Part shown: in pieces, positions 1 through 64,000 of the stretch | Layout: each line of letters begins with the position of its first letter | Position numbering within the stretch: the first letter of the stretch is position 1 | NCBI GenBank assembly: GCA_038065275.1 | Contig: JBBTRH010000013.1 | Span: 32,106 to 96,105, forward strand | Reading direction: 5' to 3' | Source: Patescibacteria group bacterium | GTDB lineage: Bacteria > Patescibacteriota > Patescibacteriia > SBBC01 > CAIJZX01 | Length of the DNA stretch: 64,000 nt | Notes under the pieces: generated by a model | Seen by the model: the letters and a program-made list of their open reading frames with translations, nothing else | The model's database searches: none | What the model was told of the DNA's origin: nothing | Translations under genes and position numbers: made by a program

Positions 1-16
1 CTATGGTCCGGTGCGA

Positions 17-637
17 TCATCCGCCGCAACTGGCCGGCACTTCCCGCAGGATCGTCTGGAAACTCCTCCGTCCCCGGAAAACCTGGCCGATATACGTCGG
101 GAGTGAACTGCGTTGACGATGCCAGTGTCCGGGCGAGACGGAGAAGAGAATGCTTGAAGAAAATATCTTCTGATCAATGTCGATCTTCTCTTTTTCGAAA
201 TCTCCGGACAGTATCAGCCGCCGATGCGATTTTACCACGGCCCACAATTGAGGCGTCAACGTGTCTTCAACATTCACAATTACCACCGCGCGCTGATTCC
301 AATCTTTCAACGCGCGAAGTGACGTCAAAGGGTCAGTCCCGCGGCGCTTCAACAGCGTCACCAATTGCATCTCTTCCAACACGGCGGCCGCTTGACGGCT
401 GACCCGGCTGAAGTGAGCCGCGGATGGCTTGAGCTGGAGTTCGCTTTGCAACGCGCGGATCGCCTCCCCGGCGGCGCAGATGAAGACCACCCGTTCCCCG
501 CGGCGAATCAGTTCCGCGGTCAGGGCGACGGTAAAAAACGCCGCGCCTGATTTTGACGCGCCGTGGATGAGTAGTGGCCAATCGGAGTCGCTGAAGACCG
601 CCGGCTGGTCTGTCTCGGCGTCAACGGGGATCCACAT
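17..637 (-). CDS. hypothetical protein with a weak P-loop-like motif (HGASKSGAAFF); function unknown
   Basis: 206 aa ORF. A GxSKSG motif resembles a degenerate Walker A. No other motif recognised. Confidence 0.3.
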   Translation of the reverse strand: MWIPVDAETDQPAVFSDSDWPLLIHGASKSGAAFFTVALTAELIRRGERVVFICAAGEAIRALQSELQLKPSAAHFSRVSRQAAAVLEEMQLVTLLKRRGTDPLTSLRALKDWNQRAVVIVNVEDTLTPQLWAVVKSHRRLILSGDFEKEKIDIDQKIFSSSILFSVSPGHWHRQRSSLPTYIGQVFRGRRSFQTILREVPASCGG

Positions 638-691
638 CCGGTCCTAGGTTTGATATACTAGTCATAACGTTTATCATTATATCATCTGCCA

Positions 692-1276
692 ATGAAATAC
701 ACCCTCCCCCAGCTTCCCTACGCCAACGACGCCCTGGAGCCGTTTATCGACGCCAAGACGATGGAGATTCACCACGCCAAGCATCACCAAGCCTACATCG
801 ACAAGCTCAACGCCGTGCTGGACAAGCACCCCGACCTGATCGATACGCCGCTGGAACAACTACTGTCGAAACTGGAAACACTATCTATCCCTGACGCTGA
901 CAAGAAGGCAATCCGCAACCACGGCGGCGGGCACCTTAACCATTCTCTCTTCTGGACGATCATGGGTCCGACCAAAGAGGTTGACCTGCAACTTACAACT
1001 GAAATCCAGGAAACATTCGGCTCGCTGGAGGATTTCAAAAAACAATTCACCGACCAGACCGCGGCCATCTTCGGTAGCGGCTGGATGTGGCTCGTCCGCA
1101 ATAGTGACGGCAAACTGGAAATATATTCGACGCCCAACCAGGATTCACCGCTGATGAAGGGCGACGAACCCATCATCGGGCTGGACGTCTGGGAACACGC
1201 CTACTATCTCAAGTACCAAAACCGGCGACCGGAGTATATTCAGGCCTGGTGGTCGGTACTGAAACTTCTTCCATAA
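692..1276 (+). CDS. sod: Fe/Mn superoxide dismutase
   Basis: Classic Fe/Mn-SOD motifs: HHxKHH, metal-ligand His residues, GSGWxWL, and DVWEHAYY at the C-terminus. Confidence 0.93.
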   Translation: MKYTLPQLPYANDALEPFIDAKTMEIHHAKHHQAYIDKLNAVLDKHPDLIDTPLEQLLSKLETLSIPDADKKAIRNHGGGHLNHSLFWTIMGPTKEVDLQLTTEIQETFGSLEDFKKQFTDQTAAIFGSGWMWLVRNSDGKLEIYSTPNQDSPLMKGDEPIIGLDVWEHAYYLKYQNRRPEYIQAWWSVLKLLP

Positions 1277-1416
1277 ATAAGTGCGGCTGGCCCCGCACCG
1301 GATTCCGAGCGAAGTCGAGGGAGACTGGTGTGGGTGGAACGTCTTAAAACTACTGCCACAACCTAAGCCGAGGCGCTAGTGGTACAAAACGTTATGTTTT
1401 GTGTCGCCGCTCCGGC

Positions 1417-2565
1417 CTACCGTAGCTCGTACGCCGGGGCGTATCCGGTCGCTGTTATTTGCGGTCGAATACGGTACATCGATTGGGTAATATCTACCAC
1501 CGCACACCCTGGGGCGGAAGATGAATTTTTCCGACTATTCAAGGTAATGTTGTTTTGGGTGTTGGCCTTGCAAACCGTACCGCTTCCATACGGACTAGTA
1601 CCGCCAAGAACATATTCGAAGTCACCGTTGCATCCGTCTGTATAATAGCTAGTACAATCATTAACTGCTCCGCTCGTGCATCGACTAATCGGATCGTACC
1701 CGTTTGGACAATAGGTTGCCGTTGATGCGGTATAGACGAGTACGCAGTCGACAAACGGCGCGGGTGATGAAGCCTTATCGAAACAGTACTTGGCAGTCGC
1801 AAGTTTTTGATCGTTAGTCCCAGCGCCTGAAACATCGACGGAGTAGAGATACTGCCCAAGACATTCATCCGAGTTCGCCTTACACACTTGGACTTGCCAG
1901 ATGCCCTTGCTCCGGTTACCCAAAACGATGGAATCGGTAACATTCACCTTCCCACTAAAATATCCCGCCCAGCCTGCCCCGGCTTGCTGGCCGTAGACAG
2001 CGGAGTTATCACCATTAGCATAAGCCGCAATGGCATCGCCGCTACTGCCGGTGCCGGCCAGATTATTGTTGACCACCAGCTTACCGGCCGGGGCAGTAAC
2101 GCCGCCGATCCCGATATTGCCGCCGTTCTTAGCCAGGATGAGGTTGCGCCAGGCAACGGACTCTTCGACCGCGCCGATCTCGGCGTAGGCGGGAGAGGCC
2201 TCGGAATGAATCCCAAGGTTGAGCTTCAGATTCTGGTTGGTGTAACCCTGGATAACCAGTTGGGTGGCGCGGTTACTGCCGCCATTGCTGTCGGCACGAA
2301 CGAACAGTGAGTTGCTGGTGCCGGGGCGAAGGACCAGGTCGCTACTGCCGGCAATATCCCGTCCGGCGTTGCCGATTTCCATGACGCTGTCTCCGGCCAG
2401 GCCCGGGACGATGGCAATCACCCCCTGGTAGACGCTGAGCTTGGCAAACGGTATGCCGCCGGGATTGGTGATCGGGCCGGCGGAGACTAAAGCAACCGAG
2501 CCGAGAAGGCCCAGCACAACTGACGCTGATATGGTTAGGTATTTTGACTGTCGTGATGTGTTCAC
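1417..2565 (-). CDS. secreted or membrane-anchored protein, paralog 1 (shared N-terminal module AGPIT..PFxKLxVYQGVIAxVP..VMEIGNAGRD, Cys-rich C-terminal domain)
   Basis: N-terminal hydrophobic anchor or signal peptide. The first ~90 residues are strongly conserved with ORF 2895..4334. About 16 Cys in the C-terminal 150 aa. GTG start. Confidence 0.6.
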   Translation of the reverse strand: MNTSRQSKYLTISASVVLGLLGSVALVSAGPITNPGGIPFAKLSVYQGVIAIVPGLAGDSVMEIGNAGRDIAGSSDLVLRPGTSNSLFVRADSNGGSNRATQLVIQGYTNQNLKLNLGIHSEASPAYAEIGAVEESVAWRNLILAKNGGNIGIGGVTAPAGKLVVNNNLAGTGSSGDAIAAYANGDNSAVYGQQAGAGWAGYFSGKVNVTDSIVLGNRSKGIWQVQVCKANSDECLGQYLYSVDVSGAGTNDQKLATAKYCFDKASSPAPFVDCVLVYTASTATYCPNGYDPISRCTSGAVNDCTSYYTDGCNGDFEYVLGGTSPYGSGTVCKANTQNNITLNSRKNSSSAPGCAVVDITQSMYRIRPQITATGYAPAYELR

Positions 2566-2597
2566 TATGACTACATCGTACCCGAAAACCAGGAAAT

Positions 2598-2706
2598 GTC
2601 AACCCCGTTAGAGGTGATGGTGGCTAGCAGAAAAAAACAGGCTTATCGAGTTCATCGGCTATACCGCGGTTAGCCCTATTTCGATTTCACCTCTAACGGG
2701 GTTGAC
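2598..2706. repeat. long inverted-repeat element, long variant (GTCAACCCCGTTAGAGGTGA ... TCACCTCTAACGGGGTTGAC; 20 bp arms, ~70 bp spacer)
   Basis: Perfect 20-nt inverted repeat read directly. Belongs to the CCCGTTAGA/TCTAACGGG family also seen at 11064, 34334, 36460, 50223 and 55503. Confidence 0.8.
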
Positions 2707-2894
2707 TATTCCCGGAGCATCCCCAGTATAGCTTGTGTTCTCCTGACCTTGACTAAAAAAATCGGTTTATTTACAAAGACAGGTGCCGCTGGTGATGGTC
2801 GTGCCGCAAGCGACGACCGAGGTGCCGCTGACGCCGAATAGATTTAATGGCGCAGATTATCGATCTCGGACGATCACGAACACGAGCGCCCGTG

Positions 2895-4334
2895 CTACAT
2901 ACACAAACAGTAGCGGGAGCCGACCTGATTTGCGCAAGTGGTGGACACTGACGCTTTTATCCAAGCGCCGATACATATTTGTCCAGCGGACGCGCAAGCC
3001 CCATCACAGGAACCAGAAGAAACCTCGGCACCGGTCACTATTTCGTAGGCGCCTGCTGTATTGCCTTTGGTGGTTCGGCCGACGAACCTCGCGGCAAAAT
3101 TATTACCGCCAGCTCCCGTGCCCTGCTGAACATAGAGCCCGTAAGTTGTTTGCCCCGTGGTCGCGTTCCCACCCTGTGCTTCAATGGCGGCCGGACCATT
3201 TGCCCATAAACCACTGCCCTCATTTGATCCATTGGCTGTGATCGCTGTACCCTTATTGAGAACATTATTGTTGTTATTTACCACCTCCAATGTCGCCCCA
3301 GACCTGCCAGCCCCGACCATTTTTGATGCGCCACTAAAATATCCGGCAAAACCTTGTGAGTTCTCCTGTTGAGCATAAATCGCCGATCCGGCGGCATTGT
3401 TATTATAAGTATCAACCGTATCTAAAACATTCCCGCCGTAACTAGCTGGACTAATGCCTCGCATCACTACAATTTCCGCCTGCGGCCAGACATTTGTCGG
3501 ACCACCCAAACTGACTGGCATTCCGGAAATATTACCGGCTGTTAGCACTTGCTGTAATGTCGGCGTAGCGCCCCCCGGGGGCCAAGAAGAATTACACACG
3601 CCACTTAGACAGAGCGATCCGACCGTCAGTTCGCCGGGGATATTTACTTTACCATTGGTGGAATCAATGGTGAGCCGTTCAAAATTATCATTAAAAATTC
3701 TGAAGTATTTATCGTTACTGTCAATTCTCCAGTCAAGAGTTCCGCCCGTGCCTTTTTGGATGGTCATTTCTCCGCCCTCAATACTGGCTGGAACTGCCGC
3801 GGTTAGCGTCAGGTAATTAGCTGTCAGTTGAGCGGTGTTGTTAAGTATTATGCTGGTAGTCGATGTATTGCCGGTGTCAAGTACTTGTTGGAGGTTTTGA
3901 GAACCCGCCCCCCCGCCTGGCCAGACATTGCGGCAGTCCGCGCCAATACATAGACGGCCGCCTTTAACGTCCCCAACTGTTTCTATTTTACCCGGGATGT
4001 TTAGGCTAGTAACCAGACCGTCTTTATAGAACTTGGCGTAGTTAACTGCCCCGGTATCCAACGATCCCGGCCGCAGGTAGATATCCCCGGTACTGGCGAC
4101 ATCCCGTCCGGCATTACCAATCTCCATCACCGCCGAGCCGTCGGCGGGCACAACCGCGATCACCCCCTGGTACACGCCGAGCTTGGTAAACGGCTGGTTG
4201 CCGGAACCGCCGGTGATCGGGCCGGCCACTACCGGCTGGACGGCGAAAAATATGGCCGCGGCCGCTAAGGAAGCCAGCGCCGCATTTCGGAAAATTCCGG
4301 TTTTTCGCTTTGTCTTAGCCGTAGCCATACGCAT
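2895..4334 (-). CDS. secreted or membrane-anchored protein, paralog 2 (same N-terminal module; internal duplicated LQQVL..GN and C..C..WPGGG repeats; Cys-rich C-terminus)
   Basis: N-terminal TM/signal. Conserved module is shared with 1417..2565. Internal tandem duplication (SQNLQQVLDTGNTST / TPTLQQVLTAGNISG; CIGADCRNVWPGGG / CLSGVCNSSWPPGG). Looks tail-fibre or adhesin-like. Confidence 0.6.
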   Translation of the reverse strand: MRMATAKTKRKTGIFRNAALASLAAAAIFFAVQPVVAGPITGGSGNQPFTKLGVYQGVIAVVPADGSAVMEIGNAGRDVASTGDIYLRPGSLDTGAVNYAKFYKDGLVTSLNIPGKIETVGDVKGGRLCIGADCRNVWPGGGAGSQNLQQVLDTGNTSTTSIILNNTAQLTANYLTLTAAVPASIEGGEMTIQKGTGGTLDWRIDSNDKYFRIFNDNFERLTIDSTNGKVNIPGELTVGSLCLSGVCNSSWPPGGATPTLQQVLTAGNISGMPVSLGGPTNVWPQAEIVVMRGISPASYGGNVLDTVDTYNNNAAGSAIYAQQENSQGFAGYFSGASKMVGAGRSGATLEVVNNNNNVLNKGTAITANGSNEGSGLWANGPAAIEAQGGNATTGQTTYGLYVQQGTGAGGNNFAARFVGRTTKGNTAGAYEIVTGAEVSSGSCDGACASAGQICIGAWIKASVSTTCANQVGSRYCLCM

Positions 4335-4437
4335 ACTGCAGTATACACGATTTCGGCCCGGGTGCTAACCAACGATAGTTGACGGTGTTTGGACTGTCAT
4401 ACCGCCGGGGCCGCGGACCCCGACCCGCCGGCCGGCC

Positions 4438-4698
4438 CTATAGTTCCGGTTCCTGGGATGAAGATTGATCCCGAAAGATGCCGAAATTTTCCAGCGCCCC
4501 GTATTTTTTCTCAAGTTGCCGCGCCGTCGGTTCCTCCGATCCAAGCAGGTCCGTCCGTAGCCAAATTTGATGCAACTCGACGTACCGGCTGGCGTCCTCG
4601 TTAGACCACCCCTGCGATTCTAACCAGCGGATCCGCTGGAACACGGATTCGGCTTCCTGTTGCTGACGCTGGCGGCGTTCTTCGGAGTCCTCGGGCAT
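4438..4698 (-). CDS. hypothetical small protein at the 3' end of the suf operon
   Basis: 86 aa ORF directly downstream of sufU on the same strand. No recognised motif. Confidence 0.35.
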   Translation of the reverse strand: MPEDSEERRQRQQQEAESVFQRIRWLESQGWSNEDASRYVELHQIWLRTDLLGSEEPTARQLEKKYGALENFGIFRDQSSSQEPEL

Positions 4699-4714
4699 AG
4701 TGAGCAGTATAGCA

Positions 4715-5086
4715 CTAGTGATGACCGATCGCTTGCTGGACCGCTTCCAGCGGCAGGGTAGCGCACCTCAGCCGCGCCGGATTGACTTCGACGCCGAGTA
4801 TGGCCAGGATATCGTCGTTGGTCAGCTTGGCGATTTCTGATCGGTTCAAGTTTTTCAACTTCTCGCTCAACATCGAGGCCGACGCCATCGTAATGGTGCA
4901 CCCGCGTCCAGTGAATTTTACATCGCTCACGTTGTCATCGGCGTCAAACACTAAATAAAAATCTAGCTCATCTCCGCATAGCGGGTTGGCCGCGTGGGCT
5001 TTAGCTTGAGCGTCAGGCAACTCCCCGAAATTACGAGGGTGTTTGTAGTGATCTAGTATATTTTGTTGGTACATTTCGAGACTCAT
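4715..5086 (-). CDS. sufU: Fe-S cluster assembly scaffold / sulfur acceptor SufU (NifU-like N-terminal domain)
   Basis: LDHYKHPRNFG, CGD, and GCTISMASASMLSE motifs typical of IscU/SufU. Adjacent to sufS. Confidence 0.85.
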   Translation of the reverse strand: MSLEMYQQNILDHYKHPRNFGELPDAQAKAHAANPLCGDELDFYLVFDADDNVSDVKFTGRGCTITMASASMLSEKLKNLNRSEIAKLTNDDILAILGVEVNPARLRCATLPLEAVQQAIGHH

Positions 5087-6408
5087 GCGAACACCTCTTG
5101 AATTTTTTTAATCCCTCGCACCAACGCGTCAATATCTTCCTTGGTGTTGTAAAGGTAGCATGACGCCCGCGCCGTGGCTACCAATCCGAACTTTTGGTGG
5201 AGCGGCATGGCGCAGTGGTGCCCGGCCCGGACAGCGACCCCCTGCTCGTCCAGGATCGAGCCGATGTCGTGGGGGTGAACCCCGTCAATCGTGAAAGCGA
5301 AGATAGCGCCTCTTCCCTTCCCCTGCTCCCCTTCGGCAAGCTCAGGGTCGCCGCCCCCTTTCGAATTCGGAAGGGGGCTGTCCGTAGGACTGGGGGAAGG
5401 GGTTAGAACCCCAAGCACAGCAACGCCAGGAATCTTTCCAAGCTGCTCCAGCCCATACCGCGTCAATTCCTGCTCATGTTTCCATACATTCTCCATCCCC
5501 AAGTTCGATAAGTAATCCACCGCCGCCCCTAACCCAATCGTTCCGGCAATATTCGGCGTGCCCGCTTCAAATTTCCACGGCAACTCGTTCCATGTCGCTT
5601 TCTCTTTCGTCACTTCCAGAATCATGTCTCCGCCGCGCTGATACGGTTCCATCTGTTCTAACAGTTCCTGCTTGGCGTAGAGCACGCCGATGCCGGTCGG
5701 CCCGAGCATTTTATGTCCGGAGAAAACCAGAAAATCAGCGTCGAGATCTTGGACATCAACCGGCATGTGCGGCACGGATTGCGCGGCATCAACGAGGATC
5801 TTCGCGCCGACCGCGTGCGCTTTGCGCGCCAGCGTTTTGACATCGTTCACGGTGCCCAACACATTCGACATCTGCGTCACCGCTACCAGTTTTACGCCTT
5901 TAAGCAAATCATCAATGTTTGAGAGGTCGAGTTGGCCGTCATCAGTGATGGGGATCCAGCGTATTAAGCCGGCCCCCTCCTCAGTCGAGGAGGGGCGAGG
6001 GGGTGGTGTTGCCAAACCTTGGGCAACCGCAAACCACGGCACAATGTTCGCGTGGTGTTCCATTTCGGACAACAGAATTATATCCCCCGACTTCAGCGTT
6101 TTCCCAAAGCTGTCTGCCACCAAGTTGATTGCTTCGGTCGTCCCGCGGACAAACACAATTTCTTTGGTGGACTTGGCGTTGATGAATTTGCGGATTTTCT
6201 CGCGTGCTCCTTCGTACGCATCCGTGGCTTTCACCGATAATTCGTAGACGCCGCGGTGGACGTTCACACCATATCGTTCGTAATATTCCCGCTCGGCGTC
6301 AATGACCTGTTTTGGTTTCAATGACGTCGCGGCCGAATCTAAATACACCAATTTCGGATGGTGACCGAAAATGGGGAAGTCTTTTTTCAAGTCGGCAATG
6401 TCAAACAT
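5083..6408 (-). CDS. sufS: cysteine desulfurase SufS (class V aminotransferase); ORF may extend to 6456
   Basis: HANIVPW, SGHKMLGPTGIGVLY and RAGHHCA motifs. Likely start is MFDIADLKKDFPIF at 6408. Contains Pro/Ser-rich low-complexity insertions. Confidence 0.88.
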   Translation of the reverse strand: MFDIADLKKDFPIFGHHPKLVYLDSAATSLKPKQVIDAEREYYERYGVNVHRGVYELSVKATDAYEGAREKIRKFINAKSTKEIVFVRGTTEAINLVADSFGKTLKSGDIILLSEMEHHANIVPWFAVAQGLATPPPRPSSTEEGAGLIRWIPITDDGQLDLSNIDDLLKGVKLVAVTQMSNVLGTVNDVKTLARKAHAVGAKILVDAAQSVPHMPVDVQDLDADFLVFSGHKMLGPTGIGVLYAKQELLEQMEPYQRGGDMILEVTKEKATWNELPWKFEAGTPNIAGTIGLGAAVDYLSNLGMENVWKHEQELTRYGLEQLGKIPGVAVLGVLTPSPSPTDSPLPNSKGGGDPELAEGEQGKGRGAIFAFTIDGVHPHDIGSILDEQGVAVRAGHHCAMPLHQKFGLVATARASCYLYNTKEDIDALVRGIKKIQEVFA

Positions 6409-6410
6409 GA

Positions 6411-6803
6411 TTAGATTTTCATCATCCGACGACAGTTTTTGTGTCCGCAGCGGCATCGCACATCTTCGCCAAAGGCCATTTCGTATCCATAATCACTCGT
6501 GATCTCCTCGCCTTTGCAAATGGTCCGAATCGCGCGATCACCCATCCAGCGTCGATCAATGTGCGTATTGGGAAGGCAGGAATGGTTGATGAATCTAGCC
6601 GGAGGAGCATAGAGAATGTACCGGCCACGAGTAAACGCTGAAACATAGGTCTGTTCTTTTCTGGACAGTTTCTTTACCTCCGCGAGAGTTAATATTTTCG
6701 CGCCGATCCAGTGTAAAACAATTTCACCCTTACGAAAACTACGGTTAGCAAACGCGCCCTGTCCATGAATCTTTGACTTCTTCACCACGACGTCGGCGTT
6801 CAT
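6411..6803 (-). CDS. SET-domain protein (putative protein-lysine methyltransferase) embedded in the suf operon
   Basis: NHSCLPN, E..SDYGY and post-SET CRCGHKNC motifs. 130 aa, which is the minimal bacterial SET size. Confidence 0.8.
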   Translation of the reverse strand: MNADVVVKKSKIHGQGAFANRSFRKGEIVLHWIGAKILTLAEVKKLSRKEQTYVSAFTRGRYILYAPPARFINHSCLPNTHIDRRWMGDRAIRTICKGEEITSDYGYEMAFGEDVRCRCGHKNCRRMMKI

Positions 6804-7483
6804 ACCAGAGAAAACTTATTTTTCATCACGTCAATAATTCTGGTTTGCCATATTATATCAAGTTTCGAAAGAATAGCGGTAACGAACCCCTGTACAATCA
6901 TCGCCTCCGCCTGTGCCTCCGACAGCCCCCGCGACATCAAATAAAATTTCTGGGCTGGGTCAACGGGCTTGGCCGTGGCTCCGTGGCTGGCTTTGACTTC
7001 ATTGGCTTCAATTTCCAGGCCAGGAATTGCCTTGGCTTTCGCGTCGGCGGATAATAGGAGAGAATCTTGCTGGAGGAAATCATTACTATTCTGCGCGTTT
7101 TTCAGGATTTTAATCATGCCGTTGAATTCCAGCGATGACTTTCCAGCCAGCACTGCCTTGAACTCGGTTCGTCCCCGAGTATTCGGCGCGGCATGGGTAG
7201 TGTCGAGTTTGAGATTGAGCACATCATCCCCACGGCCGAGAAACAATCCGATAATATCCACCTCCGCGCCCTCGCCCGCTAGAACAATTTCACGATGACG
7301 GCGTTCGGGTAATGACAACAAAACTGGCACGATGTACAAGAGCTTCTGACCGGCTTCAACCGTTATTCGCTTGATAGGTTCGGTCAGGATGTCGACGAAC
7401 GAACTCAGCCTCGTCCTCTCCTCCGATGAGGAGGGGTGGATTGCCGCCTGGCGAGACGGGGTGGTCCAAAAAGCTGTGTTCAT
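6800..7483 (-). CDS. sufD: Fe-S assembly protein SufD (short SufB/D-family protein)
   Basis: C-terminal SufBD-family signature ([32 protein letters not shown]). Sits between sufB and sufS. Confidence 0.7.
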
Positions 7484-8889
7484 CCAACCGACCCTTCCAT
7501 TTCCAACTGAATTAACTTATTTAACTCCACTGCATACTCAAGCGGTAATTCCTTCACGATGGGTTCTATGAATCCACTCACAATCAAACCCGTCGCCGTC
7601 GGCTCGTCCAATCCGCGCGACATCAAGTAGAACAACTGTTCCTCCCCGACTTTCGAAACCGTCGCCTCGTGACCGAGCGTCACTTCCTTAGCTCGAATCT
7701 TCATGGTCGGGTACGTATCAGATCGTGATTTGTCATCAAGAATTAGCGCATCGCACTTCACATTCGACTTTGACCCCTTCGCATTTGGCGCCATGTGCAC
7801 TAGGCCGCGATATGAAGTTCGGCCACCGTCTTTGCAAATAGACTTTGAGGTAATGATCGACGATGTTTCCGGCGCGTTGTGAATCGCTTTGCCGCCAGCG
7901 TCTTGGTGTTGGCCCGCGCCGGCGAAAGCGATTGACAATACTTCACCATGTGCTTTCCGGCCGACGAGATACACACTCGGATATTTCATCGTCACCCGCG
8001 AACCTAAATTGCCGTCAATCCACTCCATCGTTGCCTCTTCTTCGACCCGCGCCCGCTTCGTCACGAGATTATACACGTCGCGCGACCAATTCTGAATCGT
8101 GGTGTAGCGCACGCGCGCGCCCTTAGCCACGAAGATTTCCACGACTGCCGCGTGCAGTGAGTCGCTGGCATACACCGGCGCGGTGCAACCTTCCACGTAA
8201 TGTACGTACGAGCCTTCCTCGGCAATAATCAGCGTCCGCTCAAACTGGCCCATGTTCTTGGCGTTGATGCGGAAGTAGGCTTGGAGCGGCATCTCGACGC
8301 GGACGCCCTGCGGTACGTACACGAACGACCCGCCGGACCAGACCGCACTGTTGAGCGCCGCGAATTTGTTATCATTGGGCGGAATGAGCGCGCCGAAATG
8401 TTTTTTCACGATGTCCGGATAGTCACGAAGCGCCGTGTCCATGTCCGTAAAAATTACGCCCTGCTTACTTAATGAACTAATTAACGAATGATAAATAACC
8501 TCACTATCATACTGCGCCCCGACGCCAGCCAGCCACTTTTTTTCTGCTTCAGGAATTCCTAAACGATCAAAGGTAGCTTTCATTGATTCCGGTACATCAT
8601 CCCACGTCCGTCCCTGCTCGACCACGGGTTTCATGTAATAATATATTTCGTCGAAGTCGATGTGCGACAGGTCGGCTCCCCACAACGGCATCTGTTTTTT
8701 CTTGAACACATTGTACGCCTGCAACCGCTTCTCGGTCATCCAGCCCGGCTCTTTCTTCCACAGCGAAATCGCTTTGACCACGTCTTCGTTCAATCCCCGC
8801 GGCGTCTGGCCGACTGACACGTTGGGCATGCTGAAGCCCCACCGGTAGGTGTCGAGGGATTTGGTTACTTGTTGGGCTTTAGTGGACAT
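7480..8889 (-). CDS. sufB: Fe-S cluster assembly protein SufB
   Basis: 469 aa. Typical SufB N-terminus and a C-terminal SufBD block ([20 protein letters not shown]). Confidence 0.9.
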
Positions 8890-9028
8890 TGGTTGGTGTA
8901 GAAAACATCCTTATGATAGAATCTATATAGTTGGTCTGACTTGCAATTTGGCTGCCCCGCAATGGTCGTGGTCCATGCCCGAAGGTCAGATTCATCTAGA
9001 CAGAGCTCGCCAAGTGGAGCCTCGCCAA

Positions 9029-9109
9029 CAGGAGTTGGCGGCTCCACTTGATACCGGACGGGGCGGAACCCCGCATCCGTCCCGCCAGCGGGCGGGACCG
9101 GTGCGCGGG
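9029..9109. repeat. GC-rich structured intergenic element, copy A (CAGGAGTTGGCGGCTCCAC ... AACCCCGCATCCGTCCCGCCAGCGGGCGGGACCGGTGCGCGGG)
   Basis: Near-identical 50-nt core and 19-nt 5' block shared with 63522..63636. Nested stems GTCCCGCC/GGCGGGAC and CCCGC/GCGGG. Confidence 0.7.
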
Positions 9110-9198
9110 TGAGTCACTGGTGGGGTGGTGTCCAGAGACTTTGGGGTTCCACCTTCTGCATCCCGGGCGGCAAGCGCAAGCGAACCGCCCTTCTTTTT

Positions 9199-9930
9199 TT
9201 AGATAACGAATTCATATCCTGTCTTTTCAAGCTCCATTGCCAGTTCCGGCCCGCCCGTCTTCACGATTATCCCACCAATGAGCACCTGGACGACATCGGG
9301 TTTAATGTAATTGAGTAATCGTTGGTAGTGGGTAATGATCAACATACCGCGCTCGGGACTTCGTAGCGCGTTGACTCCGTCGGCCACGATTCTCAAGGCG
9401 TCGATATCCAACCCCGAATCCGTTTCGTCAAGAATGCACATCGACGGCTGTAATATCGCCATCTGCAGAATTTCCGCCCGCTTTTTTTCGCCCCCGGAAA
9501 ATCCTTCGTTGACGCCGCGGGTGATAAAATCTTCGTTCATGCCCATGGTCTTCATCTTATCCTGCATCATCGCGAAAAACTCCGGCACGGCCATTGGTTT
9601 GGTCCGTCGAGCATTCAGCGCCGTCCGTAAAAAGTTTCCCATCGATACGCCGGCCACTTCCGGCGGGTACTGGAACGACAGGAACAGTCCAAGTTTTGAA
9701 CGGTCGTCTGGACTCATCACCAGGACATCCTGCTCTTTGTATGTCACGCTACCGCTCGTCACTTCGTATTTCGGGTGACCCATGAGGGTGGCCGCCAAGG
9801 TCGATTTCCCCGATCCGTTCGGCCCCATGATGGCGTGGACCTGGCCGGCGGGGACGGTCAATGATAAACCTTTGAGAATCTCCTTATTCTCAACAGTGAC
9901 GTTTAGATTTGTAATGACCAGCTGATTCAT
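9199..9930 (-). CDS. sufC: Fe-S cluster assembly ATPase SufC
   Basis: Walker A GPNGSGKST, ABC signature LSGGEKKR, and a SufC-like length of 243 aa. Confidence 0.92.
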   Translation of the reverse strand: MNQLVITNLNVTVENKEILKGLSLTVPAGQVHAIMGPNGSGKSTLAATLMGHPKYEVTSGSVTYKEQDVLVMSPDDRSKLGLFLSFQYPPEVAGVSMGNFLRTALNARRTKPMAVPEFFAMMQDKMKTMGMNEDFITRGVNEGFSGGEKKRAEILQMAILQPSMCILDETDSGLDIDALRIVADGVNALRSPERGMLIITHYQRLLNYIKPDVVQVLIGGIIVKTGGPELAMELEKTGYEFVI

Positions 9931-10382
9931 GCCGGTAATTCCTTAACCGCGTGTTTTTGTAAACTTCCGTCGTCAGCCAGCCAAACTTCTGCCTCAAACT
10001 TTTTGCCTTGGATCAATCGCGGCAACCAAACACGGTCGTCCGCCCAACATTGATCATACGGAATGGCCTCGACCGGCCACCACTGCGGTCGCATTTCCTC
10101 GGTCTCGCGGGGTTCACCTTGGTACTCCTCCGTGCGAAAAACATGGACCAACCATTCTTTTCCGCCGGGGTCGTGAAAATGGATCCGCCCCTGTGGCTCA
10201 GCCAGCGTCACGTCCACCTCAATCTCCTCCTTTACTTCGCGCTTCGCCGCCGCTCGCGCTGTTTCTCCTGCTTTAAGCTTCCCGCCCGCCCCGTTCCACT
10301 TCCCCTGACCAAACCCTCGCTTCTTCATGGCGAGTAGAACCTGAGTGCCTTTGAAAATATATACGAGCGTGCCTTCAGTCAT
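9927..10382 (-). CDS. Nudix hydrolase
   Basis: Nudix box GKLKAGETARAAAKREVKEEIEV (Gx5Ex7REVxEE). Confidence 0.78.
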   Translation of the reverse strand: MTEGTLVYIFKGTQVLLAMKKRGFGQGKWNGAGGKLKAGETARAAAKREVKEEIEVDVTLAEPQGRIHFHDPGGKEWLVHVFRTEEYQGEPRETEEMRPQWWPVEAIPYDQCWADDRVWLPRLIQGKKFEAEVWLADDGSLQKHAVKELPA

Positions 10383-10405
10383 GCTTATTGCCTAAATCCT
10401 TCACC

Positions 10406-10798
10406 TTAAATCTTCTCTCTTAAATCTTTCAACTTTTTCAGGCATCCCCCGCACAACCCGCCGGCTCGCAGGGTGGCCACAAACACGCGTTGTTGACCGA
10501 ACATCCGCCGGTTGACGCTGGTCGGCAGGGTTTGGCTTTTTAGGCGCTGCGTTTTCCCGCACCGTTGACAGCTGAACTCCGCTTCGTGCCAGGCGTGGCC
10601 GATATAGCGACGCCCGCCATCGAGTCCTTCCACCGTGAAAATCTCGCCGCGGGCGACCAGGGTGTCAAGATTGCGGAATAGAGTCGCCTCAGCCAACTGC
10701 GGCAACCGGCGGCGAAGATCGGCCGAGGTCAGCGGCTCGGGAGCGAATTTCACCGCCCGGAGGATGGCTTGGCGTTGCGGACTGTGGCGGCGGCGCAT
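10406..10798 (-). CDS. Fur-family metalloregulator (Fur/PerR/Zur-like), first gene of the suf cluster
   Basis: N-terminal wHTH. H..H..CxxC and C-terminal CGGC metal sites. Size is 130 aa. Confidence 0.7.
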   Translation of the reverse strand: MRRRHSPQRQAILRAVKFAPEPLTSADLRRRLPQLAEATLFRNLDTLVARGEIFTVEGLDGGRRYIGHAWHEAEFSCQRCGKTQRLKSQTLPTSVNRRMFGQQRVFVATLRAGGLCGGCLKKLKDLREKI

Positions 10799-10804
10799 GG
10801 ACTT

Positions 10805-10825
10805 AAGTGAGAGTGACTCTCATTT
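10805..10825. promoter_or_regulatory. palindromic operator-like site AAGTGAGAGTGACTCTCATTT immediately upstream of the fur-family gene start
   Basis: 9/10 bp inverted repeat around a central G, abutting the ATG (10796-10798). Candidate autoregulatory box. Confidence 0.35.
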
Positions 10826-10934
10826 AGCGTAACATAATGTTTCCGGGTTGTCGACCCGCAATTGCGCGCCTCGAGTTGCTTTACACCGCCACGACAAAAA
10901 ATCCTGCCCACCGGCGGTGCGTCTCAAAATCGCC

Positions 10935-11063
10935 TTATTTTCCCGTAAACAGGTAGGCCACCGCGGCGACCGTACCGACGATCAAGCCGATGGCCAGGAT
11001 CAGGTAGATGGCCACGGAGTGTTTAGTCTTCGTGCTCGTGGTAGTGTTGGTCGGGGCGGACAT
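10935..11063 (-). CDS. small membrane ORF (42 aa, MSAPTNTTTSTKTKHSVAIYLILAIGLIVGTVAAVAYLFTGK)
   Basis: ATG directly follows the inverted-repeat element exactly as at dnaG, rpoD and groES. A single TM helix is predicted. Below the 60-aa ORF-track cutoff. Confidence 0.35.
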   Translation of the reverse strand: MSAPTNTTTSTKTKHSVAIYLILAIGLIVGTVAAVAYLFTGK

Positions 11064-11146
11064 ATCCCGTTAGAAACTACCTCTAATCGGCGTTGAATAC
11101 ATAGGGAAGAGATGTTGTGTCCCGCACTAGTTTCTAACGGGACATA
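11064..11146. repeat. long inverted-repeat element (ATCCCGTTAGAAACTAC ... TAGTTTCTAACGGGACAT) abutting the start codon
   Basis: Read directly. Same family as 34334, 36460 and 50223. Confidence 0.8.
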
Positions 11147-11265
11147 GGCCGGCAGTGTAGCACACTCACCCGGCCCCACGGAAGCCATGGGTGCCCGGCC
11201 TTCGTCCCGACGCGTGAGAGCCGGTCGGGACTTCGGCGGAGGAGGCTAAAACCGTAGAGCCGGGT

Positions 11266-12063
11266 TCACCGACTGACAACGAGCGCGATTTTGGCGCCCT
11301 GGTCGACGTCGCCGCCGTTCCAGTCGTGCATGGCGTTCATAATCACTTCCGGATCGTACAGGTAGTCGGCGCCGCGGCGCGTGCCGGGGTCGTTAGTGAT
11401 GAACCGGCCGTCCTTGGTGTACCCTTTCAAGACCAGCATATGATAGAGCGGGCCGGGCCGTTTGAAGTTCGGGTTTTTAAGCAACCGACCGGCGGCCGGC
11501 ACGACGACTGGTTGCCCAGCGGCGATGGCTGATTTGAGTTCGGCCACGGTCGGGTTGGTGAGCAGTTGGACCGAAGTGCCGCCATACAATCCCTCAACCA
11601 TCTGCGCGGTTTGGGCCGCCGTAGTGTCCTTGAAAAAACCGAAGGTGTCGAGTTCCCATTGTTTAATCTGCTGGAGGGCTGATTCGGCATCGGCGGCGTC
11701 AGCGATGCCGCGACCCTGGAAGAAGCGTCCGACCATCAGGACCGCCGCTTCCTCGCAAAATTCCTCGTGTTCCGCATCCCAGTTGGCGTTCGGCGCCTGA
11801 CTGGTGAACGGCACGGCCAGGTTTTTCTCCCGCGGCATCTCCGTCACCGGGATCCGGACCGTAACATCGTGAGGACGGTTGACGTCCGGCGGAGCGACCT
11901 GGTTCAGCGGCGGGGCGGTGGTGTTGATGGACGCCGGTTCGGCGGTCGGAATTTTCGGCGGCCTTAGGTCAGACCACCAGGAGCGAAGTCGTGAACTCGA
12001 CGCGCCCAGCCACAAGCCGGCCGAGACGGCGACGACCATGAACGCGAGGGTCGGGCGGGCCAC
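11266..12063 (-). CDS. membrane-anchored peptidase C39-like domain protein (BtrH-like cysteine peptidase fold)
   Basis: N-terminal TM. FCEEAAVLMV (Cys motif) and a later YHMLVLKGY...D His motif resemble the C39-like family. Confidence 0.45.
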   Translation of the reverse strand: MARPTLAFMVVAVSAGLWLGASSSRLRSWWSDLRPPKIPTAEPASINTTAPPLNQVAPPDVNRPHDVTVRIPVTEMPREKNLAVPFTSQAPNANWDAEHEEFCEEAAVLMVGRFFQGRGIADAADAESALQQIKQWELDTFGFFKDTTAAQTAQMVEGLYGGTSVQLLTNPTVAELKSAIAAGQPVVVPAAGRLLKNPNFKRPGPLYHMLVLKGYTKDGRFITNDPGTRRGADYLYDPEVIMNAMHDWNGGDVDQGAKIALVVSR

Positions 12064-12069
12064 GACCGC

Positions 12070-12789
12070 TCAGGCTTTTCCGTAGACCGGGATTTTCGCC
12101 CCGCTGGTGCCGCTGGCTACGTCTGACAACAGGTAACAGATCAGCTCGGCGATTTCGTCGGGCCGGACCCAGGTTGAGTAGTCGATATCGGGGAAGGCGT
12201 GCCGGTTGGCCGGCGTGTCGATGATGCTCGGCAGAACCGTGTTTGCGGTAATGTTGTGCGCCTTAACCTCGTTACTGACCGATTCCATCAGCCACATCAC
12301 GCCGACTTTGGCCACGTTGTAAGCGGCGGAGTTCGGACTGGCTTGGATCGCCTGGCGCGATCCAACGCCGACGATCCGGCCGTAATTCGCTTTGACCATG
12401 GCCGGCAGGACGGCCCGGGTCATCAGGAACGCGGAGTGCAGGTTGAGCGTCAATTGCGCGTTCCAGTCCTCCCAGCTCATGTCGATCACGGAATCACGGG
12501 CGTAGCCGCCGACCAGATTGGCCAGGCCGTCAATGCGGTGGAACTGGTTGATCACATGGTCGGTCAGTTCGGCCACCGCTTTCGGGCTGGTGACGTCAAC
12601 GTTAAACGGCGTCAAGTTCAGGCGTTGCTGATCGCTCAGTTTGGCCGACAAGACGTCGAGTTCTTCTTTCTTGGTGAATGTCACCACCGCTTGCGCGCCG
12701 CGCTCAAGCAGCTGGCGGACGACCGCCTGCCCGAGGGCGCCGGTGCCGCCGCTGACGATGATGACTCGTGAGGAAAAATCGTCGGTCAT
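12070..12789 (-). CDS. short-chain dehydrogenase/reductase (SDR) family oxidoreductase
   Basis: Gly-rich motif VSGGTGALG and YNVAK catalytic motif. Confidence 0.85.
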   Translation of the reverse strand: MTDDFSSRVIIVSGGTGALGQAVVRQLLERGAQAVVTFTKKEELDVLSAKLSDQQRLNLTPFNVDVTSPKAVAELTDHVINQFHRIDGLANLVGGYARDSVIDMSWEDWNAQLTLNLHSAFLMTRAVLPAMVKANYGRIVGVGSRQAIQASPNSAAYNVAKVGVMWLMESVSNEVKAHNITANTVLPSIIDTPANRHAFPDIDYSTWVRPDEIAELICYLLSDVASGTSGAKIPVYGKA

Positions 12790-12792
12790 AGG

Positions 12793-14388
12793 TTACGTCA
12801 ATTTCAGTCTACCATCAGTCCAGCGCCGCGCCAACTCGATCAGCCAGCGCGTTCCGGCGCCGGTCGCGCCCGGGGCCAGATGCTGACCTTCGATCGAGGA
12901 CATGGTCGGCGCGATATCGAGGTGGATCCAGGGCGTCTTCTTGATGAATTGGTAGAGGAACATCGCGCCTTCGATCGCCCCGCCCCAGCGCTCCTTGCCG
13001 GAATTGGTCACGTCGCCAAACGTGCCCTTCACCATCGGCGCGTACTCCTCCCACAGCGGTAGCGGCCAGCCATAGTCGCCGCTGGCTTCGGCGATCTCTT
13101 GAGCTTGTGTTCGTAGTTTGTCGTCAGGCGAGAACATCGCCATCGCCTGCTGTCCGAGCGCGACCACGGCCGCGCCGGTCAGCGTGGCCACGTCGACAAC
13201 CAGCACCGGTTCATAGTGTTTCTGCGCGTACGTCAACGCATCGGCCAGGATGACCCGTCCTTCGGCGTCGGTGTTGCCGACTTCGATCGTCGTGCCGGAC
13301 ATGGATCTCAGGACGTCACCGGGACGGAAACCCGAACCCGACGGCATGTTTTCCACCGCCGGGATAATGCCGATGACGTTGATCGGCAGTTTCAAGCGGC
13401 TGATGCCAACAAGCGCACCGAGCACCGCCGCTCCGCCGGCCATGTCCATGTGCATTTCTTGCATACCTGTCGACGGCTTGAGGTTGAGACCGCCGGAGTC
13501 GAAGGTTACGCCCTTACCAACAAGGACGAGTGGCTTGTGCTTCGCCGGTCCGCGGCGGTATTCCAGCACAATGAACCGCGGCAGTTCAGCACTCCCCTTC
13601 GCCACGCCCAGCAATGCACCCATGCCGAGCTTCTGCATTGCCGCTTCGTTGAGGACACGGCAGGTTAGCTTCTCTGCCTTGGCAATTTTCTGTGCTTCGG
13701 CCGCCATGATCCGCGGATTTAAATGGCTCCCCGGCGCGTTGGCCATCGCTCGGGCCATGTTCGTCGCCTCGCCGACCACAATGCCGCGCTTGATAGCGGT
13801 TTGCGCTTCGCGGCTGGCCGTGCCGATGATTGTCACGGATCGAACGTCGTGCCATCCGGATTTCGGCGCTTTCTTCAGCGCGTGGTAGTCGTAGTCGGCC
13901 AGCAGGAAGTTCTCGGCCATGTGGTTAGCGTTGTCCGGAATGAGGCGTAGCGGCATGATGGTCAATGAGCGCCACTTGTGCTCATGGGCTAGGCGAATCA
14001 CCTTCCGGTCGAGCAGTCGGTCACGCCGGTCGTTCCATTCTGCCCGTTTTCCCAAACCGGCCACGACAATGGTGGTGAACCGGCCGCGGACCAGCCGCAG
14101 GACGTGCGTGCTCGGCCACTCCATCGTCACGTCCTTCCGTCCGACCCAGGTTGACACGAGCTTGCGTACGTCCGTCGGGAGCTTGATCCAGTACGGATGT
14201 TCCTGAGGCTTCTGCTTCTCGAAGAACGCTAAGACAAGCGCGTCTGCTTTCGAGAGTGTCGTCGGCGGTCGGATGGTGATTTTCATGGGCACAGTATAAC
14301 GAAAAAGAGCCAGGGAAACAAGCTCACAAGGCGTGTTTTCTCTTTGTTCAACAACATACCCACGAGGAACAGGATGCTCTGTGCCCAA
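12793..14388 (-). CDS. pepA: leucyl aminopeptidase (M17 family)
   Basis: VGKGVTFDSGG and the NTDAEGRVILADAL signature. Confidence 0.9.
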   Translation of the reverse strand: MGTEHPVPRGYVVEQRENTPCELVSLALFRYTVPMKITIRPPTTLSKADALVLAFFEKQKPQEHPYWIKLPTDVRKLVSTWVGRKDVTMEWPSTHVLRLVRGRFTTIVVAGLGKRAEWNDRRDRLLDRKVIRLAHEHKWRSLTIMPLRLIPDNANHMAENFLLADYDYHALKKAPKSGWHDVRSVTIIGTASREAQTAIKRGIVVGEATNMARAMANAPGSHLNPRIMAAEAQKIAKAEKLTCRVLNEAAMQKLGMGALLGVAKGSAELPRFIVLEYRRGPAKHKPLVLVGKGVTFDSGGLNLKPSTGMQEMHMDMAGGAAVLGALVGISRLKLPINVIGIIPAVENMPSGSGFRPGDVLRSMSGTTIEVGNTDAEGRVILADALTYAQKHYEPVLVVDVATLTGAAVVALGQQAMAMFSPDDKLRTQAQEIAEASGDYGWPLPLWEEYAPMVKGTFGDVTNSGKERWGGAIEGAMFLYQFIKKTPWIHLDIAPTMSSIEGQHLAPGATGAGTRWLIELARRWTDGRLKLT

Positions 14389-14400
14389 TTTTTATTCAAG

Positions 14401-15165
14401 TTACGCCCCCGGAAACAGCTTGCCAAATCCGACAATCGTCAGGATACCGAGGACAAGCAGGCTGAACTGCAGCGCCATCCGCCCGACCCGCTTCTCGCGG
14501 TGGATTTCCGGGATCAGGTCGGCGGCGCTGATGTAGATGAAGTTACCGGCGGCGATGCCGATCAGCGGCAGTATCAGGCCTTGGATGTGCTGACTGACGA
14601 GGATGGTCACCCCCGCCCCGAAGGGACTGACCAGGGCGCCGAGGAAGTTCCAAAGCGCGACGTTCTTGCGGGACCAACCCGCGTGTAACATGATCGAGAA
14701 GTCACCGATCTCCTGCGGCAGTTCGTGGAAGAAGACGGCCAGGGCGGTCGTCGTCCCCAGGGCCGGACTGACGAGGTACGTCGCGGCAATGATCGTGCCA
14801 TCAATGAAATTGTGAATGCCGTCGCCGATCAGGATCAGCGGCGCCAGGACGGACTGGTGCTCGGCGTGGTGTTCTTCGGCGTGGCTGTGGTGGTGCCAAA
14901 GGAGGAGCTTCTCGATCAGGAAGAAGAACAGGAACCCGCCGACCACCCAGGCGAAGGTCGAGGTGATCTTCTCCGGCGCGTCGTGGACCGCCTCGGTCAG
15001 CAAGTCGAAAAAGGCCGCTCCGAGCAGGGCCCCAGCGGCGAAACTCACAAAGAGGCCAGAAAACTTCCGGGTCGCCCGATCTTTCCACAGCAGGAAGAAA
15101 CCGCCGGCCAGGCCGAGGATGCTGGACAGGACCGAGGCGAGGATGGCTTGGAGGGCAGGGGTCAT
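14401..15165 (-). CDS. zupT: ZIP family metal (zinc) transporter
   Basis: His-rich loop HHHSHAEEHHAEH, HELPQEIGDF motif, multiple TM helices. Confidence 0.78.
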   Translation of the reverse strand: MTPALQAILASVLSSILGLAGGFFLLWKDRATRKFSGLFVSFAAGALLGAAFFDLLTEAVHDAPEKITSTFAWVVGGFLFFFLIEKLLLWHHHSHAEEHHAEHQSVLAPLILIGDGIHNFIDGTIIAATYLVSPALGTTTALAVFFHELPQEIGDFSIMLHAGWSRKNVALWNFLGALVSPFGAGVTILVSQHIQGLILPLIGIAAGNFIYISAADLIPEIHREKRVGRMALQFSLLVLGILTIVGFGKLFPGA

Positions 15166-16526
15166 GGCACTAGCAGTATAGCATTCGGCAGGTTTCTTCC
15201 GGGACCGATGGTGTAGTTGCCGTTCTGGTAGAGCGCCGTCGACCCGCCGCCGTCGAGGTTAAGGGCATAATCGAGACCCATCGCCTGGGCTACGGCCGCC
15301 TCATCGATCACGGTCGCGCGGCGGACAATGCCGAAGGTGACCGTCGTCCCCTTCCAGCCGAGGAAGCTACGGAACGATTTGACGGTCGCTTGTTTGGTAT
15401 CAAGATGATTGCGGTTCAGGACGTTCATGCCGCCGATGACCATGATCGGGCTACTGCTGAGCGCCGCGCGAAGGACACCACTTCCGCCCGCGGCCAGCGA
15501 ATCGGCGGCCAGGCGCGTCCGCAGTTCAGCCAGGCTATGAAACTGCAGGGTCGGCGCGTAGTAGAAGAGGCGGTTGGTGGTGTCGATGGCTACGATGGGT
15601 TGCACCGTGTACTTCATCCGCACCTGGTTGATCATCGTCCCGGAAAAGGAATTGAACACCGGGTAAAAGTAGTACCCCGTTTGGCCGACGCAACTCGCAT
15701 ACTCATAAGGGCAGAAGTAGGTGCCGTGCATGCCGGCCACCGCTTTTCGGCGGTCGATGTATGTTTTTAAAGGCAAGGTCAAACAACCGTTCTTACAGTC
15801 GGCGTTCAGGGACGTGTCGGTCATGATCTTCAGCGTCGTCGCGCTCAAATCAAGCGTCATGACGTCGACCGTAAACTTTCCGCGGCTGGTGGCGACGGAC
15901 AGCTGGGTTCGTAACAGTCCGTTGGCTGGCTTGGGCGGCGCTGGCGGCGCGTCAAATCCAGCGGCGGCCGGAATCGCGGCCAGGTTGACGTTGGAGATGC
16001 CCAGGCTGAGCCGACGGAGAACGGCCAGGGATGGGGCGGTGAGTTCGTAACGCTGACGGTTGAGGGGCGAAACGTACCACTGGACAGCGTCGCCGCTCTG
16101 ATGAATGATGCGCCCAGCTAACCGTTGCCGAAGCGCTAAATTCCCGACGTCCGGACTGCCAGCCACCGGAATGTTCGCCAAGTTCGCGGATGAGACGGCT
16201 AGGCTGAGCCGACGGAGAACAACGTCGGCGCTCGTTTGATCGCCGAGGTAGTAGCGCCGCTGATTGGACGGCGATACAAACCACAAGGCGCCCCGGGCCT
16301 CAGTCTGGAGGAGAAACCGGCCGGCTAGGCGTTGCGCCAACGATGAGGCGGCCCGGGCCGGCGGCACGGTCAACCAGTCCACCTTTGCGCCAGGCGCTCC
16401 GACGGACAAGCCGATGACGACGCCGAGCAAGAGGGTGAAGATGACAAATCGACGCATACCGGATGAGTATATCATACCGATTACTTTCGGCTCGTGATGG
16501 CACCCCCACCCCCGGCTCCGCTTCAC
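15162..16526 (-). CDS. secreted protein with two tandem ~60-aa repeats and a C-terminal phosphodiester glycosidase (NAGPA-like) domain
   Basis: N-terminal TM/signal. Repeats LAQRLAGRF..WFVSPSNQRRYYL..VLRRLSL and LRQRLAGRI..WYVSPLNRQRYEL..VLRRLSL. C-terminal LNLDGGGSTAL motif. Confidence 0.5.
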   Translation of the reverse strand: MKRSRGWGCHHEPKVIGMIYSSGMRRFVIFTLLLGVVIGLSVGAPGAKVDWLTVPPARAASSLAQRLAGRFLLQTEARGALWFVSPSNQRRYYLGDQTSADVVLRRLSLAVSSANLANIPVAGSPDVGNLALRQRLAGRIIHQSGDAVQWYVSPLNRQRYELTAPSLAVLRRLSLGISNVNLAAIPAAAGFDAPPAPPKPANGLLRTQLSVATSRGKFTVDVMTLDLSATTLKIMTDTSLNADCKNGCLTLPLKTYIDRRKAVAGMHGTYFCPYEYASCVGQTGYYFYPVFNSFSGTMINQVRMKYTVQPIVAIDTTNRLFYYAPTLQFHSLAELRTRLAADSLAAGGSGVLRAALSSSPIMVIGGMNVLNRNHLDTKQATVKSFRSFLGWKGTTVTFGIVRRATVIDEAAVAQAMGLDYALNLDGGGSTALYQNGNYTIGPGRNLPNAILLVP

Positions 16527-16636
16527 TCCGCCACCCCTCCCTAATTAGGGAGGGGTTCGGGGGTGGGAGGGAACAGCGTTAACTCCGGTGATCACAACAC
16601 CCGCCCGTATTTTTCGGGCGGGTGCGTCAAATACTG

Positions 16637-16930
16637 TTAGTATTGGTTAGACCGGGGTGGGCGAGGTGTCATCGGCCGGGCTTCGTTGACGGTTAGAGTC
16701 CGTCCTTCGAAATCCTTGCCGTTGAACAGCTCGATCGCCTTCTGCGCTTCTTCATCCGTCGACATTTCGACGAAACCGAAGCCTTTAGAGCGCCCGGACA
16801 TCCGGTCGGTGATAACTGTCGCCGACACCACCGTGCCCGCTTGGGCAAACGCGTTCTGAAGCGCGTCCTGGGTGGTGCTGTACGGCAGACCGCCGATGTA
16901 GAGTTTATTGGCCATGGATAGAGAATTCAT
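16637..16930 (-). CDS. RNA-binding protein with an RRM domain
   Basis: RNP2 LYIGGL and RNP1 KGFGFVEM motifs. Confidence 0.88.
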   Translation of the reverse strand: MNSLSMANKLYIGGLPYSTTQDALQNAFAQAGTVVSATVITDRMSGRSKGFGFVEMSTDEEAQKAIELFNGKDFEGRTLTVNEARPMTPRPPRSNQY

Positions 16931-17100
16931 CTAGACTGACGCGCACCGACCTTATTCTCCACCATGTTCCGTTGTTGACGGTCGACGCATGAAGAAGTGC
17001 GCGGTAAAAAGGAGTATACCACATTTTTGGCCGTCAAGGAAAAGCGGCGGCGGCCGCTCCGGAGGAGGAATTGCCTCCTGGGTAGCGTCGACGTTTCGGT

Positions 17101-19899
17101 TTACCGTTTTAAAATCTCCCCCAAGCGCTTAATGGCTTCGCCGTAAGCCGCCCAATCCCCGTCACGTTGAGCCTGGAGCGCTTCCTCATAGACTTCGTTC
17201 GCCCGTTTTAACTCTTGAGCATCCGGGGAAGATCCGGACGGCGTGACGGCCGCCGGCTTAGTCGGATCAGCTGGCTTGGCTGAAGCACCGAACAGTTTCG
17301 ACAGACCCAGTTCCAATGTAGCCTCCATGGCGATTCTGTTTTCGTAGGCCACGATCACCCGTTTCAACTCGGGGATTTTTCCGGCATCGGCTTTCAGGTA
17401 GAGCGGTCGGACATACAGCAGGGATTCCTCGATCGGAATGACTAGCAATGGTCCCTGTATGACCTGCGACCCGCCTTGATCCCAGAGCGAAATCTGTTGG
17501 CTGATGGCCGGATCCTGGTTGATGCGGCCGATCACCTGCTTCGGTCCGAACACCAACTTGTCTTTCGGAAAACGGTAGATGACTACCTGGCCGTAGTTCT
17601 GCCCATCACTGCGGGCGACCATCCAGGCGGACAGGTTGTCTTTGCCCCGTGGCGTGAACGGCAACATCAAGATGAATTCTTCCTGCTTCTCGCCCGGTAG
17701 CTTCATGATGATGTGCCGCGGCGACATGCCGGACGCGGAGTTGGCCGACGCTCCTTCGCCTTCCGACGGAATCGCCGGAATCTCCCACTGGTCCTCTTTG
17801 TTGTAGAACACCTGCGGATCGTCCATGTGGTAGATCGAGTACATCGCCGTCTGCAAGGAAAAAATGTCCTCCGGATAGCGCAGGTGCGCCGCCAAGCTCG
17901 GCGGAATTTCGGACAGCGGTCGGAAGACGTTGGGGAAAATCTTGGCGAAGGTGTTGATGACCGGATCCGCCGCGTCGGCCTGGTAGAGGGTGACGCGACC
18001 GTCATACGCGTCAACCACCACCTTGACGGAGTTCCGGACGTAGTTGACGCTCCGGCCGTTCAACAGCGACGGCTGGGCGTACGGGTAGCGGTTGCTGGTC
18101 GTATAGGCGTCGGCGATCCAGTACACCTTGCCGTCGGCGATGACGATGTACGGATCGCGGTCAAAGGTCAGGAACGGCGCGATTTTCGCCACCCGTTCCC
18201 GAATCTGGCGGTAGTAAAGAATGCGGCTGGCGCTGTTCACGTCATTGGACAGGAGCAGTTTCAGCGATTGCCAACGTAGCGCGAACAGCGCCCGCTTGAG
18301 GAAGGAGTCGATCTTGACGCCGCCTTGGCCGGCGTAGGTCGCATACACGTTTTCCTCGCCCTTGGGATAATCAAACTCACGCGATTTCGTGTTGGTGATG
18401 ACGTAGTCGTTCGCCAACGCGCCGTAGTAAATCTCCGGACGCGTCACCTCCAGCTCCTTAACGTCGGACTTGGGGGGTATATCCTTGACGAACAAGACGG
18501 GCAGGCCTTCCGGCGTGACCTGATTGACCGGACCGGCCGCGACGCCGTACCCATGCGTGAAGGTCAGTCGTTCGTTGATCCAGTTCTTGTTCGGCAGACT
18601 GTCCGCCGCCAACTCGCGCGGCGATAACATGATTTGACGGATTTTCCCGTCCACCATGTAGCGGTCGTTATCGACTTCGGTGAACTCGTAGTAGGTGCGA
18701 ATTTCCTGAATCTGCGAGAAGGTCGAGAGTAGCGGCTGGCGATCCCACAGGCGGACATTCTTAACCGTCAGATCGTTGGCCGCGATATCGGCCGCGGTGA
18801 TCGGTTTGTCCCCCGAGATATCCCGCTCCTCGATTTTATCCAGGGCGTAGGCCTGACGCGTGGCGGCGATATTCCGCTTGATGTAGGGAGTTTCCTTGAC
18901 CAGCTCGTTCGGGTCGACCATCAGTTTTTGGACCGCCAGCGGAATCAGTCCGGACGCGATACCGACGATTAGATACAGCCCGATGGCCGTCATCAACGGC
19001 AACGCCTTCCCCCGCACCGCCCAGATCGCCGCCGCGACCGCCGCCAGGGCGGCCGTCGCGACCGATGCCCACATCATCGGGATGCGAACCGTAACGTCCG
19101 TGAACCCGGCCCCAGCCACTAGACCGGCTTGGTTCGTAAGCAACCGAAAGAGCGACAGATACGCTCCGGCCGCGACCGTAGCCATGAACAACGCCAGCAA
19201 GATGCCGAGATGAGTTTTCACCCGCCCGGTCAGTTTCAACTGCTTGAGCGCCCGCAGTCCCGGTCTATTGGCGGAGCCAGATCCGGCCTGTCCCGTACCT
19301 TCTTGGTGCGGGGCTACGCCGGAAAAATTCAGACTGCCCCGCAAGACATAGACCAAGATACAACCGATCATAGTCAGCGCAATCAGCGTCTTGATCAAAC
19401 TCAGTCCGGCTTGCCAGACGGGTAACGTGAATATATAGAAACCGATGTCCTGATTGAAGGCCGGATCGGCGGTACCGAAACTCGTCCGCGCCAGGAAGCT
19501 CAGCACCGCCTGCCAGTTGGCCGCCGCCACCAGTCCGAAGACAAGCGCGATCGCGACGCTGATGACCGCCATGAACTTTCTGACCACCCGCTGGTCAACG
19601 CTCGCCGGCTTGCCGAATAACGACGCCGGCAGGGTCAGCATCCACGGCGTAGTTGAGCGCATCGCCACCGAGAAATTGGCGAGCAACCAGGCTGTCACCA
19701 CGACCGTGGTCCCCGCCACCAGCAGTATTTTTGCGACCAGGGAGGTGACGAAAATTTGCGTGTAGCCGACTTCGGAGAACCACCACCAGTCGGTCACGAT
19801 GGAAGCCGCGTTCGAAAAAACTATCAGTATCACAAACGCGACAAGAATAAGCCTACGAATGGGGTATTTTTTTCTGGTTGTAGACACTACAGGGGGCAT
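17101..19899 (-). CDS. UPF0182 family large membrane protein (ORF could extend to 19989)
   Basis: About 930 aa. N-terminal multi-TM region with WWWFSEVGY, a large extracytoplasmic domain and acidic C-terminal tail, as in UPF0182 proteins. Confidence 0.65.
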   Translation of the reverse strand: MPPVVSTTRKKYPIRRLILVAFVILIVFSNAASIVTDWWWFSEVGYTQIFVTSLVAKILLVAGTTVVVTAWLLANFSVAMRSTTPWMLTLPASLFGKPASVDQRVVRKFMAVISVAIALVFGLVAAANWQAVLSFLARTSFGTADPAFNQDIGFYIFTLPVWQAGLSLIKTLIALTMIGCILVYVLRGSLNFSGVAPHQEGTGQAGSGSANRPGLRALKQLKLTGRVKTHLGILLALFMATVAAGAYLSLFRLLTNQAGLVAGAGFTDVTVRIPMMWASVATAALAAVAAAIWAVRGKALPLMTAIGLYLIVGIASGLIPLAVQKLMVDPNELVKETPYIKRNIAATRQAYALDKIEERDISGDKPITAADIAANDLTVKNVRLWDRQPLLSTFSQIQEIRTYYEFTEVDNDRYMVDGKIRQIMLSPRELAADSLPNKNWINERLTFTHGYGVAAGPVNQVTPEGLPVLFVKDIPPKSDVKELEVTRPEIYYGALANDYVITNTKSREFDYPKGEENVYATYAGQGGVKIDSFLKRALFALRWQSLKLLLSNDVNSASRILYYRQIRERVAKIAPFLTFDRDPYIVIADGKVYWIADAYTTSNRYPYAQPSLLNGRSVNYVRNSVKVVVDAYDGRVTLYQADAADPVINTFAKIFPNVFRPLSEIPPSLAAHLRYPEDIFSLQTAMYSIYHMDDPQVFYNKEDQWEIPAIPSEGEGASANSASGMSPRHIIMKLPGEKQEEFILMLPFTPRGKDNLSAWMVARSDGQNYGQVVIYRFPKDKLVFGPKQVIGRINQDPAISQQISLWDQGGSQVIQGPLLVIPIEESLLYVRPLYLKADAGKIPELKRVIVAYENRIAMEATLELGLSKLFGASAKPADPTKPAAVTPSGSSPDAQELKRANEVYEEALQAQRDGDWAAYGEAIKRLGEILKR

Positions 19900-20059
19900 A
19901 CTGCTGGCCACCGTTACATCCAGGCGGAATGTGAGCCGATGCGATGAGGGTGGCGTCCCGATGATACCAACAATCAGACCGGCAGGCAAGCTCGGGATGC
20001 TCAGGGGTTTAGATTCGAGTCCCGAGCCTTACCCGCCGGCCAAACGGGCTAACGCGAAC

Positions 20060-20707
20060 CTATGTTTTTAACTTGAAGCTCCTGGCCACTTCGTAGAACT
20101 TATCTTTGTACCCGACCCACTTCTCAGTAGTGGTATTAAACGACACAACGTAGTACTTTCCGTCCGCCAAATAGACGGCCATCAAAACCGTGTACGCTAC
20201 GTCCTGCTGGCTCAACTCCATGGCCGCGAACTTGGCCGGCAGTCCGTTGACAGTTTCATTGCTGGCGGCGAAGGTTTTAGCCGAGGGAATTGACGAGGTG
20301 ATGCCGTTGACCGTCGTCTGGTAGACCTGGTCGAGCGTCTTGCCGTTCGCATTGTCGAACGATACCGCGATGTAGGATTTGAAATTGATCTTGGCGGCGG
20401 CGCTACCGGCGGCGTGTGATTCTTTCAAATTTTGGAACGAGGCCAACGTGCCGGGTATCTGGCCCTGGACCCACCCGGCTGGCTGGATGACGGAAAAATC
20501 ATCGCTGACGTACAGGCTGTCGGCCGCAGTATCGGCGTTGACGTTAGCATTCACCGTAGCATTCGTCACGTTAGCGTCGTTGACCGTCTTCGTGTCAGTA
20601 GAATTTCGGGTGAACCAATAAATCCCGAATCCGGCGATGACCGCCATCACGACAACAACGACCGTCAGTATGGCGACGTTGGGTTTTTTCACTGCTGGCT
20701 GGTCCAT
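20060..20707 (-). CDS. membrane-anchored hypothetical protein (possible PsbP-like/DUF1795 fold)
   Basis: Single N-terminal TM. Asn/Thr-rich linker followed by a globular domain. Weak resemblance only. Confidence 0.35.
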   Translation of the reverse strand: MDQPAVKKPNVAILTVVVVVMAVIAGFGIYWFTRNSTDTKTVNDANVTNATVNANVNADTAADSLYVSDDFSVIQPAGWVQGQIPGTLASFQNLKESHAAGSAAAKINFKSYIAVSFDNANGKTLDQVYQTTVNGITSSIPSAKTFAASNETVNGLPAKFAAMELSQQDVAYTVLMAVYLADGKYYVVSFNTTTEKWVGYKDKFYEVARSFKLKT

Positions 20708-20727
20708 GTGTTTTTCTTAATCTTGGT

Positions 20728-21054
20728 CTACCATTTGTGTGACTTGTAGGAGGGTGCGCCGTACGAAGGTGTCTTGTAACTCGGCAGCTTGTAGGTCGGC
20801 GCCGAATACTTTGGTACGGCGTACTTGTACGGATTCACGGTACCAATGTTGCCGGTGTATGGGTTATAATTACCCCTCGTTGAGTAGTTATCGAATTTCG
20901 TACTGTTTGGAATGGTCCGGTAGTAGCCTTGGACATAGGCTCCATTGCTTTTTGTGTATCCTTTGACATAAGAGGGTGCCGCCTGAGCAAAAAACGGGGT
21001 TGACAAGCCAAAAAGCACGACCGTTGTGAGAAGAGGAAAAAATAACTTTTTCAT
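20728..21054 (-). CDS. small secreted Tyr-rich protein with P(S/T)YK repeats
   Basis: Clear signal peptide (MKKLFFPLLTTVVLFGLSTPFFAQA). C-terminal repeats KYSAPTYKLPSYKTPSYGAPSYK. Confidence 0.5.
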   Translation of the reverse strand: MKKLFFPLLTTVVLFGLSTPFFAQAAPSYVKGYTKSNGAYVQGYYRTIPNSTKFDNYSTRGNYNPYTGNIGTVNPYKYAVPKYSAPTYKLPSYKTPSYGAPSYKSHKW

Positions 21055-21102
21055 AGGCCACCAATCAGTTGTCCATGGTTTAGACTACTCTTGATTCGCT
21101 AA

Positions 21103-21519
21103 AAAAGCAAACGAGGCCCACCGCTCCGGAGGTCGCCCCGCACCACCCGTCGCTACGTCTACTACAACTGCACGCAAGCTCGCGCCATTGATTGCGGAGA
21201 ACCGTACATCCGCGAAGAAGAACTAGTGGCGGAACTACTCAGAACGGTAGACAAGTTGCCGCTCAACCAGATCACCGCTCGGGAAAAATTACAACAGGAG
21301 ATGGAGCGGTTCCGGCGGTTTACCGAGAGCGTCCTGGGCGACCAACTGGCGAAGACCAAGATCGGCCATATCGATCTACGGAGCTTTGCTAAATACATTC
21401 TCCAAGAGGGATCACGGGAAGAAAAGCGTGAACTGCTGTCCTGCCTGAAAACCAAACTGTTTCTCAAGGACCGCCACATTCTGACCGAGCTCCCGAAGGC
21501 CGAAAAAACCTTGCAATAA
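21103..21519 (+). pseudogene. 3' fragment of a large serine recombinase gene (zinc-ribbon plus coiled-coil C-terminal region only)
   Basis: Translation gives ...RRYVYYNCTQARAIDCGEPY..., the recombinase zinc beta-ribbon, followed by a coiled-coil tail. No N-terminal catalytic domain. Preceded by an in-frame stop at 21100. Marks the left edge of the low-GC island. Confidence 0.5.
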
Positions 21520-21802
21520 TCACTAATTTACACTAAACTATGACTTAGTTCGACGCTTTTTCTAACGCATCTCTAGCTCGAACGTTCTTTCTCCACACTA
21601 ATTGCCTAAACCGTTCTTCGGAACGGCATGGCATCACAATAACCCTGCAAGGTATAGAGCTCCTAGTCAGAGCATCCTTGCAGGGTCATGCGCCGAAAGG
21701 TGTATGGGTGGTCGTAAGGCCATCGCTGGCTAGGGGCTTTGTGTATATACGCACGATACACAAAAACCCTTCCATGATCACCTATCAGAAAGGGAATTCT
21801 CT

Positions 21803-22132
21803 ATGGCTCTTATAAAATGTCCTGAATGCGGTACTGAAGTTTCAGACAAGGCGCTCCAGTGCCCGAAGTGCTCCTATCCGATCTCTACCGCACCATCTCA
21901 ACAGACTCCGGAAGATATCCAGACCATCCAGCAAACAAGCAAGCGATTAAAGAAACAAATCATCATTGCCATTGTGCTTATTATTGGCGGCATTATTTTA
22001 ATATCAACTGGCGCAAACGCAGATAAGGAAGCAACCAGGGCGCTACTGTTCACATTCGGCACACTAGCCGCCCTGCTCGGAGCCATCTGGTATATCATCG
22101 TCCGTATCAGGATTTGGTGGAATCACCGGTAA
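21803..22132 (+). CDS. zinc-ribbon (CPECG...CPKC) membrane protein with two TM helices
   Basis: N-terminal CxxC-x14-CxxC, then two hydrophobic helices. First gene of the low-GC island. Confidence 0.5.
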   Translation: MALIKCPECGTEVSDKALQCPKCSYPISTAPSQQTPEDIQTIQQTSKRLKKQIIIAIVLIIGGIILISTGANADKEATRALLFTFGTLAALLGAIWYIIVRIRIWWNHR

Positions 22133-22163
22133 TAAATATATCAACGGTAATTCACACGCGAAC

Positions 22164-22778
22164 GTGAATCCCCAAGGAAAGGCGCAACAATGGCTTGAAC
22201 CGGTACTGGACCAGGCGGCCAGAGTTTTGGTAAAGAACATCCTAAATGATCCAAAGCATCCGCGGTACATCACAGAGCGAGAAGCTGAATTGATCCATCG
22301 AGGCGTCGAGCAAGGAATCATCCAGATCGAGGGGAACATCTTCCGCCTGCCAACCACCAACAAAGGACGATATGACGCATTCACTCTGAACCGTGAGTAC
22401 TTCGTGCAGTTTGCGACCCTCGTTGACCTTATCACCGAACACGGCTACCCAGCTTCTGATTGCCGGTTTGAATACCACTTGATGGATATCTGCGTCTTTA
22501 AAGGTGGCCAGCCCTACATTTACATTGAAACGAAGGTCGGCGACCAGTCTTCGAAGAAGCTGATCGAGGAAATGACCAATACCTACGCGAGCCAGCTGGT
22601 GTCGTTCTTGGACAAACCGGATCGTGGGATCGATGCTTTGCGCAAAGCCAAGTACATATTTCGTGATCGTCCAAAATACTTCGGGGTGATCAACCCCAGC
22701 ATGAGATACTTCTACGAAGTGCATTATACCGAGACTGGTTTTTCCTTAGAAACCATTTCCGATCTTCCGAAAAACTAA
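22164..22778 (+). CDS. hypothetical protein
   Basis: 204 aa ORF in the low-GC island. No motif recognised. Confidence 0.4.
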   Translation: MNPQGKAQQWLEPVLDQAARVLVKNILNDPKHPRYITEREAELIHRGVEQGIIQIEGNIFRLPTTNKGRYDAFTLNREYFVQFATLVDLITEHGYPASDCRFEYHLMDICVFKGGQPYIYIETKVGDQSSKKLIEEMTNTYASQLVSFLDKPDRGIDALRKAKYIFRDRPKYFGVINPSMRYFYEVHYTETGFSLETISDLPKN

Positions 22779-22824
22779 CGGGGCAATAACTGAGGAAGAT
22801 ATCGTCTTCGTCTGGGCATATTCT

Positions 22825-23583
22825 TTATTTATTCTCCACGTTGTTCACCGCATCTCGATAGGCGCAATAATCACAATCCTCTCCAGCTGGCGGGATGGCT
22901 TTGCTATTTAAACAGGCATGGGCGTCAATAATGGCTTGCTCGACCCACGAATCATCGCCTTCGTAGGGTATGACCTTAATATCGAATTCCAGTTTCCCAT
23001 CGAATGCTTCGGCATCGCTATTACCATTGCAGTAAACGAAATATCCCGTATTAGAAACCTTGAACCCATTACGGCGAAATAGCCACTGGTAGACTTCCAT
23101 CTGCCGCTTGTACCCGATCTGCCAATCGGCATCAAGATTGACCTCGTCCTTCTTTGAGGTAGCCTTATAGTCGACGATGATCAGCTCTCCATTCGGACGA
23201 ACCCACAGGTCGTCTACTCCGCCAGTAATCTTGAAATTGGTATCGGCATGATGATATGTTACGCCCCGTCGTAACGAGTCCCGCCATTCATCGATTTTCT
23301 CATGTGCCAGCGGGATAGCATCGATCTTATACTTCTTTTGTAAAGGATGCTTTGTGCCCTTAGCGCGGTGGATATCAAATTCCCGCTTAAGAAGTTCATC
23401 AACGGCAGAATTGAGCGAAAACGGGTACCCTGGCGGTTGAGCTATCCCAAGTCGTCGATCTAAGTAGAAACATCGTGGACAGTTCAGGAAGAGGTCTATC
23501 TTTGAGCGACTGAGTCGAAACGGTTCGGTACTGGCCGGATCGTAGAGATTCTTGACTCTTTGTGGGGTGTAGTATTTGGACAC
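22825..23583 (-). CDS. Cas4/RecB-like PD-(D/E)xK nuclease with predicted 4Fe-4S cluster (no CRISPR locus nearby)
   Basis: N-terminal CPRC. Nuclease motifs GGVDDLWV (D) and IIVDYK (DxK). QMEVY (QxxxY). C-terminal C-x12-CDYC cysteine triad. Confidence 0.6.
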   Translation of the reverse strand: MSKYYTPQRVKNLYDPASTEPFRLSRSKIDLFLNCPRCFYLDRRLGIAQPPGYPFSLNSAVDELLKREFDIHRAKGTKHPLQKKYKIDAIPLAHEKIDEWRDSLRRGVTYHHADTNFKITGGVDDLWVRPNGELIIVDYKATSKKDEVNLDADWQIGYKRQMEVYQWLFRRNGFKVSNTGYFVYCNGNSDAEAFDGKLEFDIKVIPYEGDDSWVEQAIIDAHACLNSKAIPPAGEDCDYCAYRDAVNNVENK

Positions 23584-23662
23584 GTTCGTTAGATTTGCAT
23601 TATCGTTTCTGGTTCCATCGGTTATCTAAATTTCGCCTTCGAAGATGAGGATTTTGGGCATG

Positions 23663-23968
23663 TTATCGTTGCCACCACCGAATAAACTTTCCGATAAGCC
23701 AAACGAAGCCACCAAACACAGACAAACTAAAGCCCTCCGCATAACGCGCACTTTGAAAGCTTAGGTTTGTTTTGTCGGATCCCATAAAATACAATCCCGA
23801 GAAAGCAATTAATGCACCAATAATCATTACAATTTTCCCAAATTTGCTACTCGAAGTTGAAACAGAAGTCCGACCACGAAAGAATAAACTGATAATAAAA
23901 AATATCCCGCTAATAACTAGGCCTTGGAAAAAACTTTTATCAAAGAAATCCATACTATTCGCTTTCAA
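23663..23968 (-). CDS. small membrane protein (2-3 TM)
   Basis: 101 aa hydrophobic ORF downstream of hsdS. Overlaps the hsdS end by 14 nt. Confidence 0.35.
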   Translation of the reverse strand: MKANSMDFFDKSFFQGLVISGIFFIISLFFRGRTSVSTSSSKFGKIVMIIGALIAFSGLYFMGSDKTNLSFQSARYAEGFSLSVFGGFVWLIGKFIRWWQR

Positions 23969-25031
23969 ACTCCTCTCTCAAAATTCCCCGCTTCAACGCC
24001 GTAAAATCCGCCGCCTGCTTCGCCTGCAATTCCTGAAGTGCGCGGGATTTTTCGGAAAGCGCATCAAGCTTTTCAACAATCATTTTTTGTTCTACAAGGG
24101 AAGGAAGCGGAATATCCAATTTTGAATATTGTGAAATCCAATAACGTTTATGTGAAGAGTGATCTAGGTTAATAGTTTGCATCAAGTAAAACAAATACCT
24201 TGTATCTGCAACCTCCCTCTTGGCATGTAATATTTTCATTGCTGACGATTTTACCTTGAATGGAAAATCTACGTATTGGATTGCTGTAGTAAAGTCATCA
24301 AATATTATTACCGGCAGCTTTTCTTTTGGAAAGATATTTTCTGTTTCATTTGTGTTTCCTAAAATAAAAGTTTTGCCCGCGGTCAACACCGGCGTTTTAA
24401 ACGAATCAATGTAATTTTTGGAACGGACTATGTATTTGCCTGGTTGTTCATAATCTAAGGCATCCTCCAGTTTTATTTTCTGCCACCCCTTCTCTTCTCC
24501 CTCCTCAAACACCCCATGCAATGCCGCGGGCAACAGTTGCGCGGCAAGTCTCGCCGACTCCGCACGAAGTCGGGATGTTTCGTCAATTTTTGCAAATTGC
24601 TGTTCTATTTTCGCGACGATCTTCTTTTGTTCGACGAGGGGTGGGACTTTGACTTCCAAATTTGAATATTCTGAAATCCAGTAACGTTTATGGGTTGCAT
24701 GATTAACATGCAACGTCTGCAATAACAAATAGAAGTATTTAGGATCCGCAATGCCCTCTTTCGGGTGTAGAATCTTCATTGCCGAAGATTTTACCTTGAA
24801 TTGAAAGGTGACAAATTTAGTCGCGGTGGTGAAATCATCAAAGATAATTACTGGCAGCCTCTCGGAGGGAAATATATTGTCCTTTTCGGCAGTATTCCCT
24901 AAAACAAAAGTTTTTCCAGCCGTTAGCACAGGAGTTTGATAATCCTTATTGTAGTGCTTAGTTTTTACGATATACTTTGTAGGCTGCTCGTAATCTAGCA
25001 CTTCACCGAGTTTTTTTGTGGGGTAGGTCAT
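23955..25031 (-). CDS. hsdS: type I restriction-modification specificity subunit HsdS
   Basis: Two duplicated target-recognition halves (YEQPxKYIVxxKxY...VLTAGKTFxLGNT...LPVIIFDDFTTA repeated) separated by a coiled-coil spacer. Confidence 0.85.
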   Translation of the reverse strand: MTYPTKKLGEVLDYEQPTKYIVKTKHYNKDYQTPVLTAGKTFVLGNTAEKDNIFPSERLPVIIFDDFTTATKFVTFQFKVKSSAMKILHPKEGIADPKYFYLLLQTLHVNHATHKRYWISEYSNLEVKVPPLVEQKKIVAKIEQQFAKIDETSRLRAESARLAAQLLPAALHGVFEEGEEKGWQKIKLEDALDYEQPGKYIVRSKNYIDSFKTPVLTAGKTFILGNTNETENIFPKEKLPVIIFDDFTTAIQYVDFPFKVKSSAMKILHAKREVADTRYLFYLMQTINLDHSSHKRYWISQYSKLDIPLPSLVEQKMIVEKLDALSEKSRALQELQAKQAADFTALKRGILREEFESE

Positions 25032-25952
25032 TTATTCGTCGTCTTTTTGGTACTTGATACGATTTTCATTTTTTTTAATTAGGTGTAAACATGCCAACAA
25101 GGTCGCATAGTAAAAGTAAAACATCCAACTAAGCCAAACCGTCTTATCATAATTTGTTTTCTGTTGCTTATTGGCGTGACGAATTCCAAAGTTGTTAGCT
25201 ATATTAAATAGATCGCTTTCATCCTTTGAGTTAAGAACTTTTTCAATTTTTGGTTTTAAGTGCTCAAAACAATCAGCAAGAGCACGGATCGCATCCTCTC
25301 GGTCACTTATTGTTGAGCCATATTTTCTAAATTTGTTTGCCGCATGTTCCATTTTTTCCCTTACCGTTACGTCGCCTGTGGGGACCGGCGATTCAGAAAT
25401 ATTTCGTAAGTGGGATGGTAACAAAGTCAATATTTCACCTTTTGTACTTAGCTCAAAACCGTCTCCATAGTCGTTAAGGAATTGGTTTATCTCTTGAGCA
25501 AATTCAATGGGGCCTAATCCCAAATCATCAAAACGTGTATAGTGCCAACCACAACTATTCCAATTATGGTAAGTGGCGCCTTGTTCAAGGGGTAATGAAA
25601 TATGATCAAAAAAGAATTCGATAATATCGAACAAATCATCTTCGGAATATCCCTTATACTTCTCCGAAAACGGCCAAACATTTGCCCTCCGAAGCCTACG
25701 AAGTACATATCCTTCGATATTTGTTCCGACTTTCCCTGGAATATCCCCGTCTGTACAGTTAGTGCCAAGGAATTCCTGAAAGTACCCTCGCGTTGAAAAG
25801 TCTTGCCAAATACTAAAAACAATTTCTTTCAAAGAATCGAGAGAGATTTTTTGTGAGTGGTCTTTTCTTAAAGAATAGTATTTTCTTGCCACAATGGTGA
25901 TGCTATGGATTGCAATACTTTTTGTAGAGCTTACGGGTAGTAACCACAGCAC
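25032..25952 (-). CDS. uncharacterised protein nested in the type I R-M operon (candidate defence/Abi component; REKMEH resembles an HEPN Rx4H motif)
   Basis: 306 aa. Start abuts the hsdS start (25031/25032). No known domain recognised. Confidence 0.45.
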   Translation of the reverse strand: MLWLLPVSSTKSIAIHSITIVARKYYSLRKDHSQKISLDSLKEIVFSIWQDFSTRGYFQEFLGTNCTDGDIPGKVGTNIEGYVLRRLRRANVWPFSEKYKGYSEDDLFDIIEFFFDHISLPLEQGATYHNWNSCGWHYTRFDDLGLGPIEFAQEINQFLNDYGDGFELSTKGEILTLLPSHLRNISESPVPTGDVTVREKMEHAANKFRKYGSTISDREDAIRALADCFEHLKPKIEKVLNSKDESDLFNIANNFGIRHANKQQKTNYDKTVWLSWMFYFYYATLLACLHLIKKNENRIKYQKDDE

Positions 25953-26790
25953 TCTCCACTTTGAGACTTTTTAGATAATCTTCGCTTGGAATCTTATAGT
26001 CTTTGTGCACAAACTTATTTGCCTCCACTCTTATTTGTTCGATATCATCGCATACCTGTTCAAGAAGTTCTTTGTCCTCGTGAAAGTCTGTAGATTTTGA
26101 TCGTATATTTGACAGAAGTAATTCGAGTCCACGATAACGGCCTTTGTTTTTATCATACCAAATTTCATGATTACCTTGATTGTACGAGCCATTAACGATC
26201 TTCGGAAATACAATTTCGCAAATTCTAACCACCAACGCCTCTAACAATTTTCGACTAAGTATTATTACTGCGAGCAGCTGTCCATTTAAATAGGACTCAT
26301 TAATCTCTTTGCGAATATAATCAAGAAACAAATCATTAAAATCATATGGAAGGTAGTCCGGCCCAACAAAATCTTCTTCAATTTCTAGAACTGATAATTT
26401 TTTACTTGCATTATCGAAATTAACACCCGTTGCCCGAAGAAGGTTAACTATTAATTGATGCCAGTTTTTAATGTACTCGCCATAATAGTTCCATCCATCG
26501 TTTCGGGTACCGATTATTTTTGAGTCAAAAACAATTTCTTGAAGTATTGGGAGGTATTTGTATGAAGGAACCGTTTGCATGAAGTTAGCAAAATCATAAT
26601 TTGGTTCACTCATGAAGGAGTACAATGGAATACTATATGGCGATCCTCCTGCAGCTAGTTCTGAATACTTTCCACTGTTGTATTCTATCCCGAACTTCTT
26701 GAGAAAAATTTTAAAGTCTTCCGCACTATAGCAGTGTATGTATAATCGCTCAGCGTACACCCAGATCTCTTGGTTGAGTTTAAGACTCAT
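25903..26790 (-). CDS. uncharacterised protein nested in the type I R-M operon (candidate defence/Abi component; DUF4145/HEPN-like is possible)
   Basis: 295 aa. Start overlaps the hsdM stop (ATGA, 26787-26790). C-terminal helical region with RVEANKFVH. Confidence 0.45.
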   Translation of the reverse strand: MSLKLNQEIWVYAERLYIHCYSAEDFKIFLKKFGIEYNSGKYSELAAGGSPYSIPLYSFMSEPNYDFANFMQTVPSYKYLPILQEIVFDSKIIGTRNDGWNYYGEYIKNWHQLIVNLLRATGVNFDNASKKLSVLEIEEDFVGPDYLPYDFNDLFLDYIRKEINESYLNGQLLAVIILSRKLLEALVVRICEIVFPKIVNGSYNQGNHEIWYDKNKGRYRGLELLLSNIRSKSTDFHEDKELLEQVCDDIEQIRVEANKFVHKDYKIPSEDYLKSLKVESAVVTTRKLYKKYCNP

Positions 26791-28208
26791 AAAAGTTTCT
26801 CAATTTCGGTCAACATTACCGAAATATGACTCTCCGTATTTTGCATTTCTTTTAATAGCCCCTTAGGAGTTTTATGATCGGTCGCAATTCCAGCGACCGG
26901 ATTCTTACAATCCAAATTGTAATTCCGCTTCTGAATTTCTTTGATCGACACTTTCCACGCATGCTCATTCGTTTTCCGATTCTTCCACCATACCTTCACT
27001 GGTTCAAACTCTTCGCTTCGGATCGGCCGTCCTTTCGTGTATTGCTTCATGCCTTCTGGCAACGGCAATTCGTAGTACCAAATCTCTTTGGTCGGCGTGC
27101 CTTTTTGGAAAAACAGCAGATTCGTATTGACGCCAGCATACGGATTAAAGACGCCTTGCGGGAGACGAACGATCGTTTGGAGATTACATTTTTCGAGAAG
27201 CTCCCGTTTAATTGCCGTTTTCACGCCCTCGCCAAAGAGCGTTCCGTCGGGCAGGACAATCCCCGCTCGGCCGGTTGGCTTCAGTAAATTCATGAACAGC
27301 ACGAGGAAAAGGTCGGCGGTTTCTTTCGTCCGAAATTCGCGCGGGAAGTTCTGCTCGGTGCCATCCTTTACATATCCTCCAAACGGTGGATTTGCAAGGA
27401 TAATATCAACACGGTCTTTTGGACCATACTCGCGCAATGGCTTCGAGAGGGCATCGCCACGATGAATCTGGTCAGGCGCTTCAACGCCGCGCAGAATAAG
27501 GTTTGTCACCGCGAGCGTAAACGGGAGTTGCTTTAATTCGTTCCCATGCAGCGATTGTTGCAGACGCTGCTCTTCCTTGCGCGTTTTGACCTGGGTACGA
27601 ATATGTTCAAGAGCACTGACAAGGAATCCGCCAGTCCCACAGGCCGGATCGAGAACGATTTCACCGAGCTTCGGGTTAACCATCTCAACCACAAATTTTG
27701 TAAGCGCTCGTGGAGTATAGAATTCTCCGTAGTTTCCAGCGCTTTGCAGCTCCTTGAGGAGATGTTCGTAAATATCATTGAACTCGTGTCGGTCCCCTTG
27801 CTTATTAAAATCGACTTCGTTCAGTTTATTGACGACTTGCCGGATGAGCGTTCCGGACTTCATGTAATTATAAGAGTCAGCAAAAACCTCTTTGATCAGG
27901 AGACCACGCGTGTCGTCGGTTGCGACCTTTAGATCTTTTAATCCGGGAAAAAGTTGATTGGTAATAAAATTCAACAAGTCGTCACCAGTTATTCCTTCCG
28001 GATCTGCGGCCCAGTTTCGCCAGCGAAGTTTTTTTGGAATTGCTGAAACATACTTCGGATTAACGAGTTCAGCAAATGTTTCTTGATCATCAATAATTTT
28101 CAAGAACAACATCCAGACGAGTTGATTCAACCGCTGTGCGTCACCGTCGACGCCCTGGTCTTTCCACATAATGTCTTGTATCGCCTTGATAACGGCTTGA
28201 AGTGACAT
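26787..28208 (-). CDS. hsdM: type I restriction-modification N6-adenine DNA methyltransferase HsdM
   Basis: Motif I LDPACGTGGF and motif IV LANPPFGG. HsdM N-terminal domain. Confidence 0.92.
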   Translation of the reverse strand: MSLQAVIKAIQDIMWKDQGVDGDAQRLNQLVWMLFLKIIDDQETFAELVNPKYVSAIPKKLRWRNWAADPEGITGDDLLNFITNQLFPGLKDLKVATDDTRGLLIKEVFADSYNYMKSGTLIRQVVNKLNEVDFNKQGDRHEFNDIYEHLLKELQSAGNYGEFYTPRALTKFVVEMVNPKLGEIVLDPACGTGGFLVSALEHIRTQVKTRKEEQRLQQSLHGNELKQLPFTLAVTNLILRGVEAPDQIHRGDALSKPLREYGPKDRVDIILANPPFGGYVKDGTEQNFPREFRTKETADLFLVLFMNLLKPTGRAGIVLPDGTLFGEGVKTAIKRELLEKCNLQTIVRLPQGVFNPYAGVNTNLLFFQKGTPTKEIWYYELPLPEGMKQYTKGRPIRSEEFEPVKVWWKNRKTNEHAWKVSIKEIQKRNYNLDCKNPVAGIATDHKTPKGLLKEMQNTESHISVMLTEIEKLL

Positions 28209-28211
28209 AGA

Positions 28212-30569
28212 TTAGGCGTAGAGTGTTTCTTGAATTTTGTTGATGACGACGAAGTATTGCTCTCGACCACCGAAGATATCATTCACGATTTGCACCGGCG
28301 TGCCGAATGATGTAAACGGCGACACCTCAAGGTCTTTAATATCATCAATCGCCGTGATGCCTTGATCTTCATATTTCTCGAGTAAGGCATCAATCACCTC
28401 GCGGGCTTTCCCTTCGTACTTCGCAAAGTAATCGAGCTTCTTCACATTATTCGCCCGTTCTTTCCGGGTCAGCGGCGTTTTTCCGTACGCAACGTGACAA
28501 ATGAGGTCAAACGGGTCCAGACCTTTGCCAACTTCAGCTGCGATGTCATCAAAGAACACACCCCGTTGTTCAAGTTCGGTGATGATCGCCTCTTTCTTGT
28601 CAGCTTTTGTCCAGGCAGTCAAAAACTCATCAAGCGATCGATATTCTTTGAGGATATTCTGTTTCGTGTAATCCTTCAGCGATTCCGTAATGAGCTTCCC
28701 ATCTTCACCAATATACTGAACGCGTTCGTTAATCACCTGAACCGGAACGTCGCGCACTACGTACTTTTTGACTGGCTCACCGCCAATCGGGGGCCATGGA
28801 CTAATAAGGGTACCTCCTGGTTCTTGCCCGGGTGTCCCTGTACCTCCGTTCTCCGGGGGTTCTACTGGCGGAACAATTGGATCTCCTCCTTTGGGCTCGT
28901 AAATAACAACTGGATCACCGTCAAAGTCAGGATCGGCAAACAGTTCCGTCACGCCCCGGAAGTCGAGAATCGTAAAGAATAGTTTTCCGTAATCTTCGCG
29001 CACACGGGTGCCGCGTCCGATGATCTGCTTGAATTCGGTCATGGATTGAATATTTGCATCCAGGACGATCAGCTTGCACGTCTGCGCATCGACGCCCGTG
29101 GTCATCAGTTTTGATGTCGTGGCAATCACCGGGTATGGACTTTCTGGATCGATAAAGTGGTCAAGTTCACCAGCCGATTCTGGGTTATCGCCCGTAATCC
29201 TGACGACGTAGCGATGATTTGCTCCAGCGAGTTCCGGGTTCGCGTTGACGAGCGCCTGTCGCATTCGTTCAGCGTGATCGATGTCGACGCAGAAGACAAT
29301 AACTTTCTGCATCGGATCGGTGGCCTGCATGTATTCGGTAATCTTCTCGGCCACCAGTTTCGTCCGCTCATCAATCACCAATTCTCGATCAAAATCTTTT
29401 CGGTTGTAGATACGATCTGGAATCTCATTCCCATGAACATCCGTCTTTCCTTGTTCTGGGCGGTAGCCCTCAACATCGCGATCAAACGTCACACGTATGA
29501 CTTTGTACGGCGCGAGAAATCCATCATCAATGCCCTGGCGGAGTGAATAGGTATAGATTGGTTCACCAAAATACGTTTGGGTCGAGATATCTTTCGTTTC
29601 TTTCGGCGTAGCTGTTAACCCAATCTGGGTCGCGCTTTGGTAGTAGTCTAAGACATCGTGCCACAAGGCATTTTCCCGTGCGCTGCCGCGATGGCACTCG
29701 TCGATAATGACGAGATCGAAGAAGTCAGGTGAAAACTGCTTGAACGTCTGTTTCTCTTCTTCAACTCCGGTCACGCTTTGATACAGCGCGAGATATATTT
29801 CGTAGGATTTATCTGCGTTGCGATTTTTGATCTTGTACATCTTATCGCCAAACGGCTTGAAGTCGTTCATGACCGCTTGGTCAGCTAAAATGTTCCTATC
29901 CACGAGAAAGAGGATGCGTTTGGCTGTTTTTGCTTTCCATAACCGCCAGATGATTTGAAATGCCGTATACGTTTTCCCCGTTCCGGTCGCCATAACCAAC
30001 AGCAAGCGTTTTTGCCCTTTCGTAATTGCTTCGATGGTTCGATTAATGGCGACGCGTTGAAAATATCGCGGCTCTTTTCCGTTCAGCTCCTGGAAGTAGT
30101 CTTGTTCAACGATCGATCGGGCGTCTGAAGTAATTTGATGGTTGGCAAGATACTGCTGATAGAGGTCTTCCGGACTTGGAAATGCATCTAAAGCGATTTC
30201 TTCTTCGTGCACTTTTCCCTTCGGAAGACGAACGTGGGTTAAGAATCCGCTTCCGTTCGAACTGTAGACGAAAGGAATATCAAGCACATCTGCGTAGCCG
30301 AGGGCTTGCTGCATTCCATCACCCACGCCGTAACTCGCATCTTTCGCTTCAATGATTGCCAATGGGAGATTATTTTTGTAGTAAAGAATGTAGTCCGCGC
30401 GCTTTTTTTCACCTCGTGTCACGGTTTTACCACGAACAATGATCCGGCCAGCGGTGAACGAAACCTCTTCCCGAATTTGGGTCTGCAAATCCCATCCAGC
30501 TTTTACCAAAGCAGGGGTTATATATTTCGTACAAATATCGCGTTCGGACAATGATTCTTTAGCCACCAT
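28212..30569 (-). CDS. hsdR: type I restriction endonuclease subunit HsdR (compact form)
   Basis: N-terminal PD-(D/E)xK (AIIEAKDA). SF2 helicase motifs MATGTGKT and IIDECHRG. Pro/Gly-rich linker before the C-terminal domain. Confidence 0.9.
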   Translation of the reverse strand: MVAKESLSERDICTKYITPALVKAGWDLQTQIREEVSFTAGRIIVRGKTVTRGEKKRADYILYYKNNLPLAIIEAKDASYGVGDGMQQALGYADVLDIPFVYSSNGSGFLTHVRLPKGKVHEEEIALDAFPSPEDLYQQYLANHQITSDARSIVEQDYFQELNGKEPRYFQRVAINRTIEAITKGQKRLLLVMATGTGKTYTAFQIIWRLWKAKTAKRILFLVDRNILADQAVMNDFKPFGDKMYKIKNRNADKSYEIYLALYQSVTGVEEEKQTFKQFSPDFFDLVIIDECHRGSARENALWHDVLDYYQSATQIGLTATPKETKDISTQTYFGEPIYTYSLRQGIDDGFLAPYKVIRVTFDRDVEGYRPEQGKTDVHGNEIPDRIYNRKDFDRELVIDERTKLVAEKITEYMQATDPMQKVIVFCVDIDHAERMRQALVNANPELAGANHRYVVRITGDNPESAGELDHFIDPESPYPVIATTSKLMTTGVDAQTCKLIVLDANIQSMTEFKQIIGRGTRVREDYGKLFFTILDFRGVTELFADPDFDGDPVVIYEPKGGDPIVPPVEPPENGGTGTPGQEPGGTLISPWPPIGGEPVKKYVVRDVPVQVINERVQYIGEDGKLITESLKDYTKQNILKEYRSLDEFLTAWTKADKKEAIITELEQRGVFFDDIAAEVGKGLDPFDLICHVAYGKTPLTRKERANNVKKLDYFAKYEGKAREVIDALLEKYEDQGITAIDDIKDLEVSPFTSFGTPVQIVNDIFGGREQYFVVINKIQETLYA

Positions 30570-30668
30570 AGCAACAATTTACTCCTTTTTCGCTAAGAAA
30601 TCAAGGAAAACAGATGTCGGAGTGAGCACGGTGACGTAAGCCACCGTGCTCAAAACCTTTCGGTTATC

Positions 30669-30959
30669 TCAACGACATTCGACGAGGCTAAGGAGGTTAT
30701 TTGTCTCCCGCCCATCCGAGACGGTACGAACGAATGGGTTCAGGTTTCGTGAGACTGCCGTTTGGACATACACCTTATGCCCGAAGGCATCTGTCACATA
30801 GGCAATCCCATGCTGGTCTTTGATCCAATTGTATAATTGGATCCGCGACCACTTTCCCTGAATCCCGGTATCGTCTTCAACCCACCCGAGAAACGAGATC
30901 GCCTCATGAGGGTTGTCATGGTAACCGTTATCCTTATTGATGCAGGTAATCCGGATCAT
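30669..30959 (-). CDS. DUF3892 family small protein
   Basis: MIRITCINKDNG... and C-terminal ...NNLLSLVEC match the DUF3892 pattern as remembered. Confidence 0.5.
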   Translation of the reverse strand: MIRITCINKDNGYHDNPHEAISFLGWVEDDTGIQGKWSRIQLYNWIKDQHGIAYVTDAFGHKVYVQTAVSRNLNPFVRTVSDGRETNNLLSLVECR

Positions 30960-30971
30960 ACGATTCGAGGG

Positions 30972-31214
30972 TTAGTGTTTCGTGTCATGGGACGAGCGCG
31001 GGTCGTTACCGGGCGAGACTGTATCGCTATCCCGAATCGACCCCTTCGGGCTGTGAATACGGACTTCACCGCCACCGCTATTTGCTGACATCTCTTTGGC
31101 GGCTTTCTCGGCTTCTTTCTGAGTGTCAAAGTACCCGCTGACGCGACCAGCGCCCTCGCGCTTTGCACCCCATTTATCGATCTCTTTGTTCTTCGTGACG
31201 TGATAGTTGGCCAT
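30972..31214 (-). CDS. DUF2188 family small protein (ORF-track extension to 31490 is probably not translated)
   Basis: MANYHVTKNKEIDKWGAKREGAGRVSGYFDTQKEAEKAAKEMS...GNDP matches the DUF2188 consensus as remembered. Confidence 0.5.
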   Translation of the reverse strand: MANYHVTKNKEIDKWGAKREGAGRVSGYFDTQKEAEKAAKEMSANSGGGEVRIHSPKGSIRDSDTVSPGNDPRSSHDTKH

Positions 31215-31526
31215 AGTATTGTATGACGTAGCTAATGATAAGATCCATGACGTTTGATTCGGAAGGATTGTTTCCCAAGCATGGGCGGAACCAACCAGGC
31301 TAGATTGTTTGTGATAACGGGCAAATAGATAAGCAAGTAAGAGTGTGGTATAATCCGAGTACCAAAAAGTCTGCCATCCTAGCGATTTTTTTGGCCTGAC
31401 AGGGGCGTTAACCCTGTTCGGATTTGAAGGAACATGGTCGTCTCGACCATGTTCCTTTGCTTCATAGTCGAGCGCCGTGACTTCTAGCAAATAGGGTAGC
31501 AGGGTGGCTTGAAAATGTCAAAGAGC

Positions 31527-31564
31527 AATGTACAGTTGACAGTACATTATTATCATGGTAGGAT
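31527..31564 (+). promoter_or_regulatory. sigma70-type promoter (TTGACA-17-TAGGAT) with an overlapping inverted repeat AATGTACA-N7-TGTACATT (candidate XRE operator)
   Basis: TTGACA at 31536-31541. 17-nt spacer. TAGGAT at 31559-31564, 6 nt before the ATG at 31571. Palindrome flanks the -35. Confidence 0.5.
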
Positions 31565-31570
31565 ATCCAC

Positions 31571-31909
31571 ATGGACATATCCCCAACCATGATGCTTCAT
31601 AGGGGTATCGGGAGGAAAATTCGTGAACGCCGGAAGGAGCGCAACCTACGTCAAGCCGAACTAGCTGTAGCAATACACTGTTCGCGTGCAACCTTGGTCA
31701 ATGTTGAGAGTGGGCGACAACAGCCCACGTTGGATTTGCTTTACAAACTTTCATCTCAGTTGCATTGCTCATATATAGATTTACTACCCACTGAAGAAGA
31801 GATTGAAAAAATGAAGACCGAAGCGGGGTCTGCTATCATGACGCCCGAAAAGGAAAAAAGTATCATTTCTGATTTAAAGGCTAAAGCAAAGGAAAGGGAG
31901 GTGAATTGA
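31571..31909 (+). CDS. XRE-family helix-turn-helix transcriptional regulator
   Basis: HTH_3 pattern LRQAELAVAIHCSRATLVNVESGRQQP. Confidence 0.8.
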   Translation: MDISPTMMLHRGIGRKIRERRKERNLRQAELAVAIHCSRATLVNVESGRQQPTLDLLYKLSSQLHCSYIDLLPTEEEIEKMKTEAGSAIMTPEKEKSIISDLKAKAKEREVN

Positions 31910-32424
31910 AAATGACAACACCAGTAATAAATATTGAGCAGGAAACGAAAAAAGTCCGGGTAGCCTGTGGAGCTACCACAATACCCGTTGACGTTAGAAA
32001 GATCATTGGGTCATTAGGTCTCAAGTTAATGTCAACTGACCTGAATGATTCACTATCAGGAGCTTTCTTAAGGAAAGAAAAAATTGTGGTTGTAAACAAG
32101 AATCACTCATTACTCCGAAAAAGATTTACCATTGCCCACGAAATTGGACACTACAAATTACACGAAACTGAGAATGACAAAGAATTTATTGATGGGATAT
32201 TTAAAAGAGAAAAAGGGGCAAACGCTAACACTCTAAAAGTTGAGATGGAAGCAAATCAATTTGCCGCCTCCCTCTTAATGCCAAGGGACGAAATTATTCA
32301 AGAGTTCCATAAGCAGGATCCAGTTACAGGCGATTACATTACTGATTTATCGGAGAAGTTCAAAGTGAGTCATGAATCTATGAACTACCGGTTAATCAAT
32401 TTAGGGCTTACAGTTCCGCAATAG
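31906..32424 (+). CDS. ImmA/IrrE-family metallopeptidase (DUF955)
   Basis: HEIGH zinc motif (FTIAHEIGHYKLH). Overlaps the XRE gene stop (ATGA). Classic XRE-ImmA pair. Confidence 0.78.
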   Translation: MKMTTPVINIEQETKKVRVACGATTIPVDVRKIIGSLGLKLMSTDLNDSLSGAFLRKEKIVVVNKNHSLLRKRFTIAHEIGHYKLHETENDKEFIDGIFKREKGANANTLKVEMEANQFAASLLMPRDEIIQEFHKQDPVTGDYITDLSEKFKVSHESMNYRLINLGLTVPQ

Positions 32425-32496
32425 ATTACGGATATTATAAAGATCAACAACCACCGACATCAGTCGGTGGTTGCTTAGATAAGCAAAATGCCACTC

Positions 32497-32525
32497 TACC
32501 CAGGAACAGGATTCGAACCGACAAA
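32497..32525 (-). other. degenerate partial copy of a tRNA 3' end (T-arm plus acceptor: GTCGGTTCGAATCCTGTTCCTGGGTA)
   Basis: Resembles the 3' end of the interrupted tRNA-like gene at 32768 (GTCGGTCCGAATCCGACCCTGGGAGCCA). Candidate integration scar. Confidence 0.35.
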
Positions 32526-32578
32526 AACATTGGCGTTACGAACGTACTTATGCGTTTTTTACGCAAAAAGCCCCACCG

Positions 32579-32650
32579 CTCCGGGGACAGGATTCGAACC
32601 TGTGACCAATCGCTTAACAGGCGACCGCTCTACCGCTGAGCTACCCCGGA
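32579..32650 (-). tRNA. tRNA-Asn (anticodon GUU)
   Basis: Hand-folded cloverleaf: acceptor UCCGGGG/CCCCGGA, D-stem GCUC/GAGC, anticodon stem GUCGC/GCGAU with loop CUGUUAA, T-arm ACAGG-UUCGAAU-CCUGU, discriminator G. Confidence 0.8.
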
Positions 32651-32767
32651 GCATTGGGGCCTTGTTCAATATTTATCGATGTAAATTTTCTGATCCGGAG
32701 TGGGAGACGACTGGCCAAGCAACTAGGCAAACCGGATAGGGGTCGGTCTCCCAGCAACTTCGCCAGT

Positions 32768-33023
<256 letters not shown>

Positions 33024-33127
33024 ATCAATAGCACTCAACTATCTAGAATGTTCAACGAACTGGCGCCGGACTCCTTGCCCCGGAATAAGCGGCGATAGTA
33101 TACCGGTCTCCGGGTGAGACGTCAACG

Positions 33128-34333
33128 CTAGTAATCCCTCAACTTCTTCATGTGTTGATGCTGTTGGATTTTCTCCAGCGCTTTCGATTCGATCTGACGG
33201 ATCCGTTCGCGCGTCACCCCGAACTCCTGGCCGACTTCTTCCAGCGTGTGCGCCACGCCGTCGTTTAAGCCAAAACGCATTTCCAGAATTTTCTGTTCGC
33301 GCGGACTGAGCGACTCAATGATTCGGCGCACGTCGTCCCGCAACAGCTGGAGAGCCGCGACTTTGTCCGGCGACACCGTCTTGACGTCCTCGATGAAGTC
33401 GCCGAGCGTCGAGTCCTCGTCGTCTTCGCCGACTGAGGTTTCCAGCGAGACGGTGTCCTGGGAAATTTTCATGACGTGGCGTATTTTGTCGATCGGCTCG
33501 CCCATTTCGGCGGCGATTTCTTCCGGCAGCGGCTCCCGGCCGAGGTCTTGAATCAACTGCCGCTGGATTTGCTGAAATTTATTGATCGTCTCGACCATGT
33601 GGACCGGGATGCGGATGGTCCGCGACTGGTCAGCCAGGGCGCGGGTGATGGCCTGGCGGATCCACCAGGTGGCGTAAGTCGAGAACTTGTAGCCCTTGCG
33701 ATAGTCGAATTTTTCCACCGCCCGAAACAGGCCGATATTCCCTTCTTGAATTAAGTCCAGCAACGACAGCGAGCGGCCGGTGAACTTCTTGGCGATCGAG
33801 ACCACCAAACGCAAGTTGGCTTCCACCAGGCGCTTCGAGGCTTCAACGTCGCCCGCTTCTTTCCGCTTGGCCAGCGACACCTCGTCTCCGGCCGTCAGCA
33901 ACGGCACCTTGCCGATTTCCCGCAGGTACATTTGGATCGAATCATTGGAGATGTCGCCCAGGTCGAAATGGCGCTCGTCGAGCGGCAAATGCTTCTTGGA
34001 ATGGCTGGACTCGAGGAAAGCCGGCTTGATCGGCTCGAGGATACCGCCAGCGCTTTCGACGATCTGGATGCTGTGTTTTTCGAACTCATCGAGGGCCGCT
34101 TCGTACTGGTCGATGTAGGCTTCCAGGTCGGGGAAGGCGTACAGCAGTTCCGTCTCCGTCAGGAACCCGCGCTGGCGGCCTTTGCGGACCAGCTCACGAA
34201 CCGTATCCAGCGGAACGACGGGGACGGCGGCGCGTTTACCGCGCTTGTCCGCTTTCAATGTTTTAGCGCGCCGAACCGGCGGACGTCTCTTTATCGGCGC
34301 TCGCTTGACGCGCTTGGTGGTTTTCTTAGGCAT
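33128..34333 (-). CDS. rpoD: RNA polymerase sigma-70 factor RpoD (primary sigma)
   Basis: Regions 2-4 conserved ([40 protein letters not shown]). Downstream of dnaG. Confidence 0.93.
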
Positions 34334-34440
34334 CCCGTTAGAAGTAAAATAAATCAGGTTGACTAGCTATTCGCCAGTTGGTTTCATCCACCGTCCCATT
34401 ATTGGTACACCCAAGTTCAATTACTTCTAACGGGAGCATG
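34334..34440. repeat. long inverted-repeat element (CCCGTTAGAAGTAA ... TTACTTCTAACGGG) abutting the rpoD start codon
   Basis: 14-bp arms read directly. Flanked by CATG on both sides. Confidence 0.8.
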
Positions 34441-34617
34441 GAAAAAATTACGATTGAAATTAGTCAAATGGAGCCCCCCGCCTGCGTGCCGTAGCGACGG
34501 CACTCCGGCGCGCAGGCACGAGCAAGCCCGCGGCACCTCACTGACGCCCTGGTGGGGCGAACATCCCGCACCTCCGCCCGAAGCGGATGGTGCGCGGATG
34601 AAACTGACAAAGGAACG

Positions 34618-36459
34618 CTAGGCCAGCGACCGAAGTTGGTCGGTCACGGCCTGGACTCGGGCCAGCAAGTCGGTTAGTTGGCTGGCGTCGGCGCCGTCCA
34701 GTACCGGACGGTTCTGGGCGCCGCCTGATTGTTCCAGGCGGCGGATGTCGGCCTCGAGCCGACGGAGTTCGAGCGATAGAGCGCGCCGTTTCAGGGCCGC
34801 TACCATCGTTAAAATATCGTGTTCGACGCTCGGCGTAATGCCCGTCGGGTACTCATGGTCCCCGCGGAGGGTTAGAAGCGTAAACAGCTCCTGTTGTTCC
34901 GGGTCGAGTGACGATGCTTGATCCGCCAGGGCCTGGCGGGTAGAAAAGTGTTTTTCACTATACCAGATGACCAGGGTCTTGTACAGGGTTTGCAGGTCGG
35001 GGCCGACGAGCATGTCCGGATCGAACTGCCCGGACAGTTGGTCAAGAAGCTTCGGCTCACGCAGGAGGAGCGCGATCAATCGCTCCGACACCGCCCGAAA
35101 TCGATCCGTCCGCCGGTCGGGGGATTCCGCCGATTCCTTGACTGCGCTCGATGTCGCGACCGGCGCCGCCTTCGGTTTCGCCGACATTGATTGGCGGAGG
35201 ACCGCGACATCAACCCGCACCAGGTCGGCCAGGTGCTGGAGATAATGGGCCTGTTCGACCTGATCGCCGAGCTGGGCGATGATCGGCAGGAGGAATTTCA
35301 CTGCGGCCTTCTTATCGTCGACTTTGTTCAGGTCGCGGCCGCTCGTCGCTTCCTGGACGTAATACTCCATCACCGGCTGAGCCGCAACAATCGCCTTCTG
35401 CCAGGCCGGCAAGTCATGGCGGATGAGCTCGTCCGGATCTTTCCCCTGGCTCAGCCGCACGATGCGAACGTCCATCTTGGCCAGTAAAGCTTGATCGACG
35501 CCGCGGAGCGCCGCCTGAGCCCCGGCCGCGTCCTGGTCGAATGCTAACACCAGGTTTTGTGTGAATCGTTTCAGGAGTTGCACCTGATCGGCGGTCAAGG
35601 CGGTGCCGGATGAGGCCACCGCGTTGTTCACGCCCGCTTGGTGCGACATCAGGCAGTCCATCTGTCCTTCCACCAGCACCGCCCGGCCGGCGCGCTTGAT
35701 GTCCTGTTTCGCTTTGTCGAGCGCGTAGAGCACCCGACCTTTGTCGTAGACGATGGTTTGCGGCGAATTGATGTACTTGGCCGGGACCGGTCCTTGAGGA
35801 TCGATCAGCACCTCGAGCACCCGGCCGCTGAAACCGACCACCGTTCCGTGGACATCGCTGATCGGGAACATGATCCGGTTGCGGAAGCGGTCGTAGAAGC
35901 CGGCGCCGCGGTCTTTACGGATCGTTAACCCGGCTTGGAAAATATCATCGTCGGCAAATCCTTTTTTCTTAAGCGCTTGGTAAGTAATGTCCCATCCGGA
36001 CGGCGCGTAACCGACTCCGAAATCTTCAAGTGATGTTTCATTAACTTGCCGCTGGGCCAGATATTTTCGCGCCGGTTCAGCATCGGAAGTTTTTCGCAGT
36101 ACCTCTTGGTAGTACCGACTGACCCACCGCAGGACGTCAAGAACTTTCGTTCGCTGGGTTTGCTCCTCTTTGTTGTACTCGCGGAGCTGGACACCGGCGC
36201 GTTTGGCTAAGAGCCGCAGGGCTTCCGGAAAATCCAAACCTTCCTGCTCTTGGACAAAGGTGAAGATATCGCCGCCCTTCCCGCAACCGAAACAGTGCCA
36301 CGACCCCCGCTCCCGCGAGACCATGAACGACGGCGTCTTCTCGTTGTGGAACGGGCACTTGCCCTTCCAATTCGATCCGGCCGCTTTCAGCGGCACCGAC
36401 TCGCTGATGAAGTCAACGAGGTCGAGGCGCTGTTTGATATCCTCTACTGGAGTTGGCAT
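34618..36459 (-). CDS. dnaG: DNA primase DnaG
   Basis: CHC2 zinc finger CPFHNEKTPSFMVSRERGSWHCFGCG. TOPRIM domain. Confidence 0.93.
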   Translation of the reverse strand: MPTPVEDIKQRLDLVDFISESVPLKAAGSNWKGKCPFHNEKTPSFMVSRERGSWHCFGCGKGGDIFTFVQEQEGLDFPEALRLLAKRAGVQLREYNKEEQTQRTKVLDVLRWVSRYYQEVLRKTSDAEPARKYLAQRQVNETSLEDFGVGYAPSGWDITYQALKKKGFADDDIFQAGLTIRKDRGAGFYDRFRNRIMFPISDVHGTVVGFSGRVLEVLIDPQGPVPAKYINSPQTIVYDKGRVLYALDKAKQDIKRAGRAVLVEGQMDCLMSHQAGVNNAVASSGTALTADQVQLLKRFTQNLVLAFDQDAAGAQAALRGVDQALLAKMDVRIVRLSQGKDPDELIRHDLPAWQKAIVAAQPVMEYYVQEATSGRDLNKVDDKKAAVKFLLPIIAQLGDQVEQAHYLQHLADLVRVDVAVLRQSMSAKPKAAPVATSSAVKESAESPDRRTDRFRAVSERLIALLLREPKLLDQLSGQFDPDMLVGPDLQTLYKTLVIWYSEKHFSTRQALADQASSLDPEQQELFTLLTLRGDHEYPTGITPSVEHDILTMVAALKRRALSLELRRLEADIRRLEQSGGAQNRPVLDGADASQLTDLLARVQAVTDQLRSLA

Positions 36460-36543
36460 GCCACATTAGAAACTACCTAAATGAGAAGCTATTTGCATAT
36501 GTATCGATTACCTTCGCCCCCATAGGTTTCTAACGGGGCATGG
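36460..36543. repeat. long inverted-repeat element (CCACATTAGAAACTACCT ... AGGTTTCTAACGGGGCATGG) abutting the dnaG start codon
   Basis: Imperfect arms (CCACA vs CCCCG). Same family as the others. Confidence 0.7.
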
Positions 36544-36610
36544 TTCATTACGCTAAGCTGTAAACAGTATATCAATTTCTTTCATTATCCGCCCGCCTTA
36601 TCACACAGTA

Positions 36611-36640
36611 TCACACCGCGGGTTTCGAAACCCGCGGTGT
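36611..36640. terminator. perfect 15-bp hairpin CACACCGCGGGTTTC/GAAACCCGCGGTGTG followed by a T-rich tract, at the boundary of the type IIG R-M island
   Basis: Read directly. Lies 3' of the type IIG gene stop (36644). The T-tract is on the plus side, so it is probably bidirectional. Confidence 0.45.
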
Positions 36641-36643
36641 GGG

Positions 36644-39600
36644 TTATTTGTTTAGCTTATCAATCTCCCCCATTATTCGTCCGGTTTCGAGTAGCGCCAC
36701 GATCATCTGCTGATAATGCTCAATGTCTTCGTTGGTCAGGGTACGGCCTTTGCGGTCTTTCAGCCACTTTTGCGCCGGTTGATACCCGCCGATATAGAAA
36801 TTCCATGCTAATTCAGGAACTTGGCCGAAATACTGCTCGGTATTAATGAACACTTTGTTGTCTTTGTATGCTATTTTCTCGACCATATCCGATCCGGTCG
36901 CCGGATAGGTTGTAATGAATTTATTCACCTGCGGCGATTCGAGCAGGTGGAGCAACCGCAATTCGGTCCCTAGTGCTACTAGTTTTTTGAAAGTTATTGC
37001 ATCTTTCGGATACGGTACTCTAGGAAAATCAATCTTTAGAAATTCTTTGTATTTATCGCGATAACTCGGTGAGTGTAAAACGGCGTAAATATAATCAAGG
37101 ATATTTTCCGGCGTTACTTTACCGACCCTTTTTTCTATATCGCTAACAATTTCTTTTATTAGATTTGGTGTTTTTGTGCCATCTTCATAATAGAGGTACA
37201 ACGGAAAAAAGCGAGAATTATCAAAAGGAGAAATGGCGTCTTTGTCTAGTATCTTGTTAGAAACAAAAACATTGTTCACGTTCCCTCTGCGCGAGTTTCT
37301 TACTGTAATCAATGAGAGATTTGCATTCAACATGCTTTTCATTAAAGGAGATCTCGGGTAGGCCATGAAACCCTTTGTTTTTCCGGAATAATAGGTAAAG
37401 CGTTGTTCAAATGGATGATAGGTAACCTGCACGATTTGGCCTTTCCCCCCTTGAACATCTTCCCTAGCTAGATTAACCGTCCAATCCCTTCCATCGTCAG
37501 CTATATCGTATTTGGATCGTAGTTCTTTTATTTCAAGGTTGGTAAAATCGTTCAAAACATTGGCAATCTCATTGTTAGTAAATTGATATACCAGACCATC
37601 TCGCTTAGTTTGTATTCCAGAGTTAAATTCATTAAAAACTTCGTCGATTTTCAATCCTTTTCGATATTCTTCTTCATCGTTAAAATCTTTCGGCACAAAG
37701 AAATAATTCGGCTCCGGACAATCGAGTTTTACCCATTTGAGATTTTTAATATCGCTTTCATTAAGCTTGGTGAATTTATCTTCCCGCTTACCGTAAATTT
37801 CCGCGTGATGAACCTGGCCAAGGCCGGTTTTCTCTTTCGCGGTGCGGACAAAGATGGATATCGCGACGCCCTGCTGGATGTCGAACACGTTCTCGTCTTG
37901 TCCCCCGTCCGGAGCTTGTTCTTTCTTTTTGGAGTTGCCGTGCAAGTCAAGAATGTAAACATCGTCAAATGTTTCCAACAGGTGCTTTCGCATCTGGCGG
38001 TGCGTAATGCCGTCGATATAGGAATTATTGGTGATCATGGCGACGACGCCGCTCTTGTTTTTCTCGATAAAATGTTCGGCGTAGCGAATAAACTTAATGT
38101 AATCGTCGTCCAGGTTGATTTTCCGCTCGCCTAGTCCGCGTTTATAGTCCTGGATCAAATTCTGTATCCACGCGCCCTTGTTCGACGAGCTGACGCTGTA
38201 CGGCGGATTGCCGATAACCACCATGATCGGTGTGTCGTTCTTGATGACCGCCGCGCTTTTCGCTTCCTCGGCGATCGCGCCGCCGAAACCCAGGCTGAAG
38301 ATTTCGCCCTGGGGTTTTGGATCCTCAAGCGAATTCGTGAGAAATACTTTCAGGCGGGTCTTGCCGTTTCGTGTTTCATTAAAGTGCTTGAACCCGGTAT
38401 CCCGCAGCTTCATGCTGATCTTGAGGTGCGCAATCGTATATGGCACCATCATCAGCTCGAAGCCATGCAATCGTGGTAGTAGCTCATGGTGTACATATGA
38501 CGGCCAGCCGCCGCCTTGCCCGTGTTCCTGATACGCCTGGTATATCTTGTCGATCGTGGCGCTGATGAACGTTCCGGTGCCCGCCGCAGGATCAAGGATT
38601 TGTACCTTATGCTTCCCGTCATCTAGCTTAGCTGTATCCGCCAAGCCCCGCGCCAAGCCGAAATCCCGGCGCAGAATCTCGTCAACAGAGCGGATGATGA
38701 AATTCACGACCGGCAGCGGCGTATAGTACGCGCCCATCCGTTTGCGTAAGACAGGATCGTATTCTTTTAGGAAGTCCTCGTAGAAATGAATGATCGGATC
38801 GGCGTCGTCCAGAAACTCCTCGACCAGTTTCTTGATATCGGCGTGCTGGAACACCTCGCAGAGCTCGTCCACAATGTAGCCGAGCCGCTTGTCGAAATTT
38901 ACCCCGGCGATATGGTCGAAGAATTGTTTTAGGAACGGATTCGACGCGGGCACCAGCTGGTCGGCTTCCTGTCGCGAAAACGTGGCGGGAGTTTCATCGT
39001 TATACCGCGCCGTGAACAGTCCGTACACCAGGGTCTGGGCATACATGTCGGCAAACGCGTCAATGGTCAGGTCGTGGACCAGCATTTTCTTGATCGCTTC
39101 GTACAACTGCATAATTTCCGTGTTTTTTTCCGATTCATGCGACAGAAACTGCCGCGCGTTGTCGCGAATGCGCTGACCTTTGCCGCCCATGATCTTAGCC
39201 AGGTGTTTTCCCGATTTGATCGGTTCTTTGTGCGACTGCGCGAAATCCACCGAGGTTTTCGCCAGATGTTCGTACTCGGCCGGAACTGGCGTGATGGTGC
39301 GCTGTTTTAGGTCGTGCTTCGCGATTACGATCGGCTCTTCATACCGCAAGCCGTTGCGATAAAAACGGAATTCGACATAATCCGTCAGCACCAAATTGGC
39401 GTAGCCGTAATATCGCGCCATTTGTTCCGACTTTTCGATTTTATCTAGCGGCACGCCGATATCTTTAACCTCAATGTACAAAATCGGCACGTCGTGGCTG
39501 AGCACAACAAAATCAGGTTTATTGCCCTGTCGAGCTTTCGCGTCATGCAAAATATGGACATTTTTGACCGCGGCAAAAACCTCTTTTAGCAGAGTTTCGA

Positions 39601-39688
39601 AATCAGCGCGGTAGCCCATTTCGCTCGTTTCTTCGCGCGCGAACTTGGCGGCCACGGACTGCAGGTACTGTTCAAACACATTCGACAT
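36644..39688 (-). CDS. type IIG restriction-modification enzyme (MmeI-like fused endonuclease / N6-adenine methyltransferase / TRD)
   Basis: N-terminal PD-ExK (PDFVVLSHDVPILYIEVKD). MTase motif I ILDPAAGTGTF and motif IV VIGNPPYS. 1014 aa. Lower GC than the flanks. Confidence 0.8.
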   Translation of the reverse strand: MSNVFEQYLQSVAAKFAREETSEMGYRADFETLLKEVFAAVKNVHILHDAKARQGNKPDFVVLSHDVPILYIEVKDIGVPLDKIEKSEQMARYYGYANLVLTDYVEFRFYRNGLRYEEPIVIAKHDLKQRTITPVPAEYEHLAKTSVDFAQSHKEPIKSGKHLAKIMGGKGQRIRDNARQFLSHESEKNTEIMQLYEAIKKMLVHDLTIDAFADMYAQTLVYGLFTARYNDETPATFSRQEADQLVPASNPFLKQFFDHIAGVNFDKRLGYIVDELCEVFQHADIKKLVEEFLDDADPIIHFYEDFLKEYDPVLRKRMGAYYTPLPVVNFIIRSVDEILRRDFGLARGLADTAKLDDGKHKVQILDPAAGTGTFISATIDKIYQAYQEHGQGGGWPSYVHHELLPRLHGFELMMVPYTIAHLKISMKLRDTGFKHFNETRNGKTRLKVFLTNSLEDPKPQGEIFSLGFGGAIAEEAKSAAVIKNDTPIMVVIGNPPYSVSSSNKGAWIQNLIQDYKRGLGERKINLDDDYIKFIRYAEHFIEKNKSGVVAMITNNSYIDGITHRQMRKHLLETFDDVYILDLHGNSKKKEQAPDGGQDENVFDIQQGVAISIFVRTAKEKTGLGQVHHAEIYGKREDKFTKLNESDIKNLKWVKLDCPEPNYFFVPKDFNDEEEYRKGLKIDEVFNEFNSGIQTKRDGLVYQFTNNEIANVLNDFTNLEIKELRSKYDIADDGRDWTVNLAREDVQGGKGQIVQVTYHPFEQRFTYYSGKTKGFMAYPRSPLMKSMLNANLSLITVRNSRRGNVNNVFVSNKILDKDAISPFDNSRFFPLYLYYEDGTKTPNLIKEIVSDIEKRVGKVTPENILDYIYAVLHSPSYRDKYKEFLKIDFPRVPYPKDAITFKKLVALGTELRLLHLLESPQVNKFITTYPATGSDMVEKIAYKDNKVFINTEQYFGQVPELAWNFYIGGYQPAQKWLKDRKGRTLTNEDIEHYQQMIVALLETGRIMGEIDKLNK

Positions 39689-39950
39689 GGCTCAAGCCTA
39701 CCACAACACTAAGAAAAAACGAACACCGGTCTCGGCCTAGAGAAAAGTGCTGCCCTCTCCTGCCCAGAGCGGAGGATGCGAGATTCCCCGTACCACTCCG
39801 CTACGCTCCGGGTGCGTGGCAGGCGAACTCCCGATACCTTGCCGTCTACTCCCCTTATTCGTCCGGCGCGGAGGGCGAGACCCCGCACTATGCGCTTCGC
39901 GCAAATGCGGAGCAAGGATTCGAACGAAGTTACTTCAGATTCGGGCCGGG

Positions 39951-40035
39951 CGGAGAGAGAGGGATTCGAACCCTCGAACCCTTGCGGGTTGCACGCTTTC
40001 CAAGCGTGTGCACTCGACCACTATGCGATCTCTCC
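39951..40035 (-). tRNA. tRNA-Ser (anticodon GGA), long variable arm
   Basis: Hand-folded: acceptor GGAGAGA/UCUCUCC, D-stem GCAU/GUGC, anticodon stem CACGC/GCGUG with loop UUGGAAA, long variable arm, T-arm GAGGG-UUCGAAU-CCCUC. Confidence 0.75.
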
Positions 40036-40384
40036 GCCCGGCCCATATCTTTCTAACGCGTTTAACTAGAAAATCACATACGACATTTTTCTTTCGGCGG
40101 AATATTCACGTTCGGTTTCACCGGAAAAGTATATGCATTAGACCACGGCGCCTGTCCCGAATCCGAGTGTAACGAGGGCTTCGAGACGAACCCTCCGCTC
40201 CGCGCAAAACTCGAATGTACTTTCTACTAACTTGTATTGTAATATCCTTGTTCACGGCAGGTGTCACCCTCCGTGTCAACAGACAGTAGTCTACCATAGG
40301 CCAAATGTCAACGGAAAGAAAAAACTCCCGCCGTGGAACGTCAGACGTTCCGGGGAACGGGAGTACGGCATGATGGAGGACGAT

Positions 40385-40768
40385 TCAGGTCGAGATGAAC
40401 GGCGGGGTGGCGGCGGGAACGGTGTCCGCGGACGGCGCGGCGATCGGAGTCTGAAGGCTGATCGCTTCGATCTTGTCCGGCAGTTCGTCGACCGTCCAGC
40501 CATCAGCCAGGTTGGGCGGCGCATACTTCGCCAGGACCGAGCGCGCCGATCGGCGGCACTCGGCCAACTTGCGCTGGAGCACCGAGCTGTGCGGATGAAG
40601 CTGGGCCAGGTGGACAGCCCGCAGATAACACCGCAGGGGACCCGCTTGCTGGCCTTCGATGGCCGTCAAGCGAATGCTCAGCATGCGGCTGAAACCAGCC
40701 GACTGCAACAGGGACTGGGTGCGGCCGATCCGCTGTTCGAACTCGTCCGGACCGTTCTGGGTGTCCAT
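40385..40768 (-). CDS. hypothetical protein (coding strand ambiguous; an overlapping plus-strand ORF exists)
   Basis: 127 aa ORF with protein-like composition. The opposite-strand ORF 40232..40939 is Arg/Gly low-complexity. Confidence 0.25.
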   Translation of the reverse strand: MDTQNGPDEFEQRIGRTQSLLQSAGFSRMLSIRLTAIEGQQAGPLRCYLRAVHLAQLHPHSSVLQRKLAECRRSARSVLAKYAPPNLADGWTVDELPDKIEAISLQTPIAAPSADTVPAATPPFIST

Positions 40769-40871
40769 GTTGACTACCCTCCGTGCAGGTCAACACCGAT
40801 AAGAATGGGCGGTACGACGCCGACCACAAAGCCGACGCAATGGACGTACCCTACCCGAAGTACGTTGCGCT

Positions 40872-40992
40872 GTCAACCCAGCACCACCCAGCACCACTTT
40901 TGTCTAGTTTTAGCGTGCGTTAGGTATCTTGCTTTCTAAGTATAATGAGTTTTTCTGTGGCAAAAAGCAAGGAAAAGTGGTGCTGGGTTAAC
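40872..40992. repeat. MITE-like element copy 1 (TIR GTCAACCCAGCACCAC...GTGGTGCTGGGTTAAC; internal 10-nt duplication CCCAGCACCA)
   Basis: About 93% identical to copy 3 at 50404..50514. Right end fuses to a CCCCGTTAGAG half-site. Confidence 0.75.
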
Positions 40993-40996
40993 CCCG

Positions 40997-43009
40997 TTAG
41001 AGCCGTCGGTCAGCCGACCGGCTGAGTTGCCTTGCCCCTGCCAGGGGGCTGACTGCCCCGCCGGCGGCTCGCAGGTCAGTGACCGCGGCCGGCGGCGTGA
41101 CGTCGACGCTCAAGAGGAACAACGCGTCGGATGAGTTTGCCGTGACGCTGGTCGCCACGGAACCGTCATTCACCTCGGGCGCCGCCGTCCCCAGGATTTT
41201 TTGATAGGGTTTTTCCAGCGTCACCGTCTGCGGCGCGGCTGACGGATTGACCAGCACCGCGCCGTGATCGAAGTCGCGCCGGTAGACGTTAGTCAGCCCC
41301 GTTTGGAAATGCACGTCATCGAGCCAGACGGCGCCGGCCGCCGCCGCCAAGTCGAAGCGGACCGTGGCGTTGGCGTTTGCGGTTGACGGCGTCAGCGGCA
41401 GTTGATACTGTCGCCATGCGGTCGTGATCGGCAGGCTGACGGTGCCCGCTCCGCCGGTGTCAAGCACGAGGTCAATCGTCCGCGCCGCCGAGGCTTTAGC
41501 CCAGAACGTCAGGCCGTAGGTCAGCCCGGCGGTGACGGGAAAAGTGTCAGTCGCCGCGACCGAGGTGAAATTGTGGAACGAGCTGCTTTGACCGACGTCG
41601 GCGCGGAGACTGCGAGCGCCGACTGCTACGGTCGAATCATCAGTCGTGATCGTCGACTGGGTCGCGGGGGCCGTGACCGCCGTCCAGCCGGCCAGCCCGT
41701 TTTCGAATCCGTTATTCGCTGTTATCAAGTCGGCGGCCGGATTAAGCCAGACCATCTGGTAAGCCTCGGTCGTCGGTTGTCCGAGCCAACCGGTATCGCT
41801 CGCATTCGTGGTCGATCGGCCGGTCGCCAGGTTAACGGCGTATTCGTCATACCACCATTGATCGTACCGGAAGCCGTTGAGGCGCGGGTCCGTGACGCGA
41901 GCGCCGTTGCCGAAAAAACTGAATCCCGCTCCGAGTGAAGCGCTACCCAACCCAAAACGTTCCAGTCGGCGGTCGATCGCCGTGGTCCCGGTCGTGGAAG
42001 CGGCGTTCGATGAGATGAAGTTGTATTGCGGAGCTCGATAGCGGAGTTTGTCTTGAAAGTAGCCGCCGACTGGCCAGTACATGTTCGTGTACCAGGTCCC
42101 GCCCTCTTGTTGGGGGAAATACTCCTGCATCCAGCCGTTAAACGATCCATAGAGGCGGGGCGCGCCGGGAGTGCAGTTGCCGCTGATGATGAAATTCGGG
42201 TCGTCGATCAACGACCGGACTGTCTCTCCGAGAATGGTCTGCCCGTTGGTCCAGCCCTGAAAGAATTCCGCCGCCGAAACGTAACCGGCGCGGACGTAGT
42301 CAAATTTCTTGGTCGGCGTTTCGATCCACGGAATATCCGGGCAATAGACATCAAGAAACAGGCCGTCCCAGAGCCGCTGGCCAGCCGCATTGCGGGCATT
42401 GGCGACGGTGCCGGCCATCAGCTGGGCGATTGCCGCCGCCGTGGTGTAGGTGTATGAACCGTCCGGATTTTGAATCCGTTTAGCCAGATTGACGTTCACC
42501 AGATCGGCGTCGGTCGAGTGAATGCTCGGGTCGGCCGGCGGGTCGCTTTGGTAGTAGAGCCAACTGGCGTTCGGGCCGGGCGTCGGTCCCGCCCCGTCGT
42601 TGATCAACGTCCAGTACTGCTTGAACCAAGTGGATGAGTCGTAGTTGCCATACCAGATAAGGTGACCCAAAACATAGGCCAAGAGCTTGATCGCGGGGTT
42701 TCGTTGTCGCAATTGGCCGATCACGTCGGGGCGCAGATCAGTCAGCGGCGTGGCATCGATCGTCACCAACTGGTATTTCGCCGTTTGATCCAACGTTGAG
42801 GCGTTGAGCGTGCCGTCGTCGTTGAGTAGCGGCCAGCCCGAGGCCCGCACGCTGTCGTAGAGCCCCAGCCGCGGATAATTCAACTCTCCGCCCGCCGACA
42901 CCGGACCGGCCTGGACAATCGGGGTTTGGTGTGTACCGCTGATCAGCCACGCCGCCAACCCAAGCAAGCCAGTGATGATTACAATCGGGACGCGCAGTTT
43001 TATCGACAT
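40997..43009 (-). CDS. secreted putative glycoside hydrolase-like protein with C-terminal carbohydrate-binding-like domain
   Basis: Signal/TM at the N-terminus. Trp/Tyr/Gly/Asn-rich composition typical of TIM-barrel GH-like enzymes. C-terminal NGFENGLAGWT block resembles CBM4/9. No catalytic motif assigned. Confidence 0.4.
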   Translation of the reverse strand: MSIKLRVPIVIITGLLGLAAWLISGTHQTPIVQAGPVSAGGELNYPRLGLYDSVRASGWPLLNDDGTLNASTLDQTAKYQLVTIDATPLTDLRPDVIGQLRQRNPAIKLLAYVLGHLIWYGNYDSSTWFKQYWTLINDGAGPTPGPNASWLYYQSDPPADPSIHSTDADLVNVNLAKRIQNPDGSYTYTTAAAIAQLMAGTVANARNAAGQRLWDGLFLDVYCPDIPWIETPTKKFDYVRAGYVSAAEFFQGWTNGQTILGETVRSLIDDPNFIISGNCTPGAPRLYGSFNGWMQEYFPQQEGGTWYTNMYWPVGGYFQDKLRYRAPQYNFISSNAASTTGTTAIDRRLERFGLGSASLGAGFSFFGNGARVTDPRLNGFRYDQWWYDEYAVNLATGRSTTNASDTGWLGQPTTEAYQMVWLNPAADLITANNGFENGLAGWTAVTAPATQSTITTDDSTVAVGARSLRADVGQSSSFHNFTSVAATDTFPVTAGLTYGLTFWAKASAARTIDLVLDTGGAGTVSLPITTAWRQYQLPLTPSTANANATVRFDLAAAAGAVWLDDVHFQTGLTNVYRRDFDHGAVLVNPSAAPQTVTLEKPYQKILGTAAPEVNDGSVATSVTANSSDALFLLSVDVTPPAAVTDLRAAGGAVSPLAGARQLSRSADRRL

Positions 43010-43035
43010 CGTGCGATTATGTAGGTGGGCGAAGT

Positions 43036-44358
43036 TTATTGGTCGCCTTTATCCGTTTCAAACCTAGAACCATACTTCTGTTTGATGTATCTGACAATAT
43101 GACGGTACTTGCTCGGCCGGAGAATGTAGGTGGCCCCACGGATGTCACGTTCGGCTTGCGGACCGTACATTCTGGCCAATTCATGCGCCTCGACGATGTG
43201 CCGCAGAACTGTTCGTAACGATTCGCCAAAACCGCTCGCGGTCTTCATCGCTAAGAAGGCTAACTCACTATCAGGATTTTCTCTGGCGATGGCTTCAAGC
43301 GCGCCGGCGCACTCCCACGCCTCCTTACCGGCCGTCGACCCATACTTAGCCATCAGGCTGAATGAAGGGTTAGTCTTCAGGGGTAGTGTCATGGGTTTCT
43401 CGTTTAAAAAGACTTCCGGGTGTTTCGACATTTCCGCCCGTAGCCCGTCGTATCCGGCTAACAATTCGTCATGCAATAAGTCCACTAATTTTTCGGCTGG
43501 CCGTTCTAATAGTTCTTTCAGGCTTTGTCGCTCACTATTGAGAATAACCTCCGGCGCATGTATCTCCTCAAGTTTGCGTAGGCGCTCGTATCTGCTCTTG
43601 ATGAGTCGGGCCGGTTCACCGTGCCAAATGGGTGCCGCGTCCACAATGTTGTGCAGTCGTTCATGTTCAATAGTCGCCTTTGTCGCGATGCCTCGATCAG
43701 TCGCGTAGGAAAATGGTGAGTCATGGGAATGATACCCGGTGGCGCCAGGATATTGTGCGTCGATGTACTCTGGCACCATCACAAAGGTCACGCCAAAGGT
43801 ATCGAAAACTATGCGCTGTATTGATGAGCGATCAACCGGCGCGCCTTGGGCCTCAGTTGCGTCACGGAGCAAGCCGGCCCGATCGTGACGATAGCGGGCG
43901 ACGCGTTCAGCTTTTTCTGCCAGTCGGGCCGTCAGCCGGTCTAAATCCAAACGAAAAAGAAAATCGTCGTCGTGCTCGATATCATCCATCCGTTTGCTGA
44001 CCGCCCTCAACTCCTCATCATCACGCTCCACTTGAGCAAGTTGTTCCTCGGTCATATCCTCTATTTCTTGGTCGCTGCCCCCTTTCGTCAACTCTTCGTG
44101 CCGAACCGCTAGTCGGCTCCATTCATCTCGCCGTTGGATTTCCGAATCTGACGCATCGGCCCATAAGTGCGACCGAAAGTCTTTCAACTTACGCCGGGCT
44201 TCATCCGATTTCGGCGCGAACATTTCCTGGTCGACGATCGACTGAACCTCTAAAGCCTGCCCAACTCGTTTGTCCAGTTGGACGAACAGCTTCTCACGAC
44301 GGCTTTCCGAATGCTTCTCTTCCGGGCTATTCGGATGGTATCTTTCCGATCCATTCAT
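43036..44358 (-). CDS. hypothetical protein (acidic/coiled-coil N-terminal half)
   Basis: 440 aa ORF. No motif recognised. Confidence 0.4.
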   Translation of the reverse strand: MNGSERYHPNSPEEKHSESRREKLFVQLDKRVGQALEVQSIVDQEMFAPKSDEARRKLKDFRSHLWADASDSEIQRRDEWSRLAVRHEELTKGGSDQEIEDMTEEQLAQVERDDEELRAVSKRMDDIEHDDDFLFRLDLDRLTARLAEKAERVARYRHDRAGLLRDATEAQGAPVDRSSIQRIVFDTFGVTFVMVPEYIDAQYPGATGYHSHDSPFSYATDRGIATKATIEHERLHNIVDAAPIWHGEPARLIKSRYERLRKLEEIHAPEVILNSERQSLKELLERPAEKLVDLLHDELLAGYDGLRAEMSKHPEVFLNEKPMTLPLKTNPSFSLMAKYGSTAGKEAWECAGALEAIARENPDSELAFLAMKTASGFGESLRTVLRHIVEAHELARMYGPQAERDIRGATYILRPSKYRHIVRYIKQKYGSRFETDKGDQ

Positions 44359-44379
44359 GGCGCATCACCAGACCGAATA

Positions 44380-46770
44380 TCATGTTCTAAGCTTCTCGTT
44401 CAGCATCTGGGTCGTCTTGATTACCGTATCCGGATTGAGCGACATCGAATCAATGCCTTGTTGGGCTAGGAACAGCGCGATATCGGGATAATCGGATGGC
44501 GCTTGGCCGCAGAAACCGATTTTTCGGCCGGCGGCTTTGGCGCCTTTAATGCCCTTGGCGAACATGGCCATGACCGCGGGATTATGTTCGTCGTAGATGT
44601 GACTGACGATTTCCGAGTCGCGATCAACGGCTAAGGTGAACTGGGTCAGGTCGTTCGAACCGATCGAGAAGCCGTCAAAGATTTTGGCAAATTCGTCGAC
44701 GAGAATCACATTCGATGGCACTTCCATCATGCAGTAGACCTGCAGACCGTTCCGGCCGCGGATTAGTCCGTTCTCGGCCATGAGTTTAAGCACTCTCTCG
44801 CCTTCTTCGACCGACCGGCACATCGGGATCATCAGCTTTAAGTTGGTCAGGCCCATTTTTTCCCGGACGATGCGCATGGCCTTCAGTTCCAAGACGAACG
44901 CTTCCTGGTATTCCTGGCTGTAGTACCGCGCGGCGCCGCGCCAGCCCATCATCGGGTTGTCCTCCTCCGGTTCAAACTCTTTCCCGCCGATCAGCGTCGC
45001 GTACTCGTTGGTCTTGAAGTCCGACAAACGCAAGATGACGTCTTTCGGATAGAAGGCGGCGGCGATCATCGCCGCGCCGGAAGCCAACTTGTCGACATAA
45101 AATTTCGTCTTGTCCGCGTAGCCGGCTGTCCGCCCCGCAATCAGCTTCTTGGCGCGCTTGTCTTTCAGCCGCGGATATTTGATCAACGCCATCGGGTGGA
45201 TGCCGATCCACGAGGCGGTGATGAACTCCTCGCGGGCCAGGCCGACGCCGTCGTTCGGAATGAGACTCTGGGCGAAGGCTTGGTCGGGATTGCCGACGTT
45301 CATCATGATCTTGATCGGCGGACGCTTGAGAGCCTTCAGGTTATGAGTGACGACCTTGAACTTCAACGCACCGGCATAAACCGCCCCGCTTGATCCTTCC
45401 GAACAGCTGACGGTCACCTCCTGGCCGGTTTTGATCGCCCTAGTAGCATTCTTGGTGCCGACCATGGCCGGAATGCCGAGCTCGCGGGCGATAATGGCGG
45501 CGTGGCAGGTCCGGCCGCCGCGGTTGGTGACGATGGCCGCCGCAATCTTCATGATCGGTTCCCAATCCGGGTCGGTCATGTCCGTCACCAGCACTTCGCC
45601 GGCCTTGAACTGGCTGATGTGTTTAGCATCGAGGATGACGCGCGCTCGGCCGACGCCGATTTTCGTTCCGACCGGCGCGCCGGTCACTAACGGCTTGGCT
45701 TTGGTCGGCGCCAGCCGATATTCTTCCAAGACGTCACGGTTGGCGTGAGAATGCACGGTCTCCGGACGAGCTTGAACGATGAATAGATGCTTTGATCTTC
45801 CGTCCTTGGCCCACTCCATGTCCATCGGTTTGCCGTAGTGCCGTTCGATAATCACCGCCCATTTGGCAAGTTGTTCGATTTCCCGGTCGGACAGTATGAA
45901 TTTCGTCCGGTCGGCCGGCGGCACCGGAATGTTCTTGGTCGGGTGCTTGTGGTCGCCGGTATAGATCATTTTGATCAGCTTGTCGCCCATCTTGTGGGTC
46001 AGGATGGCGTGTTTGCCTTGAGAGAGCGTCGGCTTGAACACGTAGAACTCATCCGGGTTGACCCGGCCAAGGACGACGTTTTCGCCCAGGCCCCACGACC
46101 CGGTCAGCAAGACGGCGTCGCGAAAACCCGACTCCGTATCAATCGAAAACATCACGCCCGAACAGGCTTTATCGGACCGAACCATTTTTTCCACCGCCGC
46201 GCTCAAGCCGATCGAGAAGTGATCAAATCCTTTGTCGTGCCGATAGGAAATGGCGCGGTTGGTGAACAGTGAGGCGAAACATTTCTTGACCGCCAGAAGA
46301 AGATCGGCCTCGCCGCGGATATTGAGGTATGTTTCCTGCTGGCCGGCAAACGAAGCGTCCGGCAGATCCTCAGCGGTGGCGGAAGAACGGACCGCTACAT
46401 CGACATTAGTAAAAAATTCTTTTTCCAGTTTTCGATAATTCGCCACGATTACCCTCTTCAGATCGGGCGGCAGTTCAGCGGCCAAGATGGTATTCCGCAC
46501 TTTTTCTCCGCGCTCCGATAAATTTTTCATGTCCGAAGTATCAAGGTCGCGCAATATTTTTTTTATTTCCTGCTTGATGCCCGCTGTTTTCAGGAAGTGA
46601 AAATAGGCGGTCGCGGTGACCGCAAAACCGTTTGGAATACGCACGCCTTTCGGCATCAGCAACGAATACATTTCCCCCAGTGAAGCATTTTTTCCGCCGA
46701 CCAAAGGTACATCGGTGTTGCGTAGGTCTTTGAACCAGAGCACGAGCTGTTTGCGGCGGGACGTAGGCAT
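44380..46770 (-). CDS. ppsA: phosphoenolpyruvate synthase (pyruvate, water dikinase)
   Basis: PEP-utilising enzyme mobile-domain His motif GGRTCHAAIIARELGIPAMVG. N-terminal ATP-grasp and C-terminal PEP-binding domains. 796 aa. Confidence 0.88.
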   Translation of the reverse strand: MPTSRRKQLVLWFKDLRNTDVPLVGGKNASLGEMYSLLMPKGVRIPNGFAVTATAYFHFLKTAGIKQEIKKILRDLDTSDMKNLSERGEKVRNTILAAELPPDLKRVIVANYRKLEKEFFTNVDVAVRSSATAEDLPDASFAGQQETYLNIRGEADLLLAVKKCFASLFTNRAISYRHDKGFDHFSIGLSAAVEKMVRSDKACSGVMFSIDTESGFRDAVLLTGSWGLGENVVLGRVNPDEFYVFKPTLSQGKHAILTHKMGDKLIKMIYTGDHKHPTKNIPVPPADRTKFILSDREIEQLAKWAVIIERHYGKPMDMEWAKDGRSKHLFIVQARPETVHSHANRDVLEEYRLAPTKAKPLVTGAPVGTKIGVGRARVILDAKHISQFKAGEVLVTDMTDPDWEPIMKIAAAIVTNRGGRTCHAAIIARELGIPAMVGTKNATRAIKTGQEVTVSCSEGSSGAVYAGALKFKVVTHNLKALKRPPIKIMMNVGNPDQAFAQSLIPNDGVGLAREEFITASWIGIHPMALIKYPRLKDKRAKKLIAGRTAGYADKTKFYVDKLASGAAMIAAAFYPKDVILRLSDFKTNEYATLIGGKEFEPEEDNPMMGWRGAARYYSQEYQEAFVLELKAMRIVREKMGLTNLKLMIPMCRSVEEGERVLKLMAENGLIRGRNGLQVYCMMEVPSNVILVDEFAKIFDGFSIGSNDLTQFTLAVDRDSEIVSHIYDEHNPAVMAMFAKGIKGAKAAGRKIGFCGQAPSDYPDIALFLAQQGIDSMSLNPDTVIKTTQMLNEKLRT

Positions 46771-46780
46771 GGGATGCGGG

Positions 46781-47377
46781 TTAGTGTTTCGATTGACGAA
46801 TCAGGGTGATGATCAAGACCGTACTGACCGCCGCCAGCGCGGCCAGGACCGTCGTCAGGACGGTCTCGACGATGATCAGCAGGCCGTTGGTGATGGTCGG
46901 GTTAAGGATATACTTGCTGACCGAGGCGGCCAAGCCCAGGCCAATGCCAGCAAAGACGCCAGTGGTCAAGCTCTCGACTTTTCCGCCGTCCCGCCGCGCC
47001 ACCAGCCAAGCCAGGCCGATGACCGCTAGCGCTTCGACGGCGACGATCAACTCGCGGCGCTGTTGGGCAAGGACCAGCAGAGCGACGAGTAACATGGCGC
47101 CGATCATCCAGCGGCGAATCAGCCCGACATACCGATCGACGCTCCATTTTCCGATCATCGCCCGGGTCGGCGGTAACGTCTGGGTATCGGTCATGGCCGC
47201 AGTATAACATCTTTTCGGCTCAATTTCAACGCGTAGCCCAGCACCACTTTGGCTCCAATAATGTCTTATACCATATTCATGTTTTATGAAAAAACAGCAA
47301 TACCGTATATCTCCGTGAATCGACCAAAGTGGTGCTGGGTTGACAACGCCGGTAACCGGCGATAGAGTCAGCCACAA
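46781..47377 (-). CDS. integral membrane protein of unknown function
   Basis: 198 aa with about 5 hydrophobic helices. Confidence 0.45.
   Translation of the reverse strand: MWLTLSPVTGVVNPAPLWSIHGDIRYCCFFIKHEYGIRHYWSQSGAGLRVEIEPKRCYTAAMTDTQTLPPTRAMIGKWSVDRYVGLIRRWMIGAMLLVALLVLAQQRRELIVAVEALAVIGLAWLVARRDGGKVESLTTGVFAGIGLGLAASVSKYILNPTITNGLLIIVETVLTTVLAALAAVSTVLIITLIRQSKH
47227..47345. repeat. MITE-like element copy 2 (shares only the ~20-bp termini CCCAGCACCACTTTGG...CCAAAGTGGTGCTGGGTTGAC with copies 1 and 3; unrelated AT-rich interior)
   Basis: Termini read directly. Left end has a 5-nt insertion (TCAAC-GCGTA-GCCCAGCACCAC). Confidence 0.6.
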
Positions 47378-47409
47378 CGTTGCTCGTCGACAACTTCGGA
47401 GGGTTCATA

Positions 47410-47934
47410 ATGGCTAAGACCACGTTTGACGCCTATGGCAATGACCCGTGTATGCCGCTCATTACCACCCAGCAACTGGCGGAAGTCTTCTGCCGATCGT
47501 TCGCGCGGTCGGACACGGAAGCCGTCGAGCGGATGATCGACCGCGAATTGACGCATGACCACCGGTACATCCTCGGGCGCGTCGATGAACGACTCGCCGG
47601 TTTCGTCAGCTGGCGTCGCTGGGGGGAAGACCGGCACCGGTTAGCCGAGCTTTTCCATATCGGCGTCGACCTTGCCAACCCGGAGGCATCGGGGCTTGGA
47701 CGCCAGTTGATCGGCGCGATGGAAGAAGACGTCCATGCCTACTTTCGTCTTCACGGTCAGCTCGGAGGGCGGAAGATCTTCATCCTGACCCACGCCGACA
47801 ACTATCGCGCCCATAACCTCTACCGCCGGTGCGGGTACCGGCACCAGGCCACGCTGCCGGCATTCTTCCACTCCCGCATCGACGCGGTCAGTACCGGCGA
47901 GGAGTATTACTTCGCCCGGGATTTCCCCGGGTAA
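47410..47934 (+). CDS. GNAT-family N-acetyltransferase (probable)
   Basis: Acetyl-CoA-binding-like segment HIGVDLANPEASGLGRQLIGAMEE and C-terminal NLYRRCGYR. Likely start is MAKTTF at 47410 rather than 47380. Confidence 0.5.
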   Translation: MAKTTFDAYGNDPCMPLITTQQLAEVFCRSFARSDTEAVERMIDRELTHDHRYILGRVDERLAGFVSWRRWGEDRHRLAELFHIGVDLANPEASGLGRQLIGAMEEDVHAYFRLHGQLGGRKIFILTHADNYRAHNLYRRCGYRHQATLPAFFHSRIDAVSTGEEYYFARDFPG

Positions 47935-48227
47935 GATGCGCCGGGCCCTTGACCGCCGGCGCTTCACGTATTAGGCTTCCGGTTGCATCCCGCTCCACAT
48001 CAGGACCAGTACAGCGGAGGGCCATGGCGCGAGAACGAGCCGGCCTCAGAGCCGAGCGGTGAGCAGTGGTTCGCAGTTCGTCGCAAAAAAACCAAATACG
48101 CCCAGTCAAACCCGGCGCCAACCATGGGAATCCATGTGCTGGCGTCCGGGTTCTTTTTTTGGAGATACTCAGCGCGGCCGGGTATTCGCCCGGCCGCGCC
48201 TATTCATTAACTTAACTGCGCCAGCGG

Positions 48228-49895
<1,668 letters not shown>

Positions 49896-49931
49896 TTAAC
49901 TAACAATTTAACAAACTAACGAGCTAATGAG

Positions 49932-50222
49932 CTAGTTCAATATTCCGACCAGGTCGTCCTCATCGGCGATCATGTAGTCGGCACCGTCGATCTTGACCTT
50001 TTCGGTGCCGTACTTTTTTAGAATCACTTTGTCGCCGACCTTGATCTCCGCCGGTAGTTCCTTCCCATGGTCGATTTTCGGCGCGCCGACGGCGATGATT
50101 TCGCCGCGTTCGAGCTCTTCCTTCTCGACCGTATCCGGCAGGACGATGCCCGACTTGGTCATTTTCTCTTCTTTGATCAGCTTGATCAGGGTCTTGCCCC
50201 GCATCGGTTTTAGTGTCGTCAT
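49932..50222 (-). CDS. groES: co-chaperonin GroES
   Basis: 96 aa with a typical GroES mobile loop. Directly upstream of groEL. Confidence 0.95.
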   Translation of the reverse strand: MTTLKPMRGKTLIKLIKEEKMTKSGIVLPDTVEKEELERGEIIAVGAPKIDHGKELPAEIKVGDKVILKKYGTEKVKIDGADYMIADEDDLVGILN

Positions 50223-50304
50223 ATCCCGTTAGAGACTTAGTTCAATAAGATGTTGTGCCCCATCAGGTTACCCTTTGACGAAGGGGTCTCTAACGGGACA
50301 TGGG
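50223..50304. repeat. long inverted-repeat element (TCCCGTTAGAGAC ... GTCTCTAACGGGA) abutting the groES start codon
   Basis: 13-bp arms read directly. Lies in the groES leader between the CIRCE operator and the ATG. Confidence 0.8.
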
Positions 50305-50373
50305 CTTCTTAAACCTTAGGAAATAAACTGGTAAATGTTGGTCAGGTTGTAGATGTTCACAGAAAATCCACAA

Positions 50374-50400
50374 TTAGCAGTCTACAGGATAGAGTGCTAA
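50374..50400. promoter_or_regulatory. CIRCE operator (HrcA binding site) TTAGCAGTC-N9-GAGTGCTAA
   Basis: One mismatch to the TTAGCACTC-N9-GAGTGCTAA consensus. About 150 nt upstream of the groES ATG. Abuts MITE copy 3, whose terminus gives a TTGACA on the groES-sense strand. Confidence 0.7.
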
Positions 50401-50403
50401 TCT

Positions 50404-50514
50404 GTCAACCCAGCACCACTTTTGTCTAGTTTTAGCGTGCGCTAGGTATCTTGCTTTCTGAGTTTAATGAGTTTTTCTGCGGCAATAAGCGAGGAAAAGT
50501 GGTGCTGGGTCAAC
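50404..50514. repeat. MITE-like element copy 3 (TIR GTCAACCCAGCACCACTTTTG...GGAAAAGTGGTGCTGGGTCAAC)
   Basis: About 93% identical to copy 1. Internal hairpin CTTGCTTT...AAAGCAAG and a TATAAT hexamer. Confidence 0.75.
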
Positions 50515-50546
50515 TTAACGAAAAGACTCGAAAGCCCTCGAGGGGG

Positions 50547-50574
50547 TTGACAAATTTTGTTTTTTTGCTAGAGT
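50547..50574 (+). promoter_or_regulatory. sigma70-type promoter TTGACA-16-TAGAGT upstream of ORF 50668
   Basis: TTGACA at 50547-50552 and TAGAGT at 50569-50574. About 90 nt upstream of the ATG. Confidence 0.45.
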
Positions 50575-50667
50575 CCAAAGCTACTTGACTGTCCCTTCCT
50601 GCTGACCGGTTGTTGCGGTTAGCTCCTTGATATCCTACGTAGCACACGTCCACCATGGAGGTGCTTC

Positions 50668-51411
50668 ATGTCCAACCAGCCCGACACGCGCAGTCCTGAT
50701 TTGCTGGCCGGAATTCCCACCGAATTCACCACGGTGGCTGGCGCAGCTAACATGATCGCTAAGATGGCTCAGATCAAAGCGCTTCGCCCAACGGCCGAAC
50801 GCTGGTTCCAGCGGTACGACTTGCCGGTGCAACTTGATCTGATCCGTAGCCTGCGGCAGGATTCGACCTCGGCCCGGGAGCTGATCTACTTGGTGCCCGA
50901 TGCCAAGGTGTTCCTGACCCGGCTCGAGGTACCGTTCCTGCGTCGTTTGTGCGACGAGCGCGGTGCGCTGATCGCTGAGCTCACCCCGGTACAGTTGCTC
51001 ACGCTTCTGCGGTCGGTCAACAACGACGAGGCGCGACTGGCTTGGCTGACCATGATCTGTGACGCCTTCCAGGAGCACGAGGATCGTTTTCTCGACTTCC
51101 TCGACGGGATCGAGGTGGCGGAGGTTGCGGCCTGGTACTCGGTCTTGATCGCAGAGTGGGACGAGGAACTGTACGTCAGTGCTGAACAGGACCCGAAGAC
51201 CTTCGAGCCCTACTTCCACGACGGCTTTGAGTTCCTGATGGCCTTGTACGAGTGCCGGCCGGAGCTCTACCGTCAGGTCGTCAAGAACATCATGCTCGAC
51301 ATTCGCGCCGATCACGAGGCAACCAGCTTCAGCCAGTCCGAGGAGGAAATGCGGCTGACCTGGAGCGAATACACTGACGATCTGGTTGCGACTGACGACG
51401 GCCAGGAGTAA
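50668..51411 (+). CDS. hypothetical protein (acidic C-terminus), first gene of a two-gene operon of unknown function
   Basis: 247 aa. No motif recognised. High GC, strongly protein-like codon usage. Confidence 0.5.
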   Translation: MSNQPDTRSPDLLAGIPTEFTTVAGAANMIAKMAQIKALRPTAERWFQRYDLPVQLDLIRSLRQDSTSARELIYLVPDAKVFLTRLEVPFLRRLCDERGALIAELTPVQLLTLLRSVNNDEARLAWLTMICDAFQEHEDRFLDFLDGIEVAEVAAWYSVLIAEWDEELYVSAEQDPKTFEPYFHDGFEFLMALYECRPELYRQVVKNIMLDIRADHEATSFSQSEEEMRLTWSEYTDDLVATDDGQE

Positions 51412-51420
51412 GGAGACGCC

Positions 51421-52725
51421 ATGATTACCACCCGTGCAATATCGGCGGCCGTTCCCGAGGAACGGCCGCCGACGTACCTCGAGCTTGTCCTTCGTCGAGC
51501 GATCGACCTCGGACTCGCTCCGTCCACCGCCGCAGTCACGTTCGATCAGAAGATCATGGAACTGGCCGAGTTGGTGGCCGATTCTGCCACCAGTAAGACC
51601 TCGCCGACCGACGAACAGATTCGCGGTGCCATAGTGATCGTCATGACTCGGCTGGCGTACGCCCTGCGGTCCCGGGCGGGATCCGATCTTGACCAGGCGG
51701 CCCACGTTCTGGCCACGCAACCCTACGACGAACTCCTCGCCACTGGCCGGGAGATCGAGCAGAACTTCAAGCTAATGGTCGAAGGGCTCAAGAGCGCGGC
51801 CTTCAAAAAACTGCGCCGCTTGTCGGTCGAGTATCGCGCGGATACATCCCTTCTCGAATACACCGACGAGTTCGGTATCGAGTGGGTGGGCCACTACGCT
51901 TCCTCGAAGAGGGGGCGACAAGATTTCACCGAGGCCACGCTACGGTTGATGAAGATGCGGCATATGATCGAGATCGGACGAGTTTTGGAGGAAGCTCACC
52001 CGTCCTTCTTCAACCAGCACTACCGCGGTCGGTATGACCAGTGTCTCGGTAACCTGGCGGTCAATCTCGCACTACATCGGGAATTGACGACTAGGGTCAC
52101 CGTCAGTGAGATTCGTCACTTTCTCATGCGGTTCACTACTGAGACTGTCGACGCAACCTCACTCGACCAAATTGGCCAGATGCTAGGTGACCATCTCCGC
52201 TGGAAAGGCATCAAAATTGACACCTACGAATGGTTCATCGGCTGGATCTGGCCAGGATTGACGAGCTACTGGCGGATGATGGCGACATTCCCAGTTACCT
52301 ATGCCATCTGTGTCGCCAGCGAGACGTTCATTCCGGATCGTCCGTCAAAGCCGGAAACGTTGACCTTCGAGCGGGTAACGTCGACCGGCGTCAAGGACCT
52401 AGCGGAGGTATTCATCCGTATTTCCGTCAAGGACCAGTGCGAGGTCGTGCATGACCTTGATGGGCAAGTGGTGTACGTGCTTCTTCTCCGGTTGAACGAG
52501 ATGAACGGAGAGGAAGCGGTGGCGGAATTCCTCGAGAAGGCTCGGCGAGAAGACGTCGCTAAAGCACTGGCTTTCATGCCGTCGTTCAGCGTCGAAGACC
52601 TCGTCCACCCGCGGCCGGAACTCCCGGATTGGCTCAAGCTCGCAATCGAGCACCTCCAGGAAAAACCACCCCGTCGACTCGTTCTCGAACGGATGATCAC
52701 CAAGCTACGTCAACGTACCCCTTAA
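51421..52725 (+). CDS. hypothetical protein, second gene of the operon
   Basis: 434 aa. Starts 9 nt after the upstream stop. No motif recognised. Confidence 0.5.
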   Translation: MITTRAISAAVPEERPPTYLELVLRRAIDLGLAPSTAAVTFDQKIMELAELVADSATSKTSPTDEQIRGAIVIVMTRLAYALRSRAGSDLDQAAHVLATQPYDELLATGREIEQNFKLMVEGLKSAAFKKLRRLSVEYRADTSLLEYTDEFGIEWVGHYASSKRGRQDFTEATLRLMKMRHMIEIGRVLEEAHPSFFNQHYRGRYDQCLGNLAVNLALHRELTTRVTVSEIRHFLMRFTTETVDATSLDQIGQMLGDHLRWKGIKIDTYEWFIGWIWPGLTSYWRMMATFPVTYAICVASETFIPDRPSKPETLTFERVTSTGVKDLAEVFIRISVKDQCEVVHDLDGQVVYVLLLRLNEMNGEEAVAEFLEKARREDVAKALAFMPSFSVEDLVHPRPELPDWLKLAIEHLQEKPPRRLVLERMITKLRQRTP

Positions 52726-52752
52726 CCGGACGATTCCTGTCCGGTTTTTTCT
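52726..52752 (+). terminator. rho-independent terminator (CCGGAC-gattcct-GTCCGG + TTTTTTCTTTC)
   Basis: Hairpin plus U-tract immediately after the stop of ORF 51421..52725. Confidence 0.65.
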
Positions 52753-52963
52753 TTCTTTTAGGACTTGGTCTTTGCTATTAACTCGTCTTTTTTGAATGAT
52801 TTTGAACGATTTTGGCTAACTGATGAGGCAAAAACTAGCTAATTCTCGTCGAGGAAGCGGGCTTCAAGCGTCGTTAAATATCAAGTGCGTAAGTCCTATA
52901 ATTATTTACTTTAGAGAACATCGATTCGCTACTATATTGACGGGGAGGTCGGGGTGGTAGGGC

Positions 52964-54559
52964 TCAACGCAAATCCAATAATATAAATGGTGGTAATTTT
53001 ACCAGCCTCTTCCCTGCCGTATTCAACGGCGCGTTTTTTTCTTCCGTCGTCGTCAGCACCAACGGCGTCGGCGGCGGGGTTCCCGATGCATACTCAGCGC
53101 TATGCGTGTCGAGGCGCAGGATATAGAAGTAACCGGCCGGTTGTTTCTTCAACTTCGTCCCAATCAGCGACAGTTCGTTCGCTTTTTCCTGAGCGACACG
53201 ATTTGCAATGGTTTTGAGCGGCAATGCCGCCGGCAGGGCGCGAATATATCGGCCGGTCCAAGTTAGAGCAACGATTCCCATTACTCCCCCGCTCAACCCC
53301 AATATCCATTGCCGTCGGCTACAGCGCCGGCGGGCCAGCAGGGCGGCGGCGATGGCCGTCGCGACGGTCGCCGCCACCCCGAATAATATTTGCCCGGGGA
53401 TCGTCTGCCAAAACACCCGCCTCAGGCCGCGCCCCACCGGAATATGGGCCAGGACATTGCGCACAGTCGTGTCCGTCAGCAGATGACCGAACATGGCGGC
53501 GATACTAACCAGGCCCAGCGCTTGCATCCACCGCGGTTGACGCTCGGACCACCACGCCGCGGCGCCCCTGGCCAGAAGCATCGCCGCGGCCGGGTAGAGC
53601 GGCAGGATATACCACTCGCGGCGGGTTTGGATCAGGCTGAAAATAATCAGGGTAACCGCAAACCACAACAGGAGCAACCGGTCTAGACCGTTTTTTTCCG
53701 GCCCCGCCCGTCGTCCCGCTAAGACCATCGCCAACGGCAGAAAGAAACTGAACGGCCAGAACCGGTCACGGATGATGCCGAGGTACCAATGCCACGGCGT
53801 CGCGGTGAACAACGATTCAGTGGTGCGTTCGATCACGCTCAATCCGAGGTAACTGTCCCAAAATGAGCGGCCAAATCGCACCGTTTCAATAATGTGCCAC
53901 GGCGCGGCCAGCGCCACGAATGCAGCCGCGGCCCAAGCGATGTTTCCCCACCCGATCCGCCGCCAGCCGCGGCTGACGAGAATATCGATCCCGACAATGA
54001 TCAGCGGCAGGAGCCCGACTAACGACTTGGTCATCACCGCCGCGGCGCCGGCCGCGCCCCAAACGATGATCCATCGTGGCGTGGCTAAACTGCGCCAGTA
54101 TCCGTACATGGCCAGGACAATCAAGAATGTCAGCAAGCCGTCTAAATCCCCGCTTCGGAAGGCGTGGATTAGCGCGAATCGTCCCAACACAAACAGCCCG
54201 CCGGCCAGCCAGGCGACCGAACGTTTCTGCGTCGCCTGCCAGCCCCAGAGCGCCAGTAACACGGCCGTTCCCGCCCCGGCCAGCGCCGACCACAGCCGCA
54301 TCGCCAACTCCGTCGGTCCGAAGACGCCGATCAGCGGGTACGTCAACCAGAACTGTAGCGGCGGTTTCTCCAAGAAATCTTTGCCGAAGTAGGTCAGCTT
54401 GGTCCAGTCGTGCGACCGGAATAACTCGAGGTTCACATTCGCGTAAATCCCTTCATCCCAGTTCGTCAGCGGGACGCTATTCAGCCGCCAACCGAATATC
54501 ACGAGCGCCAAGGCGAGCACCGGAATCCAGACTGATCGCGGCCAAAACGTTGACATCAC
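52964..54559 (-). CDS. GT39/GT83-family glycosyltransferase (ArnT / PMT-like, dolichyl-phosphate-mannose-type membrane transferase)
   Basis: Multi-TM protein with N-terminal WDEGIYA (DE motif loop) and PPLQFWLTYPL. 531 aa. Confidence 0.6.
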   Translation of the reverse strand: MMSTFWPRSVWIPVLALALVIFGWRLNSVPLTNWDEGIYANVNLELFRSHDWTKLTYFGKDFLEKPPLQFWLTYPLIGVFGPTELAMRLWSALAGAGTAVLLALWGWQATQKRSVAWLAGGLFVLGRFALIHAFRSGDLDGLLTFLIVLAMYGYWRSLATPRWIIVWGAAGAAAVMTKSLVGLLPLIIVGIDILVSRGWRRIGWGNIAWAAAAFVALAAPWHIIETVRFGRSFWDSYLGLSVIERTTESLFTATPWHWYLGIIRDRFWPFSFFLPLAMVLAGRRAGPEKNGLDRLLLLWFAVTLIIFSLIQTRREWYILPLYPAAAMLLARGAAAWWSERQPRWMQALGLVSIAAMFGHLLTDTTVRNVLAHIPVGRGLRRVFWQTIPGQILFGVAATVATAIAAALLARRRCSRRQWILGLSGGVMGIVALTWTGRYIRALPAALPLKTIANRVAQEKANELSLIGTKLKKQPAGYFYILRLDTHSAEYASGTPPPTPLVLTTTEEKNAPLNTAGKRLVKLPPFILLDLR

Positions 54560-55707
54560 TCGGCTAAACCAAGTTCAACTAAACGGCGCCGGAACCGCTC
54601 ATTATATTCCTGGCGCCGATCCAGCTCATGAAATTTCAGCACGTCTTCCGAGATAACGACTTCCGTGGTACCGAGTTTTGCTTTGCTCTCAATGTTCTTC
54701 TCCATCTTCTTCAACTGCCGGTCACGCGCCCATGATTCAAGCCAGTGTCCAATTGGCGATGCCAAGAAAATTTCGTAAAACTGCTTGATGACGCGCAGTC
54801 CCGGGTTCGGTACCAGGAGTCTCGTCGGCCATTTCCAGACCCAAGCGTTTGGCAGAAGCTTCATCACCCAGTCGTTCGCTTGGCGGTATCGCTCGTAGGT
54901 ACCGTCATCGAGCAACGGCACCGCTTGCGCCGTCCAGAAGGTGAAGTGGATGTCCGGATCCGCACTTTTCAACGCCGAAAAATCCATGCCGTCAGTCGTG
55001 ACATAAAAACTCAAGCACACGCGGCCGGCGATGGTCGTTCCGTGCCGTCGATAGCCGAGCAGTGACACGATGCCGGTGACGATCATCCGCGCGATCCAGA
55101 TGTGGCGCGGGGCGGTGACGATCAGGAGATCGATGTCGCTGGCTGGCCGGGCGTTATCGATAGCCAGCGTGTTCACCACCGCGATCATCTTGACGAACGG
55201 GACTAGTTCAAGGAACCGCGCGGTCGAGGCGGCGCGGCGCCAAAGTTTGGCGTTGGCCGGCATCCGTTCGATTCTGGTATCGACGATCGACTGCCGCCCC
55301 GGGCAGAATACGTAGGCGCCGCGCCGCTCGAGTTTCCCCTCTTTGGCCAGCATCTCAACTTCGCGCTGGACGTCAGCGACGGTGACCGCGCTCAAGTTCG
55401 AGTTCGGGGGAGGATACAACCACCGCCACGCCTCCTCGACCGTCAACGGATAATCAAATGTGTCGTAGTAAACCAGCGCGCGGATGATTGAGGCTTGAAG
55501 AATTGACCCCGTTAGAGGCGAGCGTGGCTTACCAGCCCAGCCAGTATAATCTAGGATGCTGGGAAAATCAGCAGATCTTTCAGTGTCAGTATTCGCCTCT
55601 AACGGGGTTGACGTACGGTACATAATATGATAGGGTCGGGGCGCATAATTCCCGGCATCCCAGTGACTGGGGACTGAGGAAGTATAGCACCCCCGCTCTT
55701 TACCCAT
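54556..55707 (-). CDS. nucleotidyltransferase-fold-like hypothetical protein (true start probably near 55470-55500; the 5' part of the ORF overlaps a repeat element)
   Basis: [15 protein letters not shown] resembles an NTase hG[GS]x9-13Dh[DE]h motif. The N-terminal ~65 codons of the ORF are low-complexity and span the inverted repeat 55503..55612. Confidence 0.4.
55503..55612. repeat. long inverted-repeat element, long variant (TTGACCCCGTTAGAGGCGA ... TCGCCTCTAACGGGGTTGAC)
   Basis: 19/20-bp arms read directly. Loop contains TATAAT. The right-arm TTGAC could serve as a -35 for csrA. Confidence 0.8.
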
Positions 55708-55741
55708 CTACCCCGACTGGGGTTCAAGAAAGAGGCAAATA

Positions 55742-56026
55742 ATGTTAGTCCTGACTCGTAAGCTCGGCGAGATTATCCGCGTCGGGGATGCGGTGAAAAT
55801 CACGATCCTCGAAATAAGATCCGGGCAGGTTAAGTTGGGCATTGAGGCTCCGCCCGAGATAAAAGTACATCGGGAGGAGGTCTACGCTCGTATTCAGGAG
55901 AACCGCCGCGCCGGGCGAAAATCCAGCGCCGGACCGGATCAGCCGTCTACCGCTCGACCTGACGACACGACTCGCGGCCCCCTGTTCCTCCGCCTGATCA
56001 AGGGCCGCAAGACTAAGCCCGCCTAA
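55742..56026 (+). CDS. csrA: carbon storage regulator CsrA (long C-terminal tail variant)
   Basis: [48 protein letters not shown] is the canonical CsrA core. Confidence 0.9.
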
Positions 56027-56041
56027 CGCCCCTTGCTTCCC

Positions 56042-56071
56042 CCCATCACTCGCGAGTGACGGGGTTTTTTA
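56042..56071 (+). terminator. rho-independent terminator after csrA (CCCATCACTCG/CGAGTGACGGG + TTTTTT)
   Basis: Hairpin with one mismatch followed by a T6 run, 16 nt after the stop. Confidence 0.6.
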
Positions 56072-56226
56072 TACTCCTCCCCTGTACTCAGGGGATGGGG
56101 AGGAAGTGAAGCCGAGCGAAGCGAGAGCTGAACGACGGAGAGGGGTGTATTTCCCCCGGTACTCAGGGGGTTGGGTGTGAGTCCCAGATCGGAGGGACGA
56201 GAAGGGGGCCGGGGCGAGAGCGCGCT

Positions 56227-59241
<3,015 letters not shown>

Positions 59242-59447
59242 GACTGAGAAAAAGTAGACAAAGACGACGGACAGTATACATCCGGTGTCAAGTTCAGTCA
59301 ATGTGTGATGCCAAGTCTGGCAAAAAGGCTAATAATCTCCTATGAGACGCATAGTGCCAGACCGCGTAAGCGAAGCTTTAATTTTAGTCAAAGGGGGGGG
59401 TCGAGAGCTAACCACTCACCAGGCCTAGCCTGTGCTACACTAGCCCA

Positions 59448-60851
59448 ATGGATCATCATCGGAGCCACCAACTGTGGCTGGCAGAACAAGAAACGGTCCG
59501 GAAACTTCGAGCTGAGCGGCCGGAGTTGAACGACTACGTTGGTGAGTTCCAGCATCAAGATATCCTTCATCACATCGGGATTACTACCATCCCGGTCGGC
59601 CTCCCAATCGGGTATATCCGCTTCAGACCGGAAGACTTTATCGTTGAAGAAATTGATACTACCGGTAAACTTGCCACCATTGAGCCCGAATCAACCGCTT
59701 TGATTGCTGGCGACGATCGCCGAACCCTGTACTGTCAGTTGATAAAAATCGGCATCGCTACCCCTGAAGCGCTCGATCGGCTCAGTATTGCGACTGGAAT
59801 TGACCGCCGACGAATCGGGTACGCTGGTCTGAAAGATGCCGGAGCGGTTACCAGCCAAAATATCAGCCTCCGTGGCAGTCAGTATGAAACTGTCCATCGT
59901 GAACAAATTGAGAATGTTCTCCTCAAGCGGTTTCGATATGGCTCCGGGACAATTGCCAACGGTGATTTGCGGGGAAATCGGTTCACCCTAACCATTCGTA
60001 CCGAACAACCGATTGAACAAGCGCAACTCGACGATTACTGCCGGCATCTCAGTAAAGGCGTGGTAAACTTCTACGGGCCACAACGCTTCGGTAACCGTTG
60101 GCTCAGCCACTATTTCGGACGATACGTCCTCCGCGGTCAATACGAGAAGGCAGTGATTAGTTTCTTGACCGACGTGAATGCCGGCGAACGGAAGTACATC
60201 GGTTTGGTGCGTCAGTCTGTTCGCGAGCACTCGAAGGACTGGGCTTTCTCCGAAGAGGCATACAGCGTCTACCCGTATTCATTCCAACACGAATTGACCG
60301 TCGTGCGCTACCTGCATGAACATCCCGACGACTGGCTTGGCGCGCTGTCATCCATATCGGAACAAACTCGCCTGTGGATCTATGCGTACATGAGTTGGCT
60401 CGTCAACCAAACAATGTCCGATCTCACCTCAAGTGGACAACAGCTCCCGCGTGCGTTGCCTGTTCCGCTCAGCACGCAGGTCAACGATCAATTGCCGTAC
60501 CGCGGACTCCTTGAGCAGGACGGCCTGTCGCAGAACTTCGTTGCTAACCTTCGTCCGTTGCCGTTTATTCGGCCGCAGACGCGGTACCTAGAAACAATCG
60601 TCGTACCGAAATTCCACGGACAACTTACACACCCGATTGGGTGTGTACTTTCATTTGACTTACCGGCGGGAGCATACGCCACAACCATGCTCATGAACCT
60701 CTTCACACTCGAGAGCGGTCAACCCGCTCCGTCATGGATCAAGCCTGATGAACTCGACGCGAAAGAACTCCTTGGTACTGGTAGCATCCAACAACTGAAA
60801 CGGCAGTACGGACAGTACTTCACGGTTAAAGACATTTCCGAAAACGAATAA
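59448..60851 (+). CDS. truD: tRNA pseudouridine synthase TruD family
   Basis: RPEDFIVEE and GYAGLKDAGAVT (GxKD) motifs characteristic of TruD. Confidence 0.6.
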   Translation: MDHHRSHQLWLAEQETVRKLRAERPELNDYVGEFQHQDILHHIGITTIPVGLPIGYIRFRPEDFIVEEIDTTGKLATIEPESTALIAGDDRRTLYCQLIKIGIATPEALDRLSIATGIDRRRIGYAGLKDAGAVTSQNISLRGSQYETVHREQIENVLLKRFRYGSGTIANGDLRGNRFTLTIRTEQPIEQAQLDDYCRHLSKGVVNFYGPQRFGNRWLSHYFGRYVLRGQYEKAVISFLTDVNAGERKYIGLVRQSVREHSKDWAFSEEAYSVYPYSFQHELTVVRYLHEHPDDWLGALSSISEQTRLWIYAYMSWLVNQTMSDLTSSGQQLPRALPVPLSTQVNDQLPYRGLLEQDGLSQNFVANLRPLPFIRPQTRYLETIVVPKFHGQLTHPIGCVLSFDLPAGAYATTMLMNLFTLESGQPAPSWIKPDELDAKELLGTGSIQQLKRQYGQYFTVKDISENE

Positions 60852-60931
60852 GTGAAAGAGCCAGGTGCTTGCGCAGAGCTGGCTCTCGGTCGAAGGTGCG
60901 GCGAGCTGGTTAGCTGGCCGCGATCCGGCCG

Positions 60932-61486
60932 CTACGCCCTAGAGGGGGTCTCGATGGCCACCTCGAGCTTGGCGGGTGCGTCCCCGGCCGGGTGCCGGTG
61001 GTTGGCGTTGACGGTGACCGTCGACGTCCCGTCCAGCTGGGGGTTGACCCAGACGTGGACGAACTCGTAGGCCATCAGCATCCGCTTGGCCCAGTCGATC
61101 GACTCGGACGAAGCGGCGTCCGCGTGGTTCGGGCGCAGACAGATGACGGTGACCGGTTTCTTCTGGCCGGGACGCCGCTTGTCTGCGATCTCCTCCCAGT
61201 GCACGTCGCTGACGACGCAGCCCTGGGCAGCACACTGGTCGATCAGGCCGGCCAGATCGAGGAACTCGTTGTTGATGACCTGGCGGCCGGTGTCGATTAT
61301 ACCGGGACGAACGGCTCTCGGCGCGACGCCGACCTCCGCCGCCAGCTCAGCGTGCTTAGCCACGATCTTCGCCTCGTCGCGGCGCCCGAAGGGGATATTG
61401 TCGTCCTCCTTGGGACGAAGGCCGAAGAGCTTGACCAGAACCAGCCCGGTGTTCGCCGGGATTTGCAGGAGCCGGATGGACTGCAT
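60932..61486 (-). CDS. hypothetical protein
   Basis: 184 aa. No motif recognised. Divergent from uvrC. Confidence 0.4.
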   Translation of the reverse strand: MQSIRLLQIPANTGLVLVKLFGLRPKEDDNIPFGRRDEAKIVAKHAELAAEVGVAPRAVRPGIIDTGRQVINNEFLDLAGLIDQCAAQGCVVSDVHWEEIADKRRPGQKKPVTVICLRPNHADAASSESIDWAKRMLMAYEFVHVWVNPQLDGTSTVTVNANHRHPAGDAPAKLEVAIETPSRA

Positions 61487-61676
61487 GAAGAACCTCCAGG
61501 GTTTAGGATTGAACTACATGCGAAGACCCCATACAGGCGGCCCGGATTGAATTCAGAAAGGACGACCAGACCGAGCAGGATATCATTGTTAATGAAATAA
61601 GTCAAGACCTTTCCTGCACAAATTCCCCAACCTTAGCCAAAATCTCCATTTTCAAGACGTGATATACTAAACTAAT

Positions 61677-63470
61677 ATGACTGATTTTATTAAGGTTGCG
61701 CGCCCTCTCCCCCAAAAACCCGGCGTTTACCTTTTCCACGCCGCTGATGACACCGTTATCTACGTCGGTAAAGCAAACAACTTGCGATCGCGGGTATCGT
61801 CGTACTTCCGCCAGAGCGCCAGCCTGCCGTTAGCCAAACAGTTGATGGTCGAACAGGTCGTCCGCATCGAGCACATCATCGTCCGGTCGGAAACAGAAGC
61901 GCTACTTCTCGAATCGACGCTAATTAAAAAGTACCGGCCGAAGTATAACGTTATCCTCAAGGACGACAAATATTTCCAATACATCAAAATCGCCTGGCGC
62001 GAACGATTCCCGACAGTCAGCACCGTCCGCCGCGTGACCATCGATGGCAGTCGTTATTTCGGACCGTACACGTCGGGGTTAGCGGTACGGCAGACGATGC
62101 GCCTGCTGAAGCGGTTGTTTCCGTATAAAAGCTGTAACAATGCTCCCGAAGTCCCCTGCTTTGATTATCAACTGGGCCGCTGTCTCGGTCATGAGACTGG
62201 AAAAAGCAGTGCGGCCAAATACCGCGCGATTATTCTCAAGCTGATCGCCTTCCTCGAGGGCCGGACCGGCACGATTCTTACCGATCTGAAGCGGGACATG
62301 AAACACGCGGCGGCGCGGCGTGACTTCGAAGCCGCCGCGCTGTACCGCGACCGTCGGCGGGCATTGAATCACATCATCGAACAGCAAACGGTCGTCACGC
62401 CGCGCCGCGATTCGTTCGATGTTATGGCGCTCGCCCGCCGTGATGAGCTGGCCGCCGTTAATCTGTTCCAAATCCGTCAAGGCAAACTCGTGCAACGAGA
62501 TCAGTTCATGCTCCAGCACGTTCGCGACCAAGGCGATGCTGAGATACTGACCGCTTTCATCGAGCAATACTATAGCCAGTCAACGGTTCATCCGCGGTTG
62601 GTTGTCACGCCGGTAGCGCTGGCGCCGGAAGTCGGCCACGCGCTCCAGCTCGACATTCGCCCCGCTCAACGCGGGCTGAAAAGAAAACTGGCGGCCATGG
62701 GTCACGAAAACGCCGAAGATTATTTACAGCGCGAACGAGAACGGTGGATGAGCGAGGAATCGAAAGCTAAGCTGGCGCTCGAAGAGTTGGCGCATGCCTT
62801 AAACCTCGAAGGGCCGCCGAAGCGGATCGAAATGTATGACATCTCCAACTTCCAGGGTAAGCATCCGGTCGGATCGATGGTAGTCTTCGAAAACGGTTTA
62901 CCAAAAAAATCAGATTATCGGAAGTTCGCCATTCGCGACACGAACATTCCCGATGATCAACACCGGCTGGCCGAGGTTGTCCGCCGTCGATTTACGCATC
63001 ATGCTCAAAGTGGTCTGGCGGGCCAGGCACCCGAGTCAACGAGTGGTGCCTGGCCAATGCCTGATTTGCTCATCCTCGACGGCGGAAAGTCGCAGTTGTC
63101 TGTCGTGACAAAGAACGTGCCGGGGCTGGCCCAGCACATGTCGGTTATCGCCTTGGCGAAAGGGCGAGAGGAAATTTTCGTGCCGGGCCGGTCTCAACCC
63201 ATTCGTTTGTCCGCCGGCTCACAAGAGTTGTTTCTGATGCAACGCATCCGCGATGAAGCCCATCGTTTCGCGATCGGCTACTACCGGAAAATTCATCGCC
63301 GCGAAACCACTCGATCAATACTCGATGAAATTCCGGGTTTAGGAATAGAGGCGAAGCGGAAATTACTGCAACAATTCGGCACGCTCCAGGACATCCGCGC
63401 CGCCGGTGAGAACGAGTTGAAAAAAATCGTCGGCCCGAAGAAAACCAAATTACTGCAGGAGCACTTATAA
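61677..63470 (+). CDS. uvrC: excinuclease ABC subunit C UvrC
   Basis: GIY-YIG N-terminus (GVYLFHAADDTVIYVGKANNLRSRVSSYF), UvrBC domain, C-terminal HhH. Confidence 0.93.
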   Translation: MTDFIKVARPLPQKPGVYLFHAADDTVIYVGKANNLRSRVSSYFRQSASLPLAKQLMVEQVVRIEHIIVRSETEALLLESTLIKKYRPKYNVILKDDKYFQYIKIAWRERFPTVSTVRRVTIDGSRYFGPYTSGLAVRQTMRLLKRLFPYKSCNNAPEVPCFDYQLGRCLGHETGKSSAAKYRAIILKLIAFLEGRTGTILTDLKRDMKHAAARRDFEAAALYRDRRRALNHIIEQQTVVTPRRDSFDVMALARRDELAAVNLFQIRQGKLVQRDQFMLQHVRDQGDAEILTAFIEQYYSQSTVHPRLVVTPVALAPEVGHALQLDIRPAQRGLKRKLAAMGHENAEDYLQRERERWMSEESKAKLALEELAHALNLEGPPKRIEMYDISNFQGKHPVGSMVVFENGLPKKSDYRKFAIRDTNIPDDQHRLAEVVRRRFTHHAQSGLAGQAPESTSGAWPMPDLLILDGGKSQLSVVTKNVPGLAQHMSVIALAKGREEIFVPGRSQPIRLSAGSQELFLMQRIRDEAHRFAIGYYRKIHRRETTRSILDEIPGLGIEAKRKLLQQFGTLQDIRAAGENELKKIVGPKKTKLLQEHL

Positions 63471-63521
63471 GTGAAGCTCCGCCAGTCGCCGCCTTTGGCG
63501 GGATCCCGCTTGCGGCGGTGA

Positions 63522-63636
63522 CAGGAGCTGGCGGCCTCACCGAGATGCGGTGCGGAGCCACGTAGAAGCCAAGCGCTTTACGTGGCGGAGCGTAACCCCG
63601 CATCCGTCCCGCCCGCTGGCGGGACTGGTGCGCGGG
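63522..63636. repeat. GC-rich structured intergenic element, copy B (same core as 9029..9109 plus a ~40-nt hairpin insertion)
   Basis: CAGGAGCTGGCGGCCTCAC ... AACCCCGCATCCGTCCCGCCCGCTGGCGGGACTGGTGCGCGGG. Loop differs from copy A (CGCT vs AGCG) while the stem is kept. Confidence 0.7.
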
Positions 63637-63852
63637 ATAAACAAGTCTCCGGTCACGACCAAAGCTGAACGCCGCCAACGCCGGAAACGCCCGCGGATGA
63701 AAGTCCAGGGCGCTTCGGTCAAGAAATTACAGCAAATTATCATCCGGCGTGCGAAGGAAATATAGGGGCATTATTGACGCTTAGCACTCGTCGTGGTACA
63801 GTAGCGCGGCATCTGTTTTTCGTTGCCACTTCGCACAGAACCTCTTAAGAAG

Positions 63853-64000
63853 TATGCCTGCTTGGATTAAGTCCGCATTCCCCGCCGTCCAAATCGGCTT
63901 GTCGGTGTTACTGGTCGTTTTCATTCTCATCCAGAGCAAAGGCTCCGGCCTATCCGGCGTTTTCGGCGGCGAAGGGAACGTCTACCGGACGAAACGCGGG
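63853..64000 (+). CDS. secG: preprotein translocase subunit SecG (5' partial; continues beyond the window)
   Basis: MPAWIKSAFPAVQIGLSVLLVVFILIQSKGSGLSGVFGGEGNVYRTKRG matches the SecG N-terminus (LIQ..KG.GLSG.FGG). Confidence 0.7.

Follow-up and report, generated by a model that had tools for sequence, protein, structure and literature searches.

Two adjacent Patescibacteria genes encode putative exported modular proteins with a common N-terminal module and strain-variable distal parts

What are the products of two adjacent genes, here called P1 and P2, that resemble each other near their N-termini and then part company? The genes lie in a 64,000-nucleotide stretch of contig JBBTRH010000013.1 (the window), which comes from an uncultured groundwater bacterium of the Patescibacteria, probably a member of Kerfeldbacteria. 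The original prediction, made from the letters of the DNA, regarded them as diversifying surface, adhesin or receptor-binding proteins with tail-fibre-like repeats. Their adjacency and common orientation were confirmed, the coding strand being minus (Table 1). P1 is identical to an NCBI entry (hypothetical protein AAB402_03505, Patescibacteria group bacterium) except for a later start in that record, and its GTG start is backed by the full signal peptide of an orthologue; the P2 homologue P0001 shows 89% identity overall. Both proteins are acidic (pI 4.9–5.5) with high contents of Gly, Ala, Ser, Thr and Asn. Searches of P1 and P2 against Pfam, NCBIfam, PHROG and PDB sequences found nothing significant, known wall-binding domains were not matched in Pfam or NCBIfam at E<=1, and no enzyme family matched either protein. 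The flanks are of housekeeping type (sod and sufBCDSU, the suf operon), with a SET-domain gene and others, and contain no phage genes.

Table 1. Positions of the genes, protein segments and DNA elements within the window
Feature	Coordinates	Strand	Remarks
P1 gene	1417..2565	minus	ORF; 382 aa; GTG start; 'type A' family member
P1 signal peptide, res 1-29, ...ALVSA|GPIT	2479..2565	minus	sequence features
P1 N-module, res 30-82	2320..2478	minus	similarity to P2; module profile
P1 stalk, res 83-198, contains GGNIGIGGVTAPAGKLVVNNN	1972..2319	minus	AF2 confidence low there
P1 junction motif WAGYFSG, res 199-205	1951..1971	minus	shared with P2; family-wide
P1 C-terminal 'YELR' domain, res 206-382	1420..1950	minus	alignment A8; AF2
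P2 gene	2895..4334	minus	ORF; 479 aa; 'type B' family member
P2 Sec-type signal peptide, res 1-37, ...QPVVA|GPIT	4224..4334	minus	K/R-rich start, single hydrophobic segment, A-x-A rule
P2 N-module, res 38-90	4065..4223	minus	62% identity to P1; profile finds family
P2 stalk unit 1, res 99-164, LCIGADCRNVWPGGG...LQQVLDTGN	3843..4040	minus	internal repeat
P2 stalk unit 2, res 210-276, LCLSGVCNSSWPPGG...LQQVLTAGN	3507..3707	minus	internal repeat
P2 first junction-type motif FAGYFSG, res 329-335	3330..3350	minus	common to P1; family-wide
P2 second junction motif FAARFVG, res 413-419	3078..3098	minus	sister-strain DNA similarity stops inside, nt 3091
P2 6-Cys tip, res 420-479, C-x3-C-x6-C-x12-C-x8-C-x-C, ends CLCM	2898..3077	minus	Cys pattern; strain comparison
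Inverted repeat between P1 and P2	2589..2715		arms 29 nt (2589-2617, 2687-2715), 90% complementary, 69-nt spacer
Promoter-like site for P1, TTGACA-16-TACGAT	2575..2602	minus	9 nt upstream of GTG start
Promoter-like site for P2, TTAGCA-17-TATACT	4340..4368	minus	ends 5 nt before ATG

Both proteins begin with the sequence features of Sec/SPase I export: basic residues come first, a hydrophobic core follows, and positions −3 and −1 are occupied by small residues. The hydrophobic segment, a single one in each protein, had been taken for an anchor, but it shows all features of a Sec signal peptide and looks cleavable. The same signal recurs among the relatives: Ala occupies −1 in all 66 family representatives (A, V, T, S, L or I at −3), the mature N-terminus reads GP[IV]T in 61 of the 66, and the first 12 residues of relatives carry 2.3 K/R on average. 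The similarity between P1 and P2 reached 62% identity over 61 aa (P1 24–83, P2 32–91, E 3e-17 by BLASTP). Since it was located after the signal peptide, it cannot be put down to generic signal-peptide likeness. The predicted common N-terminal part of about 90 aa thus resolved into a signal peptide of 29 or 37 aa and a conserved core of 53 aa directly after it (the N-module), beyond which the bodies diverge. The N-module was modelled by AF2 in P1 with pLDDT 74–81 and short beta strands, and its profile had no match in PDB.

A search for sortase signals in P1 and P2 gave neither an LPxTG-like motif nor a second hydrophobic segment, the C-termini being ...YELR and ...CLCM. Both proteins lack a lipobox (+1 is Gly, and Cys does not appear before residue 228 of P1 or residue 129 of P2) as well as a class III (type IV pilin) signal, the hydrophobic segment preceding the cleavage site and the mature GPITGG being polar. 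SLH, CWB2 and LysM-type wall-binding domains were detected neither in P1 and P2 (Pfam/NCBIfam) nor in 108 relatives. Because no known wall-binding, SLH, sortase or lipid anchor was found, retention on the cell is conjectural and release is possible; any anchoring would fall to the module rather than to the hydrophobic segment.

Behind the N-module the two proteins are built from different parts. P1 continues with a stalk, a junction motif and a C-terminal domain named 'YELR' with 10 Cys, whereas P2 continues with two stalk units, a G/N/T-rich region, a junction motif and a 6-Cys tip. The internal tandem duplication proposed for P2 was borne out as a duplication (units 1 and 2: 35% identity over 68 aa, E 4e-10, both with Cx4CxxxWPxGG and LQQVLxxGN), but it is not strictly tandem, since the units are about 45 residues apart; a P2-type stalk unit was found in most family members. 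A second short motif, Y(A/G)QQ..G(W/F)AGYFSG, is also common to P1 and P2 (E 0.005 by BLASTP), and across the family a junction motif of the form [YFW]AG[YF]FxG stands between the beta-rich stalk units and the end domain. AF2 modelling of P2 from a 15-sequence alignment failed (pLDDT 41.8, model unusable) and the P1 stalk was of low confidence, so that a fibre-like shape can be presumed only.

The cysteine-rich ends of both proteins are real, though the count of about 16 Cys given earlier for P1 was wrong: P1 and P2 contain 10 each. In P1 all of them fall within residues 228–354, and in P2 each of the two stalk units has 2, while the other 6 fall within the last 37 residues. Alignment A8 of the YELR domain revealed 6 invariant Cys and two extra pairs, the extra Cys co-occurring pairwise, and an invariant ELR-COOH terminus. 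The even counts, the six invariant Cys and the paired extras fit extracellular disulfides, and the ends of P1 and P2 may accordingly be described, on their Cys patterns, as disulfide-rich. The YELR domain was predicted by AF2 as all-beta with pLDDT of about 90; its profile did not match PDB, and Foldseek found no structural neighbours in PDB or BFVD (best E 1.1 and 0.027, respectively, TM 0.1–0.2). For the P2 tip, EGF_CA of Pfam remained below the gathering score (E 0.17, 12.6 bits vs cutoff 27).

A profile search of 1.84 billion proteins with the N-module returned 151 representative clusters at E<=1e-3, of which 61 also passed the stricter limit of E<=1e-10. The consensus is GP[IV]T...KLxVYQGV...EIGNAGRDIASTGxIYLRPG, 53–54 residues long and placed directly after the signal peptide. 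The A1 module profile, made from 14 sequences with P1 and P2 among them, gave P2 a score of 103.5 bits and P1 one of 97.0 bits; their relatives P0002–P0016, some of which are also in A1, scored 104–116 bits in the large search. In 125 of 136 good matches the module starts in the first 70 residues; in about 6% of relatives it is internal, which is a poor fit with a role needing a free N-terminus. The named sources of the family are Patescibacteria/Kerfeldbacteria MAGs, and the taxonomy of ten representatives gave Candidatus Kerfeldbacteria as the sole name. Architectures and lengths are highly heterogeneous (230–1190 aa); some relatives carry extracellular or adhesion-type modules (InlB B-repeat, FN3-like, PQQ propeller) and some carry short tail-fibre-type motifs. 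The module matched nothing in Pfam, NCBIfam or PDB, and no description of the family was found in the literature. We place P1 and P2 in a hitherto undescribed family of putatively Sec-exported extracellular proteins, so far restricted to Patescibacteria and probably to Kerfeldbacteria.

The pairing of the two genes is not peculiar to the window. Sixteen loci were examined, the window and 15 fetched ones in which an N-module gene is present. Of these, 10 contain same-strand arrays of two or three N-module genes, all adjacent except at L008, where one unrelated gene lies between. At L001 a type B gene is followed by a type A gene, the order seen in the window, in which no further N-module member occurs elsewhere. 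Flanking genes at other family loci include LemA and M48 peptidase genes. At related loci the N-module genes adjoin a second, unrelated secreted family (fam2), one gene of which has a pretoxin-HINT domain; no member of fam2 occurs in the 64-kb window. The N-terminus of fam2 was tried as a relative of the N-module and ruled out (hhalign probability 0.1%).

The predicted diversification is supported by a comparison of the window with a sister strain at a syntenic locus (L010, and also L009). Flanking DNA is 99.6% and 96.6% identical, whereas no DNA similarity is left in nucleotides 3091–2604, which cover the tip of P2 and the stretch between the two genes. Identity returns at 86.7% in the P1 promoter, signal peptide and N-module, and the remainder of P1 has no DNA match. 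When the proteins are compared, identity in P2 is 100% over residues 21–400 and 20–32% in the last 60 residues, and P1 is 85–95% identical in the first 60 residues and 10–50% beyond. The breakpoint in P2 falls inside the junction motif FAARFVG; as in polymorphic toxins, the C-terminal domain past a conserved motif is the variable part. Thus the P2 tip and the body of P1 are replaced between the two strains; the adhesin or receptor-binding part of the original prediction is a matter of interpretation. Mosaicism is not unique to P1 and P2, since sufD also has a divergent patch between the same two strains, and one SET gene is strain-specific.

The reading we favour, which we hold with even confidence, is that P1 and P2 are secreted surface fibres or adhesins particular to this lineage, which have a docking or assembly module in common and tips exchanged by recombination, a function that we infer from the layout and variation described above. 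Each chain would consist of a cleavable signal peptide, the strongly conserved beta module of 53–54 residues at the mature N-terminus, a Gly/Ala/Thr/Asn-rich beta stalk assembled from reusable units, a short conserved junction motif ([YFW][AGS][AG]x[FLY]xG), and a disulfide-stabilised distal domain of one of several unrelated types. The common N-module would tie different paralogues to one partner, either an envelope component or, in an oligomeric fibre, the paralogues themselves. The variable distal domain would face outward and bind a target, plausibly the surface of a host cell, because all cultivated Patescibacteria are, to our knowledge, episymbionts growing on other microbes. Recombination at the module and junction boundaries could swap the distal parts between strains and so alter binding or antigenic specificity.

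Of the other explanations, the one that survives best makes P1 and P2 purely structural parts of the envelope (S-layer, sheath or matrix), with the N-module serving lattice formation or self-assembly and the variation serving evasion of phages or predators rather than ligand binding. We consider this improbable. It would account for the export, the acidity and the Gly/Ala/Ser/Thr/Asn-rich composition, for an assembly-type module common to paralogues and for multi-gene arrays of conserved order, and the cassette replacement resembles, by analogy, that of Clostridioides difficile, in which S-layer cassettes switch from strain to strain by recombination. However, classical S-layer proteins are usually Cys-poor, unlike the disulfide-rich tips of P1 and P2, the range of architectures and lengths is too heterogeneous for a typical lattice former, and no SLH or CWB2 domain is present. 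The likeness to Gram-positive cell-wall paralogues (C. difficile Cwp/SlpA with CWB2, Bacillus with SLH) comprises a signal peptide, a common and here putative anchoring module, a variable functional domain, clustered arrays and, for C. difficile, strain-to-strain cassette replacement; P1 and P2 differ in having a single copy of a module of about 54 aa without assigned fold, and Cys-rich distal domains.

Slightly less probable still is that P1 and P2 are released polymorphic effectors or bacteriocin-like proteins, in which the N-terminal part would serve export or delivery and the junction motif would mark a swappable C-terminal 'warhead' harming competitors. Polymorphic toxins have demarcating motifs of this kind (VENN in CdiA, DPxGL in Rhs), and the abrupt strain-level replacement past a conserved motif, the pretoxin-HINT domain in the adjoining but unrelated fam2 and the lack of a detected cell anchor in P1 and P2 would all agree with such a role. 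Yet no toxin domain was found in P1, P2 or the 108 relatives, and the variable tip of P2 has no small ORF of the immunity type behind it, the gap to the next gene being 110 nt in L010. The tips, just 40–160 aa and disulfide-rich, are small disulfide knots or beta domains below enzyme size, and P1 and P2 have none of the two-partner, T6SS or T7SS context of CdiA-CT, Rhs and pretoxin-HINT systems.

Domesticated or remnant phage tail-fibre genes (prophage or tailocin) would be suggested by fibre-like motifs (NIGIGxxxPxxKLxV, AGYFxG, and LDADxLDG in relatives), by 19 of 108 relatives matching phrog_25563 and a few matching tail or tail-fibre PHROGs, and by a non-significant BFVD list full of tail-fibre-like models, but this origin is very unlikely and largely refuted, as P1 and P2 reached only E 0.49 in PHROG, tblastn against 50,697 phage genomes gave nothing, no relative was confirmed in 2.9 million IMG/VR contigs by a pattern-based scan with the most conserved N-module peptide motifs, a Sec signal peptide is present throughout the family and the flanks are housekeeping genes. 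Phage origin was rejected on the phage-genome and IMG/VR searches. The term 'tail-fibre-like' is therefore to be read as a resemblance in style, no significant PHROG, phage-genome, IMG/VR, PDB or BFVD match having been obtained for P1 or P2. That resemblance to receptor-binding tail fibres (T-even gp37/gp38, lambda Stf, the Mu fibre) would consist of an N-terminal part that is conserved and serves docking, a beta stalk built of repeats, a variable distal tip swapped by recombination at conserved junctions, a similar manner of glycine-rich motifs and an LDADxLDG-type motif common to some relatives and PHROG tail proteins. In contrast to those fibres, P1 and P2 have signal peptides and disulfide-rich tips, show no detectable homology to them, and are chromosomal with no virion module nearby.

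Host recognition and attachment in ultrasmall Patescibacteria are largely obscure outside Saccharibacteria, where type IV pili have been implicated. Proteins that are exported, modular and arrayed, and whose distal domains are replaced between near-identical strains, look as molecules of host recognition or under antigenic selection are expected to look. A bolder form of the favoured reading, a surface-fibre or adhesin role, would make the N-module a lineage-specific co-assembly domain, through which two or three side-by-side paralogous chains form a hetero-oligomeric, Sec-dependent attachment fibre of Kerfeldbacteria-type Patescibacteria, independent of phage and pili, with swapped disulfide-rich tips setting the host range; we regard this as a doubtful, though conceivable, extension. 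Minor pilin operons offer a parallel in their co-oriented paralogues with a conserved N-terminal part and differing disulfide-bonded C-terminal parts, but the class III signal G|FTLxE is missing from P1 and P2, their conserved part is not a hydrophobic helix and the hydrophobic segment stands before the cleavage site. Among the organelles by which Patescibacteria attach to hosts, type IV pili are the best established in the literature. Binding studies and population genomics could take the N-module, the junction motif and both types of tip as concrete candidates, and an annotation gap is filled by two new domain families, of which one can be folded with confidence.

The intergenic inverted repeat, to which the original prediction assigned an embedded promoter, is real, and the promoter-like site of P1 (2602..2575) overlaps its proximal arm. 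The repeat is missing from the sister strain and its arm is absent from 16 of 16 fetched loci; Rfam found nothing in it, and a second copy occurs in the window at about 55505–55612. The P1 promoter-like site is kept in the sister strain as TTGACT-N17-TATACT. For P2, the position of the promoter-like site so close to the ATG suggests a leaderless or near-leaderless mRNA.

The neighbouring same-strand ORFs P1 and P2 were found as originally predicted, both on the minus strand, and BLASTP between the two proteins bore out a common N-terminal module with otherwise dissimilar bodies: P1 24–83 and P2 32–91 matched at 62% identity over 61 residues (E 3e-17), and apart from a second, short match, Y(A/G)QQ..G(W/F)AGYFSG, no further similarity was detected. 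The strong match lies downstream of the hydrophobic N-terminal segment and so does not reflect mere likeness of signal peptides, a possibility raised in the original prediction. The internal duplication claimed for the larger paralog P2 is real (residues 99–164 versus 210–276, 35% identity, E 4e-10); P1 was said to have about 16 Cys, but the actual count is 10, as in P2. No Shine-Dalgarno sequence is visible at either start, and the short distances from the −10 boxes to the start codons suggest leaderless or near-leaderless mRNAs. The same short spacing occurs in the sister strain.

Features of the P1/P2 locus and of related loci (window coordinates unless a locus is named; L010, syntenic locus of the sister strain)
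Feature	Position	Strand	Details
P1	1417-2565	minus	ORF, 382 aa, GTG start
P2	2895-4334	minus	ORF, 479 aa, ATG start
P1 promoter-like site	2575-2602	minus	TTGACA-16-TACGAT; -10 box ends 9 nt before GTG
P2 promoter-like site	4340-4368	minus	TTAGCA-17-TATACT; -10 box ends 5 nt before ATG
Inverted repeat, copy 1	2589-2715; arms 2589-2617, 2687-2715		29-nt arms, 90% complementary, 69-nt spacer
Inverted repeat, copy 2	about 55505-55612		Upstream of csrA (55742-56026)
Flank	11000-7480		DNA identity to L010 99.6%
SET-domain gene	6411-6803		Pfam SET E 2e-15; window only, L010 has ~76 nt there
suf genes and most of P2	6387-3091		DNA identity to L010 96.6%
Last ~64 codons of P2 and intergenic region	3091-2604		DNA identity to L010 none detectable
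P1 promoter, signal peptide, N-module	2604-2350		DNA identity to L010 86.7%
Rest of P1	2350-1433		DNA identity to L010 none detectable
P1 3' end and downstream	1433-1105		DNA identity to L010 76%
Six-gene N-module/fam2 order	L004 5037-12159; L006 2423-9726; L012 4199-11766

A word-indexed search with P2 returned 14 homologues, all unannotated, one of which was P1 itself with a later start ('hypothetical protein AAB402_03505, Patescibacteria group bacterium'). In 14/14, a signal peptide was followed by GPITGGxGNxPFxKLGVYQGVIxxVPGxxGDSVMEIGNAGRDIASTGSIYLRPG, and mean column identity was 78% in this N-module compared with 26% over the full length. When a 54-position N-module profile was searched against 1.84 billion representative proteins, 151 clusters were obtained at E<=1e-3 (61 at E<=1e-10); the module started within the first 70 residues in 125/136 good matches and was internal in 8. 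Among 66 proteins with a module beginning at profile position 1, Ala always came immediately before it (66/66), position −3 was occupied by A, V, T, S, L or I, 61 modules opened with GP[IV]T, and a basic N-terminus and hydrophobic core lay upstream. Judged by sequence, these proteins show the classical signal-peptidase I pattern, and the hydrophobic segment previously taken for an anchor looks like a cleavable signal peptide instead. P1 and P2 have no second hydrophobic segment, lipobox or LPXTG, so that the sortase signal to be checked for was absent. No meaningful Pfam domain was found among 108 family members. Where sources are named, they are MAGs of Patescibacteria and Candidatus Kerfeldbacteria, plus two MAGs labelled 'uncultured Gammaproteobacteria', a label that is probably mistaken.

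The N-module is followed by reusable beta-rich units (…EGGE…W..D…RFRI…ERL.ID…G…LC.G……C…W……TPTLDQVL..GN), then by a junction motif, [YFW][AGS][AG]x[FLY]xG, and a terminal domain, whose first Cys lies 27–52 residues beyond the motif in 19/21 members examined. Terminal domains are of several types: type A, as in P1 (~160–180 aa, six invariant Cys, extra Cys only in co-occurring pairs, invariant ELR-COOH end); type B, the knot of P2 (~40–60 aa, C-x3-C-x4/6-C-x11-16-C-x8-10-C-x-C); a third class of ~290 aa with a GSGLDADxLDG motif, which accounts for the matches to PHROG tail proteins; and a fourth of long proteins with 5–8.5% Cys. The AF2 model of P1 (73-row alignment) had a mean pLDDT of 75, in which the C-terminal Cys-rich YELR domain was predicted as all-beta (pLDDT about 90), the N-module as short strands (pLDDT 74–81), and the stalk was poorly modelled; the model of P2 (15 sequences) reached pLDDT 41.8. 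In Foldseek searches with the P1 model, neither PDB (best E 1.1) nor BFVD (best E 0.027, TM 0.1–0.2) yielded a match at E<=1e-3.

The most informative result came from the comparison of strains. The sister-strain locus L010 (GCA_964359265.1) and contig L009 have the same suf / 86-aa / 479-aa / 422-aa arrangement as the window, and identity to L010 rises and collapses along it (see table). P2 and its orthologue are 100% identical at residues 21–400 and 20–32% identical in the last 60 residues; P1 and its orthologue are 85–95% identical in the first 60 residues and 10–50% beyond. The P2 breakpoint at nt 3091 corresponds to residue 415, inside the junction motif FAARFVG. Because the swapped P2 tips remain homologous (about 30% identity), this is replacement by a divergent allele and not a deletion. 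Mosaicism between the strains is not exclusive to P1/P2, since a sufD patch (7360–6884, 72% identity to L010) and the window-only SET-domain gene, both within the suf operon, also differ.

Using local HMM and BLAST, we scanned 15 fetched loci with an N-module gene and the window, and same-strand arrays of two or three N-module genes were present in 10/16; the genes of an array were immediate neighbours, apart from the L008 array, which is interrupted by a single unrelated gene. Locus L001 has type B then type A, the same order as the window, and L004, L006 and L012 have a common order of six genes, three N-module genes with fam2 genes on either side. Fam2 is another family of secreted proteins that lacks annotation (signal peptide, Y.EP...LN.S..Q.K.GSL.IG, CLN...C..W, C-terminal CGDG.C...E....C..DC). 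This family was also noted at L005, L007, L008 and L003. Its N-terminus was rejected as a relative of the N-module (hhalign probability 0.1%); CLNxxxCxxxW and AGYF motifs are common to both families. PT-HINT, InlB B-repeat or FN3-like domains occur in some fam2 proteins; the one at L004 9219–11309 ends in a pretoxin-HINT domain, and one N-module protein of L008 has a PQQ-propeller. LemA and an M48 peptidase, the usual neighbours of the six-gene order, adjoin many N-module arrays but not the window pair, which has sod on one side and the suf operon on the other.

Taken together, the results reveal a family of exported, modular proteins encoded in arrays, in which a highly conserved N-module and a recombinogenic junction precede disulfide-rich distal domains that near-identical strains have exchanged. 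In the mechanism with the best support, P1 and P2 would be surface fibres or adhesins, to which we give about an even chance, surface retention, oligomeric state and ligand all being presumed; docking or co-assembly would fall to the common N-module, and target binding to the tips. The locus works similarly to phage receptor-binding fibres and to Gram-positive paralogous wall-protein families, but fails every testable membership criterion of both; the same was found for LPXTG proteins, lipoproteins, type IV pilins and EGF-domain proteins. The proteins thus form a new family, unannotated but built on a known design. That these are purely structural envelope subunits seems unlikely. We consider release as polymorphic effectors quite improbable; only the feature 'motif plus variable C-terminus' is common to polymorphic toxins and this locus. 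A phage remnant is highly implausible: the tail-fibre likeness originally proposed found no significant PHROG match for P1 or P2 and no tblastn match in 50,697 phage genomes, a pattern-based IMG/VR scan with the conserved N-module motifs confirmed no relative, and phage genes were absent around the window pair and the fetched loci. Nor did Pfam, NCBIfam or PDB-sequence searches give P1 or P2 a significant match (best Pfam value: EGF_CA, E 0.17, on the P2 tip), and no characterised enzyme family emerged.

The inverted repeat predicted between the paralogs is real, and the embedded promoter corresponds to the P1 promoter-like site, which uses the TTGAC −35 box of an arm. The whole intergenic region had a fold z of −5.0. 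The sister strain lacks the repeat, yet keeps the promoter as TTGACT-N17-TATACT. The arms of the two window copies are near-identical over ~17–20 nt (GACCCCGTTAGAGG[T/C]GA / TC[A/G]CCTCTAACGGGGTTGAC), a T/C change in one arm being compensated by A/G in the opposite arm; the interiors (~70 nt) are unrelated, and both copies bring a TTGAC box in front of a gene, P1 in one case and csrA in the other. Rfam returned nothing here. The repeat does not belong to the protein family. It resembles a small palindromic element present in more than one copy, or an operator-site pair, whose arm supplies the −35 box; a MITE-like element, an operator pair and an RNA hairpin are all candidate identities. A mechanical ORF at 54556–55707 (minus, 383 aa) runs across copy 2 at its 5' end, and its true start is probably further downstream.

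Elsewhere in the window, a full-length LOOT RNA motif (Rfam RF03000) was found at 21603–21724 (plus; 80.9 bits, gathering score 46.4). A stretch at ~22000–32000 has 39–48% GC compared with 54–62% elsewhere and includes a type I restriction R subunit (28212–30569); together with a nearby Type ISP restriction-modification enzyme (36644–39688), it probably represents a defence region gained by horizontal transfer.

Follow-up and report, generated by a model that had tools for sequence, protein, structure and literature searches.

MITE-like hairpin elements likely inserted into native -35 boxes of a Patescibacteria genome

Two copies of a long inverted repeat, both bordered by the pentamer TTGAC and both lying at or near gene starts, raise the question of to whom these promoter-like letters belong: does the repeat bring a -35 box with it, or has it come to lie in one that the host already possessed? 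The two copies (copy 1, 2598-2706; copy 2, 55502-55612) are found in a 64,000-nt stretch of DNA from a Patescibacteria group bacterium, which was analysed as a whole and is called here the window. Our results suggest that both repeats are likely to be MITE-like non-autonomous elements inserted into native -35 boxes.

Anatomy of the repeats and their flanks

The first-pass annotation had described copy 1 by its 20-bp arms; these arms are perfect and their coordinates exact (Table 1), with imperfect pairing reaching 29 nt (2589-2617 / 2687-2715, 90%). The status of a distinct long variant of the repeat, also proposed, has to be abandoned. The 20-bp arm is an ordinary 14-bp arm plus a target hexamer, and the surplus length arises because R-T-N-N-A-Y flanks are themselves quasi-palindromic. 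At copy 1 these hexamers (GTCAAC...GTTGAC) are inverted and not direct, an exception within the family, and a simple target-site duplication is therefore absent there. Pairing of direct GTTGAC/GTTGAC flanks in the hairpin would include two G.T wobbles, and two transitions in the distal hexamer could have yielded the perfect GTCAAC...GTTGAC by wobble correction; alternatively, the inverted flanks may stem from recombination between two elements. They are the weakest point of the MITE account for the main locus. Compared with the ortholog L126, the proximal hexamer clearly reads as the native -35.

The existence of copy 2 was also correctly noted, with arms of 20 bp that are reduced here to 16 nt of perfect pairing. 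Contrary to the earlier description, GTCAACCCC is not found at the left end of this copy, where the letters are aTTGACCCCG; it opens only the right arm, read as reverse complement. The hexamers flanking copy 2, ATTGAC and GTTGAC, are direct repeats. On each strand, both copies form long hairpins with folding energies of -46 to -52 kcal/mol and z from -5.8 to -8.2 (for copy 1, -52.3 and -49.8 kcal/mol with z -8.2 and -7.2 on the two strands); this stability comes from the outer stem and does not differ between the strands.

Counting these copies, the window (54% G+C) contains five family A and three family B elements and two solitary arms, and the motif CCCCGTTAGAGG, with at most one mismatch, has 5 matches in it versus 0.21 expected. 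Family A is defined by the arm CCCGTTAGA (members starting at 2598, 11065, 34333, 50224 and 55503) and family B by CCAGCACCAC, or C-CCAGCACCAC (40872, 47237 and 50404), with the same flank rule in both. The perfect arms of these elements measure 13-20 nt, and their interiors are unalignable, except for 40886 and 50408, which are alike. GC-rich inverted repeats with GCGGCGCGGCG were considered as a third arm family and rejected: one lies within gene 54556..55623 (55229-55327), the other within the uvrC coding sequence (62310-62408), and neither obeys the flank rule. Other contents of the window are restriction-modification systems, found among its ORFs, and a LOOT RNA (Rfam), a family that occurs in CPR phyla. 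The groEL and uvrA genes of the window show 71-78% nucleotide identity to the Kerfeldbacteria MAG L002, and NCBI lists the proteins of the window under 'Patescibacteria group bacterium' (locus tags AAB402_); the genome is thus a CPR genome of Kerfeldbacteria-like type.

Table 1. Positions of the elements, promoters and genes in the window, counted from its first letter.
Feature	Position	Strand	Description
Probable secreted-protein gene	1417..2565	-	Signal-peptide-like N-terminus, no Pfam match
Promoter of gene 1417..2565	2575..2602	-	-35 TTGACA (2602..2597), 16-nt spacer, -10 TACGAT (2580..2575), 9 nt to GTG 2565; outward flank 2602, TTGACA-16-TACGAT
Copy 1, arms	2598-2617 / 2687-2706		Left arm GTCAACCCCGTTAGAGGTGA; 20 nt each, 100% complementary, 69 nt between
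Copy 1, left flank hexamer	2598..2603		GTCAAC; fits R-T-N-N-A-Y; target-type, not conserved element sequence
Copy 1, core	2604..2700		Family A, 97 nt, CCCGTTAGAGGTGA...TCACCTCTAACGGG; with flank hexamers, perfect 20-bp arms
Copy 1, right flank hexamer	2701..2706		GTTGAC
Family A element, short form	11065..11142		T-CCCGTTAGA; 4-bp flanks CATA / CATA
Family A element	34333..34435		Between dnaG and rpoD, abuts rpoD ATG
Solitary family A right arm	36529..36537	+	TCTAACGGG; remnant
Family B element	40872..40992		GTCAAC-CCAGCACCAC...GTGGTGCTGG-GTTAAC
Outward flank of this element	40876	-	TTGACA-17-TAGGGT
Solitary family A left arm	40993..41001	+	CCCGTTAGA; hexamer GTTAAC common with the B element on its left
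Family B element	47237..47344		Right flank GTTGAC (47339-47344) serves as -35 in TTGACA-17-TAGAGT; 11 nt later, TTG start of GNAT gene 47380..47934
Outward flank of this element	47340	+	TTGACA-17-TAGAGT; GNAT gene, 11 nt downstream
Family A element, short form	50224..50298		At groES start codon, ATG duplicated (CATG / TATG)
Family B element	50404..50514		Direct flanks GTCAAC / GTCAAC; on minus strand abuts -35 of groES-groEL promoter
Outward flank of this element	50408	-	TTGACA-18-TAGACT; groES-groEL
Conserved hypothetical gene	54556..55623	-	355 aa with insertion, 320 aa without; start ATG 55623, not 55707
Copy 2, left flank hexamer	55502..55507		ATTGAC; direct-repeat partner of 55607-55612; minus strand GTCAAT, codons S-I of gene
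Copy 2, perfect arms	55506-55521 / 55593-55608		16 nt, 71 nt between
Copy 2, core	55508..55606		Family A, 99 nt, CCCGTTAGAGGCGA...TCGCCTCTAACGGG
Copy 2, right flank hexamer	55607..55612		GTTGAC; native csrA -35; minus strand, codons 4-5 (ACG TCA AC) of divergent gene
csrA-directed promoter	55608..55636	+	TTGACG (55608-55613), N17, TAGGGT (55631-55636); outward flank 55608
csrA	55742..56026	+	ATG 55742, ~106 nt after TAGGGT -10

The flank rule was characterized with a scan for CCCGTTAGAR-N52-82-YTCTAACGGG in one genome per species, which gave at least 119 loci; all genomes compared are MAGs. The flanks on both sides fit R-T-N-N-A-Y. Among the matches listed, 81 of 132 elements have the same central NN on both sides when the flanks are compared directly, and 14 of 132, approximately the level of chance, when one flank is inverted; the per-position direct identity over the hexamer is 73, 105, 86, 91, 98 and 60 of 132. 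A complementary Y/R pair nearly always occupies positions -1 and +1. These statistics lead to Y-CCCGTTAGAR...YTCTAACGGG-R as the best notation for the element, and to R-TNNA-Y as its target, of which the 4 bp TNNA are duplicated. Judged from these alignments, the flanks are a target-site duplication of 4 bp, and a length of 6 bp fits the data equally. The hexamer itself varies among copies and genomes (GTTTAC, GTGAAC, ATGAAT and others).

Empty and filled orthologous sites

The locus of gene 54556..55623 is syntenic in all compared loci (uvrA-csrA-gene-PMT), where its N-terminus occurs in three states. Read in the direction of the gene, it is empty in L122 (ATG TCAAC CCTG...) and L125 (ATG TCAAC TCTC...), filled by family A in the window (ACGTCAAC[CCCG...CGGG]GTCAAT) and in L123 (ATGTCAAC[CCCG...CGGG]GTCAAA), and filled by family B in L124 (ATGTCAAC[CCAG...CTGG]GTCAAG). 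GTCAAC / GTCAAN is duplicated every time the site is filled, and the interiors of the two family A insertions (window and L123) are unrelated. The insertion of L124 is in frame and comprises 36 codons; that of L123 is out of frame. The empty junction reconstructed for copy 2 reads GCTTGAAGAATTGACGTACGGTACAT. The only two other contigs of the same strain, L120 and L121, both contain copy 2, and no presence/absence polymorphism was seen in them.

These states bear on the start of the gene. As previously pointed out, the longest ORF 54556..55707 does include copy 2; the suggestion that the true start is downstream of it or non-canonical is not sustained, as the start is the ATG at 55623, upstream of copy 2. 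The 99-nt core plus 6 nt makes 105 nt, and copy 2 is thus an in-frame insertion of 35 codons after codon 5. When the core and 6 nt are deleted in silico, a 320-aa protein results; from its residue 5 on, it aligns with the L002 ortholog (326 aa), entering there at residue 7 (E = 8e-73). Most of the 120 homologs have 315-325 aa and start with MST/MSS ~9 residues before the conserved segment, while longer homologs contain translated arms, e.g. NPVRS...LLTGS and STQHHF...SQSGAGS; such translated element arms are borne by P0002, P0004 and P0007. The NCBI annotation also gives a 355-aa product (P0001) starting at 55623. From this comparison of homologs, the ancestral ATG of the gene is the one at 55623.

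The promoter of gene 1417..2565 is empty in the syntenic L126, where it reads ...CTAAG GTTGACT-16-TATACT-9 nt-GTG AAC ACG, and in the window the same promoter reads (..CTAACGGG) GTTGACA-16-TACGAT-9 nt-GTG AAC ACA. The groESL promoter of the window (TTGACA-18-TAGACT, with a CIRCE-like operator TTAGCACTC-N9-GACTGCTAA) corresponds in L002 to gcTTGACA-17-TACAAT-CIRCE without an element, and the groES start codon, filled in the window (50224), is empty in L002. The presence or absence of elements is erratic among close relatives.

Promoters at the flanks and competing explanations

The minus-strand TTGACA-16-TACGAT noted at copy 1 is present as described and was also called by our promoter search (2602..2575, 10/12), with 9 nt instead of the previously estimated ~7 nt to the GTG. 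The proposal of GTG 2565 as the start of gene 1417..2565 agrees with the N-terminus of the homolog P0122, which begins MNTSRRSKYVTISASV... and favours GTG 2565 over the GTG 2517 of NCBI; in a database look-up the exact protein of this gene was not on record. The idea of a leaderless-type promoter is also upheld, since the -35, the -10, their spacing and the 9-nt gap are kept in the element-free L126. On the other side of the window, the predicted TTGACG-N17-TAGGGT toward csrA was found, and GTTGAC-N17-TA(G/A)NNT is kept in five out of five orthologous loci. It was not called by the promoter search because its -10 matches at 3/6 positions only; a TAGNNT -10 recurs at other promoters of the window genome. 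In L122, L123, L124 and L125 the csrA promoter appears in the same place as GTTGACA-N17-TAGTTT/TAATTT, whether the site is empty or filled (GTTGACA-17-TAGTTT in the element-free L122 and L125), and its -35 is the reverse complement of ATG TCA AC of the divergent gene. As element-free orthologs hold the same promoters, both proposed promoters, judged by sequence conservation, are very probably real; their -35 is native, and the near-leaderless geometry at 2565 is conserved.

The view of the first-pass annotation was that the element brings its own outward -35 (TTGAC) and makes new promoters near -10-like hexamers. In this genome, most long copies of families A and B do have TTGAC directly against their arms, and a -10-like TANNNT follows at 16-18 nt in five of the six TTGAC flanks of the window that point outward (Table 1), in a sequence where 16 of 211 TTGAC sites have one (background, 0.027). 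In other genomes, a -10-like hexamer occurs at 8/11 TTGA flanks versus 13/243 other flanks among the matches listed. A precedent exists in Correia elements and several IS, which supply promoter parts (PMC3184786), and in IS hybrid promoters TTGAC likewise stands at the junction of a mobile element and DNA near a -10. Nevertheless, -35, spacer, -10 and distance to the start codon are the same in L126, L002, L122 and L125, which have no element there, the hexamer differs between copies and genomes and forms a direct, not an inverted, repeat, and at copy 2 it belongs to the conserved N-terminal codons of a gene. The terminal TTGAC is thus a duplicated native target, present in these four element-free orthologs, and not a -35 carried by the element. 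It is rebuilt by duplication rather than donated as in IS hybrid promoters, and the logic is opposite to that of Correia, which donates its own promoter: here the -35 belongs to the host. An element-borne -35 is largely refuted by the empty sites, and we regard it as very improbable.

A different possibility is that the hairpins are modules selected by the host, such as insulators, 3'-end stabilisers or mRNA hairpins looping out between ribosome-binding site and start. Their very stable stems would fit, as would a density of 8 elements and 2 remnants per 64 kb (a high value in a streamlined CPR genome), the position of an element against the -35 in about half of the window's consensus TTGAC promoters, and the reach of the stems, a mean of 2.3 nt past the 10-nt core fixed by the search pattern versus ~0.3 by chance (135 elements among the matches listed). 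However, the stems lack a trailing U-tract, scanning of two regions around copies 1 and 2 brought up no terminator-like sites, orthologous promoters, judged by their conservation, work without the element, insertions are found within coding sequences too, close relatives have or lack the elements erratically, and the interiors contain no conserved motif, which together make a host module distinctly improbable. Other recombination or structured-DNA sites (attC, REP/REPIN with RAYT, invertible-promoter switches) seem to us hardly credible. The arms hold GTTAGAR / YTCTAAC, resembling the attC core motifs GTTRRRY / RYYYAAC, the hairpin form and size of ~75-110 nt fit attC and REPIN, and variable interiors are as in attC. 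Yet the order of the motifs is reversed (GTT... first), the stems are perfect, without extrahelical bases, and the elements are dispersed singly instead of forming cassette arrays; no integrase, RAYT or invertase occurs in the window or recurs in the listed loci, and none of these systems makes a target duplication, which is present here. An integron attC identity was rejected on these grounds, intI included, and REP/REPIN because the arms are not self-palindromic, the duplication is present and no Y1 transposase was found. The idea of tRNA-derived interiors was also rejected: the loops are tRNA-sized, but a tRNA-like score was obtained in only 1 of 147 interiors among the matches listed (L036). 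Rfam gave no match to the elements at the gathering score over the whole window; at E up to 10, a search of the locus retrieved one plant miRNA (12 bits), which is spurious.

Nature, mobilisation and spread of the elements

In the MITE-like reading, which we prefer, insertion takes place at R-TNNA-Y with a 4-bp duplication, as shown by the flank statistics and the empty sites, presumably through a transposase of DDE/DDD type acting in trans. The preferred target in the window genome would be G-TTGA-C, the -35 hexamer of sigma-70-type promoters. Promoters of the window without an element also read GTTGACA (31536, 33125, 40311, 50547), and the -35 of this organism is therefore a perfect R-TNNA-Y target. 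The duplication leaves an intact GTTGAC beside the original spacer and -10, so that the promoter survives with the hairpin directly upstream. At start codons (A-TGNN-Y) the ATG would be duplicated and the proximal copy would still open the gene; among the matches listed, an ORF of 80 or more codons begins at 31 of 35 flanks that start with ATG, versus 20% in controls. Copy 1 would have entered the -35 box in the near-leaderless promoter of gene 1417..2565, and copy 2 a GTCAAC with two roles: in gene 54556..55623 it makes up codons 2-3 (4-5 here), and on the other strand it is the -35 of the divergent csrA promoter. The preponderance of -35 boxes and start codons among the sites may come from enzyme specificity, from the survival of harmless insertions only, or from both.

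The criteria listed for MITEs are small size, TIRs, direct repeats, a stable hairpin, copies at gene boundaries and empty/filled sites (PMC3184786). We found terminal inverted repeats, target duplication, small size without a transposase gene and empty/filled sites (four); a cognate autonomous IS was not found in the window or in the 119 loci listed, nor was sequence similarity among copies, apart from 40886 and 50408. Like the bacterial MITEs Correia/CREE of Neisseria, Nezha, ERIC and RUP, the elements are ~75-130 bp long, have no transposase coding, carry TIRs and flanking direct repeats, form a stable hairpin, occur in many copies mostly at gene boundaries and show empty and filled orthologous sites. 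They differ from Correia and ERIC in their arm sequence and in their duplication, TNNA here and TA there, and from known bacterial MITEs in that the interiors are unrelated, the 10-nt arm core is present in several phyla and not one genus, and no parent IS is known. Unrelated interiors even within one genome are unusual for a bacterial MITE burst. The plant superfamilies Stowaway and Tourist are likewise defined by arms and target only. Another comparison is with the Rickettsia palindromic elements (RPE), which measure ~100-150 bp and, in a reduced genome, insert in frame into protein genes, whose products then carry an additional stretch of peptide (PMC10969869). In-frame additions are seen here too, of 35 codons in copy 2 and of 36 in L124; however, RPEs are confined to Rickettsia and show no sequence similarity to these elements, most copies of which are intergenic, and the L123 insertion is out of frame. 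In the literature searched, we found neither this family nor any MITE in CPR described, and a search with the arm sequence gave unrelated primers only.

The interiors are too short to encode a transposase gene. No transposase or recombinase was found among the 40 ORFs of the window (Pfam), nor a recurrent protein family near the elements when 910 ORFs within 4 kb were clustered from the 119 8-kb loci listed: the largest cluster is present in 6 of these 119, and housekeeping genes make up all the top clusters. A search of the loci for an autonomous element, as arm pairs 400-4000 bp apart with matching flanks, retrieved pairs of separate small elements only. A 3.1-kb unit in L010 was rejected as such an element, its 324-nt inverted repeats enclosing an Ig-like/lipase gene and not a transposase. 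The viral contigs searched contain nine stretches in seven contigs, one of them a conserved phage locus that breaks the flank rule, and no transposase with matching ends.

Among the matches listed, the arm pair occurs in ~67 CPR/Patescibacteria loci from ~20 candidate classes, and outside CPR in Planctomycetota (13), Desulfobacterota/'delta' (15), Nitrospirota (4) and Omnitrophota (3), with further matches in KSB1, a few 'Gammaproteobacteria' and unclassified bins. This spread over phyla is not explicable by mis-binning because a 1.24-Mb deltaproteobacterial contig is among the carriers. The conserved part is the terminal inverted repeat Y-CCCGTTAGA-R (consensus YCCCGTTAGAR) plus ~2 more bases, a conservation that is inflated in appearance by the selection of elements with intact arms. 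The interiors range from 4 to ~110 nt without conserved sequence. Cores measure 72-102 nt, a range set by the gap limits of the scan, with a bimodal distribution (76-78 and 99-100 nt) among the matches listed, and other arm pairs in the loci measure ~35-130 nt. Family B also occurs as a 35-nt mini-hairpin in a Jorgensenbacteria MAG, with flanks of the same type, aTTTAc / gTTTAc.

Ends that begin with CCC and a 4-bp duplication of T-N-N-A type are shared with piggyBac and IS1380. The piggyBac TIR, CCCTAGAAAG..., resembles CCCGTTAGAAAG. The piggyBac duplication is TTAA, with variants TCAA, TAAA and TATG, and IS1380 is its prokaryotic outgroup (PMC10813416). Kinship with piggyBac / IS1380 may be a lead, as the ends are alike over a short length; a DDD transposase was not found in the window or in the loci listed. 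A bolder extension would be a cross-phylum superfamily of hairpin transposons, in which target rule, duplication and stem make insertions functionally 'invisible' in streamlined genomes and the transposase, possibly IS1380/piggyBac-related, is specific for -35-like DNA; we consider this unlikely. Under such a scenario, the hairpin may loop the insert out in RNA, restoring the distance between ribosome-binding site and ATG, and ribosomes might bypass it between duplicated take-off and landing codons (TCA...TCA, in copy 2 and L123).

The likely identity of these repeats is thus a known kind, the MITE, and what would be notable is the sharing of one arm core across phyla together with a preference, or survivorship, for function-restoring sites. 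Among the matches listed, this 10-nt arm core is spread over ~20 CPR classes and, besides CPR, at least five phyla. For annotation, the elements mislead gene callers: choosing the longest ORF puts one start too far upstream, at 55707, and the NCBI start of gene 1417..2565 probably makes that gene too short. At the same time, they mark promoters of unculturable organisms, with the consensus GTTGACA-N17-TAGNNT and often a near-leaderless arrangement. CPR/Patescibacteria genomes, of ~1 Mb, are thought to be poor in mobile DNA, and here 8 elements and 2 remnants are found in 64 kb. Insertion into a -35 box or start codon, with a duplication that rebuilds it, would explain how selfish DNA persists in such compact genomes.

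Contexts in which arm-like repeats occur

Arm-like repeats were also encountered at several further loci (coordinates are collected in the table below). In MAG DX4.bin27 (locus L010), each of two long inverted repeats contains one family A element, and the pair encloses the gene for a 686-aa Ig-like/lipase-like surface protein; the segment between them could be invertible or recombining. A conserved locus carrying CCCGTTAGAACG...CGTTCTAACGGG arms recurs in related viral contigs, where the flanks are AAAAGA and TTATTC and do not obey the R-T-N-N-A-Y rule for the hexamers flanking family A and B elements. In a Saccharibacteria MAG (L036), behind the complete tRNA that sits between family A arms, comes a second, incomplete tRNA-like copy with an identical end, GCGGCTCTAACGGGG. 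This arrangement is an oddity, since only 1/147 interiors, that of L036, is tRNA-like.

The orthologous csrA locus L122 lacks the element at the site where the window carries a family A copy, and the sequence of this "empty" site (L122 1501-1525), GTCAACCCTGTTAGC, is similar to the family A arm GTCAACCCCGTTAGAG (14/16, counted by eye). The resemblance is probably a coincidence and not a footprint, because the encoded protein has no extra length relative to its homologs.

Feature coordinates (window positions unless a locus is named)
Feature	Location	Strand	Details
LOOT RNA (RF03000)	21603-21724	+	Rfam 80.9 bits vs gathering score 46.4
Defence genes	22825-30569 and 36644-39688		type I restriction-modification (hsdS, hsdM, hsdR), PD-(D/E)XK nuclease, type ISP enzyme
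Family A element between dnaG and rpoD, with the duplicated ATG upstream	34333-34440	-	element abuts rpoD ATG
tRNA-Ser(GGA)	39948-40036	-	inside inverted repeat 39937-40050 (22 nt, 91% complementary)
CIRCE-like HrcA operator	~50374-50400	-	TTAGCACTC-N9-GACTGCTAA
csrA 5' untranslated region	55640-55741	+	~100 nt; conserved in orthologous loci L122-L125
tRNA-Thr(CGT), complete	L036 4981-5052		within 4972-5125, exactly between family A arms; Saccharibacteria MAG
Inverted repeats, 324 nt	L010 2046-2369 and 4832-5155		89-95% complementary; MAG DX4.bin27
Conserved 91-nt locus with arms	L128, L129, L130, L132, L133		IMG/VR contigs, related viral group

Structured RNAs and defence genes

The LOOT RNA family, which occurs in CPR phyla, would fit a CPR origin of the window. 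The inverted repeat around tRNA-Ser(GGA) lengthens the acceptor stem by ~9 bp (GGGCCGGGC), and the extended stem could be a precursor processing helix. The defence load of the window is heavy relative to the small genome.

Gene starts, leaders and promoters

Upstream of rpoD, a duplicated ATG (~34440) begins a short reading frame that crosses the dnaG-rpoD element and stops at a TAA in its arm, 4 nt ahead of the rpoD ATG (TAACGGGATG); the layout resembles termination-reinitiation. Conserved stretches such as GTATAGCACCC...CCCCGACYGGGGTTCAAGAAAG mark the csrA 5' untranslated region, where a hairpin is present together with GGA-type motifs; this region may serve as an autoregulatory leader. At groES-groEL, the CIRCE-like operator overlaps the promoter -10 and is kept in the Kerfeldbacteria relative L002 (~2170-2200).

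Gene 1417..2565 (-) is deposited at NCBI as AAB402_03505, with a GTG start at 2517 and a product of 366 aa. Because comparison with the homolog P0122 places the beginning of the conserved N-terminus (MNTSRRSKY...) at GTG 2565, the NCBI annotation probably lacks the first 16 codons.

The -10 lies just 6-11 nt ahead of the start codon, without a Shine-Dalgarno sequence, in the promoters at 31536 (+), 47340 (+), ~47230 (-) and 2602 (-). Transcripts with no leader, or nearly none, may be common in this CPR genome, and TAGNNT seems to be the -10 consensus.

Follow-up and report, generated by a model that had tools for sequence, protein, structure and literature searches.

A suf operon from a Patescibacteria genome with a candidate Fur-family operator, position-specific cargo slots and an optional gene for a predicted SET-domain methyltransferase

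The sufABCDSE operon of E. coli is repressed by Fur. In B. subtilis the boxes of the Fur family are 7-1-7 inverted repeats, which read TGATAAT-N-ATTATCA for Fur, TTATAAT-N-ATTATAA for PerR and TCGTAAT-N-ATTACGA for Zur. The concept of the 7-1-7 operator has been described (PMC3293774), and in S. mutans the Fur-family protein PerR represses sufCDSUB via a box in the promoter (PMC11631912). SET proteins known from bacteria have mostly been discussed as effectors on host chromatin (PMC3980110). The operon described here encodes a SET protein together with the Suf machinery, and lies on the minus strand of a 64,000-nucleotide stretch of DNA, subsequently referred to as the window. The host is an uncultured, Kerfeldbacteria-like Patescibacteria MAG.

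The operon shares SufC, SufB/D, a type II SufS and SufU with the sufCDSUB operons of the Gram-positive type, and, as in the Fur-family-controlled suf operons, an inverted repeat is found at the promoter, and oxidative stress or a shortage of iron would be expected to induce it. Unlike the suf operons of S. mutans and E. coli, the regulator is encoded within the operon, at its head, with apparently a single target in the 64-kb window; SufD is of half length, and the junctions of the backbone hold variable small genes. The most probable reading of the locus is of a stress-inducible Fe–S repair operon under Fur/PerR-type control, with position-specific cargo slots of which the SET gene is an optional occupant.

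On the minus strand the promoter and operator are followed by the Fur-like regulator, a Nudix gene, sufC, a 309-nt gap, sufB, a short sufD, the SET gene, sufS, sufU and an 86-aa gene. This order and these identities, as given by the initial annotation, are borne out by the ORF listing, Pfam and NCBIfam. The backbone comprises the ATPase gene sufC (9199–9930; TIGR01978, 351 bits against a cut-off of 213), sufB (7480–8889; TIGR01980, 709 bits against 346), sufS, whose product is a type II cysteine desulfurase carrying two insertions rich in Pro, Ser and Gly (5083–6408; TIGR01979, 551 bits against 475) and sufU (4715–5086; TIGR01994, 102 bits against 92.5). Of the SufBD core, the 227-aa SufD (6800–7483) has the C-terminal half and no more (Pfam SUFBD_core positions 93–232). 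Against TIGR01981 it reaches 148 bits, under the cut-off of 222, covering profile positions 121–267 rather than the full length, and this short form is common to all relatives. Related operons were found by tblastn with the proteins of the window. Complete regulator–Nudix–SufC–SufB–SufD–SufS–SufU operons are present at L010–L012, L014–L017, L020 and L102 (L012 and L102 without the Nudix gene), and partial ones at L018, L023, L104 and L106, which are cut by contig ends, and at L103, which has no sufD. The comparison shows that at least 17 related operons retain the predicted regulator, the candidate operator and the Suf backbone, the box having been examined at 13 loci.

The genes are closely packed, and the operon accounts for four of the six 4-nt gene overlaps in the 64-kb window. 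The end of the Nudix gene and the beginning of sufC share 4 nt, and sufD overlaps the SET gene through an ATGA. The SET gene had been described as overlapping both of its neighbours by 4 nt; this holds for sufD, but at the other end the SET stop codon TAA (6413–6411) is separated by 2 nt from the sufS ATG at 6408. The sufS start at 6408 is backed by alignments of homologues, and the alternative ATG at 6456 would give a 46-nt overlap with the SET gene. From sufC to sufB runs a structured spacer rich in GC (8890–9198, minus strand), with a predicted fold of -134 kcal/mol (z = -4.8 against shuffled sequence) and a palindromic repeat (9059–9109) that recurs at 63586–63636. The spacer gives no match to an Rfam family and holds no detectable protein remnant; in the relatives the same junction is 5–50 nt long or contains a cargo gene. 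A consensus scan finds no promoter-like or terminator-like site in the spacer, although the same scanner also missed the main promoter of the operon, and it is this absence of predicted promoters and terminators that suggests co-transcription across the 309 nt. The tight co-directional genes, the 4-nt overlaps and the scan-negative gap together support the earlier proposal of a single co-transcribed unit that includes the SET gene.

The first gene (10406–10798) encodes a divergent Fur-family regulator of 130 aa, which matches Pfam PF01475 marginally (27.6 bits, cut-off 23.1). The AF2 model of the protein (pLDDT 79) gives Fur, PerR, Zur, Nur or Mur structures as all of its top 50 Foldseek matches. 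The motifs RHTxQR, ATVYRNL, GHxFHE and two CxxC are conserved among the homologues. C77/C80 and C116/C119, the structural Zn(Cys)4 pairs, are invariant in close homologues, and in the regulators of L018 and L020 the second pair is CxxH. Of the regulatory metal site only GHxFHE is kept (H68, H71 and mostly E72), so that the canonical ligands are partly present.

It is possible, though we regard it as somewhat less probable than its opposite, that the regulator is specifically a peroxide sensor of the PerR type and that the unit belongs to a peroxide-stress regulon rather than responding to iron. The best NCBIfam match is the Mn-dependent PerR and B. subtilis PerR is the first Foldseek match, yet the scores lie far below the cut-offs of both PerR equivalogs (NF047406, 38.2 bits against 200; NF052545, 22.7 against 180). 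Sequence similarity to Zur, Fur and PerR is equally weak, with Zur and Fur ranking over PerR in the profile search. PerR has a conserved His ligand in the DNA-binding domain, and no conserved His was found in this domain in the alignments of homologues. The PerR assignment would fit the cargo of antioxidant and damage-control genes (AhpC after the regulator in five relatives, the MTH1-type Nudix and an adjacent SOD), and S. mutans sufCDSUB is a precedent for repression by PerR (PMC11631912). The operator points the other way, as the half-site TGAGAAT is identical to the Fur box of B. subtilis at six of seven positions and to the PerR box at five of seven.

A putative sigma-70-type promoter can be read in the sequence at 10826–10854 (minus strand), with a -35 hexamer TCGACA (10854–10849), a 17-nt spacer and a -10 hexamer TACGCT (10831–10826). 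It was not flagged by the consensus scanner because the -10 hexamer fits at only three of six positions. The operator candidate, a 7-1-7 inverted repeat with the core TGAGAGT-N-ACTCTCA, begins directly past the -10 hexamer (10805–10825) and ends 6 nt ahead of the regulator ATG. The full palindrome reads AAGTGAGAGT-G-ACTCTCATTT. The 21-bp palindrome reported at the start of the regulator is thus present, but it is symmetric at nine of ten pairs and stops short of the ATG by those 6 nt. Nine 10-1-10 palindromes with at least nine of ten pairs occur in the 64-kb window, and taken alone the box is statistically unremarkable; it carries weight because it is conserved in the relatives. All 13 related operons examined have one box per locus, located 0–9 nt past the -10 hexamer and ahead of the regulator gene, and a TTGAC.-17-TA...T promoter arrangement lies directly upstream of it in 12–13 related loci. 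The arms vary symmetrically between loci (TGAGAAT/ATTCTCA, TGGGACT/AGTCCCA, TGAGAGT/ACTCTCA). There is no second copy in the 64-kb window. Conservation, symmetry of the arms and proximity to the promoter in 13 loci agree with the earlier suggestion of an autoregulatory box, and the palindrome is very probably the operator of the regulator.

The box had also been thought to lie outside the canonical consensus types, and here the comparison leads to a different view. The clade consensus TGAGAAT-N-ATTCTCA has the Fur-family 7-1-7 architecture, shares with such operators the inverted repeat, the TTA/TAA flanks and the overlap with the promoter, and departs from the B. subtilis Fur box by a single base in each half-site, position 4 being G and not T. 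L010 and L020 each have a half-site that matches or nearly matches that of B. subtilis Fur, and the L010 box (TGATAAT-C-ATTCTCA) is almost a classical Fur box. The box of the window diverges further, with compensating changes in both arms.

Under the proposed Fur/PerR-type control, a sigma-70-type promoter would be followed directly by the 7-1-7 operator, and the unit would be autoregulated, since its cognate repressor, a divergent member of the Fur family, is the product of the first gene. A metal-loaded repressor dimer would sit on the box and cover the transcription start. Under iron limitation and/or peroxide the regulatory metal would be lost or oxidized and the repressor released, allowing the SufBC(D)–SufS–SufU assembly machinery to be made together with damage-control enzymes, which in the window operon would be a predicted hydrolase of oxidized nucleotides of the MTH1 type. 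In the lineage of the window the SET gene would be co-transcribed and co-regulated with suf as optional cargo encoding an S-adenosylmethionine methyltransferase.

The predicted hydrolase is the 151-aa Nudix protein (9927–10382; Pfam NUDIX), a putative oxidized purine nucleoside triphosphatase of the MTH1/NUDT1 type. It matches vertebrate MTH1 structures with E = 1e-37 and about 50% identity over 127 residues and falls below the cut-off of bacterial MutT equivalogs (36.7 against 97.9 bits). The Nudix box and the conserved WNGxGGK and WADD motifs, which align to MTH1, are shared with the animal 8-oxo-dGTP/2-OH-dATP hydrolase; unlike the latter, the Nudix protein is bacterial, and its gene stands second in a suf operon. 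The initial annotation treated this gene as an oddity of the operon. It is in fact near-core: where related loci cover the interval from regulator to sufC, 10 of 13 have an MTH1-like Nudix gene after the regulator, L012 and L102 being among those without it.

Other small genes occupy defined positions in the relatives. An AhpC/TSA peroxiredoxin directly follows the regulator at L016, L017, L018, L104 and L106; Nudix and HIT genes are found between sufB and sufD, GrpB between sufS and sufU, and a SET, GNAT or VOC/glyoxalase-family gene between sufD and sufS. An Fe/Mn SOD gene adjoins the operon in many related loci. Comparison shows the backbone junctions to be position-specific slots, filled with different small genes in different lineages.

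The SET gene (6411–6803) encodes 130 aa with a SET and a post-SET region and is predicted to be a methyltransferase. The protein scores 57.3 bits against Pfam PF00856 (cut-off 22.4), and the domain is found in 33 of 33 homologues. The textbook SET motifs noted earlier are confirmed as RFINHSCLPN, EEITSDY and CRCGHKNC, and are conserved across homologues. In an alignment of 13 homologues N73, H74, S75, N79 and Y105 do not vary, and the post-SET zinc-site residues C76, C117, C119 and C124, which align with the post-SET regions of KMT2D and KMT2C, are at least 90% conserved; the protein as called at P0011/L008 is without the post-SET motif. The closest subfamily is KMT2/MLL (family profile E = 1e-19, about 30% identity). 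The AF2 model (pLDDT 82) matches MLL1/3/4, NSD, SETD2 and ASH1L with a Foldseek probability of 1.00 and TM scores of 0.65–0.74, about 0.7 for the KMT2/MLL (SET1-family) fold, and the NHSC motif, the catalytic Tyr motif and the CxCxxxxC zinc site are common to both. In length the protein is near PBCV-1 vSET (1n3j, 119 aa). Unlike KMT2/MLL it is stand-alone and bacterial, without partner-binding regions or a histone substrate in the host, and unlike both KMT2/MLL and vSET it is encoded inside an Fe–S biogenesis operon. The gene is intact and under purifying selection (dN/dS = 0.11 against L001), and its product is predicted to be an enzyme of the MLL type with SET and post-SET parts. The most probable substrate is a lysine of some protein other than the obligatory Suf components.

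A SET gene in the sufD–sufS junction recurs outside the window at L001, L002, L008 and L023, which gives five of the 17 related operons. As for the remaining loci, the slot is empty at L010, L015, L016, L018, L020 and L021, and is filled by a VOC/glyoxalase-like gene at L011, L014 and L102, by a GNAT gene at L012 and L103 and by a gene for a 249-aa protein at L017; L002 has both GNAT and SET. Lysine modifiers occur in the GNAT as well as the SET family. The SET gene is not a conserved part of the operon: it is missing from 12 of the 17 operons with the same backbone, among them the syntenic close relative L102, with a glyoxalase-family gene instead, and L016, the sister of the SET-bearing L023 (195 of 200 bootstraps). 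An absence of this kind is what the initial annotation had itself named as counting against its view. The best 80 metagenome loci include only one distinct locus with a suf-linked SET gene. Most members of the family are found in unrelated neighbourhoods, where the commonest neighbour is a Nudix and not a Suf gene. On this evidence the SET gene is a small passenger that can be exchanged for several others, and not fixed machinery.

The slot is the same in five lineages, and the similarity among some of their SET sequences does not exceed the similarity to SET sequences outside suf. This could reflect repeated capture, and hence selection for linkage of SET with SufS or SufD. On this basis the SET protein might be a dedicated SUF accessory that tunes the transfer of sulfur or the turnover of the scaffold during stress, by methylating SufS, SufU, SufB/D or a major Fe–S client at a lysine; we consider this unlikely. 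The tight coupling to sufD and sufS, the purifying selection and the GNAT acyltransferases in the same slot (L002, L012 and L103) are in keeping with such a role, and the SET sequences of L008 and L023, which fall outside the SET clade of the window, are compatible with independent captures at one place. However, most related operons manage without SET, the alternative VOC/glyoxalase-type gene modifies no lysines, and no lysine specific to the SET-bearing lineages was found in SufB, C, D, S or U. Furthermore, the fidelity of each cargo family to one slot is expected from homologous exchange between operons and needs no functional link. The broader notion of a stress-induced modifier of the Fe–S assembly line, perhaps captured repeatedly at sufD–sufS for methylating a Suf protein or key Fe–S client, is similarly doubtful, and methylation of a sulfur metabolite made by SufS is the less likely form of it; if true, Fe–S biogenesis in ultra-small bacteria would be subject to a level of control not known before, by methylation of lysine or sulfur. 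That the enzyme methylates a small molecule, for example a metabolite of the sulfur or amino-acid type close to the reaction of the cysteine desulfurase, is very improbable: the analogy is to BurB, a SET-fold methionine S-methyltransferase from a bacterial metabolic context (9l4v, with S-methylmethionine and SAM; TM 0.73 to the SET model, family profile E = 3e-8), which shows that a SET enzyme can have a substrate other than a protein, and the SET gene is immediately upstream of sufS, but the likeness to BurB (22% identity) is much weaker than that to the KMT2/MLL lysine methyltransferases, the zinc site of post-SET Cys3 plus NHSC typical of protein lysine methyltransferases is intact, and the gene is optional in the operon.

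The last gene of the unit (4438–4698, minus strand) encodes the lineage-specific 86-aa protein, for which no Pfam or NCBIfam family match was obtained. It has two homologues of equal length with 79–84% identity, one of them encoded 16 nt past sufU at L107, and a weak homologue (38%) is encoded after sufU at L102.

The suf operon, which lies on the minus strand of the window, part of a Patescibacteria (CPR) metagenome-assembled genome, is probably a Fur-type autoregulated stress operon in which a SET-domain gene is optional cargo, i.e. a small gene inserted at a junction between two backbone genes. Most of the nearest relatives found belong to Candidatus Kerfeldbacteria. The operon begins with a gene for a Fur-like regulator (10798-10406), followed by a Nudix gene (10382-9927), sufC (9930-9199), a gap, sufB (8889-7480), a half-length sufD (7483-6800), the SET gene (6803-6411), sufS (6408-5083), sufU (5086-4715) and an ORF of 86 aa (4698-4438). 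This order, proposed in the initial annotation, agrees with the ORF listing, from which the 86-aa ORF is taken, and with profile searches, which together establish the identities of the other genes. Overlaps of 4 nt join Nudix to sufC, sufB to sufD, sufD to SET and sufS to sufU, making up four of the six such overlaps in the window (~41 same-strand gene pairs), and the suf genes are probably co-transcribed. Of the two 4-nt overlaps that had been described on either side of SET, the one with sufD is present; on the other side 2 nt separate the SET stop codon (TAA) from the sufS ATG, a start that is backed by homologues. SufD is ~200-227 aa long throughout the clade, keeping the C-terminal half of the SufBD core and missing the N-terminal region. 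SufS contains two Pro/Ser/Gly-rich low-complexity insertions (5968-6009 and 5308-5403), and at the same two sites the relatives have insertions of widely differing length, or none.

A 21-bp palindrome (10805-10825), symmetric at 9 of 10 positions, ends 6 nt 5' of the regulator ATG. As the 64-kb window holds nine palindromes as good as this one, it is unremarkable on its own, and the decisive evidence for its being a putative operator box is the comparison with relatives. Related operons were gathered via the short SufD and via regulator homologues, and the sequence of 13 loci covers the region upstream of the regulator. Regulator, promoter and box are conserved: each of the 13 has exactly one box, which starts 0-9 nt past a conserved TTGAC.-17-TA...T promoter, and the clade consensus is TTAtTGAGAAt-N-aTTCTCAaTAA. 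Changes in the two arms are paired (TGAGAGT/ACTCTCA in the window, TGAGAAT/ATTCTCA in locus L016, TGGGACT/AGTCCCA in L017 and GTGGGAGT/ACTTCCAC in L106), as would be expected of a site that binds a dimer; the L010 box reads TGATAAT-C-ATTCTCA. In the window the -35 element (TCGACA, 10854-10849, minus strand) is separated by a 17-nt spacer from the -10 element (TACGCT, 10831-10826, minus strand). The box follows directly after the latter, so that the transcription start would lie under a bound repressor. This main suf promoter was found by comparison and received no call from the promoter/terminator scanner.

The half-site TGAGAAT matches the B. subtilis consensus boxes at 6 of 7 positions for Fur, 5 of 7 for PerR and 4 of 7 for Zur. 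The palindrome had been thought to lie outside the canonical consensus sequences of these three regulators; its architecture, with arms of 7 nt around a single nucleotide, is in fact that of the Fur-family 7-1-7 type (for the concept see PMC3293774). Scans with the exact pattern, allowing ≤3 mismatches, and with a PWM derived from 10 boxes revealed no further copies above chance in the window and, in the related loci, none 5' of further genes such as that for superoxide dismutase, so that, within the sequence at hand, the regulator looks specific to the operon.

The regulator protein is a divergent member of the Fur family. Its Pfam FUR score is barely above threshold, its top NCBIfam model is that of Mn-dependent PerR (38 bits, the cut-off being 200), and Zur, Fur and PerR are the best matches among PDB sequences, with weak E-values. 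The AlphaFold model (pLDDT 79) has structural matches to the Fur family only, headed by B. subtilis PerR. The structural zinc site keeps both of its CxxC pairs, and of the usual regulatory ligands the GHxFHE motif alone is conserved. Experimental precedent for Fur-family repression of a sufCDSUB operon is provided by S. mutans PerR (PMC11631912). Repression would take place at the box, and induction of the operon is presumably brought about by iron or oxidative stress; the regulator itself may sense iron, manganese or peroxide.

Across the related operons the backbone is conserved, and each of its junctions is a slot with its own gene repertoire. The slot after the regulator receives AhpC/TSA peroxiredoxin and extra Nudix genes; that between sufC and sufB a VOC/glyoxalase or GIY-YIG gene (GIY-YIG genes lie within the L014 and L018 operons), the window having a gap of 309 nt in this place; that between sufB and sufD Nudix, HIT, nucleoside-deoxyribosyltransferase-like, class I methyltransferase, pyrophosphatase or AstE/AspA genes; that between sufD and sufS SET, GNAT or VOC; and that between sufS and sufU GrpB. 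There is one slot per cargo family (L010-L023, L102-L106), and a gene for Fe/Mn superoxide dismutase is usually found just downstream of the operon in convergent orientation. What the cargo genes have in common is damage control, with oxidized nucleotides, peroxides and reactive electrophiles as targets. The window's Nudix protein aligns with vertebrate MTH1/NUDT1 structures (E = 1e-37, ~50% identity), with the Nudix box, WNGxGGK and WADD in register, and scores under the cut-offs of the bacterial MutT equivalogs. Of the related loci, 13 cover the stretch from the regulator to sufC, and in 10 of these the regulator is followed by a Nudix homologue, which makes this gene near-core in operons of this type.

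How cargo may move is indicated by L103, in which, at 12325-13312, a second 3' end of sufB (the last ~34 codons) follows an AstE/AspA-like cargo gene and encodes the same peptide with many synonymous differences, and in which sufD is missing from the operon. The duplicated sufB end and the missing sufD suggest that suf operons exchange cargo by homologous recombination. Crossing over within the conserved backbone genes would carry cargo from one related operon to another, and would hold it in place even if nothing in its function tied it to the genes alongside.

The SET protein is predicted, from its sequence and model, to be a complete minimal SET plus post-SET enzyme. It scores 57 bits against Pfam SET, and NHSCxPN, EEITSDY and CxCGxxNC are kept across its homologues. 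A profile of the family finds the SET domains of KMT2D/C/A (MLL) at E = 1e-19 to 1e-18, with NSD, SETD2, ASH1L and viral vSET ranked behind them, and the AlphaFold model (pLDDT 82) superimposes on MLL1/3/4 with a TM-score of ~0.7. A dN/dS of 0.11 against a 78%-identical orthologue demonstrates purifying selection. The gene has the lowest GC content in the suf operon (GC 0.483, GC3 0.527), a difference too small to serve as an argument for recent transfer. The family is large, with at least 546 metagenome hits. According to reviews, bacterial SET proteins are mostly effectors that act on host chromatin (PMC3980110); a full-text literature search returned no paper tying SET domains to suf operons, and gave only an incidental mention of the Candidate Phyla Radiation alongside SET domains.

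The sufD-sufS junction is occupied by SET in the window, in L001 (78% identity), in L002 (68%, with GNAT directly before it), in L008/L019 from Kerfeldbacteria (48%) and in L023-25 (51%, with a small hydrophobic ORF after it). An arrangement that recurs in this way is no accident of assembly. The recurrence speaks for SET as a true accessory factor of the Suf machinery, a role that we nevertheless consider unlikely. The gene is optional and specific to its slot, being missing from 12 of 17 distinct operons with the same backbone: sufD directly adjoins sufS in L010, L015, L016, L018, L020 and L021, and the position is taken by a VOC/glyoxalase-family gene in L011, L014 and L102, by GNAT in L012 and L103, and by a 249-aa protein in L017. 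The initial annotation, which treated SET as part of the operon, had named absence from close relatives as the observation that would count against this, and the gene is absent from L102 and L016. L102 shares with the window its upstream synteny (M17 aminopeptidase, C39-like peptidase) and a regulator of 67-69% identity, with a VOC gene in place of SET; L016, which lacks SET, and L023, which has it, are sisters in 195 of 200 bootstraps. The concatenated SufB/D/S/U tree otherwise resolves the main clade poorly, and a neighbour-joining tree of 82 SET sequences groups only those of the window, L001 and L002. Only one distinct locus among the best 80 SET loci from metagenomes is linked to suf. Elsewhere the commonest neighbour of the family is Nudix, followed by HIT and histidine phosphatase, and clustering of SET neighbourhoods gave no other consistent partner. 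A lysine restricted to SET-bearing lineages was sought in SufB, C, D, S and U, and none was found. On these comparisons we argue that SET is a passenger rather than a new Suf component. Action on a small molecule, modelled on BurB, a methionine S-methyltransferase that has the SET fold, is very improbable beside a family profile headed by the MLL enzymes.

The probable autoregulated operon with optional SET cargo is a variation on things already known, namely Fur-family control of a suf operon and a SET enzyme of minimal size; what comparative genomics adds is the cargo slots, and no new kind of system. Patescibacteria have tiny genomes and few regulators and, to our knowledge, no cultured genetics, and the promoter-operator-repressor unit is therefore a rare circuit that can be tested directly. 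The evolution of the operon is unusual in that its backbone is essential and highly conserved and small enzymes (MTH1-like Nudix, peroxiredoxin, HIT, VOC, GNAT, GrpB and SET) can replace one another in the slots that its junctions offer, each kind at a set position, a pattern that permits a rational guess as to when such orphan enzymes are needed, i.e. under iron or oxidative stress. Excitement over SET is tempered accordingly: it is a real bacterial SET of MLL type, with a predicted non-histone substrate, and is probably co-regulated with Fe-S repair.

The structured gap between sufC and sufB noted initially, at ~300 nt, measures 309 nt and is strongly structured (z = -4.8); because relatives have 5-50 nt or a gene at this position, it is specific to this genome. 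Rfam searches of the whole window at gathering thresholds, and of 4300-11300 with E up to 1, gave nothing credible in the gap or in the leader, blastx against the relatives' cargo proteins and the operon's own proteins detected no decayed gene in it, and the scanner placed no promoter or terminator site there. The gap contains a GC-rich palindromic repeat of ~50 nt (9059-9109; core GTCCCGCC-N4-GGCGGGAC), which looks REP-like and of which a second copy (63586-63636, 90% identity) is intergenic, after a gene for a 597-aa protein. The first hairpin past the sufC stop (~9160-9195) is without a U-tail on the sense strand; on the plus (antisense) strand it is followed by TTCTTTTTTT, giving a canonical intrinsic terminator that points in the wrong direction and may mark the end of an antisense transcript or be the relic of an inverted insertion. 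The gap is, in our view, a REP-like region or a scar.

Upstream of the operon, a hydrophobic ORF of 42 aa (MSAPTNTTTSTKTKHSVAIYLILAIGLIVGTVAAVAYLFTGK; 10935-11063, minus strand) ends ~80 nt 5' of the suf promoter, and a comparable ORF ends at this position in L011, L017, L102 and L103. Just downstream, a Gly/Asn/Thr-rich protein of 479 aa (2895-4334, minus strand), for which there was no Pfam match, has a hydrophobic N-terminal segment and two promoter-like sites of its own. Elsewhere in the window the LOOT motif, a structured RNA (Rfam RF03000; 21603-21724, plus strand), is matched over its full length with 80.9 bits, the gathering score being 46.4.

Follow-up and report, generated by a model that had tools for sequence, protein, structure and literature searches.

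A foreign segment of 11.4 kb adjoins the tRNA-Asn gene of an uncultured, high-GC, Candidatus Kerfeldbacteria-like member of the Patescibacteria (CPR), within the 64,000-nucleotide stretch of DNA analysed here (the window). We consider it likely that this segment is what remains of a phage-like mobile element that has lost its mobility and carries a regulated defence cargo. Apart from carrying an orphan LOOT RNA, the island is of an ordinary kind. A first-pass annotation had read it as an integrated defence island with a decayed integrase, and this reading is supported: all four checks that it proposed, on composition, related genomes, an intact recombinase progenitor and direct repeats, came out in its favour, and its list of cargo genes was right.

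Composition and Close Relatives

The segment stands apart from the core genes both in sliding GC, which is 57-61% in the flanks versus 35-54% across ~21.1 to ~32.5 kb, and in GC3, which is 0.72-0.77 for the core genes (UPF0182, RpoD and DnaG) and 0.35-0.66 for the island genes (~21.15-32.50 kb). The drop in GC had been reported before, as one to 35-45%; the drop itself stands, but that range holds only for 23.6-27.0 kb (hsdS and the nested genes), to which values of 35-40% are confined, and for the peptidase gene (35-45%), with 44-54% in the remaining island. The composition is a mosaic. Three GC3 strata point to mosaic assembly. GC3 differs among the recombinase fragment (0.66), hsdR and hsdM (0.51-0.52) and hsdS with the nested genes (0.35-0.43), and the XRE/M78 pair has 0.38-0.45 versus 0.60-0.63 in the adjacent DUF2188 and DUF3892 genes. 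A Logan assembly of run ERR3858126, which may also underlie the window's own assembly, is 100% identical over 17614-30707, truncation junction included.

The three closest genomes, whose UPF0182 is 80-83% identical, have tRNA-Asn beside UPF0182, and tblastn found none of the island genes in them. The interval between the two measures ~330 bp in L004 and holds other content elsewhere: a metalloprotease-like gene and heliorhodopsin in L003, and NUDIX and sugar-modification genes in L002. DnaG-RpoD lies upstream in L003 and the rpoD 3′ end in L002, and a search for an RpoD match in L004 found none. Since the relatives' loci are themselves variable, the site appears to be a hotspot at which integration recurs, not a pristine one that received a single insertion; given the other variable genes there, what looks like an "insertion" could have come about in several successive steps. 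Neither the junction nor this tRNA was matched in two metagenome scans, and no same-species empty site was found.

The relatives likewise lack the PsbP-like and 108-aa genes next to the segment, so that lineage-specific content extends beyond the low-GC part. This would be expected if there had been no insertion at all and the segment were an old, vertically inherited variable region, its low GC due to local mutation bias or relaxed selection. Such an origin is highly improbable and already contradicted, however: GC3 lies 0.1-0.4 away from that of the core genes, the nested genes have homologues in unrelated lineages and among phage families, and the recombinase fragment, the LOOT RNA and the tRNA repeats are hallmarks of mobile DNA.

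A Truncated Serine Recombinase beside a LOOT RNA

The left end of the island encodes the 3′ fragment of a large serine recombinase (21151-21519, plus strand), comprising the second half of the zinc ribbon and the coiled coil, without the resolvase and recombinase domains. Its match to Pfam Zn_ribbon_recom (E=1.5e-3) falls under the family cutoff; besides the window's own ORF P0001 (99%), it has 75 homologues at 39-56% identity. Homology begins at RYVYY and covers only the C-terminal ~120 residues of a well-conserved clade, whose intact members carry Resolvase, Recombinase and Zn_ribbon_recom domains. A TAA codon (21100-21102) lies immediately upstream. The previously annotated remnant is real, and its description as decayed is right as to the loss, which would have come about through one clean 5′ truncation abutting an older tRNA scar, and wrong if taken as decay by point mutation: the fragment is the last ~120 codons of the gene, and the 127 remaining codons are open and conserved. 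With its integrase gene cut short, the island cannot move.

Intact members of the family exist in viral contigs, where 18 of 20 relatives are intact at 430-485 aa, and in another Patescibacteria genome, where the same DnaG-RpoD-tRNA-Asn locus holds an island (L091) with a 442-aa recombinase 44% identical to the fragment along its C-terminus. There the order is tRNA-Asn, cargo (including a homologue of the 295-aa nested gene described below), LOOT, the intact recombinase reading toward the tRNA, a ~500-aa gene and a ParB-methylase. Order and orientation agree between the window and L091.

Downstream of the fragment by 84 nt, on the same strand, lies a LOOT RNA (Rfam RF03000; 21603-21724, plus strand) that was absent from the first-pass annotation. 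It matches the full model length with 80.9 bits (gathering score 46.4; E=1.6e-15), the region folds with z=-6.3, and LOOT recurs alongside this recombinase clade. The motif is that of Weinberg et al. 2017 (PMC5737381) and has been termed a "metagenomic-based RNA" (PMC7779021).

tRNA-Asn Scars and a Proposed History of the Insertion

The integration target, tRNA-Asn(GTT), occupies 32578-32650 on the minus strand (ARAGORN; Rfam tRNA 73 bits), with its 3′ end facing into the island. The left limit is marked by remnant B, a 22-nt copy of the tRNA-Asn 3′ end (CGACCTCCGGAGCGGTGGGCCT on the minus strand, 21114-21135), which forms the distal direct repeat and had gone unreported; it matches 32569-32584 at 15 of 16 nt, including an exact match of 13 nt. 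None of 306 other 400-nt segments of the window matched as well, and one of 2000 shuffles did; the two limits do not share the tRNA 3′ end as a direct repeat by chance. L002 also carries this scar downstream of its tRNA-Asn (20/21 matching), so the island has an ancestral tRNA scar as its left limit, and, remnant B being older than the island, the repeat alone is no proof that the element created it. The adjoining spacer-like 15 nt (ACGGGTGGTGCGGGG on the minus strand, 21136-21150) precede tRNA scars elsewhere too: by eye they resemble TCGTTGTGGTGCGGG ahead of a truncated tRNA copy (32768-32810) and TCGTTGTAGTGCGGGG in L003, which suggests that the spacer is probably ancestral rather than recombinase-derived.

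The right limit lies just left of remnant A, a degenerate tRNA-Asn T-arm/3′ copy (32500-32519, minus strand) 18/20 identical to 32581-32600, and the trailer up to remnant A is collinear with L002. A terminator-like hairpin with a 13-bp stem (32446-32475) sits between the peptidase gene and the tRNA. The right edge was correctly described as tRNA-Asn with a degenerate 3′-half copy; what had been called a tRNA cluster is instead one functional-looking tRNA gene and at least four tRNA-Asn-derived scars.

Together, these features would fit a phage-like element that integrated next to the tRNA-Asn 3′ end of a Kerfeldbacteria-like Patescibacteria genome. The element would have come from a family with a conserved core made up of a ParB/DNA-methylase gene, two small genes, a terminase-like gene of ~500 aa and a large serine recombinase of ~440 aa; a LOOT RNA often lies beside this core, and the space from the recombinase/LOOT end to the tRNA holds variable cargo. 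One deletion, from the older tRNA-Asn scar into the recombinase gene, would have taken the catalytic two-thirds and everything distal, leaving the tRNA-proximal 11.4 kb no longer able to excise.

The recombinase is tRNA-proximal in L099 and L112, two viral loci of this clade, and ends 140-190 nt from a convergent tRNA, whereas the fragment here is tRNA-distal, so it could belong to an element older than the R-M cargo. The fragment and LOOT would then be all that is left of an older phage-like element formerly lying directly against tRNA-Asn, and the R-M/CapH-CapP cargo would have arrived later in one or more separate events (through another lost integrase, or homologous exchange between islands), displacing these remains by 11 kb. 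The unequal GC3 of the fragment, hsdR/M and hsdS with the nested genes is in line with such a composite region, as are the scar array, which shows repeated events at the site, and the 295-aa cassette, which clearly moves independently of its R-M host. We nevertheless think it unlikely: blastn-short gave only the two terminal tRNA-Asn copies, with no internal scar between LOOT and the cargo, an Rfam E-value scan of 20950-21850 gave LOOT alone, and L091 has the order tRNA, cargo, LOOT, recombinase with an intact recombinase. In the preferred reading of one element and one deletion, the truncated gene would have encoded the recombinase that inserted the cargo.

The Defence Cargo

Next to LOOT, the plus strand encodes a 109-aa zinc-ribbon membrane protein (21803-22132; Pfam Zn_Ribbon_1 E=2.7e-7), with PHROG matches of unknown function, and a hypothetical 204-aa protein (22164-22778; weak HSDR_N_2, E=0.021), which possibly has a PD-(D/E)XK fold (D...ETK motif). 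An antisense 160-aa ORF over 22164-22778 is disfavoured, since codon-position GC (0.53/0.34/0.61) favours the plus-strand gene. On the minus strand follows a stand-alone Cas4/RecB-like PD-(D/E)XK nuclease (22825-23583; PDDEXK_1 E=2e-16, Cas_Cas4 E=1.1e-4, PADLOC Cas4 E=3e-10) with CxxC...C...CxxC cysteines and an IVDYK motif.

The minus strand further encodes a complete type I R-M system of the EcoAI type. It comprises HsdR of the EcoAI/FtnUII (type IB) family (28212-30569; ResIII, EcoEI_R_C and a full-length NF046051 match of 1155 bits against a cutoff of 550), the HsdM methyltransferase (26787-28208; N6_Mtase E=5.9e-73, HsdM_N) and the HsdS specificity subunit with two target-recognition domains (23955-25031; Methylase_S in two stretches, PADLOC Specificity_I E=2.4e-56). 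A DUF3892 protein (30669-30959; Pfam E=1.7e-11) and an 80-aa DUF2188 protein (30972-31214; Pfam E=3.2e-18, PADLOC PDC-S16 E=4.4e-17) precede hsdR on the same strand. The latter, the first gene of the operon, presumably starts at MANYHV; a 172-aa ORF was rejected as the DUF2188 gene, which is ~80 aa. From DUF2188 to hsdS, the minus-strand genes overlap or lie at most 99 nt apart. A small ORF forms the operon tail (23663-23968, minus strand, from the ORF list), for which a family search gave no significant match; it possibly encodes a membrane protein, and the gene proper may be shorter, as in the 54-aa call in L001.

Two genes are nested between hsdM and hsdS. The first (295 aa; 25903-26790, minus strand) has, from homologue comparison and a structure model (pLDDT 87.5), a putative HEPN-like C-terminal domain; Foldseek gave probabilities of 0.97 for 2q00, 0.63 for Csm6 and 0.38 for a HepT toxin, all at E >0.4. 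Its counterpart in another R-M system, likewise nested between hsdM and hsdS, is 76% identical, and the subunits of that system are only 28-39% identical, so the gene is a mobile cassette. In that R-M system the slot neighbouring the homologue holds a Pfam HEPN protein, and in islands L091 and L092 a homologue stands alone. The second gene (286 aa; 25032-25892, minus strand) encodes an AbiJ-N-terminal-domain-like region (AbiJ_NTD4 E=1.7e-3, sub-threshold) and a helical C-terminal domain; it matches the defence candidate PDC-S32 (E=3.6e-9) and phrog_20667 (E=1.9e-66) and has 713 homologues. A Foldseek search of its model (pLDDT 88) against the PDB gave no match (E>0.4), and inspection of the nested-gene consensus by eye found no clean copy of the Rx4-6H motif. 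For the nested genes, sequence and models give weak hints of a HEPN- or Abi-like nature. Type I R-M loci with embedded accessory genes for abortive infection are familiar from EcoprrI/PrrC and "R-linked ORFs". The type I enzyme would restrict unmodified DNA, and the nested genes would probably serve as back-up abortive-infection effectors, like PrrC in EcoprrI.

Putative Control by the XRE/M78 Pair

The tRNA-proximal end of the cargo encodes, on the plus strand, an XRE/CapH-like HTH repressor (31571-31909; HTH_3 E=2.2e-13) and an M78 (ImmA/IrrE/CapP-like) metallopeptidase (31906-32424; Peptidase_M78 E=6.2e-24, PADLOC capP E=8e-31) whose HExxH motif is HEIGH. The two had been annotated as a divergent pair; they are co-oriented with a 4-bp overlap, and it is the pair that diverges from the DUF2188...hsdS operon. 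The divergent control region between them (31215-31570) contains a perfect 14-bp inverted repeat (31427-31457) and a promoter-like TTGACA-17-TAGGAT on the plus strand (31536-31564).

CapH/CapP operons are related to ImmR/ImmA and DdrO/IrrE. According to Lau et al. (bioRxiv 10.1101/2022.04.27.489752), capH/capP always lie upstream of the operon that they regulate and in the opposite orientation, DUF2188- or DUF3892-encoding operons included, and share their mechanism with ImmR/ImmA. By this analogy, the pair may regulate the defence operon. The control region would drive one minus-strand operon of DUF2188, DUF3892, hsdR, hsdM, the HEPN-like cassette, the AbiJ-like gene, hsdS, the small ORF and perhaps the Cas4-like nuclease. 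The repressor would keep expression of this operon down until the peptidase, activated upon DNA damage (single-stranded DNA), cleaves the repressor, which would raise expression.

Alternatively, the pair could be the ImmR/ImmA-type immunity switch of the former element, left over beside the tRNA end, having once controlled excision and replication genes. Indeed, it is tRNA-proximal and reads toward the tRNA, as does immR-immA-int at the tRNA-proximal end of ICEBs1. The shared mechanism of the two systems and the lower GC3 of the pair relative to the DUF2188 and DUF3892 genes would also be compatible with this origin, which we hold to be rather doubtful; no excisionase or replication genes follow the pair, its best PADLOC match is capP, and the divergent operon opens with DUF2188 and DUF3892, which Lau et al. 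report as families that accompany CapH/CapP-like pairs. Control of the defence operon is the reading we prefer.

Comparison with Known Systems

The LOOT RNA resembles RF03000 in its full-length match, well over the gathering score, and differs in having a genomic address: Patescibacteria mobile elements and viral contigs, where it sits next to a specific clade of serine recombinases. The fragment shares its zinc-ribbon and coiled-coil C-terminal architecture with large-serine-recombinase elements of the phiC31, Bxb1 and A118 type, although only ~120 C-terminal residues are left here and the clade travels with a ParB-methylase...terminase-like core and LOOT RNA.

Elements at asn tRNA genes include the Yersinia high-pathogenicity island. 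Like such tRNA-linked islands, the segment lies at a tRNA 3′ end with a partial tRNA copy at the far border, deviant composition, variable cargo and close relatives that lack it; unlike them, its sole recombinase trace is a truncated serine recombinase rather than a P4-type tyrosine integrase, its host belongs to the Patescibacteria (CPR), and the site holds a whole tRNA-Asn scar array.

As in EcoprrI/PrrC, extra genes, at least one of them HEPN-like, sit inside an otherwise complete hsd operon, in a slot exchangeable among R-M systems. Unlike the single PrrC, these genes form a pair between hsdM and hsdS, without an ABC-ATPase domain and with a putative function. Finally, as in CapH/CapP operons, an M78 peptidase with an HExxH motif follows an HTH repressor, and both lie upstream of an oppositely oriented operon that begins with DUF2188 and DUF3892, but the putative target here is a type I R-M system, which is not among the CBASS, DISARM, DUF2188/DUF3892 and ubiquitin-like systems named in the available text of Lau et al.

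A foreign segment between a tRNA-Asn gene and a copy of its 3′ end

The ~11.4-kb segment is a tRNA-linked defence island centred on a restriction-modification (R-M) system and with a truncated integrase, ordinary as an island but in an unusual host group. To our knowledge, the mobile elements and defence systems of Patescibacteria are poorly described. The island lies to the left of a tRNA-Asn(GTT) gene (32578-32650, minus strand), whose 3′ end faces it, and at its far end 21114-21129 repeats 32569-32584, the tRNA 3′ end and trailer, at 15 of 16 nt (13 exact). An equally good match to the tRNA end occurred in 0/306 400-nt segments elsewhere in the window and in 1/2000 shuffles.

GC content is 57-61% on both flanks and falls between ~21.1 and ~32.5 kb, with a sharp right edge. 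The drop itself is uneven, with 44-52% GC at 21-23.6 kb, 35-40% at 23.6-27.0 kb, 43-54% at 27-31.5 kb and 37-44% at 31.6-32.4 kb. GC3 is 0.72-0.77 in host core genes (UPF0182, RpoD, DnaG and PsbP-like), 0.66 in the recombinase fragment, 0.60-0.63 in the DUF2188, DUF3892 and 204-aa genes, 0.51-0.52 in hsdR, hsdM and the Cas4-like and Zn-ribbon genes, 0.45 in the XRE gene, and 0.35-0.43 in hsdS, both nested genes, the small tail ORF and the peptidase gene. The contrast with the host core and the spread among the island genes together indicate that the island is foreign and also internally mosaic. The gene list of the first-pass annotation proved correct in family searches of the island ORFs, and its description and interpretation of the island hold with corrections, among them one to the tRNA genes. 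A second low-GC patch (~40% at 37-38 kb) coincides with a gene at 36647-39691 (minus strand) encoding a 1015-aa Type ISP-like fusion of N6_Mtase and a Type_ISP_C specificity domain (E=3e-82); it adjoins tRNA-Ser (39948-40036, minus strand) and is probably a second tRNA-linked defence insertion.

Window positions 17614-30707 are 100% identical in a separate Logan assembly of run ERR3858126, so that the structure is reproduced in a second assembly, which is not necessarily a second read set. Two island proteins are named in NCBI as 'MAG: hypothetical protein AAB402_03630/03635 [Patescibacteria group bacterium]'. The closest relatives of the UPF0182 protein (17101-19989) belong to MAGs named Candidatus Kerfeldbacteria, with isolate names carrying GC values of 55-58%, and remoter matches are other Patescibacteria. 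The three closest loci (L002, L003 and L004) encode UPF0182 proteins with 83%, 81% and 80% identity, respectively, and in each a tRNA-Asn lies upstream of UPF0182. Upstream of the tRNA, L003 has DnaG-RpoD and L002, whose contig ends there, retains just the 3′ end of rpoD; tblastn found no RpoD in L004. The interval between tRNA-Asn and UPF0182 is about 330 bp in L004, 4.8 kb in L003 (a metalloprotease-like protein and heliorhodopsin) and 6.9 kb in L002 (NUDIX and sugar-modification genes). The heliorhodopsin gene in this variable slot is at L003:8569-9477 (Pfam E=3e-96).

The first-pass annotation had proposed a comparison with related genomes, and this bears it out: by tblastn, no island protein has a match in these three loci, which are from different species than the host (80-83% protein identity). 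Also missing from them are two genes to the left of the scar, the PsbP-like gene and the 108-aa gene. Two scans of JGI metagenomes for exact matches, one to the left junction and one to this tRNA-Asn, returned no contigs, and hence no same-species empty site is available.

The tRNA-Asn gene is a much-used integration site

The left scar reaches 21135 (minus-strand sequence CGACCTCCGGAGCGGTGGGCCT). The same scar, GGTTCGACCTCCGGAGCGGCTGGGC, is present in L002 downstream of its tRNA-Asn, and the scar thus predates the island. At the right edge there is a degenerate T-arm copy (32500-32519, 18/20 identical), 58 nt beyond the tRNA. The tRNA trailer is collinear with L002 up to this copy, which places the island proper at ~21151-32499.

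Two further tRNA-Asn derivatives lie between the tRNA and rpoD. The one at 32850-33023 (minus strand) is a tRNA-Asn(GTT) copy with an encoded CCA that is split by two GC-rich hairpin insertions, one of 30 nt in the D loop (32981-33010) and one of 69 nt in the T loop (32870-32938, -44 kcal/mol). Its acceptor stem has two mismatches, and ARAGORN calls it tRNA-Asn only once both insertions are removed. The other, at 32768-32810 (minus strand), is 5′-truncated, and its 3′ acceptor strand CCTGGGA pairs perfectly with TCCCAGG, the 5′ strand of the insertion-bearing copy 40 nt upstream. By this pairing, 32768-32810 looks like the displaced original 3′ half left by an old integration that has since been almost wholly deleted. 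Similar hairpin-bearing tRNA pieces occur in L002 and L003, and L003 also carries two tandem tRNA-Asn genes and scars of a similar kind. What had been annotated as a tRNA cluster is instead a scar array at a much-used integration site, with one tRNA-Asn and its derivatives.

To the left of the scar, 20728-21054 (minus strand) encodes a 108-aa secreted Tyr/Pro-rich protein that matches phage family phrog_29674 (E=6e-16). This gene has an intermediate GC3 of 0.58, is absent from the relatives and may be a scrap of an earlier element.

The large serine recombinase gene is truncated

The recombinase fragment (21151-21519, plus strand) lies in a frame that is open from a TAA at 21100-21102 to the stop codon at 21517-21519. 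The resolvase catalytic domain and the recombinase domain are absent from it; its one Pfam match, Zn_ribbon_recom (E=1.5e-3), is sub-threshold, and a PDB sequence search gave no match. A word-indexed protein search yielded 75 homologues, 74 at 39-56% identity and the window's own 97-aa ORF (P0001, 99%). The clade alignment contains, in order, the conserved elements CGLCGSG, RYVYYxC, C..YIREEEL, a coiled coil and EKRELL. The window enters it only at RYVYY, and therefore lacks the first zinc-ribbon Cys pair and everything upstream, while over the second Cys pair and the coiled coil it is 37-47% identical to intact members. Searches of the island ORFs gave no other recombinase, which leaves this 3′ fragment rather than a functional integrase.

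An intact counterpart is found in L091, a tRNA-Asn island in a Patescibacteria MAG of low GC content (GCA_004196315.1). There, DnaG and RpoD are followed by tRNA-Asn, a DKNYY protein, a homologue of the 295-aa nested gene (54% identical), two small genes, a methylase-Mrr fusion and LOOT RNA, and then by an intact 442-aa recombinase, a ~500-aa gene, a ~150-aa gene and a ParB-methylase. The recombinase is 44% identical to the window fragment and reads towards the tRNA. The window matches this arrangement in order and orientation (tRNA-Asn, cargo, LOOT, recombinase) and ends inside the recombinase. A block consisting of a methylase, proteins of ~250, ~142 and ~500 aa (the last with weak Terminase_6C) and the recombinase recurs in three further loci (L096, L102 and L116), which marks the element family as phage-like. 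In the simplest history, a single deletion would have run from the old scar into the recombinase gene, with loss of the core module. The first-pass annotation held that the integrase had decayed; it is indeed dead, with only the 3′ fragment left, but the remaining 127 codons are open and conserved, which fits clean truncation rather than slow decay.

SSV-type archaeal integrases have their gene partitioned by their own integration. Since all 75 homologues in the first search were short (82-220 aa) and the fragment starts exactly at the tRNA scar, we considered this explanation here, and five observations reject it. Breakpoints vary even between close relatives; an exhaustive profile search recovers full-length members of 425-446 aa; 18 of 20 relatives in IMG/VR viral contigs are intact (430-485 aa); no N-terminal half is present at the opposite island end; and some of the short relatives are adjacent split ORFs or cuts at contig ends.

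True isolated relics within long contigs are found in L082, L085 and L117, and among Patescibacteria genomes such 5′-truncated relics of the clade seem to be common. They lie among housekeeping genes and have ragged breakpoints (L082:10001-10555, L085:10001-10477 and L117:4001-4390). Other relatives are of intact length and divided between two ORFs, one for the resolvase and one for the zinc ribbon (L114:3302-4471 and L116:3136-4456), and in two proteins (P0002 and P0100) the recombinase fragment forms an in-frame fusion with a truncated DNA methylase. One viral contig (L098) carries an intact clade recombinase (5290-6666, plus strand) tail-to-tail with a second recombinase 3′ fragment (6683-7051, minus strand) that is 40% identical. 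A different Patescibacteria serine-recombinase clade, of 500-525 aa, was seen at L085:17135-18643, L089:105-1682 and L114:1-1207; its gene overlaps a convergent tRNA gene (for Glu, for Val and, in one case, unnamed) by 29-44 nt, with the stop codon inside the tRNA 3′ end, an arrangement that suggests that in this clade attP overlaps the end of the recombinase gene. The island documents tRNA-Asn as a hotspot of recurrent integration in Patescibacteria, together with phage-like elements of the serine-recombinase type.

A LOOT RNA accompanies one recombinase clade

An Rfam scan of the left junction identified a LOOT RNA (RF03000) at 21603-21724 (plus strand), covering model positions 1-121 and scoring 80.9 bits against a gathering threshold of 46.4. 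It starts 84 nt past the stop codon of the recombinase, and the 283-nt stretch that contains it is free of genes and folds with a z of -6.3. We know of no organism or function assigned to LOOT. The family is metagenome-based in Rfam (PMC7779021), and the 2017 discovery paper has it in the supplement only (PMC5737381).

In L091, LOOT (11564-11686) is on the same strand as the intact recombinase, 39 nt after it. Among 20 viral loci of the recombinase clade, 6 contain LOOT. It lies 48 nt downstream of the recombinase on the same strand in L101 (6738-6874), ~160-170 nt upstream on the opposite strand in L103 (2016-2132) and L104 (2426-2543), and 2.8-4.5 kb upstream on the opposite strand in L096 (691-812), L102 (806-920) and L107 (2387-2516). 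In every locus with LOOT, its 5′ end is towards the conserved core and it reads away from the core. The large serine recombinases that it accompanies, of ~440 aa, form one clade and come from Patescibacteria islands and from viral contigs. There were no matches in the rest of the window, in six other recombinase-fragment loci, or in control loci totalling ~294 kb, most of them UPF0182 neighbourhoods from Patescibacteria; the controls included L089, which has a different recombinase clade.

Together, these data make the tie of LOOT to this element family look real, and the orphan RNA gains a host group and a genetic neighbourhood in which its function becomes testable, a useful side observation. 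A functional link to the recombinase is speculation. RNAs once regarded as orphans beside IscB/TnpB and IS110 genes turned out to be partners of those enzymes. By the same token LOOT could be a functional component of one phage-like serine-recombinase element family of Patescibacteria that works together with the recombinase module or acts upon it, and could control, for example, integration, excision or lysogeny; we rate this as improbable. If it were true, an intact LOOT (80.9 bits) beside a dead recombinase would hint at a role of its own. The idea that recombinase 3′ fragments are kept through selection on a downstream LOOT is unsupported, with LOOT in 0/6 of the other fragment loci. Nor do LOOT and the tRNA-Asn att region share a 7-mer, direct or complementary, in the window or in L091, as a guide role would lead one to expect.

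A type I R-M operon with two nested genes behind a divergent putative regulator pair

The genes between 31214 and 23955 are without exception on the minus strand, and they overlap or lie at most 99 nt apart; in order of reading, they are DUF2188 (~80 aa, starting MANYHV), DUF3892, HsdR, HsdM, the 295-aa and 286-aa nested genes, HsdS and a small ORF. HsdR matches the EcoAI/type IB equivalog NF046051 end to end (1155 bits, cutoff 550), and its nuclease, helicase and EcoEI_R_C regions are present in Pfam. HsdM (N6_Mtase, 5.9e-73) and HsdS (two Methylase_S stretches) share its strand at tight spacing.

The Cas4-like nuclease gene lies 79 nt beyond the small tail ORF. Its product has a PDDEXK_1 domain (2e-16), and from the visible CxxC...C-x12-C-x2-C cysteines, which accompany an IVDYK motif, we infer that it carries an Fe-S cluster. 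The NCBIfam cas4 model scores 36.7 bits, below its cutoff of 65, and the ORFs at 17-36 kb include no cas genes. A 50%-identical homologue lies near UPF0182 in a Daviesbacteria genome (L022), in a different context; we did not take it as evidence for a core gene.

The slot between hsdM and hsdS is also occupied in L089, where a 76%-identical copy of the 295-aa gene follows hsdM, whereas the R-M subunits are just 28-39% identical to those of the window. There it is followed by a 112-aa gene, then a gene for a Pfam HEPN protein and then hsdS. In the islands L091 and L092 the homologue stands alone. This distribution identifies the 295-aa gene as a mobile cassette that moves between two settings, the slot between hsdM and hsdS in unrelated type I systems and positions on its own in islands. 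The protein belongs to no Pfam, NCBIfam, PADLOC or PHROG family and has 155 conserved homologues, and its gene is a promising candidate for a defence or addiction gene of an uncharacterised kind. N257 and H261 are conserved in the protein. The C-terminal half of its AlphaFold model (pLDDT 87.5) resembles HEPN-type proteins, with Foldseek probabilities of 0.97 for 2q00 (E=0.55), 0.63 for Csm6 and 0.38 for HepT toxin. With every E-value above 0.4 the resemblance is weak, and inspection of the consensus by eye gave no clear Rx4-6H motif. The 286-aa protein has a conserved 'IRHH' and conserved R238 and H239 residues. Its match to AbiJ_NTD4 is sub-threshold, and it also matches PDC-S32 (3.6e-9) and a phage family without assigned function (1.9e-66); its model (pLDDT 88) has no fold match in the PDB. 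PrrC in EcoprrI is the classical example of an effector that lies within a type I locus. PrrC has an N-terminal ABC-type ATPase domain, whereas Pfam, NCBIfam and PADLOC detect no ATPase domain in either nested protein; the claim made here is therefore that they may work like PrrC, and not that they are members of its family.

Upstream of the operon and divergent from it lie an XRE gene (HTH_3, 2.2e-13) and an M78 peptidase gene (Peptidase_M78, 6.2e-24; HEIGH motif), which overlap by 4 bp. The XRE start at 31571 (plus strand) and the DUF2188 start at 31214 (minus strand) enclose a 356-nt control region, in which a promoter-like site precedes the XRE gene. A perfect 14-bp inverted repeat with a 3-nt spacer lies at 31427-31457 (AAGGAACATGGTCG TCT CGACCATGTTCCTT) and is a candidate for either an operator or a hairpin.

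The best PADLOC match of the peptidase is CapP (8e-31). According to Lau et al., the CapH/CapP pair consists of a repressor and a peptidase activated by ssDNA; it always lies upstream of and opposite to the operon that it regulates, and its partner operons include DUF2188- or DUF3892-encoding ones (bioRxiv 10.1101/2022.04.27.489752). Because of this likeness in layout we propose that expression of the operon is damage-inducible; by analogy, the XRE/M78 pair would provide the switch. Alternatively, the pair might be an ImmR/ImmA switch left over from the element. Against this stand the CapP match and the divergent position upstream of a DUF2188- and DUF3892-encoding operon; we regard a leftover switch as rather unlikely. 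On the preferred CapH/CapP-like reading, the window matches the layout of Lau et al. exactly, the downstream operon being a type I R-M system, and a type I R-M operon with DUF2188 and DUF3892 behind such a DNA-damage switch would widen the range of systems linked to CapH/CapP.
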